In this document: piece by piece, positions 1 to 64,000 of the stretch | How positions within the stretch are numbered: position 1 is the stretch's first letter | Layout: each line of letters opens with the position of its first letter | DNA from: Leucoraja erinacea | Lineage: Eukaryota | Direction of reading: 5' to 3' | Assembly (NCBI RefSeq): GCF_028641065.1 | Contig: NC_073379.1 | Location: 16,988,001-17,052,000, forward strand | DNA: 64,000 nt | Notes under the pieces: generated by a model | Seen by the model: the letters and a program-made list of their open reading frames with translations, nothing else | The model's database searches: none | What the model was told of the DNA's origin: nothing | Translations under genes and position numbers: made by a program

Positions 1-14
1 GGGGGTGAGGGGGC

Positions 15-684
15 ACCGCAGGAACACCCAGTCGTACATGAAGGAGTAGAGCACATTCTGAGACCTCTCGACGAAGGACATCTTGTCGGACAACTCTGAC
101 AGAATGACTGGGACATAGGAGGGCGGGGTTGGCATCTGTCCACAGTGTCTCTCCAACGTAAAGCCCGGGGAGAACCGCAGGGTGAAGACGAGGGGAACCC
201 CAAGCTTCAAAGCCAGGAGATCCCCGCACACCTGCACTGGGTCAGAGAGCAGGACCTTGAACTTGGCCTCCCGTAGTCTCTGCACCAGCTCCTCGTTCTT
301 CAGTATCCCGTCGCACACCTGCATGCCCAGCTCCCTCCCCTTGGCCATCAGCGCCGAAAACACCCTGTACCTGCCCCAAAAGGACAAGTCCGGTGCCTGG
401 TAAAGGGAGACGTCCAGCCAGTTGTTCAAAAAGGCTTCCGTGGTCTCGTGTGTAAACGGCACTTGGAACACTTCCAACTTCATGGCCGAGGACTCGGAGT
501 TGTTTACAAACCACTGTGACATCGTGGCCACTGTGACATCGTGGCCCCTCGCCATCAAGCCGGCAATTATGTACTTCAAGTTAATCCAGTGGCTTCCTTC
601 TGTCAACGGCCAGATCAACACGTTCTCCCCAGCGACCCCGGGCAGGGTGAGATACATCACCAACAGCAGATGCCTGGCATGCAT
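15..684 (-). pseudogene. UGT2A-like exon 1, copy 1 (type B); 3' end of the exon disrupted or not visible
   Basis: Near-identical to copies 3 and 4 from the ATG at 684 (aacaccATG) down to position 15. Identity breaks 39 nt before the expected donor and bases 1-14 are unrelated G-rich sequence. Carries a 3-nt insertion near 604-607 (WPLTEGSHW vs WPTEGSHW). Confidence 0.7.
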
Positions 685-2010
685 GGTGTTCGCCAGCAAT
701 CCAACCTCAGTGCCCGATCAGCCGCCCTGCACTCTGATCAGAATAAAAACCTCCCCTTTGAAACTTCCTGGTGGACACAGTTTCCACTCCGGCATGAACA
801 GGAACAAGGAAATAGAAATCCTGGACTGGATTGAGAATGCTGATCTAACTTCAGTGCAGAGGAACAGCAGGGAAACTGGCCCCACTCACTGCCCACAAAG
901 TCTACGCCCGTCCGCACCAGTCACTTCAGTTGAGTTTATTGTCACATGTACCGAGGTACAGTGAAAAACTTTTGTTGAGCGTTAACCAGCCAGCAGAAAA
1001 ACAATGCACCAGCCGTAGTTCTATGCTTAAGAAGGAACTGCAAATGCTGAAGAAGGGTCACGACCCGAAACGCCACCCATTCTTTCTCTCCAGAAATGCT
1101 GCCTGTCCCGCTGAGTTACTCCAGCTTCTAAAACAAATCTATTTTCGGTTTGAACCAGCATCTGCAATTCCTTTCCCACACATTATTCCAGCTTGAGTTC
1201 TAATTGAGTGCCTTACCAATGTTCAGATTCGTGCCAGAGAAGCAGAGAAGTGGTGGCGCAGTGGCGCAACAGTAGAGCACCAAAGACCTTGGTTCCATCC
1301 TGGCTATGGGTGTTTGTGGAGTTTGTACGTTCTCCCCGTGACAGTCTGAGTAATAGAGTGAAAGAGTGTGGAAACAGGCCCATAGGCACAACTTGCCCAC
1401 ACCGCCCAACATGTCCAAGCTACACTAGTCCCACCTGTCTGCATTTGGTCCATATCCCTCCAAACCAACCACGCATTCCTATTAAATCTTTTCCCCTTCA
1501 CCTTAAACCAATGTCCTCTGGTCCTTGATTCACCTAGGCTGGGCAAGAGATTCTGATAGGATACAGCGTTAGTCTTCTTAGATGGCACCTTCCAAAGTCA
1601 TGACTTCCACCTGCTGCAAGGACAATGACAGCAAGAACATGGGAACACCACCAACCAAGCCTCACAACATCCCGACTTGGAAATACATCACAGTTCTTTC
1701 ATTGTTGCTGGGTCAAAAACCTACAACTCTCTTTCTGAAACAATCATGAGTGTGCCCGCAGTAGCAGTTCAAGAAGGCAGCTCACCACCACCCTCTCAAT
1801 GGCAATTATGGATGGACCATTAAATGCTGGCTCAGTTTACGAACCGTACGTACCTTCAATTAATACATTGACAAAATGGTGAAGAGTATACTTTAAAATA
1901 ACATAGCTGACATTGTTACATCAGTAGGTATAACGCTTAATTTCTACATGTTAATTGGTAATTTTGTAATCGATTCACTTAACAAAAGGAAAAGAGACAG
2001 ACAACCTCAC

Positions 2011-2716
2011 CTAAAGCTTCACTATAATAGGAGTTCCATTCATCCCACATCTGTTTGCACATCCAGTCGTACATGAAGGTGTAAAGAACGTTCTGAACTC
2101 TCGCAATGAAAGACATCTCATTAGAAAACTCGGAGAGGGTCGCCGGTACATAGGAGGGAGGGGCTGGGATCTGTCCGCAGAGTCTCTCTATTGCAAATGC
2201 TGGGGAGAATCTCAGAGAGAAGATGAAGGGAATTCCCAGCTTCAGAGCCAGGAGATCCCCACAGTTATGCACGGGGTCAGAGAGCAGAACTTTAAACTTC
2301 GAATCTCATAGTTTTTGCACAAGCCTTTCATTCTTTATCACCCCGTCACAGATGCCTTTAGTAAGTTTGATTCCAGGTTCCATGGCCGCTGAGAATCTTC
2401 TGTATGCTTGCCAGTGGGTTAATTGTGATTTCTCGTAGATAAAGAATTCCATGACTGTATTCATGTAAGCCTGAAATTTGTCACTTGTAAACGGCACTTG
2501 AAACACTTCAAATTTCACTGGTGAGGGTTCAGAATAGTTGATGTAAACTGCAGCGGAATTCACAGCCACAGTAACACTGTGACCTCTTGCGATCAGCTCA
2601 TTGATGATGGGTTTCAAGTTAATCCAGTGACTTCCTTCTGCAGGCCAGATCAATATGTTCTCACTAGTTGCCCACTGGAGAAGCAGAAATCCCAGAAACA
2701 GAAGCCTGATCTTCAT
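2011..2716 (-). pseudogene. UGT2A-like exon 1, copy 2 (type A) with premature stop
   Basis: MKIRLLF signal peptide, WPAEGSHW, DPVHNCG and PPSYVP motifs; 706 nt ending TTA G|gtgagg. In-frame TGA at 2306-2308 where paralogues have CGA (Arg). Confidence 0.85.
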
Positions 2717-3646
2717 GATGTCCGTCAGGAACAGTTCTGAGCCCAGGATTCACTAACCTATTAACTAGCTGACAGGACATTGAGCCTTTTGAGGCACAAG
2801 GTGAACTTCCACAAGCAAATAAAGCGTCAGCAAATTCAAAATACCACACTGCACTCAAATGTCCAAGAATGTATCCAGTGATTTTCGATTCAGTTGTTTG
2901 AGCTGATCCCATCTGCATGCGTTTAACCCATATTCCTTTGAAAAGTTAGATTAGTCCAAAAACATTTCCTAAGGTAGAAATGTCAAAGACTAGAGGGCAT
3001 AGCTTTAAGGTGGAAGGGTGAGAGTTAAAAGGACACGTGCGGGGCAAGTTTTGTTTCCACAGAGTGGTGGGTGAGTGGAACATGCTGCCAGGGGTGATGC
3101 TGGAGGCAGATATGATAGTGGTATTGAAGGGGCTTTTCAATAGCCACATGGAAATGCAATGAATGGAGGGGAATAGATCAATAGGTTTTTTTTTGTCTAT
3201 TTCCCTGTGACCTGCGTGGGTTTTCTTTGAGTGCTCCGGTTTCCTCCCACATTGCAAAGACGTGTAGGTTTGTCGGCTGTAGAACTGCAGGAGTAGCCCA
3301 GCAGATCAGGTCTCTGGAAGACATGGATAGGTGACGCTTCGGATCGAGACCCTTCTTCGGACCTACCCATGTTCTCCTGAGATGCTGCCTGACCTGCTGA
3401 GTTTCTCCAGCACTTTACGTCCTTCAGGCTTGAAGATTAATTGGCGTCTACAAGTTGCCTCGAACGTGCAAGGGGTGGAGTGGGTGAGAAAGTGCGGGGA
3501 CGGAGAACTAGTGCGAACTGTTGATCGCTGGACGGCGTAGACTCGGTGGGGCGAAGGGCCTGTTTCCACGCTGTATCTCTAAACTAAATTAAAAATGAAA
3601 ACCAAACGTGTGCTGCCCGCACAGCGGAATGAGCCAAACCACCTAC

Positions 3647-4352
3647 CTGAAGCCTCGCTGTAATAAGCATCCCAATCTCCCCAGGACCGCAGGAACACCC
3701 AGTCGTACATGAAGGAGTAGAGCACATTCTGAGACCTCTCGACGAAGGACATCTTGTCGGACAACTCTGACAGAATGACTGGGACATAGGAGGGCGGGGT
3801 TGGCATCTGTCCACAGTGTCTCTCCAACGTAAAGCCCGGGGAGAACCGCAGGGTGAAGACGAGGGGAACCCCAAGCTTCAAAGCCAGGAGATCCCCGCAC
3901 ACCTGCACTGGGTCAGAGAGCAGGACCTTGAACTTGGCCTCCCGTAGTCTCTGCACCAGCTCCTCGTTCTTCAGTATCCCGTCGCACACCTGCATGCCCA
4001 GCTCCCTCCCCTTGGCCATCAGCGCCGAAAACACCCTGTACCTGCCCCAAAAGGACAAGTCCGGTGCCTGGTAAAGGGAGACGTCCAGCCAGTTGTTCAA
4101 AAAGGCTTCCGTGGTCTCGTGTGTAAACGGCACTTGGAACACTTCCAACTTCATGGCCGAGGACTCGGAGTTGTTTACAAACCACTGTGACATCGTGGCC
4201 ACTGTGACATCGTGGCCCCTCGCCATCAACCCGGCAATTATGTACTTCAAGTTAATCCAGTGGCTTCCTTCTGTCGGCCAGATCAACACGTTCTCCCCAG
4301 CGACCCCGGGCAGGGTGAGATACATCACCAACAGCAGATGCCTGGCATGCAT
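3647..4352 (-). CDS. UGT2A-like UDP-glucuronosyltransferase exon 1, copy 3 (type B), intact
   Basis: Open 706-nt exon MHARHLLL...NVLIWPTEGSHW...SDPVQVCGDLLALKLG...PPSYVP...WDAYYSEAS, ending TCA G|gtaggt. Closely resembles vertebrate UGT2A exon 1 in motifs, length and phase-1 donor. Confidence 0.9.
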
Positions 4353-6429
4353 GGTGTTCGCCAGCAATCCAACCTCAGTGCCCGATCAGCCGCCCTGCAC
4401 TCTGATCAGAATAAAAACCTCCCCTTTGAAACTTCCTGGTGGACACAGTTTCCACTCCGGCATGAACAGGAACAAGGAAATAGAAATCCTGGACTGGATT
4501 GAGAATGCTGATCTAACTTCAGTGCAGAGGAACAGCAGGGAAACTGGCCCCACTCACTGCCCACAAAGTCTACGCCCGTCCGCACCAGTCACTTCAGTTG
4601 AGTTTATTGTCACATGTACCGAGGTACAGTGAAAAACTTTTGTTGAGCGTTAACCAGCCAGCGGAAACACAATGCACCAGCCATAGTTCTATGTTTAAGA
4701 AGGAACTGCAAATGCTGAAGAAGGGTCTCGACCCGAAACGCCACCCATTCTTTCTCTCCAGAAATGCTGCCTGTCCCGCTGAGTTACTCCAGCTTCTAAA
4801 ACAAATCTATTTTCGGTTTGAACCAGCATCTGCAATTCCTTTCCCACACATTATTCCAGCTTGAGTTCTAATTGAGTGCCTTACCAATGTTCAGATTCGT
4901 GCCAGAGAAGCAGAGAAGTGGTGGCGCAGTGGCGCAACAGTAGAGCACCAAAGACCTTGGTTCCATCCTGGCTATGGGTGTTTGTGGAGTTTGTACGTTC
5001 TCCCCGTGACAGTCTGAGTAATAGAGTGAAAGAGTGTGGAAACAGGCCCATAGGCACAACTTGCCCACACCGCCCAACATGTCCAAGCTACACTAGTCCC
5101 ACCTGTCTGCATTTGGTCCATATCCCTCCAAACCAACCACGCATTCCTATTAAATCTTTTCCCCTTCACCTTAAACCAATGTCCTCTGGTCCTTGATTCA
5201 CCTAGGCTGGGCAAGAGATTCTGTGCATCTGTGGATGCTCCCATTTCCTCCACATTCCAAAGATGTGCGGGTTTACAGGTTAATTAGTCTTTACTAAATT
5301 GCCCCCAATGGGTAAGATGCGAAACTGGAATAAAATAGAACTAGTGTATGGGTGATCGCTGGTCGGCGGGGACTCAGTGGGCCGAAGGGCCTGATTCCAC
5401 ACTGTATCTCTAAATTAAACTACAGAATGGCCTCAAGCCACAATGATTCTTTTCTCTTTATGGCCTTAGATGAATTAGTTAATAATAATGGTTCAAATTT
5501 GCGTGTGCCAACACCAACAACGGAGAGGTCATCACAGCCCCACAATGAAACCACCGGGTTTTGACCTCCATCGCAAGCAATGGCTAACCCTGAACAGAAT
5601 CCACACCCTCCATGCAAGAACAGCCATCGCCTGCCTGAGTGGGGGATGACAGACAGCCCCGCTTGCGACTGGGGACATCCAAACATCATCCCACACATCG
5701 TGAATGACTGCCCACTGATGCTTTTCCCTGGTGGCATCAAACCATCCACCCAGTAACTGATGGTGTCCTGGCCTGGAAGTCTACCCTTGACCTACAACTT
5801 TGGGCTGTGCACGCCGTACATAAGAATATGCAAGAAAATGCTTCTAATATTACTCTTCTGAATATGTATCAACCCAGATAGCACTCATGACTCCTGAAGT
5901 TTCTTTTGCCTAATAATGTATTAGAAGTGAAGTCGGAGTTTCATGAAGCAGGTTGCGCCATTCTGTATGTGAGATGCAACATGGGCGAGAGAGTTGATTT
6001 CACCAAGAGGATACAAACTTTAGGCTCATCCACGCATGAGACCAGCATACCATCACCCTTTGCAAGAGGTTCTAACTCGGTCTGTCCAGAAACACAGGAC
6101 CCAAACCCGGTTGGGTAAGTAGATAGCTTTTGTCAGTCAGTTCAAGTGAGGTAAAGAACTGTCAGAAATGTCAGAGTCAAGGAATCAGCTGAAGCCATTT
6201 GGGCAGTTGAGGTAAACTGTGCAACTGACCAAACAAGACTGTCAACATGTAGAAACAAAGAACTGTAGACACTGGTTCACACAAATGGATGACACTTGCA
6301 ATGTTCAGAGTCTGATCCAACTCCAGCATTACTTTGTTGACTGGAGCGTACAAATTTGTTGCAGGACTAAGGTCCTGTAGCTAACTATCCATGCGTAGCA
6401 CCTCTCCTAGACAATCAAAACCAATGGTG

Positions 6430-6715
6430 AGGCACTGGATCATTTCCCATTCCTCGGAAGACCCCCCCCTCCAGTTAGAAGAGATGTCAGTGAAGAAATT
6501 CATCAACACTTTCGATGCACCATTGCTACTTCCAACCAGATGTGAAAAATGCTTTTCCTTGGCCAAGAACTCATTCCTGCACCGTGCCATGGACTGATGT
6601 GTCTGCGGTGTTCCCTGTCTGCATACTCCAGACTGAAAGACAGCTTGCAGCAGGCACCTCACAACACTGGAGACATGCAACCAGCAATTTCCCTGCAAAA
6701 CCTGCCAAGCCCCTA
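6430..6715 (+). mobile_element. Highly degenerate RTE-clade LINE fragment
   Basis: Broken-frame motifs LDHFPFLG, DVSEEIHQHFRC and SRHLTTLETCNQ resemble the post-RT region of RTE LINEs. Confidence 0.5.
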
Positions 6716-7348
6716 TCAGTATATCGTAAGGTCATAAGTGATAGGAGCAGAATTAGGCCATTTGGCCCATCGTCTACTCCGCCATTCAATCATGGCGGGT
6801 CGATCTCTCCCTCCTAACCCCATTCTCCTGCCAAGGTAGGAAAAGGGCAAGTACCATGAGATCTGGGGGTCCTTGTTCATCAGTCACTGAAAGTAAGCAT
6901 GTGGGGTACAGCAAGCAGTGAAGAAAGCGAATGGCATGTTGGCCTTTATAACAAGAGGATTTGAGAATGGGAGCAAAGAGGTCCTTCTTCATTGTACAGG
7001 TCCCTAGTGAGACCACAACTGGAATATTGTGTGCAGTTTTGGTATCCAAATTTGAGGAAGGACATTCTTGCTATTGAGGGAGTGCAGCGTGGGTTCACAA
7101 GGTTTCTCCAGCACTTTACGTCCTTCAGGCTTGAAGATTAATTGGCGTCTACAAGTTGCCTCGAACGTGCAAGGGGTGGAGTGGGTGAGAAAGTGCGGGG
7201 ACGGAGAACTAGTGCGAACTGTTGATCGCTGGACGGCGTAGACTCGGTGGGGCGAAGGGCCTGTTTCCACGCTGTATCTCTAAACTAAATTAAAAATGAA
7301 AACCAAAACGTGTGCTGCCCGCACAGCGGAATGAGCCAAACCACCTAC

Positions 7349-8054
7349 CTGAAGCCTCGCTGTAATAAGCATCCCAATCTCCCCAGGACCGCAGGAACAC
7401 CCAGTCGTACATGAAGGAGTAGAGCACATTCTGAGACCTCTCGACGAAGGACATCTTGTCGGACAACTCTGACAGAATGACTGGGACATAGGAGGGCGGG
7501 GTTGGCATCTGTCCACAGTGTCTCTCCAACGTAAAGCCCGGGGAGAACCGCAGGGTGAAGACGAGGGGAACCCCAAGCTTCAAAGCCAGGAGATCCCCGC
7601 ACACCTGCACTGGGTCAGAGAGCAGGACCTTGAACTTGGCCTCCCGTAGTCTCTGCACCAGCTCCTCGTTCTTCAGTATCCCGTCGCACACCTGCATGCC
7701 CAGCTCCCTCCCCTTGGCCATCAGCGCCGAAAACACCCTGTACCTGCCCCAAAAGGACAAGTCCGGTGCCTGGTAAAGGGAGACGTCCAGCCAGTTGTTC
7801 AAAAAGGCTTCCGTGGTCTCGTGTGTAAACGGCACTTGGAACACTTCCAACTTCATGGCCGAGGACTCGGAGTTGTTTACAAACCACTGTGACATCGTGG
7901 CCACTGTGACATCGTGGCCCCTCGCCATCAACCCGGCAATTATGTACTTCAAGTTAATCCAGTGGCTTCCTTCTGTCGGCCAGATCAACACGTTCTCCCC
8001 AGCGACCCCGGGCAGGGTGAGATACATCACCAACAGCAGATGCCTGGCATGCAT
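7349..8054 (-). CDS. UGT2A-like exon 1, copy 4 (type B), intact, same protein as copy 3
   Basis: 706 nt, ATG at 8054, donor G|gtaggt at 7348; translation matches copy 3. Confidence 0.88.
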
Positions 8055-9242
8055 GGTGTTCGCCAGCAATCCAACCTCAGTGCCCGATCAGCCGCCCTGC
8101 ACTCTGATCAGAATAAAAACCTCCCCTTTGAAACTTCCTGGTGGACACAGTTTCCACTCCGGCATGAACAGGAACAAGGAAATAGAAATCCTGGACTGGA
8201 TTGAGAATGCTGATCTAACTTCAGTGCAGAGGAACAGCAGGGAAAACTGGCCCCACTCACTGCCCACAAAGTCTACGCCCGTCCGCACCAGTCACTTCAG
8301 TTGAGTTTATTGTCACATGTACCGAGGTACAGTGAAAAACTTATGTTGAGCGTTAACCAGCCAGCGGAAACACAATGCACCAGCCATAGTTCTATGTTTA
8401 AGAAGGAACTGCAAATGCTGAAGAAGGGTCTCGACCCGAAACATCACCCATTCCTTCTAACCAGAGATGCTGCCTGTCCCGCTGAGTTACTCCAGCTTCT
8501 AAAACAAATCTATTTTCGGTTTGAACCAGCATCTGCAATTCCTTTCCCACACATTATTCCAGCTTGAGTTCTAATTGAGTGCCTTACCAATGTTCAGATT
8601 CGTGCCAGAGAAGCAGAGAAGTGGTGGCGCAGTGGCGCAACAGTAGAGCACCAAAGACCTTGGTTCCATCCTGGCTATGGGTGTTTTGTGGAGTTTGTAC
8701 GTTCTCCCCGTGACAGTCTGAGTAATAGAGTGAAAGAGTGTGGAAACAGGCCCATAGGCACAACTTGCCCACACCGCCCAACATGTCCAAGCTACACTAG
8801 TCCCACCTGTCTGCATTTGGTCCATATCCCTCCAAACCAACCACGCATTCCTATTAAATCTTTTCCCCTTCACCTTAAACCAATGTCCTCTGGTCCTTGA
8901 TTCACGATAGTGGTATTGAAGGGGCTTTTCAATAGCCACATGGAAATGCAATGAATGGAGGGGAATAGATCATTGAAGCAGATTACACATGTTTTGTAAT
9001 CCGCACTTTGAAATTCGGTGAAAAAAAATCAATTAAAACATCTGCTTTATGCGAGATAGTGGGGGTGTCATTATTAAGCGCATTTTAAATGTCACTATTA
9101 ACATCATATTAACACTATGTGTCACCAATTGTGTTTGAGCTTCAAGTATTACTGAAGGTATTCACGGAGAATTTCTTAAAGCTGTCTGATGTGGGTTCAA
9201 TTACCATTTGAACTAATTGTATGTATTGGTGGATGGGAAAGA

Positions 9243-11070
9243 TTTTTTATTTATTTAAAAAATTTATTAGAAGCAGTGTACAAAAATATAACCAGTGGCA
9301 TATGACATAATACAGTTATTGTACAGCTTCAATTTTTATTTTTAGCTATAGTTAAGAGAATAGAAAAAGCAAGAGAGAGAAGAAGTGGATGTGCAAGGAT
9401 AGAACCCCTGGACTACCAAATTGGTGAAGCCAAAGAGTGAGTAAGTAAAATAAATAAGGAAGACATAGAGAAATAAAAAGACAAAAACAGCAAGAAAAAC
9501 AAAAGGTGATGATATACCTGCCTCGCATCACTCCCCACCCATCACCCAACCTGTAATTAGATTTAACTCCAAAATTGTGTTGCACCATACTATCCTTGCA
9601 ATAAATCAATGAATGGTGTCCATGTCTTCGAAAAATGCTCTGGTTTTACTGCTAAGACAAGTCTAATATTTTCAATTTTCTATAATAGATGGCTTGAACA
9701 AAGGGTTATTGGCTATTGGTGAAAGAAGAAATACATTTCTTAGTTTTAAAGTTGATTTGACTTGTCTCCAGGTTTGTAGAGTGCTGTGATAATCAGATTT
9801 TTATCATATAGTGTGTTCTTCAAATTTGTTGGAGAGAGAAGAATCGTACCTATATTAAAAGGCGAGCAATCCTCTCTCTCCATTATTAACCAGTCTACCT
9901 GTTGGCATAAATTGTCCAGCCAGTAAATTACATTTTTAATATTTGTTGCCCAGTAATAGTATAAGAAGTTGGGGAGAGCCAATCCACCCGTTTCTTTGGG
10001 TTTACATAGATGCCGTTTATGGATTCTATGTGTTTTATAATCCCAAATAAAGTTTGCAATCAGAGAATTAAGATTTTGGAGAAAAAATGTTAGGAAGATA
10101 TATCGGTATTGATGGATATTGATATTTACAACAATCCGGTTTATTTAGTATTTGAGGGTTAAATCTCCAGAATGATTTTTTATTAAACATTCCTTCTAGT
10201 TTTAAGGAGAAGGTTAGCGGGGAATGATCGGATATAGTACTATTATGGTATTTGGGATTAATTGTGAAAGGTATTAATTTAGTGTCCACTAGAAAATAGT
10301 CAATACGTGTATAGGTTTTATGTACTGATGAGTAAAAGGAATATTCTCTTTCGGATGGGTTTACAATCCTCAATACGTCTGTTATATTTGTATTTCTTAT
10401 ATACATATTTAAGAGTTCACTGGATTTTGATTTTGTATTATATCTCTTTTGTTGAGCGGATTTATCCAGGTATTGATCCAGAACGCAATTGAAATCTCCC
10501 CCAATTATCACGTTTTGCTGGGTGGAGTCGGAAATTATATTCAAGATTTTATTAAAAAATTGTGGGCTGTCAAAGTTAGGAGCATAAATATTTACAATAG
10601 TAAGTGGGGTAGAGTATATCTCCCCAGAAACTATGACATACCTCTCATCTTTGTCTGCAATGGTGTTTTTATGTTTAAATGGTATGCCCTTATGGATTAT
10701 AATTGCAGTGCCTATGGATTTGGAGAGATAGGAGGAGTGATATATTTGACCAATCCAATGAGCCTTCAGCCTGGTCTGAGCTTGATCTTTAAGATGCATT
10801 TCCTGTAAAAATATGATGTCAGCATTAATTGATTTTAATTGGGCATGAACCTTACACCTTTTAAGTGGCTCATTAGCGCCCCTAATATTCCAGCTACAAA
10901 AAGTAATTCCTCCAGTTTTCTTCAGAGGGTCGTCTTGCATTATAGCCTAGATAGGTTCCCTTGTTTCAGGTGGTGCAACACAATAACTCAACTTTCTGGG
11001 TGTTGGGTGGGTGATCCCAATTTCAGAATTCTGATGGTATATCCCAAAGAAAGGTGCAAAATAACATAAA
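9243..11070 (-). mobile_element. L1-clade LINE derivative: endonuclease intact, RT and much of the C-terminus deleted
   Basis: ORF 10068-10940 has APE motifs (SWNIRG, FLQE, NIYAPN, GGDFN, RIDY, SDH). It joins directly to post-RT motifs (SIPIYLP, FIW, GGLALPNFLYYYWA), then PIANNPLFKPS, then the terminal KIENIR...KTWTPF, a 3' UTR and an A-rich tail near 9243-9265. Confidence 0.85.
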
Positions 11071-11809
11071 TGATACAAAAAAGCAGTATTTAAGTATACT
11101 GTGTACAACCACCCACTGGTGGGAACATTTGTGTGATCTTCCTTAGGTGTAAATCTCATTCAGTTCCGCCCCTTACACACTAATATTATAGAAAAGAAAA
11201 AACAGGCCAGAACCAGATATTATATGCACAGGAAAAAAAAAACGGAACCTGTACTGTAAGTAGTTCATCTAATAGGTTGGACTAAGAAGGTATTTAAATG
11301 CTGTATTTAAATTAAAAGAAAAGTTTTTTTGCTTATTAATAATCCTGTATTAAACAGTGTCAAAGACTGTGAGATTGTGTGTAATTATCTCTAATAGGAT
11401 AACATTTCTTAACTAGGTCTAAGTGGGTATTTACTATTTAAATACCCAATTTTAATTAACAAAATATCATACTTATTGGTATTCGTATCTTAAACTCATA
11501 CTCGAATGAAAACTGTCTGGCTTGAAGTGGTTAATCTAAAATGATCGCGAATGTGCTCGCACCTCAAGGGCAGCAGAAGTTGAAGAAGGAATCTCGCCGC
11601 CACCTTCTCAAGGGCAATGAAGGATGGGCCATTAAATGCTAGCTCAGTTTACGAACCGTATGTACCAATAATAAATACGTTGTCAAAATGGTGAAGGGTC
11701 TACCTTAAAATAACGTAGGTGGCACTTTGAATAAAATGCTTAATTTCTAATTTAATTGGCAATTTTGTTCGAGTCACTTAACACAAGGAAAAGACACATT
11801 CAACCTCAC

Positions 11810-11834
11810 CTAGAGCTTCACTGTAAAAGGAGTT
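11810..11834 (-). pseudogene. Remnant 3' tip of a type A UGT exon 1 with retained donor
   Basis: Minus strand AACTCCTTTTACAGTGAAGCTCTAG|gtgagg (NSFYSEAL), followed by the intron flank shared with copies 2 and 7. Confidence 0.7.
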
Positions 11835-11982
11835 TGGAACAATAGCTTGGAAAGAATTGGATTTTGAAAGTGTCAGACGAGTACACCTTCAAATAACGTA
11901 GCTGCCACTTACTTCAGTGGTTAAAAGGCTTTAAATTCTAGGTTTTCATTAACAATTTTGCGTTAAAGTCATTCAACTTCAC

Positions 11983-12687
11983 CTAGAGCTTCAGTGTAAT
12001 AGGAGTCCAAATCATGCCACATCCGTTTGCACATCCAGTCGTACATGAATGTGTAAAGAACGTTTTGAACTCTCTCAGTAAAAGACATCTTATCGGTAAA
12101 CTCTGAGAGGATCGCCGGTACATAGGAGGGAGGGGCAGGGATCTGTCCGCAGAGTCTCTCCACTGTAAATCCCGGGGAGAATCTCAGAGAGAAGATGAAG
12201 GGAATTCCCAGCTTCAGAGCCAGGAGCTCCCCACAGCGATGCACGGGGTCAGAGAGCACGACTTTAAACTTTGAATCTCGCAGTTTTTGCACAAGTTTTT
12301 CATTCTTTATCATCCCGTCACAGACCATTTTGGTAAATTTGATTCCACGTTCCATGATTGCTGAGAATTTTCTGTACGCTTCCCAGTGGGATATTTGTGT
12401 TTATCATAGAGCCAGAATTGCCCAATTGCATTCATTAAATCTTGAATTTTGTCATTGGTAAACGGCACTTGAAATACTTCATATTTCACTGGTGAGGGTT
12501 CAGAATAGTCGATGTCAAGTACAGTAGAATTCACAGCCACAGTAACACTGTGACCTCTTGCGATCAGCTCATTGATGATGGGTTTCAAGTTAATCCAGTG
12601 GCTTCCTTCTGCAGGCCAGATCAATATGTTCTCACTAGTTGCCCTCTGGAGAAGGAGCAATTCCAGAAACAGAAGCCTGATCTTCAT
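11983..12687 (-). pseudogene. UGT2A-like exon 1, copy 5 (type A), 1-nt deletion frameshift
   Basis: 705 nt rather than 706; frame shifts near 12399 (TAT GAT AAA CA- CAA vs TAT GAA AAA CCA CAA). Donor CTA G|gtgaag. Could be a sequencing error. Confidence 0.75.
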
Positions 12688-13907
12688 GATGTCCGTCGGG
12701 AACAGCTCTGAGCCCAGGATTCACTAACCTATTAACTAGCCGGCAGGACATTGAGCCTTTTGAGGCACAAAGTTCACTTCCACAAACAATAAAAGTGTCA
12801 GCAAATTCAAAATCCCGCACTGCACTTAGATTACCAAGAATGGATCCAGGGTTTTTCTATTGAGCTCTTTGACCTACTTCCATCTGCCTGCGTTTGTCCC
12901 TTATCCCTTTGAAGAGGTAAACTTGTCAGAACCTTTATCCTAAGGTGAAAATGTCAAAAACTAGAGGGCATAACTTTAAGGCAGAAGGGTGAAAGTTTAA
13001 AGGACACGTGCGAGGCAAGTTTGTTTTCCACAGATAGTGGTGGGTGCGTGGAACATGCTGCCAGGGGTGATGGTGGAGGCAGATATGATAGTGGCATTTA
13101 AGGGGCTTTTAGATAGGCACGTGGATATGCAGGGAATGGAGGTGATGGATCATACGAAGCAGATTAGTTTAACTCGACTTCATGTTCAGCACAGATATTG
13201 TGGGCCAAAGGGCTGTACTGTTCTATGATCTATCCCGATGCAAACGCTCAGATTTACAGATACATGTTTACCTGACGCAGGTCTCATAATCAAGGGGACA
13301 GAGAGAGAAAATGTGTGATATAACTCATGTGGTCACATTTAAAAAGGTGGATGGTCATTCTTTCTCCAAAGGAAGTCTAAAACTAGAGGGACACATGTTG
13401 TGTTGTGAACCGCGGGATGGAATCACACAGAGCATGTCGGAAGATGCTTGTGGTGGTTGGAGGACAATCATCTCAGACACAGGACATCTCTGCAGGAGAT
13501 CCTCAGGGTAGTGTCCGAGGCCCAACCACCTTCAGCTGCTTTATCAATGGTCTTCACATCAGTACGCAAACAAAAACAGCAACCATGGGCAATAACCAGC
13601 TCAGGGTTGATAGGTGGCAAGTAACATTCACTCCATAGAAGTGCCAAGCAATGACAACACCCAACAAGAGAAAATCCAGCTATCACCCCCTGACATACAA
13701 AGGCATTACCGGCACTAAATCCACCACCATTAATACTCTAGGGGGTTACCATTGATCAAACCTGAACTGGAATAGTCATATGCAAAATGTGACCACAAGA
13801 CCATGTTAGATAAAAGTCAGTGGATAAAAGGTGTTAATTTCTACATGTTAATTGGCAATTTTGCATTCAAGTCATTTAACAAAAGGAAAATAAATTGTCA
13901 ACCTCAC

Positions 13908-14613
13908 CTAAAGCTTCACTGTAATAGGAGTCCCAATCACGCCACATCCGTTTGCACATCCAGTCGTACATGAATGTGTAAAGAACGTTCTGAACTCTCT
14001 CAGTAAAAGACATCTTATCGGTAAACTCTGAGAGGATCGCCGGTACATAGGAGGGAGGGGCTGGGATCTGTCCGCAGAGTCTCTCCACTGTAAATCCCGG
14101 GGAGAATCTCAGAGAGAAGATGAAGGGAATTCCCAGCTTCAGAGCCAGGAGATCCCCACAGTAATGCACGGGGTCAGAGAGCACGACTTTAAACTTCGAA
14201 TCTCGCAGTTTTTGCAAAAGTCTTTCATTCTTTATCATCCCGTCGCAAACGCCTTTGGTAAATTTGATTCCACGTTCCATGATTGCTGAGAATCTTCTGT
14301 ACGCTTCCCAGTGGGATATTTGTGGTTTTTCATAGATCCAGAATTCCCACATTGCATTCATTAAATCTTGAATTTTATCACTGGTAAACGGCACTTGAAT
14401 TACTTCAAATTTCACTGGTGAGGGTTCAGTATAGTTGATGTGAACTGCAGCTGAACTCACAGCCACAGTAACACTGTGACCTCTTGCGATCAGCTCATTG
14501 ATGATGGATTTCAAGTTAATCCAGTGACTTCCTTCTGCAGGCCAGATCAATATGTTCTCACTAGTTGCCCTCTGGAGAAGGAGAAATTCCAGAAACAGAA
14601 GCCTGATCTTCAT
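13908..14613 (-). CDS. UGT2A-like exon 1, copy 6 (type A), intact
   Basis: Open 706-nt exon MKIRLLF...WPAEGSHW...DPVHYCG...WDSYYSEAL, donor TTA G|gtgagg. Confidence 0.92.
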
Positions 14614-14689
14614 GATGTCCGTCAGGAACAGCTCTGAGCCCTGGATTCACTAACCTATTAACTAGCCGACAGGGCATTGAGCCTTTTGA

Positions 14690-14702
14690 GGCACAAAGTT
14701 CA
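14690..14702. promoter_or_regulatory. Candidate HNF4/DR1-type nuclear receptor site upstream of type A UGT exons (also 12764-12776 and 17310-17322)
   Basis: GGCACA-A-AGTTCA about 77-90 nt upstream of the ATG in copies 5, 6 and 7, within a conserved flank that also has a GTTAAT HNF1 half-site. Motif match only. Confidence 0.35.
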
Positions 14703-15759
14703 CTTCCACAAACAATAAAAGTGTCAGCAAATTCAAAATCCCGCACGGCACTTAGATTACCAAGAATGGATCCAGGGATTGCTATTGAGCTCTTTGACCT
14801 ATTTCCATCTGCTTGTGTTTGTCCCCTATCCCTTTGAAGAGGTAGACTTGTCAGAACCTTTATCCTAAGGTGGAAATGTCAAAAACTAGAGGGCATAAAT
14901 TTAAAGGCAGAAGGGTGAAGTTTAAAGGACACGTGCGAGGCAAGTTTGTTTTCCACAGTTAGTGGTGGGTGCGTGGAACATGTTGCCAGGGGTGATGGTG
15001 GAGGCAGATACGTTAGTGGCATTTAAGGGGCTTTTAGATAGGTACGTGGATATGCAGGGAATGGAGGGGATGGATCATGCGAAGCAGATTAGTTTAACTC
15101 GAATTCATGTTCAGCACAGATATTGTGGGCCAAAGGGCTAGACTGTTCTATGATCCAACATGATGCAAATGCTGATTTACAGATACATGTTTACCTGATA
15201 CAAGTCGCAAAATCAAGGGGACAGGGAAAGAAAAAGAGTTATATAAATCACGTGGACACATTTAAAAGGTGGATGTTCAGTCTTTCTCCTGGGGAAGTCT
15301 AAAACTAGAGGGCATATATTTTTTAAAGGTGGGAAAAGAAAGATTTAAGAGAAAATTGAGAGGCATTGGTATTCTTATGAAAATAGTTATCTTGAATATA
15401 TTTTACTTTGTAAATTAAACCTCGTCAAAAGTAGCAACTTAGATTTCTCAATGAATGGGTGAAATTACCTCTGAACTCCATTGTGACCTGAACCCCACGA
15501 CAGCCATGACAAGTTTATAGTAACGCCCAGAACCCACAACTAAAACTGAACCCCACAGTAATCCTGAATGAACAATGAACTCCACAGTAACCCCTCACAT
15601 CCCCACAATAACATCTGGCCCCCACAATAACATCTGGCCTGAACAACGCTATAGATACTAAAAAGGAAGGGCAGTAGAGAATCTTGTTTGCAAGGATAGA
15701 TGGTTTGCCAGATGAGATTATATTGGGAAGGCCTGACCTATATGCTCATGAATGTAGAC

Positions 15760-16335
15760 TAACAGCCCCACACACAATGTGGCCACAAGACCATGTTAGA
15801 TGTTTTCAACCCTGGGGCGAGTAACTCACCTCCTGACTCCTCAAAGCCTGTCCACCATCCACAAGGCTCAGCTCAGGAGGGTGATGGAATACTCTCCACT
15901 TGCCTGGATGAGGGCAGCCTCAACAATGCTCAAGAAGCTCGACACCATCCAGGACATGGCCACCCACTTGACAGGTATCCCATCCTCAACCATCCACTCA
16001 CTCCATTACCGACGCACGCTATCAGCAGTTAGTACCACCAGTAGGATGCAATGCAGCAAATCACCAAAGATGGCACCTTCCAAAGCCATGTCCTCTACCA
16101 GCTAGAAGGACAAAGACAGCAAGAACATGGGAACACCACCAACCTGAGAGCTGCCCTCCCATCCTCACAACATCCCAACTTGGAAATATATCACCGTTCT
16201 CTCATTGTAGCTGGGACAAAATCCTTGAACTATCTCTCTAAAACCATCATGAGTGTGCCCGCACCTCAAGGGCTGCAGCAGTTCAAGAAGGCAGCTCACC
16301 ACCACCTTCTCAAGGGCAACTAAGGATGGGCCATT
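15760..16335 (+). mobile_element. CR1/L2-group LINE 3' fragment (related pieces near 1580-1830, 13430-13800, 17760-18010)
   Basis: Translation HLLTPQSLSTIHKAQLRRVMEYSPLAW...LDTIQ is typical of the post-RT region of this group. Confidence 0.65.
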
Positions 16336-16526
16336 AAATACTGGCTCAGTTTACGAACTGTACGTACCTTCAATGAATACCTTGTCAAAATGGTGAAGAT
16401 TATACTTTAAAATAACATAGCTGGCTTTGTTACGTCAGTAGTTACAAGTTGTTAATTTCTACATGACTAATTGGCAATTTTGCATTCAAGTCAAATGACA
16501 AAAAGAAAGGAAAATGTCAACCTCAC

Positions 16527-17233
16527 CTAAAGCTTCACTGTAATAGGAGTCCCAATCACGCCACATCCGTTTGCACATCCAGTCGTACATGAATGTGTAA
16601 AGAACGTTCTGAACTCTCTCAGTAAACGACATCTTATCGGTAAACTCTGAGAGGATCGCCGGTACATAGGAGGGAGGGGCTGGGATCTGTCCGCAGAGTC
16701 TCTCCACTGTAAATCCCGGGGAGAATCTCAGCGAGAAGATGAAGGGAATTCCCAGCTTCAGAGCCAGGAGATCCCCACAGAAATGCACGGGGGTCGGAGA
16801 GCACGACATCAAACTTCGAATCTCGCAGTTTTTGCAAATGTTTTTCATTCTTTATCACCCCGTCACAGATGTCTTTGGCAAGTTTGATTCCACGTTCCAT
16901 GATTGCTGAGAATCTTCTGTACGCTTCCCAGTGGGATATTTGGGGTTTTTCATAGATCCAGAATTCCAAAATCGCATGCATGAAATCTCTGTACTTGTCA
17001 CTGGTAAACGGCACTTGAAATACTTCAAATTTCACTGGTGAGGGTTCAGAATAGTCGATGTAAAGTGCAGCTGAACTCACAGCTACAGTAACACTGTGAC
17101 CTCTTACGATCAGCTCGTTGATGATGGATTTCAAGTTAATCCAGTGACTTCCGTCTGCAGGCCAGATCAATACGTTCTCACTAGTTGCCCTCTGGAGAAG
17201 GAGAAATTCCAGAAACAGAAGCCTGATCTTCAT
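16527..17233 (-). CDS. UGT2A-like exon 1, copy 7 (type A); +1 frameshift in a homopolymer, possibly a sequencing error
   Basis: 707 nt; G5 at 16789-16793 where paralogues have G4; otherwise open. Donor G|gtgagg. In-frame upstream ATG at 17242. Confidence 0.75.
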
Positions 17234-18498
17234 GATGTCCATCAGGAACAGTTCTGAGCCCTGGATTCACTAACCTATTAACTAGCCGACAGGACATTGA
17301 GCCTTTTGTGGCACAAAGTTCACTTCCACAAACAATAAAAGTGTCAGCAAATTCAAAATCCCGCTCTGCACTTAGATTACCAAGAATGGATCCAGGAATT
17401 TTCTATTGAGCTCTTTGCCCTACTTCCATCTGCCCGTGTTCTGTCCCTTATCCCTTTGAAGAGGTAGACTTGTCAGAACCTTTATCCTGGTGGAAATGTC
17501 AAAAACAAGAGGGCATATCTTTCAGGCGGAAGGGTGAAAGTTTAAAGGACACGTGCGAGGCAAGTTTGTTTTCCACAATACGTCACATATTCCTTCACTC
17601 CATAGATGCTGCCTCACCCGCTGAGTTTTTCCAGCATTTTCATTTACCTTATATAAATCATGTGGTCACATTTAAAAAGGGGGATGGTCAGTCTTTCTCC
17701 TAAGGAAGTCTAAAACTAGAGGGACACATGTCATGTTGTGAACCGCGGGATGGAATCACACAGAGCATGTCGGAAGATGCTTGTGAAGGTTGGAGGACAA
17801 TCACCTCAGCCACAGGACATCTCTGCAGGAGATCGTCAGGGTAGTGTCCAAGCCCCAACCACCTTCAGCTGCTTTATCAATGGTCTTCACATCAGTACGC
17901 AAATAAAGCAGCAACCATGGGCAATAACCAGCTCAGGGCTGATAGGTGACAAGTAACATTCACTCCATACAAGTGGCAGGCAATGACAACAACAAACAAG
18001 AGAAAATCTATCTACATAAAGTATGCAAAGAGTTACCATGTATAGGGATGCGGGAAAGTTGCAAAGTGTTCAATATAGTCCCGACGGCCCCTCTTCGTTC
18101 TTGGTCACGGGGAGAGCGTACAAACTCCGTACAGACAGCACACGCAGTCAGGATCAAACCCGGGTCTCTGGCGCTGTAAGGCAGCAACTCTACCGCTGTC
18201 CTGCTCTAAAGCTCTGGCTTGTCATTTTGGTACTGAACTTGTGTGATGTTAAACCTTCAATGAATGAAACAATCTTTCACTCTATCTGAAGATAGACACA
18301 AAATGCTGGAGTAACTCAGCGGGGCAGGCAGCGTCACTGGAGAGAAACCGAAACGTCACTCATTCCTTCTGCTGCCCTGAGTTAATCCAGCATTTTGTGG
18401 TGTCTATCTTCGATGTAAACCAGCATCTCCAGTTCTTTCCTAAACTAATCAAGAATTGTTGCCCAAAGTTGTGTCGTCTGCTCACTATCTCCACTTAC

Positions 18499-18683
18499 CG
18501 CTGGCACGAGGGGAGGGGTTGGAACAGGGGCCGCTGCAAGAACTTGAGTCTTTGAGCTCCTCAGGTGACGTTGAAGACGTTGAATCTCCATGTCCTGCTT
18601 CAAAAGGTCAATTTCAGTCTTCAGGGCCCTCATCTTCTGGTTGTCATCTTTCCATGAGATCAGTGCCTGATCCTTTCCACCTC
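18499..18683 (-). CDS. CCDC17-like exon 8 (last visible)
   Basis: GGKDQALISWKDDNQKMRALKTEIDLLKQDMEIQRLQRHL...PVPTPPLVPA (coiled coil then Pro-rich). Strong donor GCG|gtaagt. Acceptor tcttttctggtggaag| chosen for phase-1 compatibility and is uncertain. Confidence 0.65.
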
Positions 18684-19935
18684 CTTCCACCAGAAAAGAC
18701 ATTTCAACACTCAAGTTATTATTTTTCTTGCAAGTAATATTAAGGCTGGAGAAAAAAATTGATTGTAATCTTATTATAAATTAAAAATTACGTTAAATAG
18801 GTTTACTTTAATATTAATAAAAAATAAATCATTTAGGGTAATAAAAGATAAAATCCTCCTTTCTTTATACTTTGGAGATACAGCGTGGAAACAGGCCCTT
18901 TGCCGCATCGAGTCCGCGCCGACCAGCGATTACTTCATACACGAGCACTATCATACACACTAGGGGGGAAATTTACTACAGTATTTTTAAAAAAGAACCT
19001 CCAAACCTGTACTGTACGTCCCTGGAGTGTGCGAGGAAACCAGAGCACCCGGTGAAAACCCAGGGGGTCACAGGGAGAACGTACAAACTCCGTACAGATA
19101 GCACCCATAGTTGGGTTCAAATCCGTGTCTCTGGCACCGTAAGGCACAGCTTCACCACTGCACCACTGTGCCATGAACAAAGAGGGACCACAGAGACAAT
19201 ACATTCAGTCAGATGGTAATTCGTATCTGAATTCGAATGAGTTGCCATAATAGGCTACAAAAACCGATACAATTATGAATTTTCAAAGATATGTGAACAG
19301 ATATAGACAGGAAGGGTTTACTGGGCTCTGGGCCAAATGCAGGCAAATGGAACTAGCACAATATGCCAACTTAGTCAGCATGGACAAGGTGGGCTTAAGG
19401 ACTTTTTGTTTAAGAAAGAATCGAAGGTAGACAAGAAATGCAGGAGAAACTCAGTGGGTAAGGCAGCATCTATAGGTGACGTTTCGGCTCGAGACCCTTC
19501 TTCAGACTTCAGGCTTAAGGACTTGTTTCCTTGCTGTATGAGGAAACTTAAACCCCCGTCCCATGGTACGAGTTCATTCCAAGAGTTTTCCTGAGTTTGC
19601 CCTGATTCGAACTTGGAGATTTACGGTAATGGCCACTCGTCGGTACTCGGGGCTCTCGTGGACAGACTGGGACTGACCCCTCCACCCCCCCCCCCACCCG
19701 GGGCCCCCTCCCCCCCACCCCCCCCACTCCCAATCTTTGGACATCCCCAATCATGGACGTTGCATTCGTCACTTTCATTTCATGTTTCATGAATCTTGTT
19801 GTGTTTCTTGACTGTTGGCAGACCAGTATCCCTCCTGAGATCAACAAAGTGTGATCGTGATCGTGATCGTATACGATCCGACTTCGGGTCTGCCCAGCTT
19901 CTGTAGCCCAGCTTGATGACAAAGGTGATAATTAC

Positions 19936-20103
19936 CTGTTAGTATCAGTCTATGTCCAGTGGACGTCTTCAGGGCTTTTTGTGGCCTGTGGTTTCTTTGT
20001 CGTTTCACCCTCAGCTTCAGAATTTCTTCCTCCAGACGTTGATTTTCTATCTCCGCAGTGATCAGCTCGGAGTCCAAATTGCGTCTCAGCGTATCGTGCC
20101 CTC
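19936..20103 (-). CDS. CCDC17-like exon 7
   Basis: LDSELITAEIENQRLEEEILKLR resembles CCDC17 ELPVVEAENRRLEAEILAL. Acceptor cggtag|, donor CAG|gtaatt; phase 1-1. Confidence 0.8.
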
Positions 20104-20163
20104 CTACCGATCAAGGTGGGGACACTGAACGTTTATTTACATAGATGCCAGGTGTGTGGGAAG

Positions 20164-21166
20164 TAGGGTTGCCAAGTGTCCCGTATTAGCTGGGATATCC
20201 CGTATATAGGGTGATTTCACTAAAGGTCACTGGAGCGTAGATCTGCACCCACGTGACCAAAATTCTCAAGTGGAGGACACTCGGGGGTTCCGGTACATGT
20301 TAGTGGATGGGAAAAATATTAACTTATTAACTTACTTTTGATAAATTCAGCGAGCAAACGCGATAATTCCCGATATTTTGGACCTTTAAATATCCACGGC
20401 AAATGTCGGCTGTTCATTTCCGCCGGATTGGCACCTTCAGTTCCCTTTTGAATTTACCTTACTTGCTATCTTTTTTTTTCCCTGTAAATCTAGGTAGCTG
20501 TGCCTCACGGTCACCCCGACTGGCACAGTAAATTGCAGCTCACAACCTCGCCGTTTTCTATGTTTTTAACGGGTGGGAAAATGCGTTTTTTCCCATCCAC
20601 TAACATGTACCGAACCCTCGAGTGTCCTCCACTTGAGAATTTTGGTCACGTGGGTGCGGATCTACGCTCCAGTGACCTTTAGTGAAATCACCCTATTGGT
20701 TTGACCCATGCGGGACCGCCCTTGTCCCGTATTTGACTGCTGCTACTCGGGTCGAGGGGACTGTCGGGTCGGAGAGGCACATCCAATCCTGCCTCACCCA
20801 TCCCGATGTAGTGCAGCCCATGGAGTGCAGCAGCAGCAGCGTCTCGCCCATGGCCCCGTCGGTCGGCAGCCCGGCCAGCTGTCCGACCTTCGGACCTTCG
20901 CTTACCGCCAACACCACCACCCCTCCTTCTCATGGCCGATCATCGGTTCACGAGTTGGATGGGGTGCCAGACTTTGCGCGTAATGTCGCGCGGCCCGGTC
21001 CAAAACTCCTCAGCTGGCCCGCCGGCTGGGCTTTGTATGCAGTCCAGCACCCGGGCCAACTCATCATTCACCCAGCCACGGCCGAGTCAACCAATAGCCG
21101 TTGGGAATTTGTCCCTTATTTTGACCTTTTGGCCCTTATTTGGGAGTGAGAAAGTTGGCAACCCTA
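20164..21166. mobile_element. Non-autonomous hAT (Blackjack-like) DNA transposon
   Basis: TIRs TAGGGTTGCCAA / TTGGCAACCCTA; perfect 8-bp TSD GTGGGAAG at 20156-20163 and 21167-21174. Confidence 0.88.
20209..20693. mobile_element. MITE with ~105-bp TIRs nested in the hAT element
   Basis: GGGTGATTTCACTAAAGGTCACTGGAGCGTAGATC... and its reverse complement ending at 20693; TA on both flanks. Confidence 0.85.
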
Positions 21167-21869
21167 GTGGGAAGGGGAAATAATCAGGTATAGTCTTACC
21201 GCTGACAGGTTAGCTTGCAACAAAGCTTCTCACTGCTCCTTGGTTTACGTGGCAACTAAGAGGGACCTGTAGTGGGGGGGCTGCTGAGCACAAAGAGGTT
21301 CCTTCGGGACTAATTAGTTTACCTTGGCTTTACCTTGCACTGAACGTTATTCCTTTATCATGTATCCATACAATTTGCATGGTCCCGTTGTAATCATGTA
21401 TTGTCTTTCTGCTGACTGGTTAGCACTAAACAAAAGCTTTTCACTGTGAATAAACTGTAAATGACAATAAACTCAACTGTAAACAGTAAACTGTAGCTTA
21501 GAGTTTGGTTTAGTTTACAGATACAGTGTGGAAACAGGCCCTTCGGCCCTCCGAGTCCGCGACGACCAGCGATCCCCGCACGCTAACACTATCCTACACA
21601 CATTAGGGGCAATTTACAATTTTATCAAAACCAATTAGTCTACAAACCTGTCCGTCTTTGGAGTGTGAAAGGAAACCGGAGATCCCGGACAAAACCCACG
21701 CAGGTCACGGGGAGAATGTAAAACTCCGTACAGACAAGTACCAGTGGTCAGGATCGAACCCGGGTCCCTGGCACTTCAGGGAGCAACTCTACTGCTGCGC
21801 CTCCTTGCCCGCTCAAATGATCTACACGCTGCCTTCCAGCAGTTCCACATTCATCCTCACAGTGCAGGA

Positions 21870-22255
21870 GGATGAGGGGTGATCTTATAGAGGTGTATAA
21901 AAGCACAAGAGGAATAGATCGGGTAAATGCACAGAGTCTCTTGCCCAGAGTAGGTGAAGCGGGGACCAGAGGACATAGGTTTAAGGGGAAGAGGGAAAGA
22001 TTTAATAGAAAACTGAGGGGTAACCTTATCACACAAAGGGTGGCGGGTGTGTGGAACAAGCTGCCAGAGGAGGTAGTTGAGGCTGGGACTATCCCAACTT
22101 TTAAGAAATAGTTAGACAGGTACATGGATAGGACAGTGTGGGAGGGATGTGGACCAAATGCTGTGGTGTAGCTGGGACATGTGTAGCTGGGACATGTTGG
22201 CCGGTGTGGGCAAATTGGGATGAGGGGCCTGTTTCCATGCTGTGTCACTCTATGA
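21870..22255 (+). mobile_element. CR1/HER1-type LINE 3' fragment
   Basis: MRGDLIEVYK...TRGHRFK...TQRVAGVWNKLP. Confidence 0.8.
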
Positions 22256-22339
22256 CTCGAGAACCCACAGGCCAATATCAATTCCACACCACTCTGCACC
22301 ATCAACAAACAGACGGGTATGCACGGGCTCTCATCTTAC

Positions 22340-22479
22340 TGTGGGCTCGCTCCTTGCGATGAGTCCTCGGGAGCTTCTCTCTCCGCTCCACTTGTAGAGC
22401 TTCCGCCAAGAGATCATGCAACTGCACCAGGATCAGCTGGTCATTGCCTCCATTCTGCAGGTAGGAAAGCCGCAAGGCA
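22340..22479 (-). CDS. CCDC17-like exon 6
   Basis: ALRLSYLQNGGNDQLILVQLHDLLAEA resembles CCDC17 [27 protein letters not shown]. Acceptor ccccag|, donor |gtaaga; phase 2-1. Confidence 0.82.
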
Positions 22480-22609
22480 CTGGGGCGGGTTGGGAGGAAA
22501 GTGAAGATAGAATTGAGGAACATTATTGATCATTGAACAAAACCAAGCAGAGGTAGCAGCATCCAATGGCAATGAAATTAGCAATGCACCCCTTTGATCT
22601 GCGACTCTC

Positions 22610-23015
22610 ATCCAGTTTAGTTTATTGTCACGTGTACCGAGGTACAGTGACAAGCTTTTGTCGTGTGGTGCTAACCAGTCAGCGGAGAGACAACACATGA
22701 TTATAATCGAGCCATTTACAGTGTATAAAGGAATAATGTTTAGTGCAAGGTAAAGCCAGCAAAGTCCAATCAAGGATAGTCCCAGGGTCTGCAATGAGGT
22801 AGATAGTAGTTCAGCACTGCTCTCTGGTTGTGATAGGATGATTCAGTTGCCTGATAACAGCCAGGAAGAAACTGTCCCTGAATCTAGTGCATTTTCACAC
22901 TTCTATCCCTTTTGCCCAATGGGAGAGGGGAGAAGAGGGAGGGTGCGACTCATCCTTGATTATGCTGCTGGCCTTGCCGAGCCAGCGTGAGATATAAATT
23001 GAATCAATAGAAGGG
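22610..23015 (-). mobile_element. Rex1/Babar-type LINE 3' fragment (same family at 25500-26370, 47450-47930, 57520-57930)
   Basis: Reverse complement of the 33360-33960 element. Confidence 0.7.
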
Positions 23016-23029
23016 AGGATGAGTTGTGT

Positions 23030-23245
23030 GTAAGAAGGAACTGCAGATGCTGGTTTAAACCAAAGATAGACACAAAAAGCTGGAGTAACTCAGCCGGACA
23101 GGCAGCATCTCTGGAGAGAAGGAATGAGTGACATTTTGGGGCGAGACCCCTTGTCTGAAGAAGGGTCTCGACCCGAAACATCACCCAATCCTTCTCTCCA
23201 GAGATGCTGCCTGTCCCACTGAGTTACTCCAGCTTTTTGTGTCTA
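23030..23245. mobile_element. Inverted pair of Penelope-like termini (similar pairs at 30440-30685 and 63655-63830)
   Basis: gctggagtaactcagc...ggcagcatctctggagag arm followed by its reverse complement, centred on ctgaagaagggtctcgacccgaaac. Confidence 0.7.
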
Positions 23246-23614
23246 GGTTGGTTTGTGTGATGGTCTGGGCTGAGTCCACAATTCTCTGCATCTCACCCAT
23301 GCTACCAATCTCACCCGTGCCATCTGCGGAGAGTAGAGCAGATGCCAAGACAAATGGAGGTTGGAGGATGGATAATCCCAGCCGTTCCAGGGGCACCTCC
23401 TGGAATGAGATACATTCCCAAGGCCAACGAGAAGCTCATAAGATCATTGTTTTGGCAAAGATGTGTTGCAGAAGTTGGGTGGAACGTAGAAGATAGAACA
23501 TTACGGCAAAGTAACAAGTCTTGTGGCCCACAGTGAAATCAACAAATATTGAACCTGTATTTTGGATCTTTCATCCAAGTGCGTTTCAAACTCGGTCAGT
23601 CAATTCTCTTAGAT

Positions 23615-24060
23615 AAAAATAACGGCGAGACCAAGCACAGGCTCAGCGACCTTTTCACTGAACACCTCCATTCATTCCGCCTAAACCTACCTGATCTCCC
23701 GGTTACTAAACACTTTTACTCCCATTCCCACCCTGATTTCTCTAACTTCAAGTAACCCTTACTTTCCCTCTCTCTCCATCTCTCCCCCGTCCTAGTTCTC
23801 TGACCAGTCTGACTGTCCCCAATTACATTTTATCTCTTTGCTCTGTTGTCACCTTCTCCGAGCTAACAATTCTACGTTTTCTCTGAACCGCATCTGTTTT
23901 GGTCTCATGTTCACACCTTACTCTGTGTCTCCCTCTCCCAACTCTCAGTCTGAAGAAGTCTCTCAGTCAGGGTCTCGACCTGAAACGTCACCCATTCCTT
24001 CAAGCCAGAGATGCTGCTTGGCCCGCTGAGTTACTCCAGCTTTTTGTGTCTATCTTTGGT
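23615..24060 (+). mobile_element. Penelope-like element 3' part with GIY-YIG endonuclease remnant and terminus
   Basis: GETKHRLSDLFTEHLHSFRLNLPDLPVTKHF...SH, followed by the same terminal repeat found throughout the window. Confidence 0.75.
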
Positions 24061-24889
24061 GCAAACCCCCCTTTCTACACAAGCCATGTCCAAAGACTTT
24101 CAGTCCAAACATTTGCCAAATTCTCGAGAAATAACAGCATAAAGTACAAAGATACACCAATGTAATTTCAGTGACTTGACCAATATTGAACTTTTTGTGC
24201 AATTATAACGTCAGGCAATGTTAATAAAGTCGAGGGGGCAGGAAATATAAAAGGCCGTTCAGCCCACCATGCCCATACTGACCATTATACTCATCTCACT
24301 TCCCTACATTTGGTCTGAAGCGTCTTTGCATTGGTGATTCAAATACTTGTCTAGATGCCTCCTAAATGTTGCCTTCAACAATATCTCATGAAGTGTCACA
24401 ACTTCAAACCACGCTCTACCCACAACAAAACCCCCCTCAGATCTCCTCTACTTCTCCTTCAACATACAGGTCCACCACTGATTTCCCGGCACCCATTGTT
24501 CCAGAGCCGTGTTGTATTACCCACATTGCTGGACCAGCAGAGGTCACAGCTTTGGGGGCCATGATACCAGGCCACAAAGTGGACAGTGGAAGATGGCTAT
24601 GGGAACGGCTCTGCCGGCTCTGCCCATAATCAACCCGCCAAAGATAGACACAAAATGCTGGAGTAACTCGGCGGGACAGGCAGCATCTCTGGAGAGAAGG
24701 AATGGGGTTCGGGATCAGACTCTTCTTCAGACTTCCTCTTCTTCTGAAGAGCCCTGGGGCCCACCGTGGTCACGTTAACGGTCCACAGGAATTCTCCCCG
24801 TAAACCTCACCACATTTCGCAATTGAGGACTTTCATGAGGGCAGCACAAAGGTGGCACAGGGGCACAACAGTAGGGGGCCACAAGTAGG

Positions 24890-25212
24890 GCAGCACGGTG
24901 GCGCAGCAGTAGAGTTGCTGCCCTACAGCGCTTGCAGTGCCAGAGACTAGGGTTTGATCCCGACTACGGGTATTGTCGGTACAGAGTTTGTACGTTCTCC
25001 CCGTGACCGCATTGGGTTTTCTCCGAGATCTTCGGTTTCGTCAAACACTCCAAAGACGTGCAGGTTTGTAGATTAATTGGCATGGGTGGGTATACTTGGT
25101 ATACAGTAAGTGTAAATTGTCCCTAGTATATTATAGTGTGGAGATCGCTGGTCGATGCGGACTTGGTGGACCGAACGGTCTGTTTCCACGTTGTATCTCT
25201 AAACTAAACTGA
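24890..25212 (+). mobile_element. HE1-type V-SINE (representative; more than 20 full or partial copies in the window)
   Basis: tRNA-like head with A/B boxes (GGTGGCGCAGC...GGTTTGATCC), V-domain ggagtttgtacgttctccccgtgac, CR1-like tail and (CTAAA)n end. Confidence 0.85.
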
Positions 25213-25942
25213 ACTGGTAGAGCTACAACCTCACAACACCAGAGACACTGGTTCGATCCTGACCTCGGGTGCTGTACGTGAGGAGTTTTCATGTTCTCTC
25301 TGTGACTGTGTGGGTTTCCTCCCACCTCCAAAAGACGTGGGGTTTATAGGTTAGTTTGTCTGTAAATTGCCCCTAGTGTGTAGGGAGTGGAGGTGAAAGC
25401 AAGATACAGAACTAGTGTGAACGGGTGATCGAACACTGGACTAAATGGACCTAAGGGCTTATTTCCATGCTGAATCTTTCTACTAATTGTAACCTTCCTC
25501 TTCAACAAACTGACTAAACATTGCCGCAACACAACCTTTATCAGGATGCATCACAGCTCGGTTTGTGAACCGCACTGCCCAAGACCACAAGAAATCGCAG
25601 CGAGTTGTGGACGCAGCCCAGACCATCACACAAACCATCCTCCCTTCAATTGACCATTTATACCCCACGCTGCCTCAACAAGGCCAGCAGCCTATGTTTC
25701 TATGTTTCTAGCATAATCAAGGACGAGTCGCACCCTGGCCACTCCCTCTTCTCCCCTCTCCCGTCAGGCAAAAGGTAAAGAAATGTGAAAACACACACCT
25801 CCAGATTCAGCGACAGTTTCACAGCTGTTTCGTAACTGAATCATCCTAGCACAATCAGAGAGCTGTGCTGAACTACTATCTACCTCATTGGTGACCCTCG
25901 GATTATCCCTGATCGGACTTTGCTGGCTTTATCTTGCATGAT

Positions 25943-26237
25943 GCGGCACGGTGGCGTAACGGTAGAGCTACTGTCTTACAGCGCCAGAGACCCGGGTTCT
26001 ATCCTGACTATGGCGGCTTGGTTGCATGGAGTTTGTACGTTTTCCCCGTGACCTGCGTGGGTTTTCTCCGAAATCTTCGGTTTCCTCCCACACTCCAAAG
26101 ACGTACAGGTTTGTAAAATGTACATTGTCCCTAGTATGTGTAGGATAGTGTTAGTGTGCGAGGATCGCTGGTCGGCGCAGACCCGGTGGGCCGAAGGACC
26201 TGTTCCCGCACTGGATCTGTAAACAAAACTAAACTAA
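25943..26237 (+). mobile_element. HE1-type V-SINE inserted in a Rex-type LINE 3' UTR
   Basis: Full head, V-domain and tail; the host sequence resumes after the (CTAAA)n tail. Confidence 0.8.
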
Positions 26238-26489
26238 ATGTTATTCCCTTATCATGTATCTGTACACTGTAAATGGGTCGATTGTAATCATGTATTGTCT
26301 TTCTGCTGAATGGTTAGCACGCAACAAAAGCTTTTCACTGTACCTCGGTATGCGTGACGATAAACTAATCTGAACCTTCTATATTTGTAAAGACACCATA
26401 TAAATATTAGCTCCAATGAGTTGTTCATCTTTAATGATTATAGAAAACCAGTTGGCATGGCACACCCCATGTGGTTCATTGGTTCAATG

Positions 26490-27000
26490 AATGAATGAAT
26501 GACTAAGTTTATTGGCCAAGTATGTACACATACAAGAAATTTGCCTTGGTGCTCCACTCGCAAGTAACAACACAACATACAGTGACAATTAAGAATAAAA
26601 CATAAAACATTAAAGCATTAAGAATAAAACATTATAGTTTAAATATGTGAATGAAATAAAATACCTGAGCAAAAGGAGGCAGCAGACTTTTGGTTATTGA
26701 GTAGAGCTCGCGGAAAAAAAGCTGTTTTTATGTCTGGCTGTGGCAGCTTTGACAGTCTGCAGTTGCCTTCCAGAAGGAAGTGCTTCAAAGAGTTTGAGGC
26801 CAGGGTGAGAGGGTCAGAGATGATCTTATCCGCTCACTTCCTGGCCCTTGCAGTGTACAATTCGTCAATGCGGGGGAGGTTGCAGCCAATAACCTTCTCG
26901 GCTGATCGGACGATGCGCTGCAGCCTCCTGATGTCGTGCTTGGTGGCTGAGCCACACCAGACCATGATGGAGAAGGTGAGGACAGACTCAACGATGGAAA
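26490..27000 (-). mobile_element. Rex1-like LINE 3' fragment, second family (also 31150-31480 and 39030-39510)
   Basis: WFGSATKHD..RLQRIVRSAEK..GCNLP-type translation and short tandem-repeat tails. Confidence 0.75.
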
Positions 27001-27324
27001 TGGTGCTTTGTGTCGCATTACTATTGTGCGAAATGCAAACACACAGTGAGATTTACTTCCTTTCTTACAAACAGTCCAGTCAGGAACTGCCGTACCTTCA
27101 TTAGACAGTTGTACAGAAAAACTCTACTGATCCCACATCACACCTCCGTTCACAAAGGGAGTCGGTTCGCAAGTCAAGTCAAGTTTATTCGTCACATACG
27201 CATACGAGATGTGCAGTGAAATGAAAAGTGGCAAAGCTTGCGGATTGTGCAAAAAAACTACAAAACAGAATGGAACAGAATCAGTAATTACATATTTGTG
27301 GAAGAGAGAAAAAAAAATGTCTAC

Positions 27325-27450
27325 CTGATTTCAGATGGGAGACTTCCTCCACCATAGAAAGGCACAAAGGTCTGCGGCTGATGAAGTGTCTCCTTTTTCT
27401 TTGAGTTGCGTGAGGGCAAACTGCTCTGCCTGCTTCGGGCTTTATTTTGT
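27325..27450 (-). CDS. CCDC17-like exon 5
   Basis: QNKARSRQSS...FVPFYGGGSLPSEI. Acceptor ttgcag|, donor CAG|gtagac; phase 2-2 fits both neighbours. Confidence 0.75.
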
Positions 27451-28249
27451 CTGCAATGATAAATCCCGAGAATTACTCTCCAAAAACTGCAAGTACGAGA
27501 GAATACTTTCTGATAACTGGTGGTGTTCCCAACAAGGTCAGCCTGTCCCTCATCACTGTAGGAGCCATTCATGTTTAGGCTAGCTACTGTTGGCATATCA
27601 TATTATTTGGTCTAGATATATCTTGCAGTATTATTTTGGACACTAGGGGGCGGTGATTAGATGCACAGTGTGGTGTGTATATAAGGGCATAGGGGGACAG
27701 GAAGGGGCAGGTACAGGGAGGGAGCACATACAGTTCTCACCAGACCAGGGACAGAGCAGCCAGCTACAACTTGCATGCAGAATACGGAGAACCTGGTATG
27801 TTCACCTCTTTATTTGTACAACTACTTCATTAAACAAACAAGTAAACTGGAAATAATGACTGGAAGATCCGTTCCATTAGGTCTGCGTGAGATCACTCCT
27901 ATTTACCGGTGTAGTAATGGCAACTGGAAAAGAGGACATTGGAAGTCGGAAATTTGCCATTACAATCATCCTCCACCCAACTGAAAAGCTGAAGGTGTTA
28001 ATAGCATGGCAGGTAGCACAGTGGCGCAGCGGTAGAGTTGCTGCCTCACAGAGACCCGGGTTCGATCCTGAGTACGGGTGCTGTCTGGGCAGAGTTTGTA
28101 CGTTCTCCCTGTGACCCGATGGGTTCACTCCGAGATCTTTGGTTTCCTCCCACAATCCAAAGCGATACAGGTTTGTAGGTTCATTGGCTTGGTATAAATG
28201 TAAAATTGTCCCTAGTGTGTAGGATAGTGCTTGTGTAGAATGGGTGATG

Positions 28250-28610
28250 TTTTGGTTCGAGACCCTTCGTGAAAGTCACGGGAAAGGGAAACAAAAGAAA
28301 TAGATGATGATGTAGAGGGATATAAAACAAATTAATGAAAAATATGCAAAAAAGTTACAATCATAAAGGAAACAGGCCATTGTTAGCTGTTTGCTAGGTG
28401 AGAACGAGAAGCTGGTGCGACTTGGGTGGGAGGATGGAGAGAGAATACAGGGAATACGTGGTTAGAGAAATCAATATTCATACCACTGGGCTGTAAGCTT
28501 CCCAAGCAAACTATGAGGTGCTGTTCCTCCAATTTGCATTTAGCCTTACTCTGACAGTGGAGGAGGCCCAGGACAGAAAGGTCAGTGTGGGATGGGAAGG
28601 GGAATTAGAG
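28250..28610 (-). mobile_element. Penelope-like element 3' fragment
   Basis: Minus-strand SHTDLSVLGLLHCQSKAKCKLEEQHLI..LGSLQPSGMNIDF, typical of the end of the PLE GIY-YIG domain. Confidence 0.7.
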
Positions 28611-28719
28611 TGTCTATCTTCTGACTAACTTTGTGATGTTTATTGATCCTGTCCCTAATAAACATTGCCTCACAAACCTCAAATGTAAGACCAAAGCCCT
28701 CTAATGTGTTGTGAGATTG

Positions 28720-29100
28720 ATTTAGATTAGTTTAGAGATACAGTGCGGAAACAGGCACTTTGGCCCACCGAGTCCACACCGACCAGCGATCCCCGCACAT
28801 TAACACTACCCTGTTTAATCTACCTCCAGTTTCAATTCCATTTGGAATATTTTGGAGGACCAAGAACCATGAACTTGCACACACTAGGGACGATTTTACA
28901 CTTACACCGAGCCAATTTACCTACAAACCTGTACGCCTTTGGAGTGTGGGAGGAAACCGAAGATCTCGGAGAAAACTCACGTAGGTCACGGGAAGATTGT
29001 ACAAACTTCGTACAGACAGCACCCGCAGTCGGGATCGAACCCGGGTCTCCAGCGCTGCAAGTTCTGTAAGGCAGCAACTCTACCGCTGCGCCACCGTGAC
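28720..29100 (-). mobile_element. HE1-type V-SINE with an internal insertion
   Basis: Reverse-complement head, V-domain and tail; about 60 nt of extra sequence near 28812-28876. Confidence 0.8.
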
Positions 29101-29167
29101 CATCCACAAGGCCATTTGAAGAATAAAATGAATGTTGATTTACGCCACCTCTGACGTGGAGGCTTAC

Positions 29168-29321
29168 ATCGTATCCAGCTGCAGCATCTCCAGCTGTTGC
29201 CTCATCGTCTCCAGGAGCAACTCGTTCTTGTATTCTTGTGCCTTCAGCTCCGCCAACATTTTCTCCACCTGAGAAAAGTTCTTGCTTTTTTCCGACAATT
29301 CATTTAGCCTTCTCACAATCT
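29168..29321 (-). CDS. CCDC17-like exon 4
   Basis: EIVRRLNELSEKSKNFSQVEKMLAELKAQEYKNELLLETMRQQLEMLQ (coiled coil). Acceptor ttttaatttcaccgcag|, donor |gtaagc; phase 1-2. Confidence 0.8.
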
Positions 29322-31963
29322 CTGCGGTGAAATTAAAAAATATATCCTGAATCGCTATCTCCATAAGCCCAGCCAGGCCAAGAGTTAAGAGTGCCGTGAT
29401 ATGTCCCGATACGGAACAATGAATCAATTCACTCCTAAACATCCTTTGTAGAGACTGAGAGAATCAGCTGCACCATCTTCCAATAAAAGCAAATTCAGCT
29501 CTTCAATTTGTTTTTGAGATACAGCGTGGAAACTGGCCCTTCGGCCCACCGAGTCCACGCTGTCCATCGATCAACCGTTCACACTAGTACTATTTTTCCC
29601 CACTTGCTCGTCCACTTCCTGCACCTTGGGGGCATTTTACCGAGGTCAATTAACCTACAAACCCGCATGTCTTTGGACTGTGGGATGAAACCGGGTGGAA
29701 ACACATATGGCCACAGGGAGAACATGCAAACTCCACACAGACAGCACCTGAGGTCAGGATCAAATCTGGGTCTCTAGCGCTCTACCGCTGAGCTACTGTG
29801 ATACCAAGTTCTGGTGGATAATCCCTGCTGGTTTTAGGGTGAAGGAAACATGTTAGAGGATGATACAGGAGAAGGGATTGCAGTGCTCAGACACACACGT
29901 CTTTGGGATGTGGATGTAAACTGTAACAATAAGTTAATACTAATCTTTAAAAATGTATAAGTGTATGTGCACCTATTCCCCCCCCCCCCCCCCCCCCACC
30001 CCATCTCCCTTCTGTTTTTTGTTTTTTCTGTTTCTTGTTTTTTGTGCTAAATTGTATGTATGCACTGAGTACGAGCAGCTTTCAGTTTCACTGTACATGT
30101 ATAGTGACAATAAATGGCATATCTATATCTATATCTGTATATCTTACACAAAGCCCAAATTACATAGGATGTTTGGTGTCATTCATTGCCACAGAAGGCT
30201 GTGGAGGCCATGTTAATGGATGTTTTTAAGACAGAGATAAATAGATTCTTGATTAGTGCGGGTGTCAGAGTTACGGGGAGAAGGCAGGAGAATGGGGTTA
30301 GGAGGGGGAGATAAATCAGCCATGATTGAATGGTGAAGTAGACTTGGTGGACTGAATGGCCTTGTTCTACTCCTATCATTTATGATTTTATGTGTCAGTG
30401 ATTCCTTGTCACTGCCAGGCATGGCTTAGCAGGTGCAGGAAGTGAACTGCAGATGCTGGTTTAAATCGAAGACAGACACAAAAAGTTGGAGTAACTCGGC
30501 CAGACAGGCAGCATCTCTGGAGAGAAGGAATAGGTGACGTTTTAGGTCAAGACCCTTCTCAGAGGGGGAGAGGTGAGCAGGAATCACACGAGCCTGAAGA
30601 AGGGACTCAGCCCGAAACGTCACCCATTCCTTCTCTGCCTACGCTGCTTGTCCCGCTGAGTTACTCCAGCATTTTGTGTCTGTCTATGGCTTAGCAGGTA
30701 ACGCTTGGAGGTTTAACCAGCACAAGGCTGGAAAGAACACAAAGTGCTGGAGTAACTGAACGGGTCAGGCAGCATTTGTGGAGAACATGGATACTGTAGG
30801 TGACGTTTCGGGTCGAGACCCTTCTTCAGACTCGTGTGAACCCTGCTCACTGCTCCCCCTTTGTGATTCAATGTATCTACACACGGCTCATGTTGTCGAC
30901 CTCCCCATGGTGAGCCCTGTCAACTGACCTCAGTCGGGCGAACGACCACAAACAGAGACAGCAGCAGCGCCGCCAACCCAGAGCATGCGCCCTTTTTTAG
31001 GGCGGGCACCTACAGATGTCGAACTGGATGGCATCACCCTCCTGCAGACTTCTGTTGCCTCAAACGCAAGAAGCAGAAGATACAAGACTGACTCTTCAGC
31101 ACAGCAGCACAGGGTAGCTGCACTAATGAGATAGTCCGTAAAGATCTTGAAATGTAATTTTAATTAAGTAGGAATGTAAGTAAGTAAGTTTATTGGCCAA
31201 GTGTTCACATACAAGGAATTTGCCTTGGTGCTCCACCCACAAGTAACAACATGACACACAGTGACAGTTACGAGGGTCTCAGAATACACTAAACATTAAT
31301 AATAATAAAACATTAATGATAAAACACCATTGATCAAGCATGTGAACCAACAAAATACCAGATCAAAGGGAGGCTACAGATTTTTGGCTGTTGAGTAGAG
31401 CTCCTACTCGTGGATAAAAACTGTTTTTATGTCTGGCTGTGGCAGCTTTGACAGTCCGGAGTCGCCTCACAGAGGGAAGCTCTTAATCTGTTGAATGGGA
31501 CAAACAGGCACACTGGAAAGAATGCTGGTATTCAACAGCACAGGCAACATTGAGAATGAAAACATAATCTCTCACGGTGATGGACTCTTTCATGAAGTTC
31601 CACATTATTGATTGTATTAACTGAATGTATTGATTGATTAACTGATATAAACTATAGGGCATACAACGGCCTCAGTGGTGAAAAGATACCTAAATTAAGA
31701 AATGAGGGGCAGTTGTTAGAGCTTACCTAAATGCAATAGTATTCTTTAATCAAATCTAGTGGTCGTTGCCACGTTTGCTCGTTTTCCAGTGCCTAGTTTA
31801 GTTTAGCGCAGAAATAGGCCCTTCGGCCCCACCGAGTCCGCACCGACCAGCGATCCCCGTGCACTTACACACTAGGGACAATTTACATTTACAACAAGCC
31901 AATTAACCTACAAAACTGTACGTCTTTGGAGTGTGGGAGGAAGCCGAAGATCTTTGAGAAAAC

Positions 31964-32354
31964 TTGTGTTTCCACTTTGAAGGAAATTACCCGAAATTCA
32001 GAAAATTCTGGTTGTCTTCGGGTAATTTTAGGGAAATTAAATAATTTCAGGAAATTTCCGCATCGGGCCCGCGGGATGATTCAGGGGGAAAAAGTATATT
32101 TACGACCATCCGCGCCTGCGCAGTTGGGGGAGGCCCAACAGCCGCGTCACAATAGAAAATGGCGCCGGTGACGCGGTAGGGACGCAAAATGACGCCGTCT
32201 CTCCGGGCGTGCGCAGTGGGCCCGGTATCCATGCCGGCCCAGTTGGGGAAGCAGTTGCACATGCGCAGTTGGGGAATTTCAGGTAATACCATCAAATTCC
32301 AGGAAATCTGGGATGCTATTTAAGGAAATTTATTTTTGAGGTGTGGGAACACTG
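31964..32354. mobile_element. GC-rich hAT-type MITE inserted in an HE1 SINE
   Basis: 8-bp TSD GAGAAAAC (31956-31963, 32355-32362); imperfect TIRs TTGTGTTTCCAC / GTGGGAACACTG; the SINE continues on both sides. Confidence 0.75.
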
Positions 32355-32488
32355 GAGAAAACCCACGCAAGTCACGGGGAGAACGTACAAACTCAGTACA
32401 GACGGCACCCGTAGTCAGGATCGAACCCAGGTCTCTGGCGCTGCAATGAGTATGAGTTTAGTGTGACCATCGAGCTCGATGCAAGTAC

Positions 32489-32618
32489 CTGCTCTCTGCT
32501 CCTCCAGTTGCAGGTTGTGCTGCAGTATACCTTTAACATGCTCTCCATGGTTCTGTGCGAGGTTCAGCAACTGAGTCTTGTGCTCCTGCATCCACTGCTC
32601 TCTGGGGGTACAGTCATC
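32489..32618 (-). CDS. CCDC17-like exon 3
   Basis: DDCTPREQWMQEHKTQLLNLAQNHGEHVKGILQHNLQLEEQRA. Acceptor cttccttctcag|, donor CAG|gtactt; phase 0-1. Confidence 0.75.
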
Positions 32619-33359
32619 CTGAGAAGGAAGATCATAAGATCATAATTAATACGAGCAGCATTTGGTCATTCGGCCCATCAAGTCTACTCCGCCATTCAAT
32701 CATGGCTGATCTATCTCTCCCTCCCAACCCCATTCTCCTGCCTTCTCCTGCCAGAATGACCGGGAAGGCAAGAGGTTTGAAGAATAAGCAAAATGATACT
32801 CCGATAACAGGGTCTCTTTTGCCCAAGAGAATACCCTGCGCCCCATAATGGTTGAATGCTGTTTTGGATCCCCGGAATCCCAACTATGGGGGCTGTCTGT
32901 ACGGAGTTTGTACGTTCTCCCCGTGACCTGCGCGGGTTTTTTCCGAGACCTTCGGTTTCCTCCCACACTCCAAAATCTGTAATTTTAACAAACGTAGACA
33001 CTTTCAGTCGTACCAAAGAGGGACCCGATAAATGTGTACCAAATCAAGACAGCATAGAAAGCAGTAAAGATATTCTCTTATGGTTTTTAATTTTAGAGAT
33101 GAAGCGTGGAAACAGGCACTTCGGCCCACCGAGTCCACGCCAACTAACAATCACCCGTACTTGAGTTCTATCTACACACTAGGGACAACTTACAGAATCC
33201 ATTTAACCTGCATGTCTTTGGAATGTGGATTAAACGAGAGTTCAGGGGGAAACCCTTATTCCCCTACTCTTGAGTTTTGTTTAACTTAGCTTCGAGATAC
33301 AGCGCGGAAACAGGCTCTTCAGCTCACCGGATCCGTACCGACCAGCAATCCCCAGGAAC

Positions 33360-33962
33360 GGTTAGGAATTTTGGCATGTCCACTACAACTCCTACTAACT
33401 TCTACAGATGCACCATGGAAAGCATTTTATCGGGTAGCCTCACAGCTTGGTTCAGGAACAGCTCCATCCAGGACCGCAAGAAATTGCAGCGAATTGTGGA
33501 CACAGCCCAGACCATCACACAAACTAACCTCCCTTCCATTGACTCCATTTACACCTCACGCTGCCTCGGCAAAGCCAGCAGCATAATCAAGGATGAGTCG
33601 CACCCTGGCCACTCCATCCTCTCCCCTCTCCCATCAGGCAAATGGGATAGAAGTGTGAAAACGCACACCTCCAGATTCAGGGACAGTTTCTTCCCAGCTG
33701 TTATCAGGCAACTGAACCATCCTACCACAACCAAAGAGCAGTGCTAAACTACTATCGACCTCACTGGTGACCCTCAGACTATCCTTGATCAGACTTTGCT
33801 GGCTTTACCTTGCACTAAATGTTATTCCCTTGTCATGTATCTATACACTGTAATTGGCTTGATTGTGACCATGTATTGTCTTTCTGCTGACTGATTAGCA
33901 CACAACAAAGGCTTTTCACTGTACCTCGATACACATGACAATGAACAAAACTAAACTAAACT
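33360..33962 (+). mobile_element. Rex1/Babar-type LINE 3' fragment
   Basis: NFYRCTMESILSGSLTAWF...LQRIVDTAQTIT...IIKDESHPGH...LPSG...RFRDSFFP. Confidence 0.85.
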
Positions 33963-36900
33963 ACAATTAAACGTCACCAATTTGTGGGCAGACAGTGAGG
34001 CAGCGGTAGAGTTGCTGCCTTAAAGCGCCAGAGAACCAGGTTCGATCTTGACGATGGATGCTGTCTCTATGGAGTTTGTACATTCTCCCTGTGACTACGT
34101 GAGTTTCCTATGGATGTATCAGTTTCCTCCCACATTCCAAAGACGATCAGGTTTGGAGGTTAATTGGCTTTGGTCAAATTGTAAATTGTTCCTAGTGTGT
34201 AGTCTAGAACTGGTGTACATGTGATGGCGGGTCAGCACGCTCGGTGGCCCGAAGGACCAGTTTCCACACTGTAAAAATCTAAACTAAGATAAACTTCACA
34301 TGGATAGGACAGGTTTGGAGTGATATGGACCAAATGCAGGCAGCTGGGACTAGTGGAGCTGGGGCATGTTGGCCGGTGTGGTGTCAGAGGGTGATGAATC
34401 TGTGGAATTCACAGAAGGCAGTGGAGGCCAAGTCAAGTGATATTTTTAAAGCTGAGATAGGTAGATTCATGATTAGTGTGGGTGTCAGAGGTTATGGGGG
34501 GAAGGCAGGAGAATGGGGTTAGGAGGGAGAGATAGATCAGCCATGATTGAATGGCGGAGTAGGTTTGATGGGCCGAATGGCCTAATTCTGCTCCTATATC
34601 CTATGAACCCATGGATATAAAGAGTGAACAAGGTCGAAACAAGTTAGGGGTCTCGACCCAAAACATCAGCTATTCCTTTTCTCCAGAGATGCTGTCTGAC
34701 CCACTGAGTTACTCCAGCATTTCGTGTCTATACACATGCCTAAAACTGACAATGGCAGAAAGTTATTTTTAACAAGGACTTGATGCTGCCAGGCCGACTG
34801 AGCTTTTCCTGCAATTTCTGCTTTTATTTTGTATTTCCCTCACCTGCATTTTTCTTACTTTTTATCTATTTTTTTGATTTCACATTCCTTCCTCAACACC
34901 GCACTGTCCTGGCCTACCTACACCCCCACATCCCGTCACTTGGTGGGAGCAACAGTATCCCCTTCAATCGTAGGTTGAACAGTTGCAGCTTTAGTTTACT
35001 TTAGTTTAGAGATGCAGCGCAGAAACAGGCCCTTGGACCCACCGAGTCCGCACCGATCAGCGATCCCCGCACACACTATCCTACACACACTGGGGACAAT
35101 TTACATTATTTATACCAAGCAAATTATAACCTGGACGTCTTTGGTGTGTGGGAAGAAACTCAAGATCTCGGATAAAACCCACCAGGTCACGGGGAGAACG
35201 TACAAACTCTGTACAGACTGTACCCGTAGTCGGGATCGAACCTGGGTCTCTGGCGCTGCAAGCGCTGGAAGGCAGCAGCTCTACCGCTGCCCCACCATGC
35301 CGCCCAGCAACAGCTGGTAGAGCTGCTGCCTCACGGCGCCAGAGACCCAGGTCAGAGGTTCGATCCTGACCTCTGCTGCGGACTGTGTGGAGTTTGCACG
35401 TTCTCCCACGTGGGTTTTTATTTCAAGAAACCAGAGCTTTCATTATCGTCCCCTCGGGAATCAGGCCACTAAATGACTGTAAACACGGCAGCAACATCTG
35501 CTGGATTGTTCGGGATGAGTCCAAGTGGAGGAAGCTCTTCCAGCTTCCCGGCTGCAGCCGGAACACACTACAACCATCACCAGGAACTGCAGGTTTCAAA
35601 CCAAGTGCAGCTTTGGGAAAGTTTCAGTGGGACACCCAGTAAAGTCCAATTCTCACCCTCGAAATTGAAAATGACTAAACCCCATTGCCTTACACCAACA
35701 ATAATTGCACGATTTATAACGTGAGCTCAAGGCCAACACATCCAGGGTGCACCTGAATGCACAAAAAAGACAAACATGAAATTTTAATGATAATTGGCTT
35801 CTAAATATTTAATAAAGTATCATAAAGGTATAATGAATTTCATTTGAACCAAATTTCGTTTGAACCTCAATGAGGTTCAAATGACAACAAATAAATTGTA
35901 TTGTATTGTATTGTATTGTATTGAATTAAAATGCCAATATCGTTGAACATCCGTTGACCTATTTATGACGAAAGCCCATTCCCATTCTGCATTGGATTTT
36001 GCCCAAGCTTCAAGTTATTAATTAAATTTAGTTTTTGACTTTTAATTCATCCCATTACTCCCAATCTGCAACAGTCTTTGGTTGACGTTACCAGTGGAAT
36101 GACGGGGAGACCGGAAATCTCTTTATTTGAAAGGAGAAAAGATAAGCTGGATAAGTCTTTAAAATTAAAGTATTTTAAACAGACTGCACAGGAATAATGT
36201 GGACGGATGTGACCCTCTCTGCCCCTTCCATCATAGGAGGTATGAATACACCAAATGAAGACATGAAGAATTTAGTTTAATTTTGTTTAGTTTAGTTTAA
36301 AGATACAGAGTAGAAACAGGCCCTTCAGCCCACTGAGTCCGCTGGTTCTATCCTACAAATTGTCCGCAATGTGAGAACCCAATTACCCTATAAACCTGCA
36401 TGCGTTTGTACTGAGATGAGGAAATAATTTTTCACCCAGAGAGTTGTACGGAGATGAGAAAAAACTTTTTCACCCAGAGAGTTGTGAATCTGTGGAATTC
36501 TCTGGCACAGAAGGCAGTGGAGGCCAATACACTGGATGATTTCAAGAGTTAGATAGAGCTCTTAGGGCTAACAGAATCAGGGGATATGGGAAGAAGGCAG
36601 GAACGGGGTACTGATTGTGGATGATCAACCATGATCATATTGAATGGCGGTGCTGGCTCGAAGGACCGAATGGCCTACTCCTGCACCTATTTTCTATGAG
36701 AGGAAACCGGAGCACCCGGAGAACATCCACAGGGAGAACATGTAAGGCAGCAGCACCACCGCTGCGCCACCGAGCTGGGGTTTCTGCACTGAGGCAATGA
36801 ATAGATGGGTTTTGCTGTGATTGCTGGATCGAAACACTTGGGTAAGTCTTTCTGCACCAAGACGTGGATGGGGGTGAAAGGTGACAGGAACCGCTTGGTA

Positions 36901-37994
36901 ACCCATCTGTGAGGAGTTGACACCTCACTGTACCAAGTGGCTTCTGTTGCCCTGAATGGAAAGTTCTGTATGAAGCTGCGTTCAGTTGTTTTTCCCGATA
37001 CTTGATCATTTTTCGTCTTTCGCAATAATGGTGAAGCATTTCGACACGGGTCATTCGGTCTCGGAGAAAACCCACGCAGGTCACGGGGAGAACGTACAAA
37101 CTCCATACAGACATCACCCGTAGTCAGGATCAAACCTGGGGTCTCCGGCGCTGTGAGGCAGCAACTCTACCGCTGCGCCACCGTGCTTCAAAATTGGTGG
37201 TTAATTGGCCTCTGTAATATTGCCTCTAGCATTTTTGGGAGTGGATGAGACAATGAGATAACATAGAACTCGCGTGACGGTGATGGATGGTCAGTGTGGA
37301 AACAGTGAGCCAACGGGACTGTTTTCACACTGTTTCTGTAGAAGTAACGATCTAAACGTTGTTTTACTTTTACAGATACAGTGTAAAAGTAACACTGTAT
37401 GCTGGAGTAACTCAGTGGGTCAGACAAGGGAAGAAGAGAATCTTCCCTTCCCGATTCTCCCACCCATCCCAGCCACTGACTCTTGCTCCATCCACACCTT
37501 TCCAATTCCTTGCTCCCAACATCTTTCCAACTTGGGTAGTGCAGCGGTAGAGTTGCTGCCTCACAGCACCAGAGACTCGGGTTCAATCCTGACTCCGGGT
37601 GCTGTCTGTACGGAGTCTGTACGTTCTCCCGGTGACGTGCGTGGGTTTTCTCTAGGTACTCCGGTTTCCTCCCACACTCCAAAGACGCACCGGTCAATTG
37701 GCTTGGTGTAATTGTAAATTGACCCAAGTGTGTGTAGGATAGCGTTAGTGAGTGGGATCGCTGATCGGCGTGGACTCAGTGGGCTAAAGGATCTGTTTTC
37801 GCGCTGTATCTCCAAGCTAAACAAAACAAAACGTCCCCTTCCCAATTGAGAAAGAATACGTAATTTTTCATCTGGGCATGTGGCAGCTGCAGGACTTGAT
37901 ACAAAAGGACAAAACACCAAAAGAAAATCTTTTCACTGTACCTCAGTACACGGGACAATATTCTAATCTAAACAAAACTACTAAACTCTCCAAA

Positions 37995-38830
37995 TTCAGA
38001 TTCAAGATTCAAGATTCAATTTAATTGTCATTTGGACCCCTTGAGGTCCAAACGAAATGTCGTTTCTGCAGCCGTACATTACAAACAAATAGACCCAAGA
38101 CACAACATAATTTACATAAACATCCATCACATTGCTGTGATGGAAGGCCAAAAAAACTTATCTCTCCACTGCACTCTCCCCCCCCCCCGATGTCAGAGTC
38201 AAAGTCAAAGCCCCCGGCTGGCGATGGCGATTGTCCCGCGGCCATTAAAGCCACGCCGGGTGGTGCGGGGTCGCACACCGGGTCTTGGTGTTAGAGCCCC
38301 CGGTGTGCGCTCGCAGAGTCCCGCGGCCATTCCAAGCCGCGCGGGGCGGTGCTGTCAGGCCCCGCTCCAGGAGCTCTTCGACCCCACAACTCGGGCGGGA
38401 GAAGTCGCCGTTGCGAGAGCCCTGAAAAGCGGTCTCCCTCCAGGGACCCGCGGGCTCCCGGTGCCGCCGTCCGCCAGACCCGCAGTTGCAGCCTCCGAAT
38501 CTCCGGAGGTCGGGCCGCAGCAGCAGCAGCAGCGCTCCACCACCGCTCCACCCGCTCCGGACTCGGCCAGCTCCGCGACGGTGAGGTGAGTCGTCGGCAC
38601 CAGAGTCCCCGGTCTTCTCCTGTTGGAGGCCGCTCCTCGTTGCAGCCCCAACGACAACGGAGACCCGACAAAGAAAAGGTCGGGTCTCCCGTGCAGGGAG
38701 AGATTCAAAAGTTACCCCCTCCCTCCCACACACACACACCCCAACAAAAAATAACAAAAACTACATAAAAACATAAAAACGCGGACGGGGTGCAGAGGCC
38801 GCTGCTGACGAGAGTCGCGCGGCCTACCGG
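37995..38830 (-). mobile_element. GC-rich non-autonomous retroposon (probable LINE deletion derivative)
   Basis: CpG-rich body, LINE-like 3' end (gacaattaaa) and (TTGAATC)n tail at 37997-38020; no recognisable domain. Confidence 0.5.
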
Positions 38831-39989
38831 ATGCTGATCATGAGATGAGATGAACTCATTCTCTCATGTTTACTGCTTGTATCAGTCATTTTTAGTTTTT
38901 AGTTCAGTTGAGATACAGCGCGGAAACACGCCCTTCAGCCCACCGTGTCCGCGACGACCAGCGATCCCCACACATTAACACCATCCTACACTCACTAGGA
39001 ACCATTTTTACATTTACCAAGCCAATTAAGTAAGTAAGTACGTTTATTGGCAAAGCATTCACATACAAGAAATTTGCCTATCTGTCCCACAAGTAACAAC
39101 ATGACATACTCGGGAAGATTTTTTAATAATAATTTATTTAACGATAAATCACCATTGATCAAGCATGCAAATCAACCAGATCAAAGGGAGGCTACAGATT
39201 TTTGGCTGTTGAGTAGAGCAACTACTCGTGGATGAAAACTGTTTTTATGTCTGGCTGTGGCAGCTTTGACAGTCTGAAGTCGCCTTACAGAGGGAAGTGA
39301 TTCAAAGAGTTTGTGGCCAGGGTGAGAGGGGTCAGAGATGATCTTGCCCGCTCGCTTCCTGGCCCTTGCACCTTGTACAGTTCATCAACGGAGGGAAGGT
39401 TGCAGCCAATAATCTTCTCTGCTGATCGGACGATTCGCTGCAGCCTCCAGGTGTCGTGCTTGGTGGCTGAGCCAAACCAGATCATGATGGAGAAGGTGAG
39501 AACAGGCCGTGAGCTACGAATCATTGCCTGCCTTGTGCTGCCGCAGGACTATCCTTTTGCCTTTTCGTGCGACTTTTTTCCTCATCCCCCAGTCATGCAC
39601 TGAATAGGAGACAACGATCCCGACTTACCTGATTGGCCCTGTCTGGTACTAGGCAAGTCGTGTGTAAAGAAAGTCGAAAGCAAAATTGGCATCATCATTG
39701 GCATAAACACAGTTGGAGTTTGAAGAAATTCAGTCAAACGCAGTCGAAATGTTTCCGGGGCAAAAGCTTTCATGTATATTGTATTTTTTAATCCTTTTTT
39801 TTGTCCCTTCAAATGAATGAATTCAACAGCACACGAGTTCAATAAACATATCTATCTGTCCCACCTCTCGGGAAGATTTTTTATTCTTTTCGGGAAAATG
39901 ACAAATGGATTTCAAGATGGAATGCACTGTGCTTCAATGTATCCGTGTAAACTCAGGCAAAACACGCTATCATCTGCTTTGATCAGTAA

Positions 39990-40281
39990 AGGGCCTGTCC
40001 CACTTTCCCCGAGTCCTCTGCCGAAAGGACATTAAAAAAAAATCAAGATTTTTGTGATCTACGAACTCCTCCTCCTGACTATCTTTTACTCGTGGGCTTT
40101 TTTGTCATGCTGAAAAGAATGTCCCGACTTACCTGATGCCCTGAGTACCTACGGCTGGCAGAACGAGCCGCTACGATATATCTACGGACTCATACGGCCT
40201 CCTACGGACTCGCTACGGACATTCTCCGAGTTTGAATCAAGGGAGAATTTGTGAGTAACTCAGGAAAGTGGTGCAGGCCCT
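39990..40281. mobile_element. PIF/Harbinger-type MITE
   Basis: TIRs AGGGCCTGTCCCACTTTCC / GGAAAGTGGTGCAGGCCCT; TAA and TTA flanks. Confidence 0.75.
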
Positions 40282-40317
40282 TTAGGGTGTTGGGGGTTAT
40301 GTGGAGAAGGGGGAAGA

Positions 40318-40375
40318 AGAGAGGGAGAGGGAGAGGGAGAGGGAGAGGGAGAGGGAGAGGGAGAGGGAGAGAGAG
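40318..40375. repeat. (GAGAGG)n microsatellite
   Basis: Directly visible. Confidence 0.95.
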
Positions 40376-40726
40376 ATCAGCCATGATTGAACGGCGGAGT
40401 AGACTTGATGGGCCGAATGCCTTAACCTACAAACCTGCATGTGTTTGGAGTGTGGGAGGAAACCGGAACACCCAGAGAAAACCCACATGGTCACAGGGGG
40501 AACGTACAAATTCCGTGCAGACAACACCCGTAGTCAGGATCGAACCCGAGATCGAGTGAACCCATGACTTATGAACGGAGCTGCATTTCATAAAATGAGA
40601 CACAAAATGCTGGAGTAACTCGGCGAGACAGCAGCATGACCCTCTAAGTTACTCCAGCATTTTGTGTCTATCTCTGGTGTAAACCAGCATCTGCAGTTGC
40701 TTCCCACACACTCTCTTAAAAGTTAC

Positions 40727-40879
40727 CTGGTTAAGTGTGAGCTGAGTGTGAGACACCAGATTATCATTCAGTAACCTCTTCTCATTCTCATCCATTTCTG
40801 CCAGGATTTCTCGTTCCTCCATTTCACGCTGCTTCTGTTGTGCCTCGCGGCGCTGTCTGTAGTCCTTCAGCTGATCAAA
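40727..40879 (-). CDS. CCDC17-like exon 2
   Basis: FDQLKDYRQRREAQQKQREMEEREILAEMDENEKRLL...NQ. Perfect TACTAAC branch point, pyrimidine tract and cag|; donor CAG|gtaact; phase 0-0. Confidence 0.78.
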
Positions 40880-41135
40880 CTGTTGTTAAAGGAAGAAAGT
40901 TAGTATTGGTATCAGTTCCATATTGTCATGTGTACCGCAATACTGTCAGCAATTTTGTTTAGGTTTCGGTTTATTTTTGTTGTGCGTACTGGGGGTAAAG
41001 TGAAAAGCTTTGCTTTGCACGCTGTCCAATTCGATGAGTTAGTACTGTACGTAAACATAACCACATCAAACCCAAGTACAATAGGAAGAGCAAAGGAAGA
41101 GATATGGAGTACAGAAGACAGTTCTCCGCATTGTA

Positions 41136-41307
41136 CTCACACACACACACACTCATGCACTCACTCACTCACACACACACACACACATACACTCATTCAT
41201 ACACACACTCACTCAATCACACACACTCATTCACACACACTCATACACTCACACACTCTCCCTCACACACTCACTCAATCACACTCACTCACACACATTC
41301 ACTCATT
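41136..41307. repeat. Imperfect (CA)/(CACT) microsatellite abutting the gap
   Basis: Directly visible. Confidence 0.95.
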
Positions 41308-41473
41308 NNNNNNNNNNNNNNNNNNNNNNNNNNNNNNNNNNNNNNNNNNNNNNNNNNNNNNNNNNNNNNNNNNNNNNNNNNNNNNNNNNNNNNNNNNNNN
41401 NNNNNNNNNNNNNNNNNNNNNNNNNNNNNNNNNNNNNNNNNNNNNNNNNNNNNNNNNNNNNNNNNNNNNNNNN
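41308..41473. other. Assembly gap (166 N)
   Basis: Run of N. Confidence 0.99.
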
Positions 41474-42623
41474 CTGTAGTGCAACAATTCCATAGACAAA
41501 GTCCAATGTCCACAATGGGATAGAGGTCAATTGGACAGCACCAGAGCTTGGTTTGTATGCAGTCCAGTCAAATAATGCCGTGCTAGAATACAATCATGCT
41601 AGACACAAACATGTGTAACAGGTAGTGCAGAGAGAAAAATAAACCTTACAGAGGTTCAGTGCTCAGAATTGCAAGGCTTGGAATGCCAGAACCAGATGTA
41701 ATACTGTTAAGAATTGGCCTTTACCTTAAGAACAGTGGAATAGGACAGCAGGTTTATTGTAGACAAAATGGTGCTGGTGTGCATAGCAAATACAAATTAA
41801 GCTACATTTATCAACAATTCTTTCCATCCAGCTACACCAATGGTACTTTATTGTCATGTGTATCTGGGTAGTGAATTCTTGTTTTTGCATACAGTTCTGT
41901 GACAATCCTTCTATACATTAGACACAACCATGCTAAATATAAGTGTGTAAGATTGTAGTCCATACTCATTCGCTCGTGTGTTAAACGATGTGTAGCTCGC
42001 TGTTGGCTTCTGTCGTCGTCCAACATGTTGACAGAATTGGTCGCTCGACGCAATTGTCACATGTGTCGTCGTTTCCGGGGATCACCACGAGGAGGCTTCT
42101 GTCACGATTCCCGTAGTCCATACTAAGTCTGCGCGAGAGGGCATCACAGTGGCACAGCGGTAGAATTGCTGCCTTACAGCAGAGGCACGGGTTTGATCCT
42201 GACTACAGGTGCTGTCTGTACGGAGTTTGTACGTTCTCCCTGTGAACGCGTGGGTTTTCTCCGGGTGCTCTGGTTTCCTCCCACATTCCAAAGATGTGCA
42301 GGTTAATCTGCTTGTGTGAATTGTCCCTCGTGCGTGGGGTGCAACTAGTGTACGGGTGATCGTTGGTCGACATGGACCCGGTGCTGTTTCTCTAAACTAA
42401 ACTAAATTACACGAGTCGCCATGTTTTAGGCGCCATCTTGTAACCTTCAGGTCTGATTTTTTTTTAAATGTTAGTCTTAACTCGGCCAAAAAGGTCCGTT
42501 GTTTTATCAGTGGCATTGGGTCGGTGCGGCAATGGGTTGATAGTGATGGGAAGACCTGGAAAGGAGGTGGGGGTGGGACAAAGCCTAGCAAGTTGCTGGA
42601 CAGAGTGTGCACCTATTAATGTC

Positions 42624-42892
42624 TGGGCGCCAGATAGCACAATGGGCTAAGAGTTCGGCTGGCGACCGGAAGGTAGCCGGTTCAAATCCCGCTTGGAGTG
42701 CATACTGTCGTTGTGTCCTTGGGCAAGACACTTCACCCACCTTTGCCTGTAATGGAATGTAATTACGGCGGCAGGCGCGGGCACACCGCAACGCCCTGTG
42801 TCTCCCTTTCAAGGGAGATGCTAAAAATGCATTTCGTTGTCTCTGTACTGTACACTGACAATGACAATAAATTGAATCATTTCATTTCATTT
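42624..42892 (+). mobile_element. tRNA-derived CORE-type (AFC-like) SINE
   Basis: tRNA-like head (B box GGTTCAAATCC), CORE motif GTGTCCTTGGGCAAGACACTTCACCC, gacaataaa + (TTTCA)n tail; 8-bp TSD TTAATGTC (42616-42623, 42893-42900). Confidence 0.8.
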
Positions 42893-44110
42893 TTAATGTC
42901 CTTCAGAGATGCTGCCTGACCTGCTGAGTTACTCCAGCACCGAGGGCCCATATCCCTCTAAACCTGTCCTATCCATGTATCTGTCTAAATGTTTCATAAA
43001 CATTGGGATAGTCCCTGCCTCAACTTCCTCAACTAATATTCCTGATTTTCGGGGAATCCAGAACCAGTTTAAGAATAAGGGGTAGGCCATTTAGGACGGA
43101 GATAAGAAAAACGTTTTCACCCAGAGAGTTGTGAATCTGTGGAATTCTCTACCACAGTAGGCAGAAGAGGCCAATTTACTGGATGTATTCTAGAAAGAGT
43201 TGGATGTGGCTCTCAGGGCTAACAGAATCAAGGGATATGGGGAGAAAGCAGGAACGGGGTACTGATTATGGATAATCAGCCATGATCACATTGAATGGCG
43301 GTGCTGGCTCAAAGGGCCGAATAGCCCACTCCTGCACCTATTTTCTATGTTTCTAGGTTGATCTCTTCTGGCAGCTCGTTCCATACACCTACCACCATTT
43401 TTTAATTTCTTGGACAGCCTTTTTGAGCCAACACTTCTTTCTGCCTTTTAGTTGCATGCTGGAAAGTAATTATTCAGAGATCTCTTCTATTCCGACTAAA
43501 AACAAAACGTATCTTAAACTTTTGGATTCCCGAAAACATCCGACAAGATGAGTTGAGTATCTGGGTAAATAAAGGTCGATGTCGCTTTATTTACTAATTC
43601 GCCAGTCCATGGCAACCAGCCTTTCTCCAAACGCTGTACCCACACACACATCGAGGAGCTGCAGTAAACATTCGGTTTTGTTGCTGGGTTTCAGAGTGTA
43701 GGCATTCAAGACACAGCCCTGCGACAGCATACAGTGAAGTGCAGAAACTTACAACTAAACTAACGCCTGCAATAAGTTCCAGGCCAAAACAAAAATTAAT
43801 CTGGGGGACAATTAAAATACTACAAAAGGGGGAGTATAAATCACAAGAGAAACGTTCTGTGTCACATTCTGTTGTTTAATTGTCCTAACCAAATGGAGCA
43901 GTGAACTTCTGTGTTTAAGAATCAACATTGCACTTGCCGAAGCAGGGGGAACTTGCAGCGAGGAAATTCGCGTTGCTGTTAATGCTAGCACTAACTCCCA
44001 GCAACAGTGGGGAGAGATCAGGGCGCATTGCTGTTATTGGACATGCAATGTGCTGTTATATATGTTTTTTAAAGACACGTTATAAACATTTAACACGATT
44101 TATCACTTGC

Positions 44111-44248
44111 CACGTTTTCTGTGGTTTTAGTCATCAGTCCTCTTCCGATCTCGGTTCCAATGCAAAACTTCTCCTGGTGTTTCTGCAACAGGTTAGGGGA
44201 TTTAAAGGTCATATTGCAGCTCGAACACCTCAGGTACCTCGGCGTCAT
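44111..44248 (-). CDS. CCDC17-like first coding exon (C2H2/C2HC-like N-terminal motif)
   Basis: MTPRYLRCSSCNMTFKSPNLLQKHQEKFCIG resembles the CCDC17 N-terminus [24 protein letters not shown]. Donor uncertain (GTG|gcaagt or AAC|gtggca). Confidence 0.75.
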
Positions 44249-44724
44249 CTTGAGTGAAATGGCAACGGAGTCGGGCTGGGCGCTGGCACTTGAGTGAGCA
44301 GCGCCTGCTAACGGCCGCCGTGGGCTGTGCGGGCTCGAAGCACCAACCAACTCCCCCATGCATTCTGGAGCGCAAAAAGCATCGTTGCAAATGTATGCCG
44401 TCGCTGTTGTTCTGTGAGCACCGGGTGCCCACACAGCAATGGATTGGGATTGGCGAGGGAAAAGGTGAGAGTGGAAACAAAGAACTGCGGACGCTGGTTC
44501 ATACACAAAAAGGACACAGAGTGCTGGAGGAACTCAGCGGGTCAGGCAGCATCTCTGGAGAACTTTGGTGGCGCAGCGGCAGAGTCCCAGATCTATACAG
44601 AGTTTGTACATTCTCCCCGAGACCTGCGTGGGTTTTCTCCGAGATCTCCGGTTTCCTCCCACATTCCAAAGACGTACATGTTTGAAGGTAGATAAAAATG
44701 CTGGAGAAACTCGGCAGGTCAGGC

Positions 44725-45165
44725 ATCATATAACAATATAACCATATAACAATTACAGCACGGAAACAGGCCATCTCGACCCTTCTAGTGCGGAACACAT
44801 AATCTCCCCTAGTCCCATATACCTGTGCTCAGACCATAACCCTCCATTCCCTTCCCGTCCATATAACTATCCAATTTATATTTAAATGATAAAAACGAAC
44901 CTGCCTCCACCACCTTCACTGGAAGCTCATTCCACACAGCCACCACTCTCTGAGTAAAGAAGTTCCCCCTCATGTTGCCCCTAAACTTCTGTCCCTTAAT
45001 TCTCAAGTCATGTCCCCTTGTTTGAATCTTCCCTACTCTCAGTGGGAAAAGCTTTTCCACGTCAACTCTGTCTATCCCTCTCATCATTTTAAAAACCTCT
45101 ATCAAGGCCCCCCCTTAACCTTCTGCGCTCCAAAGAATAAAGCCCTAACTTGTTCAACCTTTATG
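44725..45165 (-). mobile_element. Young CR1/HER1-type LINE 3' fragment
   Basis: Open frame IEVFKMMRGIDRVD...TRGHDLRI...FFTQRVVAVWNELP; short-repeat tail. Confidence 0.85.
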
Positions 45166-45669
45166 TTCAACCATCTATGGAGCGAAAGGGTTTCGGCCCG
45201 AAACGTTGCCTATTTCCTTCGCTCCATAGATGCTGCCTCACCTGCTGAGTTTCTCCAGCATTTTTGTCTACCTTCGATTTTCCAGCATCTGCAGTTACTT
45301 CTTAAACATGTTTGTAGGTTAATTCGTTGGCTTGGTAAACTGTCCCTAGTGTGTGTGGGATAGTGTTAATATGCGGGGATTGCTGGTCGGTGTGGACTCG
45401 GTGGGCCGAAGGGCCTGTTTCCGCGCTGTATCTCGAAACTAAACTAAACAAGAAACTTGAGACTGAAGAAGGGTCTCGACAGGAAACATCATAGTTTCTC
45501 CAGAGATGCTGCCTTACCTGCGGAGTTCCTCACATGGCCTTGTGTTAAAATAGTGAGGATGATTTATCCTTTCGATATTTAAAGTCCGAATCCAATCTAA
45601 GATCTAGGCGGATTGGATTGGATTTCTCCTGGAGCAGCTCTCTGTATGGAGAATTAATGGTCACCAATG

Positions 45670-45739
45670 TGGAGATGCCGGGATTGAACCAGGGCCTCAT
45701 ACATGCAAAGCTTGCGCTTTCCCGCTGAGCTACATCCCC
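45670..45739 (-). tRNA. tRNA-Ala(TGC), probable pseudogene
   Basis: GGGGATGTAGCTCAGCGGGAAAGCGCAAGCTTTGCATGTATGAGGCCCTGGTTCAATCCCGGCATCTCCA closely matches vertebrate tRNA-Ala-TGC. It is only 70 nt, has a shortened T-stem, D-arm and anticodon-stem mismatches, and no oligo-T terminator. Confidence 0.8.
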
Positions 45740-45842
45740 GTCTAGAACAAGGTCCCGCAAGCAACAAATTAACACCAGGATCTGCAAATTTCACGCTGGC
45801 ACCATTGAATAGGGGAATTCATATTGTATACATACTACATAC

Positions 45843-46271
45843 ACAGTGGGCAGGTGCTATAGACCTGCACGGGAAGATAGACGCTCCTGCCCCCATGGGT
45901 CTCGGGCAGATGGGGCTCGTCAGCCTGGGAAGTCAGTCCATCTAGGAGAGGGAAAACTCTGATTTAAAACCTCCACTGCCTTGTGGCCATATCCAGTTCT
46001 GGAAAAGGCTTCTGGAGTAAACCTAATGAAAATCCGGAGTCGGAGCCCCTAAGGCAGTTCGTGGTTGTCGACAAACTCGCTCTGGCAACTCCTGCTACAG
46101 CGCTGGTGCTAAACTGTAACGGCCCGGCTTTTCGTTTGGATCAATCAGCGATGTGGAGAGGGGTGACATGCTGCATGGGCAACATTCTGCCTTCCATATG
46201 ACATCGCCCAGGCTGGCATCCGACAAAGTAGGATGCATCACCCATGGTCAGTCATGACCGAGGGGGGGGAC
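45843..46271 (+). mobile_element. Non-autonomous RTE-related retroposon
   Basis: RTE-like 5' motif ctaggagagggaaaactctga; 10-bp direct repeat TACTACATAC at 45833-45842 and 46272-46281 (probable TSD). Confidence 0.6.
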
Positions 46272-49200
46272 TACTACATACTAGAACACAAAGTCTGAAA
46301 AAGGGTCCCGACCCGAAACATTGCCTATCCATGTCCTTCAGACATGCTGCCCACCCCCGAAACGTCACCCATTCCTTCCCTCCGGAGATGTTGCCGGCCC
46401 CCACTGAGTTACTCCAACATTTTGTGTCTATCTTCAGTGTAAACCAGCATCTGCAGTTCCTTCCTACACATTACGTCTGCTGCCTGATCTGTTGAGTTAC
46501 TCCAGCACTTGGTGTTCTGGATTTTAGCAACCACAGTTCCTTGTGTCTCCACTGCAAAACAAACACACGCTCTTCAATGTGTCCAGGCACTTCAAATACA
46601 AATTGCTTTCAGAGAAAACTACCCGGATGCCCCAGAGTCTTTCACATCTGTCTTTCGATTCTGATGTAGAATCCCAACCCAAAATGTCACCTGTCCATTC
46701 CCTCCACAGATGCTGCCTGACCTGCTGAGTTAATCCAGCACCTTTCAGTTTTGCTCAAGATTCCAGCATCTGCAGTTCTATGTTTTGCATCCGACAGATT
46801 AGGACTTCAAATTTAGGTGTCGTCATCAACTTAAGGACGCTTAATATTGATGTGACAACACCCAGATCATTTGTTTTATATGTTGATCGAAGGCTTAGTG
46901 TTGGCTTGGTCACTGGAAAGAACACCTGGTCTTCTGCTAAATGCATCTGAAAGATAGCACATGTGGCACTGAATGATATGTGCTTAATTATAAAGGGAAT
47001 CTGTGGAATTCTCTGCCACAGAAGGCAGTGGAGGGCCAATTCACTGGATGTTTTCAAGAAGGAGTTAGATTTAGCTCTTAGGGCTAATGAAATCAAGGGA
47101 TGAGGGGAAAAAGCAGGAACGGGGTACTAATTTTGGATGATCAGCCATGATCATATTGAATGGCCGTGCTGTCTCGAAGGACCGAATGGCCCACTCCTGC
47201 ACCTATTATCTATGTTCCTATAACACAAGTCTCTGTAGTCTGCGTGACTTTGTTACCCAGAGGTAAAAGCATGGCTTACTTATAGTATGAAGATAGACAC
47301 AAAAAGCTGGAGTAACTCAGCGGGACAGGCAGCATCTCTGGAGAGAAAGAATTGGTGACGTTTCGGGTTGAGACCGTTCTTAGTGTAGCTCCTTCCTTGT
47401 AAAACGAAAAAAGAAGCAGGGGATGTAAAAGATTCTAAATAACCGTTGTTTAGTTTAGTTTATCATTATCACGTCTTCCAGGATACAGTGAAAAGCTTTT
47501 TTATGGCATACTATCATGTCAGCAGAAATACTATACATGATTACAATCTGCCATGCACAGTGTAGTTACATTACAAAGGGAATAACATTTAATGCAATAT
47601 AAAGTCCAGTAGAGTCCAATTAAAGACTTTGATGGTCTCCAATGGGTTAGATAGGTCAGGACCGCTCTCGAGTCGGTGATAGAATGGTTCAGTTGCCTGA
47701 TAACAGCGGGGAAGAAACTATCCCTGAATTTGGAGGTGTGCATTTTCACACTTCTATACCTGATGGGAGAAAGGAGAAGAGGAAGTGGCCAGGATGTGAC
47801 TCGTCCTTGATTATGCTGCTGGCCTTGCCGAGGTATAAATGGAGTCAATAGATGGGAGGTTGGTTTGTGTGATGGCCTGGGCTGCGTCCACAATTGGCTG
47901 CAAATTCTTGCAGTCGTGGATGAACCTGTTCCCGGGATACCTTGTACCTTCCGAAGAGTACACCAGACAATTTTTAAAAAACATTTTTACCAAGCCAATT
48001 AACCTACAAACCTGGAAGTCTTTGGAATGTGGGAGGAAACCGAAGATCTCGGAGAAAACCCGCGCAGGTCACGGGGAGAACGTTCAAACTCCGTACAGAC
48101 AGCACCCATAGTTAGGATCGAACCCGGGTCTCCGGTGCTGCATTTTGCTGTAAAGGCAGCAACTCTACCGCTGCGCCACCGTGACTGCCCACCAATACTG
48201 TGTCAGTTCTGGTCACCATATGACTGGAGAGATGTGATCACACAAGAGGGGGGGTGAACAACTTACAAGTTCCCAGGACAGGACTAGAGGATGCATTGAG
48301 GAACTGGAGCAGTTTTCCTTAGAACAGAGGAGGATGAGGTATGGTTTGATTCAGGTAAAGTACCAGGGACCATGATAAGTGTAATTCAACCTCAGCACTC
48401 CAGTAGGTACAAGAGCCTGAAAAATGTAATCCAGGTTTAGGAGCAACTTCTTCCCAACAGTCATCAGGCTATTAAATATTACAACCTCCAAATAAGCTCC
48501 AAACTACATAAATTTGGGGACATTGTTTTTGTCTTTGTACTATTATTATTGTTTTTTCTCCCCCATATATACTGAACTTAATATTTTGCTGGTTATTATG
48601 GCAATTTCAGAGTATTTAGTTTAGTTTAGAGATGCAGATGGAAACTGGACCTTCAGCCCACCGAGTCCGCGCTAACCTATGATGACCCTTTACACTCGTT
48701 CCATGTTATCCCAGTTTCACATCCTACACACCAAGGGCAATTTACGGAAGACAATAATCTACAAACCTGCACGTGTTTGGAACTTGGGAGGAAGCCAAAG
48801 CACCCAGAGAAAACCCGGGCGGTCACATGGAGAACGTTCAAACGGACGCCGACAGCGCCCGTAGTCTGGACCGAGCTGGGGTCTTTGGCGCTGTAAAGCA
48901 GCAATTCTACCGCTGTGCCACCGTGCCGCCCACGTTGTGCTGCTGCAAGTAAGAATTTCATTGTTCTGTTTCAGGACAAATGACAATGAAACACTCACGA
49001 CGAGTCTTGAAAACCAATGGAAAGAAATGTGACGTAATTGATAGAGAGGAAATCATTCAGAGGAGTCTGAAACTCACTGCCGATTGGATGGGAAGAAGAA
49101 ACCCTCAGGCATGGATGTGACTGGGAGAAGTGATCCACTGGGCTATGGGACAAGTGCTAGAAGGTGGGATTAGTCTAGTGTCCTTTGCCCTTAATTTAGA

Positions 49201-49349
49201 CACATCATGTCAACTACTACATAACCCTGTAGTTGGTGTTCCATTACTTGCAGTAAATAATCTACCACAAAATTGTACATCATGCCCATCCACTTGAGGT
49301 GAACCCACCCAGTTGGCTTGGGTTACCAGTTGGAATAGTGAAAGCTATA

Positions 49350-50220
49350 CCAGTTGGAATAGTGAAAGGCTTAGAAAGAGTGGATGTGGAGAGGATGTTT
49401 CCATTAGTGGGATAGTCTAGTGGGAGGTCATAGCCCCAGAATTAAAGAATGTATCTTTAGGAAGCAGATGAGGATTTTCTTTCGTCAACATGTGGTGAAT
49501 CTGTGGAATTCTTTGCCACAGAAGGCTGTGGAGGCCAAGTCAATTGATATTTTTAATGCAGAGATAGATAGATTATTGATTAGTACGGGTGTCATGAGTT
49601 TTGGGTAGAAGGCAGGAGAATGGGGTTAGGAGGGAGCGATAGATCAGCCTCACAGGGCCCTAGTGAGACCACACCTGGAGTATTGTGTGCAGTTTTGGTC
49701 CCATAATTTGTGGAAGGACATTCTTGCTATTGAGGGAATGCAGCATAGGTTTACAAGGTTAATTCCCGGGATTGCGGGACTGTCATATGCTGAGAGAATG
49801 GAGTGGCTGGGCTTCTATACTCTAGAGTTTAGAAGGATGAGAGGATATCTTATTGAAACATAAGATTATTAAGGGTTTGGACATGCTAGAGACAGGAAAC
49901 GTGTTCCCGATGTTGGGGGAGTCCAGAACCAGGGGCCACAGTTTAAAAATAAGCGGTAAGCAAGCCATTTAGAACAGAGACGAGGAAACACTTTTTCTCA
50001 CAGAGAGTTGTGAGTGTGGAATTCTCTGCCTCAGAGGCCGATTCTCTGGATACTTTCAAGAGAGAGCTAGATAGGGCACTTAATGATAGCAGAGTCAGGG
50101 GATATGGGGAGAAGGCAGGAACGGGGTACTGATTGGGGATGATCAACCATGATCACATTGAATGGTGGTGCTAGCTCAAAGGGCCGAATGGCCTACTCCT
50201 GCACCTATTGTCTATTGTCA
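49350..50220 (+). mobile_element. Two CR1-type LINE 3' fragments
   Basis: VRPHLEYCVQFW...ILAIEGMQHRFTRLIPG, with the shared ggccgaatggcctactcctgcacct tail. Confidence 0.85.
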
Positions 50221-50257
50221 GTCATGATTGAATGGCGGAGTAGACGATGGGCCGAAC

Positions 50258-50395
50258 AGTGATCAAGGAAGAAACGGAGTGCTTTAAAGTCTTTCTTGTG
50301 GGGAATGCAGGTATAGAGTGACTGAACATCCCTAGTAAAGATGAGGGAGTGGGGGCCTGGAAAACATAAGTCACTGAAGAGACAAAGGGCGTTGC
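50258..50395 (-). mobile_element. Penelope-like RT fragment
   Basis: LIFTRDVQSLYTCIPH resembles the PLE RT motif FTMDVxSLYTxIPH. Confidence 0.65.
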
Positions 50396-51269
50396 GTGTC
50401 AGAACGTAGTCTGAAACACTGCGAGCTAGCACCCAGCAGATTATGAGCCTTTATAGATTTAACCGTAGATCATTCCGAGCTGGTTGACCAAATATTGAAA
50501 CATTTACAAAACAGGAATTTTATTACAAAAACATACTTTATCAATGGACAGTATTATAACAATATAGTTTAGTACACTCCAATCTTGTTTTTCGCCAGTC
50601 AGTAACATTGAAATATGATTTATTATTAAATTTACTAAAGTCTTCAAAAAGATTGCAGTTACCAAAATGATACCAGGACTAACAGGTTAACGTGGCCCTA
50701 CTGTGTTTAATATTTGCATGTGGTTGGAAAGTTAAGGGTGATCTGATGATTAAATCACTTACATTGGATTCAATGCAACTCCAATGCTGAATTTTAGAAA
50801 AAAGGAGGGAAACCATAAAATTAGCCTGACCGGGAGTAATGTCAGCAAAAATCTGTTCCCCAAGAAGTGAGAACAATGGAATCTGGAACAGCAAACTCTG
50901 CAACTCCTCCCAACCCAAGCCTCATGTCCCAAAACTGCCAAAAACATTGAGAACACATCTGTTTAAAGAGCCAAAAATGAATACTGATGATTGACTAGGT
51001 AAAGGTGTTTGGATTATAAGGAGCTGTGGCAAGTTAACAGAGTTAAGAGGCATTGCCAACAATGGCAGAAGGAACTTGAGCAGGTTGAATGGATGACCCG
51101 TGTTCTTGGGTCACTCAATGTCCAAGGGCTTTATAACTAATTAAGTACTGCCGATATGATGCAAGGAAATGCACAACAAATTCCAAAACATCAGTTTCTT
51201 GGAGATCTGAAAGTCCATTTTTGGTAATAAAAAAATGAATATTGGACAGGTACTAGGGAACTGTGACTA

Positions 51270-51820
51270 ACGCTGTGCCACAGGGCTCAGTGCTGGGGTC
51301 CATTACTGCTTGTCATCCATATCAATGATTTGGAGGAGAATTACCAAGGTATGATTCACAAGTTTGCAGATGACATTAAAGTGAGTGGTATTGTCGATAG
51401 TGAAGGTTGTCAAAAATTGCAGCAGTATCTTGATCGGTTGGGCAGGTGGGCTGAAGAATGATTGATGGATTTTGATACAGAGAAATGAGAGGCGTTACAT
51501 TTCGGGAAGACTAACAAGGGCAGGACCAACACAATGAATGGCAGGACTCTGGGGGTGTTTGAGAGCAGAGGGATCTAGTACAGATACATTGTTTGTTGAA
51601 TGTGGCGTTACAGGTACTTAGGGTGGTCAAAAATGTTTTTTGGCACATTGGGCTTCAATGGAGTATTGATTTATAGAAGTTGGGAGGTCATGTTACAGTT
51701 ATACAAGACATAGCTGAGGCCACATTTGGAGTATTGTGCTCGGTTTTGGACAACATGTTAGGTTTAGGACAAAGATGTTGCCAAGCTGTAAAGGGTGCAG
51801 AGAAGATTTATGAGGAGGTT
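51270..51820 (+). mobile_element. Degenerate CR1 LINE RT fragment
   Basis: VPQGSVLG...INDL...KFADD motifs in broken frames. Confidence 0.75.
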
Positions 51821-51932
51821 TGCGTAGGAAGGAAAGAACTGCAGATGCTGGTTTAAACCGGAGGTGGATACAAAATGCTGGAGTAACTCGGCCAGCCACA
51901 GCGCGCCGCTAGCCTGAGTGGATCTTCGAATC

Positions 51933-52574
51933 TTAGTGGATCTTAGTGGATATTCTGCCGGCGGATGTCACGCGGCAATTGCTGCAAGTAGGTGTACTCG
52001 AAGCATCGAGCATCTCGCTCATGAGGGCCAAGGGCTTCCGGTTGCCGAGCCCGCCCATGTTGAGAACCCTCGCCGCTCGCTCCATGCAGCTCGGCCCGTA
52101 GATCCCGAGCAGCAGCTCCTTGAGGCCTGCATACTTCCCCACAGCTGGCGGATTATCCAGGTACAGCACGACCCGACCGGCTGTTTCTTGGTCGAGAGCG
52201 CTTACCACGTAATGGTAACGGGTCCCGTCGACCGTTACGCCGAGGACGTGGAACTGTGACTCGACCTGACGGAACCATACCCCCGGCTGCGAGGTCCAAA
52301 ATGTAGGCAGCTCCAGGGCGACTGCGTTGAGTTCGGCCTCTGAATGAAGTACAGTTGAGGTCCATTGCAGTTGTGGGTGAGTGAGACCCGGAGCTGCGGG
52401 AGTCAGAGCGAGGGCCTGCTGGTGCCGGCCCATCGCAGCCAGTGTAGAACGCCGGGCATGGAATGAGAACTTGTGAAAAATGGCAGAGCGACTGTCAGAA
52501 CCTGGAGTCCGGGTTGGGTCCGAACTGGGAGGTCTGGAATCCACAAAGTGACAGATGGAGGCACAGGCAAGCAC
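51933..52574 (-). mobile_element. Gypsy (Mag-type) LTR retrotransposon gag remnant
   Basis: AVALELPTFWTSQPGVWFRQVESQF...TRYHYVVSALDQ...LGNRKPLALMSEML matches the LPxFW..WF..EAQF gag (DUF7041-like) pattern; no pol follows. Confidence 0.75.
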
Positions 52575-53348
52575 CTAGAAAACACACGTGGATGTGATAA
52601 TGGGCTAAGATGTAGTCATAGAATCAGAGGGAAGGAGGAATTTTATGAGGAAGTTGCCAGGACACAAGGGACTGAGCTATAGGGAGAATTTGAACAGGCT
52701 AAGACCTCCTTGAAGCACAGGAGAATGAGCGCTTTGCCCAGCGTAGCGGAAATAGAGAACCAGAACAGAGGGAAAGATTTAATGGGAACCTGAGGGGTAA
52801 CTTATCTTTTATTTTACACAAAGGCTGGTGGGGTATATGGAATGCGTTGCCGGTCTCTCATTGCTGGTTTTTAAAGACAAATTAATTCACTTTCACCATG
52901 TTTTATTTTTTTGATTTGGACAAAGGGAAAAAGGATTTTAAAAAATGAGAGAATTGCCATAACTTGAACCAATTCTGTTTACTTCCGATTTGCCAAAAAC
53001 AGTGCTTCACATTCTCACAAGTGGCTGTGTCTCCATTGAATGATTTGTAATCATTCCAATGTGATTAAAACAAACAGTTTGAAGAGGTTCCACTCAATGG
53101 CAAGTACAGCATGATGCAAACATTCTTCATCTAAGATTTAACTGCTTTGGAAAAAAAATGTTGGCTTCGGTCCAGAAAATATCGTATTGAGCACTTGCAT
53201 TTTGCACACGTCAAAGAGAAAAGGAATGTCAATTTCAGAGATTTTTAAGTTAATAAAATTTTAGAAAAATATTTCCAAGTGAAGGTTTTCCAATGTTTTG
53301 ATGTAAAAATAACAATTCCAAGCGCATCTAAAGTGGCAGTGGTCATTT

Positions 53349-53496
53349 CTATGTGACAATCTTGCTGATGTTAGAATAGCCAACTCCAATGCAAGTCATT
53401 AATACTTTGTCTCCACCTTTCCTCTCTTCCATGGACTGGGTTTCAATCTTGAACATAATTTGGAAAAAGCTCTTCAGATGACGCAGAAACTCAATC
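53349..53496 (-). CDS. RCL1: RCL1 last coding exon
   Basis: IEFLRHLKSFFQIMFKIETQSMEERKGGDKVLMTCIGVGYSNISKIVT-stop; acceptor tttgtttaag|. Confidence 0.95.
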
Positions 53497-54399
53497 CTTA
53501 AACAAATTAAGAGTTACACTTATCAGGTATGACATCTTCACTATCATATAATCACAGAATATGTATCTCAACTTTTCACCCAAGTATGGATGGGTAATGA
53601 GTATGAACTTTAGAACCATTTAAAAGTGAACAACACGAGTAAGGACGTCAGCAGGGCAATAAGGCAAAGATAAATGCATTAAGACAAAATAAAAATCATC
53701 TTCTTTTACTGCTCAAAAAACAAACTTCTATCTCCATTATATTTTAAGCAGCCCTTCCAAGTATTTAAATGTTCAACATTGTTCAATGTTTCTACTGAAA
53801 GACAGCAGAATTAACCAGGCAAACCTTCCTTTGCACAGACATGGACAATTTCAGAAAGCAGGTTTCCTCACACATTCCAAAGACGTGAAGGTTGGTTGGT
53901 TAATTGGCTTTGGTAAAGATTATAAATTGTCCCTAGTGTGTAGGATAGTGTTTGTGTAAGGTGTATGGGGATCGCCAGTGGGGCGAAGGGCCTGTTTCCA
54001 TACTGTATCTGTAAACAAAACTAAACAGCTTTCACAATGAAATAGATATTTCAGCTCTGAGGCAGCACAAATGTTTGCCGCTATAAATCACTAGATGATT
54101 AAAAAAAATAAAGGCCTGAAGATGGATCTTTTTCCTCCTGAGATGCTGCCTGACCCGCAGGGTTACTCCAGCACTTTGTGTCTATCTTTAGCATAAGCCA
54201 GCATCTGCAGTTCCTCGTTTCTACTTCTGGATAAATAGAGTGTTTGTTAAGTAATGAATTTCTCACCTCCTAGTGGTGAACCTGAAATGAGAACTCAACC
54301 ATCTGGTCAAGAACAAAAGGCAACTTTGTAGCCCAACATGGATAGCAATAGCAGAAAAAGACTGACATTAGATGGAAATCTTTCATTTGTACCCACAGT

Positions 54400-55680
54400 A
54401 GAGAGCAGAGTCACCTCATCTTGGGCCTGAGCAGAGGGAAGATTGTACAACAAGACCAGGTACATTAGGTTGTTGTCTATCAACTACAGCTCAGCGTTCA
54501 ACACCCACCCTATGGGGTCTCAGCACATCCCTGAGCAACTGGGTTGTTAACTTCTTCATGATCAGTCGTCAATTAGTATGAATTAGCAACACACCTTCTC
54601 CTCTTCACTGATCAGCACAGGAACAGCTGAAGGTTGTATGCTCAGACCCTTGCTCTATTTCGTCAATGCCCATGATCGCCTGCTTATGTGCTGCATTGCT
54701 CTATGACGCACAAACTCTGTAACCAAATTCACCGCATTAAACTTCCTTAAACTTCCATTAAAATTCCACCGTGGTTGGGTGAATCATGGGCAACATTGAG
54801 TTTGGTACACAGGAGGGAGATGGATATTCTGGTTGAATGTTGCCAGAACAACGTTAGGGTGGCATGGTGGTGCAGCGGTAGAGTTTCCGCCTTACAGCGC
54901 CGGAGACCCGGGTTCAATCCCGACTACGGATGCTGTCTGTCCGGAGTTTGTACGTTCTCCCCATAAACTGAGTGGGCTTTCTCCGAGATCTTCGGTTTCC
55001 TCCGACACTCCAAAGACGTACAGGTTTGTAGTTTAATTGGCTTGGTATGAATGTAAAAATGATCCCTAGTGTGTGTAGGTTAGTGTTAGTGTGCGGCGAT
55101 CGCTGGTCGGTGCGCACCCGGTGGGCCTGTTTCCGCGCTATATCTCTAAACTAAACAATCTTGCTCTCAATATCACCAAGCTGATTGGTGACTTCTGGAA
55201 GGGTAAAACTGAGGATCTATGAACCTGCCTTCATCAGTGAGATGATTGTGGAGTGTCAACAGCTTCAGGTTCTTGGGTGTGCACGTCTCTCCTGGGCCCA
55301 GCACACTGATGCGATCACACAGAAAGCTCATCAATGTCTCTACTTCGTCAGACGTTTGAGGAGAGCCAGCATGTTGCTGAATACTCTTATCGGATTTCTA
55401 CAAGTGTATGGTAGAGAGCATACTGATTGTTTGCCTGGATTGGTAATGAAAACATGAATGAAAGAGGCTGCAGAACCTGGTGAACATTGCCAGGTCCATC
55501 ATGGGTGTTGACCTCCCCACCGCTAATATCAAAGACCCACACCACCCTGTCTACACTCTCACCTCACTGCTACTATTGGGAAGGCACAGGGGTCCGAGAA
55601 CCATCAGTTCCACGTTCAAGAACATCTTCTTCCTATCAGCCATTAGGCTCTTGAAACACACTGCACAATCCTAACCACAA
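54400..55680 (+). mobile_element. Old Rex1-type LINE fragment interrupted by an HE1 SINE (about 54857-55157)
   Basis: YSSAFNT and LSWAQHTDAITQKAHQCLYFVRRLRR motifs; full SINE inside. Confidence 0.7.
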
Positions 55681-58013
55681 CCCAACCTCAGCACCAAATT
55701 ATGGACTTCATTTAGGCTGGACCACGTACTTTGGCTTGCACTATTGTCGGGTTACACTACTATAACTGACAATTTATTGTATTATTGTATATTTATTTCC
55801 GGCGCTCTTGCGTTATAGTGCCTATAAAGATGCAGCAAGTAAGAATTTAATTGCTCCCAGTGCATATGAAAAACAGTCTTCACAATGTTCATAAGATCAT
55901 AAGTGATTGGAGCAGAATTAGGCCATTTGGCCCAACAAGTCTACTCCGCCATTCAATCATGGCTGATCTATTTCTCCCTCCAAACCCCATTTTCCTGCCT
56001 TCTCCCCATAACCTCTGACACCCGTACTAATCAAGATGTATGTAACCGATCAATAATGTTGTAACCTGCACCCATTTCCTTCCTCATTTCTCAATTAAAA
56101 CACTTGCAAACTGCTGCTATTTGTCGTAACAAAACTGCAGATGCTAGTTAATACACAAAAGGATACAAAGTGCTGGAGTAACTTAGCTGGAGAACATGGA
56201 TAGGTGATGAATTTGCTGGAGACCCTTCTTATGTTCCCGATGTTGGGGGAGTCCAGAACCAGGGGCCACAGTTTAAGAATAAGGGGTAGGCCATTTCGAA
56301 CAGAAAAGAGAAAAAACCTTTTCACCCAGAGAGTTGTGAATCTGTGGAATTTGCTGCCTCAGAAGGCAGTGGAGGCCAATTCCCTGGATGCTTTCAAGAG
56401 AGAGTTAAATAGAGTTCTTAAAGATAGCGGAGTTAGGGGATATGGTGACAAGGCAGGATTGGGGTACTGAATGTGGATGATCAGCCATGATCACAGTGAA
56501 TGGTGGTGCTGGCTCGAAAGGCCGAATGGCCTACTCCTGCACCTCTTGTCTATTGTCAATTCAAGGATCTGAAGAAGGGTCTCGACCGAAAACTTTGACC
56601 TGCTGAGATACTTGAGAAATGTGTAACATGGTTGCAATGTGTTCCTTTATAATGCAGTAGAGTCTGGCCTATCTTCATTCCAATGAAGAGCTAGATGAAT
56701 GTAGCAAATTAAAGCATAAATGTATGATCAACTAAGATATTTAACGACACATTAGTGGGTAAAATAAACGGCATGACACTTCAAGGTTCTAACGCAAGGT
56801 TCAGTGTTAATGTATGATAGTAGATTACAAATTTCATAATTGCACAGAATATTTAGTTTGAATTTACCAATGATTAACACTGTAATGTGATATGGATTTC
56901 ACCACAAATGGACTTTTGGCTTTATTTCATTTGGAAGTGTACTGGGAAATAATTTACTCCTTGGTAACGCTTGAGGAACAATGTGTGATCTGACAGTGAA
57001 TGTTACATATGATTGCTTCGAGCAATATACTGGAACAAAGATCCAAAAATCCTAAAGCACAGATCAAGGGCATGTGGCAAAACGGATTCTTTGAAAAGCT
57101 AACCGAATGTCAATATTGACCAGCGTTTTGAATGTTCATTTCTTTCCATTTACCCCATAACTCTTTCCTTTTTAAGCACGTATCCAATTCCCTGTTGCAA
57201 GTTACAACTGGCCCTACTTTAATCTCCCTCTCAGGTGGTACATTTTTGTTCAGACTCCTTGCAAAAAAGCAGCTCATTTCTCCTCTGGTTCTCGTTGGGG
57301 GGGGTCACTGCATCTCGAGATTTAGTTTAGTTGACTGGGCTCTTTAAGAAAATGAATGCCTATACCCTGCACCTTTGGCTGATCCAGAAATGGTAAACCA
57401 ACGGTGAGGTTGCCCCAGACTGCTTACGACGAGTGTGAAATCCTGAAGCAACTGGCATACGTGTGGTGTGTTTTGCCATCTCAAAAACAGGGAGGAGAAA
57501 CTGCTTCATGTGCGTCACTCAGACCAACCTCCCTTCCATTGACCCCATCTATACTTGACGCTGCCTCGTCAAGGCCACCAGCAGAATCAAGGGTCTGCCT
57601 CACCCCAGTTACTCTCTCTTCTCCCCTCTCCCATCAGATAACAGTTACAGAAGTTTGCAAATGCGTACCTTCAGATTCAGGGACATTTTCTTCCCAGCTG
57701 TTATCAGGCACCTGAACCATCCTCTCACCAACTAGAGAGTGGTCCTAATCTCCCATCTACACCATTGGAGACACTCGGACTATCTTTAATTGGACTTTAC
57801 CTGGAACTAAACGTTATACATTTATCGTGTAGCTGCATTGTGGATGGCCTGATTGTGATCATGTATAGTCTTTTAGTTGACTGGAATGCCAAAAAACTTT
57901 TCATTGTGACACCCGACAAAAATAAACTAAATTAAATGGCTACCACGTCGACACTGCTCCATCATGAGGTGCAGGTTGAGTAACCCAGCAGGGTCAGCAG
58001 GCTTGTGTTGGCC

Positions 58014-58091
58014 CTGTCACCCTTCAGTTATCACAGTACTGTACCTCTTGAAGAAACAGCACCGGTACCATGATAACTGAAGGAGGACAGT
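58014..58091 (-). ncRNA. MIR101-2: mir-101 precursor (mir-101-2 orthologue) in the last RCL1 intron
   Basis: Minus-strand hairpin ACTGTCCTCCTTCAGTTATCATGGTACCGGTGCTGT-loop-GGTACAGTACTGTGATAACTGAAGGGTGACAG. Mature TACAGTACTGTGATAACTGAA at 58043-58023 equals miR-101-3p. Confidence 0.96.
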
Positions 58092-58232
58092 TCAGATTGC
58101 TGAACCTTCCCATCTCCAGCTGAGGGAACATTTTGAAAATCAACATGACAAGAACACAACAGAAGCAAACTGAACCTTTTGCACAAAGTACACGGCCATA
58201 TCATGCTTGTGCACTGTTAGGCATTCACTTAC

Positions 58233-58336
58233 GTATAAGGAGACAATGGACCCATTTGAACTTTTGAAACATCCTGCTGACCAAGGGTCATGTACAGCAG
58301 AGCCAGACTCTGATTTATTGAATCTACACAGCCACC
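58233..58336 (-). CDS. RCL1: RCL1 penultimate exon
   Basis: GGCVDSINQSLALLYMTLGQQDVSKVQMGPLSPYT; gtacag| and |gtaagt. Confidence 0.95.
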
Positions 58337-59527
58337 CTGTACAAGCAGAGAAAAAGAAAGTCAGTCACAAACAACCAATGCTTCTCTGGCAATAAATCAA
58401 CATTCAAAACCATACGCAGAATCCCACGCTCGATTCTACAGAAAACACACTGCATTAAAACAGACACCAACCCCACTTCATCATCGTTGAAAACATTAGC
58501 GACGCAGTGGTGCTGATTTCCAACGGGAACGGTGACGGACGCACCACACATTTCAGTCCTCCAGTTCCTGTGGAATTCCGCCACTGGAAGTATAGGATTT
58601 TGGTGTGTGCGCGCTTTTTTTCATCATCCCTTACAATGCTACGTACGACAGTGATAGCAACTTCTACTGAAGTGTGGATGGCCGTTGGTTCACTAGAAGC
58701 TCATCCGCCCTTTGACAGGTCCTGCTGGGGCTCCACAGCCCCCTCCTCACCTGGCAAACCAGGTGGGTCCGACTATCCGACCACGGAGCAGGTAACACGG
58801 GGATTACATATTACCCATGGCGGGGGGGATCTCCCCTCCCCCCGACATGACCACTCCAACCCTCATCAAAACAGACTCTCCCGGCATTGTTTACTCATGC
58901 TGTCAATTCCAGAGATGATAATCAGCAAGTAATACTATAATCAAAGCTACTACCCCCACACCCAATATTGAGGGAGCACTTCTTCAAAGATTCCTATGTT
59001 TAGGTGAAAATTGAAGTCAAGGCCTTTAATAGGTTCTAGATAAAACATACCATTGCACAGATGAAGATGCACAAATTCCTCCCAATGGCCACTTCACCCT
59101 CTCCTAACAGATTACTGAATAACAGCAAAGTCACTGCACCTGAGGTGTGATAGTGGTGTAGCTGTTATTACCAAATGAGCAACTAGCAACCTAGCAACAA
59201 TCGAGAGATGCAACCAAATTTCACCATGCAAAGGTGACATTGAAATTCAGAGAATAAACTGGAATCAAAAACAAACCAGAACTAGTCTCAGTAAAAATGA
59301 CCGCAAGCCGACAAGATTGTGGTTAAAACGGCACTTGCTTCACTCATGTTCTTCAGGGAAAGGGTTCTTGACATCCCCACATAACAAAAGGTGAACTAAT
59401 AATAAAAAGAAAATCAGTCTGGGTGGCTAGGAATTCTTCCTTACACAGGTAGCTGATCTCAAAAGAGTCCATCAAAGCCCTCTTAGTTCTCAACAAAATA
59501 TCTGTTCGGATGAGTTCAGATAACTAA

Positions 59528-59733
59528 AGGACCTGTCCCACTTTCACGACCTCTGCCGAGTTTGCCCTTGACTCATACTCGCAGCATGGTCGTCATGAGG
59601 TCGTAGGTGGGTCGTGATGCTAGTCGTAAGTACTCGTGGCATCAAGTAGGTCGCGGCGTTTTTTCTAGCCTGATGAAAAATGTCCATGAGTAAAAAAGGT
59701 TGTGAATTAGGTTGTGAAAGTGGGACAGGCCCT
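59528..59733. mobile_element. PIF/Harbinger-type MITE
   Basis: TIRs AGGACCTGTCCCACTTTCAC / GTGAAAGTGGGACAGGCCCT; TAA TSD on both sides. Confidence 0.85.
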
Positions 59734-60469
59734 TAAATCCTTTGTACAGTTTTTGTCTTCTGACCACAAGGCTCTGATCTCCTATCCACTAATCATCAGA
59801 TAAGACAATCGTGAAACACCTGGATACATAGCTAAAGTTATGAATTGTAGTGTACAATACTGCGCTCTTAAATTAAAGTGTATACAATGGATGCCACACA
59901 AAGATGACTCGCTTTTATCATAACCCCAGAAGAGTAACTGGTTTAAATCTCAAGTTGTAAAAGCAGAGGGGATGAAAACTAAAGGAGGGTGAATGATCTC
60001 TTTAGAGGGACACAGGGCAGGCTATACAACACCAGCCTTGTCTGCAATGCCCACAACTGTAGTAATCCACAAAAAAAATCAAAGCACTGCCATGTATAAC
60101 AGCAAAAAAAACAAAAAAACAAGTCATTCTATACAATTAAACAAATTCTAGTCTGGATCTCTGCTTCAACCTGGAACTAAAAATGTTCTTGAAAGGATCA
60201 AGTGCTGGGTTAACTCAGCAGATCAGGCATCTCTGGAGAACATGGATAGCTGAATAATGAACATGGATATGATGACCTATCCTCGTTCTCCAGAGATGCT
60301 GCATGACCTGCTGAGTTACTCCAGAACTTTGTGTCCCTTTGTGTATTAGCCAGGATCTAGTTTCTTTCTTCTACTAAAATGTTCTTATGGAAATGCAATA
60401 AAATAATTTGAAAGCAAGTCTAGTTGGTTGATTGGATCCAACAGCTTTGCACTCTATGAAATTCCTTTC

Positions 60470-61125
60470 ATAAGGTCATAACAAATAGGAGTAGAATTAG
60501 GCCATTTGGTGCACAATTCTACTCCGCCATTCAATCATGGCTGATCTATCTCTTCCCTCCTAACCCCATTCTCATGCCTTCTCCCCATAACCTCTGACCC
60601 GTACTAATCAAGAATCTCTCTCAGCCCCAAATATATCCACTGACTGGGCCTCCACCGCCTTCTGCGGCAAAGAATTCCAGATTCTCCACCCTCAGACTAA
60701 AGAAATTTCTCCTCATCTCCTTCCTAAAAGAACGTCCTTTAATTCTGAGGCTGTGACCTCTAGTCCTCGACTCTCTCACTAGTGGAAACATCCTCTCCAC
60801 ATCCACTCTATCCAGGCCTTTCACTATTCTGTATGTTTAAATGAGGTCCACCCCCCTCATTCTTCTAAACTCCAGCGAGTACAGGCCCAGTGCCGACAAA
60901 CGCTCATCATAGGTTAACCTACTCATTCCTGGGATCATTCTTGTACATCTCCTCTGGGCCCTCTCCAGAGCCAGTACATCCTGCCTCAGATATTGTGCCC
61001 AAAATTGCTCACAATATACCAAATGTGGCCTTACCAGTGCCTTATAGAGCCTCAGCCTGATTGAGTACAAGCCCTCTGGAAATAAATGCTAGCATTGAGT
61101 TTGCTTTCTTAACTACCTTGCCAAT
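60470..61125 (-). mobile_element. CR1-type LINE 3' fragment
   Basis: LRLYKALVRPHLVYCEQFW...MKGLDRVDVERMFPLV.ESRTRGH. Confidence 0.85.
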
Positions 61126-61193
61126 ATTTAGCACCCACTCCCCTCGCTAATGGCTATCCTGAAAGCCTCAAAGTATTTTTCGCAGGAACTTAC

Positions 61194-61350
61194 CCTGTAG
61201 ATTTCCTCTAAAAGCAGCTTTGCACAGTTCTTGCCGAGATCCTCAGGCAGGAGCGGGGACCCTTGGCCGGTGGGGTTTGAGGCCAGCTCCGCACTCAGCA
61301 GTGTCCCAGTGGTTGTTTCTGCCACCAAAGACAAGCCAAATCCCGGAGAC
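61194..61350 (-). CDS. RCL1: RCL1 internal exon
   Basis: SPGFGLSLVAETTTGTLLSAELASNPTGQGSPLLPEDLGKNCAKLLLEEIYR; tttag| and AGG|gtaagt. Confidence 0.95.
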
Positions 61351-62542
61351 CTAAACATAATCACACACATACATACTGTCAGGGGTTTCAGATGGCACTT
61401 CACCTCAACATGAAAACTCAACCACAAAGCACACACAGTTCCGAGAGACAGAAAGGTTTTTTTTTTAAAGTCAAATTAGTTGGAGTATTATATCATTCTA
61501 TATGTCACAAGAAAGTGAGCATTAATTATCAAATAACATTCTCAATTTAAAGCTTAGTTGAAGACAATGTCAGTTAGAGAATCAATTATTTAATTTTATA
61601 TAACCTACTTCTCTCTAAATACTCCTCGATCAACATTGATATGTTAAGCTGCTCAGGAGGAAATGCTTTCTAGAGCTTCTCAATGTAAATTACACAGATA
61701 TGGCAAAGCAGCAGGGATTTAATCCTGCATTTGATTGTTTTCAATTTCCACCACCTCCCCGAATGTCACTATTTTAACAATCTAGACAAAATGGATAACA
61801 CAAATGCTTTAGACCGGCAGCATTGGAAGTTGATAAGAGATTATAAAATCAGGTTTGAATTGCAAAATCATGTAAATTGGGTTGCAGTCTGCTTCCCATA
61901 GGATCAAAACATTGGCTCTGAAGTGATGTATGAAAGAGCTGTTGTCATTTAAGCAATGGAATTAAATAAAGCCAGGGAATGCCTATACACTGAGACAATA
62001 AACTGATCCACCTATTTTGGGTAACATACCACCAGAGTACAAATAAAACATGTGAAAATATATAACCAAGTGTTTAAAATCTGTCACGTCAGCAAAATCA
62101 GGGAATGATTCCAGTGTAAACTAAAATAACACACAAAACCAAATGAAAAACAGAAGATTTGGAGATAGTAAGTAAGACATGTGTAGTGAGAGGAAAGCAT
62201 GTTTAATGCTTCAGCTCAATGGCCTTTCATTAGAATTTACACAAAGAACATTGACCAACATTGACATTGACTCAATTTCTCTCTCAAGGATGCCATCTAG
62301 TCTGCTCATTATTGCCAGTATTTTCTGCTTTCACCTCAGACTTGCAATATTGGTAGCTATTTTCAGTATTAGATCAAAAGCCATTTGACGTTTCAATTGC
62401 ACTCCTAATGCGATAATCAGCGGGCATTTTAGTTGTATCATCCACTATATTTTAACAAAAGTCACAAGATACTTTAAAGCATATTTAAAAAAAATCAAAC
62501 ATAGTTGTCAGACCAAGTCCTCACCGCTCCAGATTGACTCAC

Positions 62543-62668
62543 TTTCCTGAATTTGCTCCTTTCATGTGATCAGTGTAGATATAGATGTCTGGTATGAACT
62601 TGTTTAAAATGCTTCTGGCTGCATCAACAATTCTATTGGCCATCTGTGGAGATACTCTGGTGCAGTAC
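62543..62668 (-). CDS. RCL1: RCL1 internal exon
   Basis: YCTRVSPQMANRIVDAARSILNKFIPDIYIYTDHMKGANSGK; ccgcag| and |gtgagt; phases join the next three exons. Confidence 0.95.
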
Positions 62669-62924
62669 CTGCGGTTCTCAGTGAAGGAAAATTAAATGGC
62701 AGCAAACACTGAAGTAAACCCAGAAGAGATCATTACTTTGATTCGCTCGGGGTAACAAAAGGCTCATCTGTACTCTAAAGTAGTTGATGGTAAGCAAGAT
62801 ATGGTTAATCAAAAAACACTTTGACAGGTACACAGTATAGGGGTATACAGCATAATTGGTACACAGGATAAATATACACACTATGTCTTTCCCAAATCTC
62901 TCTGTTCTGCAATACCCGACGGCT

Positions 62925-63370
62925 CTTACAAGGTTAATTCCCGGGGTGGCGGGACTGTCATATGCTGAGAGAATGGAGTGGCTGGGCTTGTACACTCTGG
63001 AGTTTAGAAGGATGACATATATGATTGTTAAGGTTTTGGACACACTAGAGGCAGGAAACATCTTGGTTTTGGGGGAGTCCAGAACCAGGGGCCACAGTTT
63101 AAATATAAGGAGTAAGCCTTAGACGAGGAAACACTTTTTCTCACAGAGTTGTGAGTCTGTGGAATTCTCTGCCTCAGGGGACGGTGGGGGCCGGTTCTCT
63201 GGATGCTTTCAAGGGAGAGCTGGATAGGACTCTTAAAGATAGCGGAGTCAGGGGATATGGGGAGGGAGGAACAGGGTACTGATTGGGGATGATCAACCAT
63301 GATCACATTGAATGGCGGTGCTGGCTCGAAGGGCCGAATAGCTTACTCCTGCACCTATTGTCTATTGTCT
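62925..63370 (+). mobile_element. CR1-type LINE 3' fragment
   Basis: TRLIPGVAGLSYAERMEWLGLYTLEFRRM and the family tail. Confidence 0.85.
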
Positions 63371-64000
63371 CTTCCATTTACTGCGAAAGTCTTGCCTTGC
63401 TTTGCCATACCAAAATGCAGCACCTCACATTTGCCATTCGTTGGTCCACCTTCCCAACTGATCTAGATCCTGTTGCAAACTTCCATACCATTCCTCACTG
63501 TCCACTAAACCACCAATTTTGATGTTATCTGCGGATTTACTAACATCCAAATCGTACAGCGCACCCTGCACCAACCCCTGCGGCACCTCACTGGTCACAA
63601 GCCTCCAATGTGAAAAACAACCCCTTGACGCCTTCCTCCAAGTTAATTTGAATCGAAGGTGGACCCAAAATGCTGGAGTAACTTAGCGGATGGGGCAGCA
63701 TCTCTGGAGAGAAGGAATGGGCGACGTTTCGGGACAAGACCCTTCTTCAGACTGAAGGAGGTCTGAAGATGGGTCTCGACCCGAAACGTCTCCCATTCCT
63801 TCTCTCCAGGTGCTGCCTCACCCGCTGAGTTGCCCCTATATGGTTCTTACTTTTTGTCTTAAAAATCTCTGTGTACACACCTTGGCTGAGAGGAAAGGTT
63901 TACCACTGTCTATCCCGTCTATGCTTCCCAACCCCCACCCCACCCTCTTCCCCCCTCCCCTCCAATCTTTTCCACTCCCAGGAAAATAAATGCAATCTCT

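Follow-up and report, generated by a model that had tools for sequence, protein, structure and literature searches.

Tandem first exons of UDP-glucuronosyltransferase (UGT) genes, which encode detoxification enzymes, in Leucoraja erinacea raise the question of whether they serve as alternative starts joined to common downstream exons or are leftovers of partial gene duplications. The evidence points to the former: the window, meaning the whole 64-kb stretch of DNA that was analysed, is in all probability the distal part of a skate UGT2A-like variable region, whose intact 706-nt exons are predicted to splice to shared constant exons.

Layout and integrity of the first-exon array

Seven co-oriented UGT exon-1 copies were found on the minus strand where the initial annotation had placed them, with start codons at 17233 (A1), 14613 (A2), 12687 (A3), 8054 (B1), 4352 (B2), 2716 (A4), and 684 (B3). 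The six GT donors claimed start exactly at 16526, 13907, 11982, 7348, 3646, and 2010, and the claimed remnant is present as a 27-nt type-A 3' end with its donor (11834-11808). Within the window, no additional exon-1 copy lies to the right of 17233, and constant exons are absent, as had been proposed, the best tblastn match of the 290-aa L. erinacea C-terminus having an E value of 0.48. The features are as follows.

16527..17233, minus strand: A1, type-A variable exon 1 at the distal (5'-most) end; 707 nt with a +1 frameshift at about 16790; nearest to Amblyraja isoform X7
13908..14613, minus strand: A2, type-A variable exon 1, intact; 706 nt, phase-1 GT donor
11983..12687, minus strand: A3, type-A pseudo-exon of 705 nt with a -1 frameshift near 12400
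11808..11834, minus strand: relic, the terminal 27 nt of a type-A exon, leading into a GTGAGG donor; downstream flank homologous
9749..10946, minus strand: broken LINE-type fragment between the type-A group and B1; endonuclease domain at 10071-10946 (Pfam PF03372, E 2e-17; PF14529, E 3e-8)
7349..8054, minus strand: B1, intact type-B exon 1; GC 56%, GC3 78%; in block 7102-8905, 99.4% identical to the B2 block
3647..4352, minus strand: B2, intact type-B exon 1; 100% identical to the B1 exon; block 3401-5223
2011..2716, minus strand: A4, type-A exon 1; 706 nt, in-frame TGA at codon 137 (2308-2306)
15..684, minus strand: B3, type-B copy interrupted after codon 223 and without a donor; 3-nt insertion at 606-604; block 15-1555

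The description of six complete copies as phase-1 exons of about 706 nt is accurate for four of them but not for A1 and A3, whose lengths deviate by one nucleotide, and to regard all six as working exons is an overcount. Since A1 and A3 are frameshifted, A4 contains a stop, B3 has lost its donor, and B1 equals B2, only three of the seven reading frames are intact (A2, B1, and B2), and these encode two distinct peptides. Signal peptides were called by eye from the hydrophobic N-termini. At least about 300 nt of upstream flank was duplicated along with each A exon, and differences among the A copies are most frequent at codons 50-135. Elsewhere in the window, a zinc-finger open reading frame (44093-44284) returned generic C2H2 clusters only in a protein-atlas search.

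The lesions cannot all be sequencing errors, since the A3 deletion recurs in the independent run X2, whose record 28 covers 12339-12494 without gaps, and the A3 frameshift is therefore real. The A1 frameshift falls in a C run (16793-16789) of the assembled sequence. Truncation of B3 by the window edge was ruled out, as B3 departs from the type-B sequence short of the donor while still 14 nt from the window edge; B3 continues past its break as the RefSeq partial model P0266, and the B2 form of the flank is read through by Logan protein P0269. Of the 235 positions of A4, two differ in RefSeq L. erinacea isoform X1, which has Arg both in place of the stop and in place of Thr87. Whether as copies or as alleles, A3, A4, and B3 are dead, and A1 may be so as well; the array would evolve by birth and death.

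Family placement and the shared C-terminus

The two copies scanned, A2 and B1, match the Pfam UDPGT family (PF00201) with E values of 2e-54 and 4e-48 over model positions 2-215 of 499. The GSHW and DP motifs, which contain the catalytic His and Asp, occur in all seven read-throughs, as in a UGT N-terminal domain, and the spacing of P-x-x-G-S-H-W and D-P-x-x-x-C fits the UGT1A1 residues P34/H39/W40 and D151/C156 listed in PMC1885805. A PDB sequence search with A2 gave no matches at E 0.01; judged only from family membership, the encoded enzymes would have glucuronosyltransferase activity, with a substrate range that depends on the first exon. Membership in UGT2 rather than UGT1 is indicated by the 706-nt phase-1 exon, by the RefSeq C-terminus, and by the named top matches, all of which are UGT2. 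The UGT2A variable exons of zebrafish measure 712-733 bp, whereas exon 1 of UGT1 corresponds to UGT2 exons 1 and 2 and is joined to four constant exons (PMC2819257); the skate exons stop at the UGT2 boundary, and their size and end point fit UGT2A variable exons and not UGT1 exon 1. Their tandem, co-oriented arrangement without intervening constant exons is that of a complex locus.

Evidence for shared constant exons comes from RefSeq, where UDP-glucuronosyltransferase 2A1-like isoforms of L. erinacea, Amblyraja radiata (XP_032874326-34), and Rhinoraja longicauda represent the same locus or its orthologue. The A2 peptide is identical to residues 1-235 of L. erinacea XP_055488178.1 (isoform X3; 0 of 235 differences), and isoforms X1, X2, and X3 (XP_055488176-8) have a 290-aa C-terminus in common; it opens with GEPTTLCE, consistent with a phase-1 join. 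Among RefSeq XP_ models, which are automatic predictions, 3 to 6 distinct full-length N-termini are attached to one identical C-terminus in 9 of the 19 elasmobranch species examined (L. erinacea, 3; Amblyraja, 6; Rhinoraja, 5; Hemiscyllium, 5; two Chiloscyllium species, 3 each; Scyliorhinus torazame, 3; S. canicula, 4; Heterodontus, 3), counts that include the visibly chimeric Amblyraja isoforms X8 and X9 and Rhinoraja isoform X5, in which type-A starts are joined to type-B ends. Narcine has three C-termini and Hemitrygon two, so whole-gene duplication has also occurred in batoids. Both exon types are modelled on the same C-terminus in Amblyraja (type B in isoform X6) and Rhinoraja (isoform X1); L. 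erinacea type B appears only as the stand-alone partial models P0265 and P0266, none of the isoforms joining it to the constant half. The first exons of L. erinacea isoforms X1 and X2 lie outside the window, and the broken copies are not represented among the isoforms seen.

The variable/constant reading thus has good support from A2 as the start of isoform X3 and from the shared C-terminus in 9 of the 19 species. The earlier proposal of UGT2A variable exons in a cartilaginous fish is accordingly upheld by A2 and by three isoforms with one C-terminus, although four of the seven copies in the window are broken. Each intact first exon would splice through its phase-1 donor to one common set of constant exons, likely located to the left of the window, and would presumably have its own promoter.

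Transcript data were sparse: no run labelled RNA was among the 24 that matched, and four runs with small shares were taken as RNA by guess only. In one of these, X18, a 364-nt contig tracks A2 at about 96% and ends 4 nt past the donor, with 24 letters unplaced. It is a weak hint of splicing from the A2 donor, as the 28 letters past the donor are fewer than the 31 required for a bridge and the intron sequence GTGA would also begin Gly-Glu. The other, X17 (likewise RNA by guess), contains pieces matching A1 (85 nt, 0 differences) and A2, and its record 10 runs unspliced from the end of A2 into the intron. At 93% likeness, runs X17 and X18 gave no cover of the type-B exon, a result that carries no information about expression. 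Loose 5' ends upstream of A2 at 14635 (X17) and 14660 (X18) are not at AG and were not taken as a non-coding upstream exon.

It is very unlikely that partial duplications of an ordinary six-exon UGT2 gene instead produced the copies as orphan first exons, with at most one of them in use. The four broken copies, the relic and LINE fragment among the exons, and the fact that per-exon promoters and transcripts are predicted only would all suit such an origin. However, intact orthologues have been kept across skate genera (A1 with Amblyraja X7; type B with Amblyraja X6 and Rhinoraja X1), the A1 and A2 pieces in run X17 would place both in RNA, and dN is lower than dS over the whole exon in all six pairwise comparisons of A copies. 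In two of these pairs, both involving pseudo-exon A3, dN/dS is about 1.1 at codons 50-135, a range chosen post hoc, and positive selection among the A copies was not shown by the six pairwise ratios.

Copy number of the type-B exons

The initial annotation held that collapse of the array in a better assembly would refute its reading, a concern that by contig depth probably applies to the type-B trio. Read contigs were compared for 4 of the 24 runs over positions 6600-17800. In run X1, the 937-nt contig covering B, free of substitutions, reaches a depth of 130 and the B flank 133, compared with 108, 108, and 110 in three neighbouring contigs without differences; three B copies would give about 325. 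In run X2, depth over B is 23.5 versus 46-56 in five other listed contigs (one further contig has 76 and another 27). Type B thus stands at 1.2 times its neighbours in X1 and 0.5 times in X2, not 3 times, a pattern suggestive of a false duplication or of varying copy number, with the proviso that contig depth is not copy number and that B has a GC content of 55% against 39-46% in the reference stretches.

The type-B trio therefore likely overstates the true copy number. We consider it probable that haplotypes falsely placed in tandem by the assembly account for the trio, perhaps together with A4, and that the true haploid locus holds about one B exon with intact and interrupted alleles, an explanation compatible with the variable/constant reading. 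Besides the depth far under a three-copy value, the paths past the B3 break are about 1:1 rather than 2:1 (intact path, depth 72; other path, residual estimate 68-70), and extra homopolymer bases private to B1 (7305, 8243, and 8684) are absent from the X1 contigs, the first two also from those of X2. RefSeq moreover lists one more B copy (P0265) and another copy resembling A4 (isoform X1), neither in the window. Against this stand the limits of depth and GC content noted above, the position of B2, A4, and B3 outside the range covered, and the different upstream junctions of the three B blocks (8905, 5223, and 1555); the runs may also come from other individuals, and true copy-number variation would look alike. 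Real, very recent tandem duplicates whose number varies between skates are possible but on the unlikely side. They would account for the distinct junctions, the substitutions between blocks (7 between B1 and B2, 6 between B3 and B2), and the unequal depth of the two runs, as well as for contig 1 of X1 ending at 7388, which in B1 corresponds to base 15 (the B3 break), with no such end in X2. Neither DNA run examined exceeds 1.2 times, however, and a dispersed repeat is no more than 25 nt away from 6 of the 7 B1/B2 substitutions, in a setting where polishing errors are presumably common.

Comparison with other UGT2 loci

In an exon-1 tree built without UGT1 sequences, a branch (100/98) separates all 46 elasmobranch rows from the bony-vertebrate rows. 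The skate exons form their own clades, and their peptides show no one-to-one grouping with mammalian UGT2A1/UGT2A2 or other bony-vertebrate exons. The expansion of type A lies within skates, where it takes in three genera, and type B forms a skate lineage of its own; the claim of a lineage-specific expansion is thus restricted to type A, as the design itself is also modelled in sharks and has been cloned in zebrafish.

The zebrafish ugt2a and ugt2b clusters resemble the skate array in their tandem variable first exons of about 0.7 kb, lineage-specific duplication, and frameshifted pseudo-exons within the array (ugt2b2 and ugt2b4), and have five shared constant exons (PMC2819257). Spliced products of zebrafish ugt2a1-2a4 and ugt2b1-2b4 have been cloned (Huang and Wu 2010, PMC2819257), whereas skate splicing rests on RefSeq models. 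Mammalian UGT2A1/UGT2A2 and bird and amphibian UGT2A have the same exon-1 boundary and variable/constant design, with two variable exons in mammals and three in chicken and zebra finch, while skates have more and younger copies (PMC1885805, PMC2819257). The UGT1A complex locus likewise combines variable first exons, common constant exons, and birth-and-death evolution.

The architecture is the known vertebrate UGT2A design, found from zebrafish to humans and not special to this lineage; it is ordinary, of modest comparative value, and would not surprise a specialist. Its extension to cartilaginous fish bears on the age of the design. No description of a UGT2A variable-exon locus in cartilaginous fish was found in the literature searched, most subscription journals lying outside the search, and the main texts of two genome papers, on the catshark (PMC11979771) and the whale shark (PMC8455134), contain no instance of "ugt". 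With its pseudo-exons and probable false duplication, this region of the skate genome is liable to mislead annotation. Null and presence/absence variants, should they prove real, would be relevant to skate toxicology; that the UGT2 design dates from the last common ancestor of jawed vertebrates, and that turnover of the skate array continues within species, with nulls (A3, A4, and B3) and presence/absence of the GC-rich, skate-restricted type B segregating between animals to give heritable differences in conjugation capacity, is a speculative extension that we regard as unlikely.

An in-frame CAG is present at exon nt 79-85 in every copy (among them at 17155, 14535, 12609, 2638, and 7973), and, as a bolder speculation, variable exons could splice to each other through it, which would yield a UGT with two acceptor domains. 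As a separate observation, many gene models from sharks to mammals predict a protein of this kind.

Composition and extent of the first-exon array

Seven minus-strand UGT exon-1 matches were found between 15 and 17233 by tblastn with the window's own peptides, as the initial annotation had described, and its start codons and donor coordinates agree with the sequence. The remaining 47 kb of the window contained no comparable UGT exon-1 copy in this search. In the Pfam UDPGT model, 499 positions long, copies A2 and B1 match positions 2-215. DNA identity is 89-95% among type A copies, 99.9-100% among type B copies, and 71-74% between the types. Lesions in A1, A3, A4, and B3 had been overlooked; A2, B1, and B2 are the only copies with an intact frame, and B1 and B2 are identical.

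First exons (all minus strand), with lesions and the internal CAG in donor phase, one per copy
16527..17233: A1, +1 frameshift; CAG 17155
13908..14613: A2; CAG 14535
11983..12687: A3, -1 frameshift; CAG 12609
7349..8054: B1; CAG 7973
3647..4352: B2; CAG 4271
2011..2716: A4, TGA at codon 137; CAG 2638
15..684: B3, B sequence abandoned 14 nt inside the window, ahead of the donor; CAG 600

Sequencing reads were examined as contigs only, from 4 of 24 runs, over 6600-17800. In run X2 (record 28), the A3 deletion is spanned without a gap, with 61 and 94 letters on either side; a second data set thus shows A3 to be a true pseudo-exon as well. Pseudo-exons likewise occur inside the zebrafish ugt2b array.

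The locus is already modelled in RefSeq: A2 is identical to residues 1-235 of XP_055488178.1 (L. erinacea UGT2A1-like isoform X3), and A4 differs from isoform X1 at 2 of 235 positions. The partial type-B model P0266, encoded by the window as B3 read-through, runs on beyond the left edge, so the array extends leftward. Most likely the first exons of isoforms X1 and X2 are found there, as is another B copy (partial model P0265), and A1 is the distal end of the array. The reported absence of exon-2-type sequence was borne out: a search with the constant portion of the L. erinacea protein gave no match in the window (best E 0.48).

Divergence and copy number of types A and B

The exon-1 peptide tree (LG+G4) comprised 68 rows, then 61 after removal of seven long bony-vertebrate rows; broken exons were entered with X at the break, and chimeric Amblyraja X8 and X9 and Rhinoraja X5 were omitted. 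Elasmobranch rows are all separate from bony vertebrates (100/98). The 13 skate type-A rows, drawn from three genera, form a single clade (99/98) that joins stingray, manta, and sawfish exons (96/90), skate type B forms its own clade of 3 rows (100/100), and sharks form a third (99/95). Holding A and B together was rejected (p-AU 0.022, in a test devised after the first tree). By these placements, types A and B probably diverged early among batoids, with A expanding afterwards in skates. Differences among A copies are highest at codons 50-135, and dN/dS over the whole exon is below 1 in all six A pairs.

The near-identical type-B copies are somewhat more likely than not a false duplication in the assembly, since contig depth over B is far from threefold in both run X1 (130 versus 108-110 in three neighbouring difference-free contigs) and run X2 (23.5 versus mostly 46-56 elsewhere), although contig depth does not equal copy number and the GC of B differs from that of the comparison stretches. 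Real copy-number variation is a less likely alternative. The run X1 contig over B stops at 7388, in exact register with the B3 break; past it the intact path has a depth of 72 and the estimated residual for the other path is 68-70, values that would fit one intact and one interrupted B allele. The three extra homopolymer bases of B1 are absent from run X1 contigs.

GC3 is 78% in the type-B exon (7349-8054 and its copies) versus 50-54% in type A of the same array. Immediately upstream of the B1 block, 8905-8970 repeats the A4 upstream flank (3115-3180) before giving way to the B block, which looks like a rearrangement or an assembly seam.

Constant half and predicted splicing

Elasmobranch proteins from 19 species, limited to the isoforms recovered by the searches, were cut at the exon-2 motif. 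One identical 290-aa C-terminus is common to 3-6 distinct full-length N-termini in nine species, two rays carry 2-3 C-termini (whole-gene copies), and eight species have at most one full-length N-terminus or a missed exon-2 motif; these counts rest on automatic RefSeq models and include three A/B chimeras. In Amblyraja and Rhinoraja, types A and B are modelled on one common constant half. The chimeras, Amblyraja X8 and X9 and Rhinoraja X5 (P0231, P0126, P0129), fuse a type-A start to a type-B end and are either mis-models or real chimeric exons.

The design of the skate array is the known UGT2A design. In zebrafish ugt2a, cloning showed each of four variable exons joined by splicing to the five constant ones (PMC2819257), and UGT2A is named among human variable-exon clusters (PMC4465641). 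By analogy with zebrafish ugt2a and a vertebrate survey (PMC1885805), promoter choice would pick one first exon, whose phase-1 donor would join exon 2, and the predicted product would be a 525-aa ER enzyme with an N-terminal domain setting substrate range; promoters, splicing, and glucuronosyltransferase activity are putative in skate. The accessible text of a mammalian study (bioRxiv 10.1101/2021.08.20.457063) does not mention sharks, and no description for cartilaginous fish was found in the literature searched, including the main texts of two shark genome papers. A contig from run X18, guessed to be RNA, tracks A2 and ends 4 nt beyond the donor with 24 unaligned letters left over, as expected if A2 were spliced onto an exon beginning with GTGA, which is a faint hint of splicing; a run X17 contig passes through this donor unspliced.

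A phase-1 CAG lies at exon nt 79-85 in all seven copies. In many UGT2A models of 693-748 aa, in taxa ranging from sharks to mammals, this internal CAG is where two variable exons meet. Among 170 retrieved proteins with lengths of 680-760 aa, 160 have a second SHW motif at positions 225-270, and in 118 proteins the spacing fits one exon's normal donor joined to the next exon's CAG, in a sample biased toward such models by searches for "longer" proteins. Given this bias, the poor pyrimidine tract, and the origin of the CAG in Ala/Thr-Glu/Asp codons, annotation carry-over is no less probable than a genuine isoform.

Other features of the window

61131-61475, minus strand: RTC insert domain exon (PF05189, E 1e-9; Pfam)
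51936-52574, minus strand: DUF7041 ORF (E 5e-17; Pfam)
44093-44250, minus strand: C2H2-like start exon, below the Pfam cut-off
41308-41473: assembly gap of 166 N, adjoining a CA-rich microsatellite
18448-18780, minus strand: ORF of coiled-coil appearance

The RTC insert domain exon, presumably from RCL1, is a possible synteny marker. The C2H2-like exon and the coiled-coil-looking ORF may be parts of a neighbouring gene, perhaps one resembling CCDC17; an atlas search on the former returned nothing informative. The DUF7041 ORF is probably transposon-derived. Mammalian UGT2 is flanked by SULT1B1 and YTHDC1 (bioRxiv 10.1101/2021.08.20.457063).

Follow-up and report, generated by a model that had tools for sequence, protein, structure and literature searches.

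A CCDC17-like gene of the little skate stops before a UGT2A variable-exon array: a possible nested locus or a possible loss of its second half

Does a gene that breaks off in front of an array of exons belonging to another gene continue behind it? The stretch of DNA analysed here (the window) comprises 64,000 nucleotides of the little skate Leucoraja erinacea (NC_073379.1, positions 16,988,001 to 17,052,000; coordinates below count from its first letter), in which a CCDC17-like gene stops mid-protein shortly before a UGT2A variable-exon array on the same strand. A first-pass annotation had read the locus either as a nested array or as a truncated gene. Our analysis indicates a real break between two old neighbours, in which an array lying within an intron and a loss of the second half of the gene, whether real or made by the assembly, are about equally likely.

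The CCDC17-like gene lies on the minus strand at 44248-18499 and has eight coding exons (Table 1) which join into 398 codons with 0 stops, encoding in frame the Cys/His motif and the coiled-coil half of the protein. Introns 1-7 measure 1.3-8.1 kb, every acceptor is AG and all donors are GT save that of exon 1, a GC donor (GCAAGT, 44110-44105, minus). Residues 66-398 are identical to residues 1-333 of the NCBI Leucoraja erinacea model XP_055486522.1 (P0010), and the window exons share 327 of 333 residues with the Amblyraja CCDC17-like protein P0011. The six differences comprise three derived on each side and therefore, in a comparison of low power, the window gene is not changing faster. The NCBI models of all three skates begin at Met66, without the intact exon 1 and its Cys/His motif, an omission that is likely an annotation miss. 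Intron 6 contains an inverted repeat of 111 nt with 97% identity (20206-20316 and 20587-20696), and a frame at 51933-52574 (minus), upstream of the gene, resembles what we take to be a retrotransposon gag remnant.

The first-pass annotation was right in recognising a CCDC17-type gene, but the gene is a paralog, CCDC17-like, and not CCDC17 itself. In a midpoint-rooted tree built on the C-terminal halves of 23 proteins (one of 24 rows was omitted as too short), a 100/100 split separates lungfish and frog CCDC17 from a 'CCDC17-like' clade to which every shark and ray sequence belongs. Because Amblyraja P0011 falls in this clade and the window exons are near-identical to P0011, the window gene is assigned to the CCDC17-like paralog. 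Mouse Ccdc17 is co-regulated with Foxj1, according to the available part of PMC12832812; as the mouse gene is the other paralog, a cilia link of the CCDC17-like gene is only suggestive.

Exon 8 ends, as had been reported, in a consensus phase-0 donor (GCG/GTAAGT, donor G at 18498), and the distance to the same-strand array, given earlier as 1.3 kb, is 1,256 nt when measured to the first UGT ATG at 17242. The read-through stop assigned to 18445 is likewise present (18447-18445). The minus strand has neither AATAAA nor ATTAAA in 18445-17243, which argues against transcripts reading through to this stop and being polyadenylated there, an ending that the first-pass annotation had set against its own readings. 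The acceptor of exon 8 is a weak AAG before 18683, implied by three skate models (P0010, P0011, P0057); a decayed acceptor was ruled out, since the Amblyraja and Rhinoraja models imply the same one. The alternative acceptor that had been proposed at 18746 exists and would end the protein after ALILLARKIIT, but it is out of frame, and 18745 is not the normal exon start, since the skate models and the frame place exon 8 at 18683-18499.

It had also been noted that the phase-0 donor and UGT exon 2 do not share a frame. This holds, because intact cassettes end in phase 1, but it is incomplete, as cassette 1 contains an in-frame acceptor at 17191, which is used by NCBI: XP_055486522.1 is spliced in frame from exon 8 at 17191 into cassette 1 and then meets the cassette frameshift. 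With 13 of 17 pyrimidines this acceptor is joint best among the 59 YAG sites in 18480-16500, and its score is reached by 87 of 1,892 window sites. Real acceptors of the CCDC17-like gene have 10-14 of 17 pyrimidines, so that 17191 is equally good. Acceptors of the 17191 type are present in three further cassettes, as a by-product of signal-peptide codons.

Table 1 Features of the CCDC17-like gene, the UGT2A array and the junction between them (positions in the window).
Feature	Position	Strand	Basis
CCDC17-like exon 1 (ATG; Cys/His motif)	44111..44248	-	87% identity to Mobula P0002 residues 1-46
CCDC17-like exon 2	40727..40879	-	tBLASTn, N-terminal profile
CCDC17-like exon 3	32489..32618	-	tBLASTn, N-terminal profile
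CCDC17-like exon 4	29168..29321	-	tBLASTn, N-terminal profile
CCDC17-like exon 5	27325..27450	-	tBLASTn, N-terminal profile
CCDC17-like exon 6	22340..22479	-	tBLASTn, N-terminal profile
CCDC17-like exon 7	19936..20103	-	tBLASTn, N-terminal profile
Alternative acceptor CAG, upstream of exon 8, out of frame	18746..18748	-	Splice-site inspection
CCDC17-like exon 8, last within the window; phase-0 GT donor at 18498	18499..18683	-	N-terminal profile
Short dispersed repeats just past the donor (about 18103-18200 and 18283-18442)	18076..18445	.	Self-comparison; very high contig depth
Short unique stretch, repeats to UGT upstream unit	18015..18100	.	No second window match at 18036-18075; X2 single-copy contig
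Upstream region of first UGT cassette, common to other cassettes	17243..18014 (sharing from 17236)	-	83-94% identity
Phase-0 in-frame acceptor inside UGT cassette 1, used by NCBI model P0010	17191..17193	-	Acceptor scan
UGT2A variable exon, cassette 1; frameshift near 16790; nearest Amblyraja isoform X7	16527..17242	-	92% over 147 columns
UGT2A variable exon 2, intact, 706 nt, phase-1 donor	13908..14613	-	Matches P0191
UGT2A variable exon 3, frameshifted	11983..12687	-	Sequence comparison
UGT2A variable exon 4, intact	7349..8054	-	Sequence comparison
UGT2A variable exon 5, intact; near-identical to exon 4	3647..4352	-	Sequence comparison
UGT2A variable exon 6, one in-frame stop	2011..2716	-	Sequence comparison
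UGT2A variable exon 7, cut by window edge	1..684	-	Sequence comparison

The part of the gene that is missing corresponds to Amblyraja residues 334-601, the last 268 residues, a predicted C2 domain. A profile of 15 elasmobranch proteins, run against 3,138 six-frame segments of the whole window, found no significant match to the C-terminal-half exons (best E 1.4), and tBLASTn within the window likewise found no C-terminal CCDC17-like exon; a control N-terminal profile recovered 8 of 8 exons from the same segments at E < 1e-16. The earlier statement that 1-18498 holds no further CCDC17-type exon is thus borne out, and the profile search found none of the missed exons before 17242 that had been raised as an objection to it. 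The predicted fold of the missing half is a beta sandwich, with pLDDT of about 90 over most of residues 30-190. Its best structure match is the C2 domain of AIDA (Z 13.0, rmsd 2.5, 135 aligned), C2 domains fill all of the top rows, and the sole lead of an atlas search was the C2 domain of nephrocystin-4, so that a truncated product would, by this prediction, lack a domain that likely binds membranes. Scanning metagenomes with the C-terminal half returned 16 loci of 30-58% identity, none informative. The 2-member Amblyraja protein cluster contains no little-skate C-terminal-half protein, though the sawfish fragment did cluster with a full-length relative; such look-ups can overlook fragments. 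Among 56 matches of 367-1169 aa there was no CCDC17-like protein of amniotes, nor of Narcine or Callorhinchus, possibly reflecting loss or split models.

The array comprises at least seven UGT2A variable exons in 17 kb of the minus strand, with starts from 17242 to 684 (upper coordinates in Table 1). Among the six complete cassettes, a frameshift disrupts two and a stop a third, leaving three intact; four of the six measure 706 nt with a phase-1 donor. Cassette 1 pairs with the intact Amblyraja isoform X7 and is therefore an inherited cassette. The constant exons lie outside the window, and a single C-terminal constant region is common to the NCBI little-skate models P0191, P0192 and P0200. 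The region upstream of cassette 1, 17243-18014, is 83-94% identical to 2719-3061, 12690-13032, 14616-14957 and 13318-13682, and judging from sequence it is likely a promoter. Three copies of a unit of some 3.7 kb, each with one UGT cassette, are 98.8-99.4% identical (15-1555, 3401-5223 and 7102-8905), as the result of either recent or false duplication, and a minus-strand endonuclease-like frame inside the array (9746-10946) presumably belongs to a LINE-type element fragment. UGT2A isoforms of 690-750 aa (P0190, P0075, P0078 and mammal and bird matches) have two first-exon domains, as seen in P0190, which indicates that upstream donors can splice to acceptors inside variable exons. Short UGT isoforms (281-325 aa) were ruled out as products of host-to-constant splicing, because they also occur in Mobula, where the host gene lies on a different chromosome.

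Single-copy contigs of runs X3 (18419-18898) and X7 (18406-18897), from two other organisms, contain exon 8 together with its donor and the first 80-93 nt of the intron. For run X2 the listed contig piece covers 18533-18899, and one single-copy contig (depth 22.6) lies at 18047-18052; none of the contigs listed for X2, X3 and X7 bridges the repeats at 18103-18442. The only N gap of the window is at 41308-41473, with none at the junction. In X2, exon 8 and its flank occur in two forms of roughly equal depth, which differ at 18474, 18507 and 18532, one of them changing Val396 to Met. Depth over the UGT first exon was about 500 versus 21 for single-copy sequence in X2, 312-456 versus 26-32 in X3 and 105-232 versus 29 in X7, giving ratios to single-copy depth of about 24, 12-15 and 4-8 over 16400-17450, where summed depth does not equal copy number. 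This suggests many near-identical cassettes, more than the window shows, and hints at large differences in cassette number between skates, summed depth being a poor measure of both. RNA run X22 (about 6/100 of reads sampled) gave no depth in any repeat-free bin of the UGT exon or of exons 7 and 8.

Among the 20 elasmobranch species with a CCDC17-like gene, models of 17 join exon 8 to exon 9, including the full-length models P0011 and P0057 of two other skates. The exceptions are the little skate (UGT fusion), the whale shark (P0028, exon 4 to exon 9) and the sawfish, whose P0063 starts at the third codon of exon 9 and lies on the same chromosome as sawfish UGT2A. A start exactly at exon 9 hints, as far as a gene model can, that intron 8 may be unusual. 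CCDC17-like and UGT2A-like genes lie on the same chromosome in 14 of the 17 elasmobranch species in which both were seen, and also in Pleurodeles and Spea; they are on different chromosomes in Hemitrygon and both Mobula species (the stingray group), for which the view of UGT2A copies is partial. Accession numbers are at most 15 apart in 6 of the 14 same-chromosome species (Amblyraja, Heptranchias, both Scyliorhinus, Cetorhinus and Chiloscyllium punctatum) and at most 56 apart in C. plagiosum, the UGT number being lower in four species and the CCDC17-like number in three. Large accession distances were rejected as evidence against adjacency, since the little-skate numbers differ by 1,654 though the genes adjoin. 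From the shared chromosomes and close accession numbers, the two genes are very likely old neighbours, which does not imply nesting. P0010 is the sole UGT fusion among 236 proteins checked, and none was found among 144 new relatives of the C-terminal half. In sturgeon, the unnamed 725-aa protein P0257 joins LDL-receptor-type repeats to the last 162 residues of CCDC17-like (100% identical to P0014), which suggests that there may be another same-strand neighbour or nested gene.

The reading that we place first, at close to but short of an even chance, is that the UGT2A array lies on the same strand in intron 8 of an intact CCDC17-like gene, nested or interleaved. The C2-domain exons would then lie left of the window, beyond the UGT constant exons or among the cassettes, and the host pre-mRNA would be spliced from 18499 over the cassettes to exon 9. 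Transcription of each cassette would start in the region upstream of it, and a phase-1 splice would join it to the shared constant exons, as in other UGT2A clusters. The host transcript would pass all cassettes and the UGT polyA site before exon 9; interference could most simply be limited by expression in different cell types, and leak into the in-frame acceptor at 17191 may occur. We consider it unlikely that all of the following hold together: that the array has lain sense-wise in intron 8 of a cilia-type coiled-coil/C2 gene since at least the skate-sawfish ancestor, that the host splices over tens of cassettes, many with an in-frame acceptor, and that leak into the first gives a coiled-coil-UGT fusion transcript.

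Nesting is consistent with a frame and splice sites that are intact over 398 codons and change no faster than in Amblyraja (at low power), with the joined exons 8 and 9 of the two other skates, with the sawfish, in which a second assembly is interrupted at precisely this intron out of some thirteen, with the single-copy contigs of X3 and X7 that carry exon 8, donor and intron start, and with the lack of a canonical polyA signal after the read-through stop. The shared chromosomes and near accession numbers agree with it too, but linkage alone fits simple adjacency equally, and the accession order flips, as for plain neighbours if numbers follow position. Moreover, the window holds no exon 9, the NCBI little-skate model stops short of it, the Amblyraja cluster lacks a little-skate C-terminal half though the sawfish fragment clustered, and the new relatives show no UGT fusion. 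Same-strand nesting is rare and poorly conserved, according to the available text of PMC2330155. The genes lie apart in Hemitrygon and both Mobula, for which a break between neighbours is simpler than un-nesting, and this fits a somewhat less probable alternative, a recent real deletion or rearrangement in this lineage. Exons 9 onward would be lost, the gene would elsewhere simply lie upstream of the array, and what remains would be a young truncated gene without C2 and with a free donor into the first cassette. A single event would be enough, the short repeats beside the donor could mark the breakpoint, the NCBI model ends within a UGT cassette, the cluster contains no little-skate C-terminal half, and the lack of amniote proteins among the 56 matches suggests that the paralog may be dispensable. 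However, eight exons show no stop, frameshift, lost splice site or excess of changes, the sawfish split at the same intron would be a coincidence, and the cluster result may have overlooked fragments.

We regard as quite unlikely an assembly error in which a misjoin at the repeats in 18103-18442 would have removed exons 9 onward from between exon 8 and the array. None of the listed contigs spans these repeats, the array looks error-prone, with three of six complete cassettes broken and the 3.7-kb unit repeated almost identically, and the depth of the contigs points to cassette copies beyond those in the window. Nevertheless, the repeats are only about 100-160 nt long with single-copy sequence on both sides, so that a misjoin is possible but not likely; the junction has no N gap, and collapse within the array would not create the adjacency of exon 8 and a cassette. 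Very improbable is a read-through fusion as the main product, in which exons 1-8 would be spliced at 17191 and on to the UGT constant exons, giving a coiled coil and a UGT without signal peptide. The in-frame acceptor ranks as joint best in its region and is the one that NCBI uses, but the frameshift in the assembled cassette 1 brings the frame to a stop after 185 codons, three other cassettes have this acceptor too, through their signal-peptide codons, and P0010 stands alone among the proteins checked. The weights given to these four explanations are judgements, not computed values. The first-pass annotation thus named the right two readings of a real break, of which nesting is marginally the more probable, given the split of the sawfish model at this intron and the absence of decay in the exons.

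If the array is nested, the locus is a natural experiment on how a long host transcript passes over numerous strong, in-frame splice sites that guest first exons use, and it would show LOC129693775, the NCBI little-skate model, to be chimeric, combining two genes. This is the problem of splice choice that variable-exon clusters pose, UGT1 and the protocadherins among them. If the gene is truncated, its C2 domain was recently lost beside an expanding detoxification array; an assembly error would mean a correction only.

The literature within our scope, which left subscription papers aside and took in some sources in part, yielded no publication on a CCDC17-UGT locus, shark UGT2 synteny or elasmobranch UGT2A organisation for this locus. 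CCDC17 as a whole word is absent from PMC11317154, and the supplements examined of PMC9605692, PMC10115646 and PMC13188829, available in part, give no coordinates for CCDC17-like or UGT2A. The window gene resembles CCDC17 and CCDC17-like proteins (PF28454, PF28455) in its N-terminal Cys/His motif and coiled coils, and differs from the full-length proteins in that the C2-fold half is absent from the window.

Variable/constant clusters are known from zebrafish Ugt2a1-a4 and mammalian UGT2A1/2A2, and splicing of zebrafish Ugt2a to shared constant exons has been confirmed by cloning (PMC2819257, available part). The skate array resembles them in having first exons in tandem, each about 706 nt long and ending in a phase-1 donor, and in the constant region shared by P0191, P0192 and P0200. 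In contrast to these clusters, it has at least seven cassettes in 17 kb, likely many more by depth, and starts 1.3 kb past the unsatisfied donor of another gene, a neighbour of a kind that the available part of PMC2819257 does not describe. Avian UGT2 is located between SULT1 and YTHDC1 (PMC6209164, in part). Among nested genes, 75 of 749 human overlapping pairs are same-strand nested, 22 of them conserved in mouse (PMC2330155), same and opposite orientation are broadly similar when all gene types are counted (PMC11694760), and the activity of a nested gene can shorten host transcripts (both sources, each available in part). Nesting, if true, would be a novel form of these known arrangements, the locus being ordinary otherwise: as in nested parallel pairs, host exons lie upstream of the guest on the same strand in the window, whereas the guest here would be an array of variable exons that has several promoters and offers many donors and in-frame acceptors, and the downstream exons of the host are putative.
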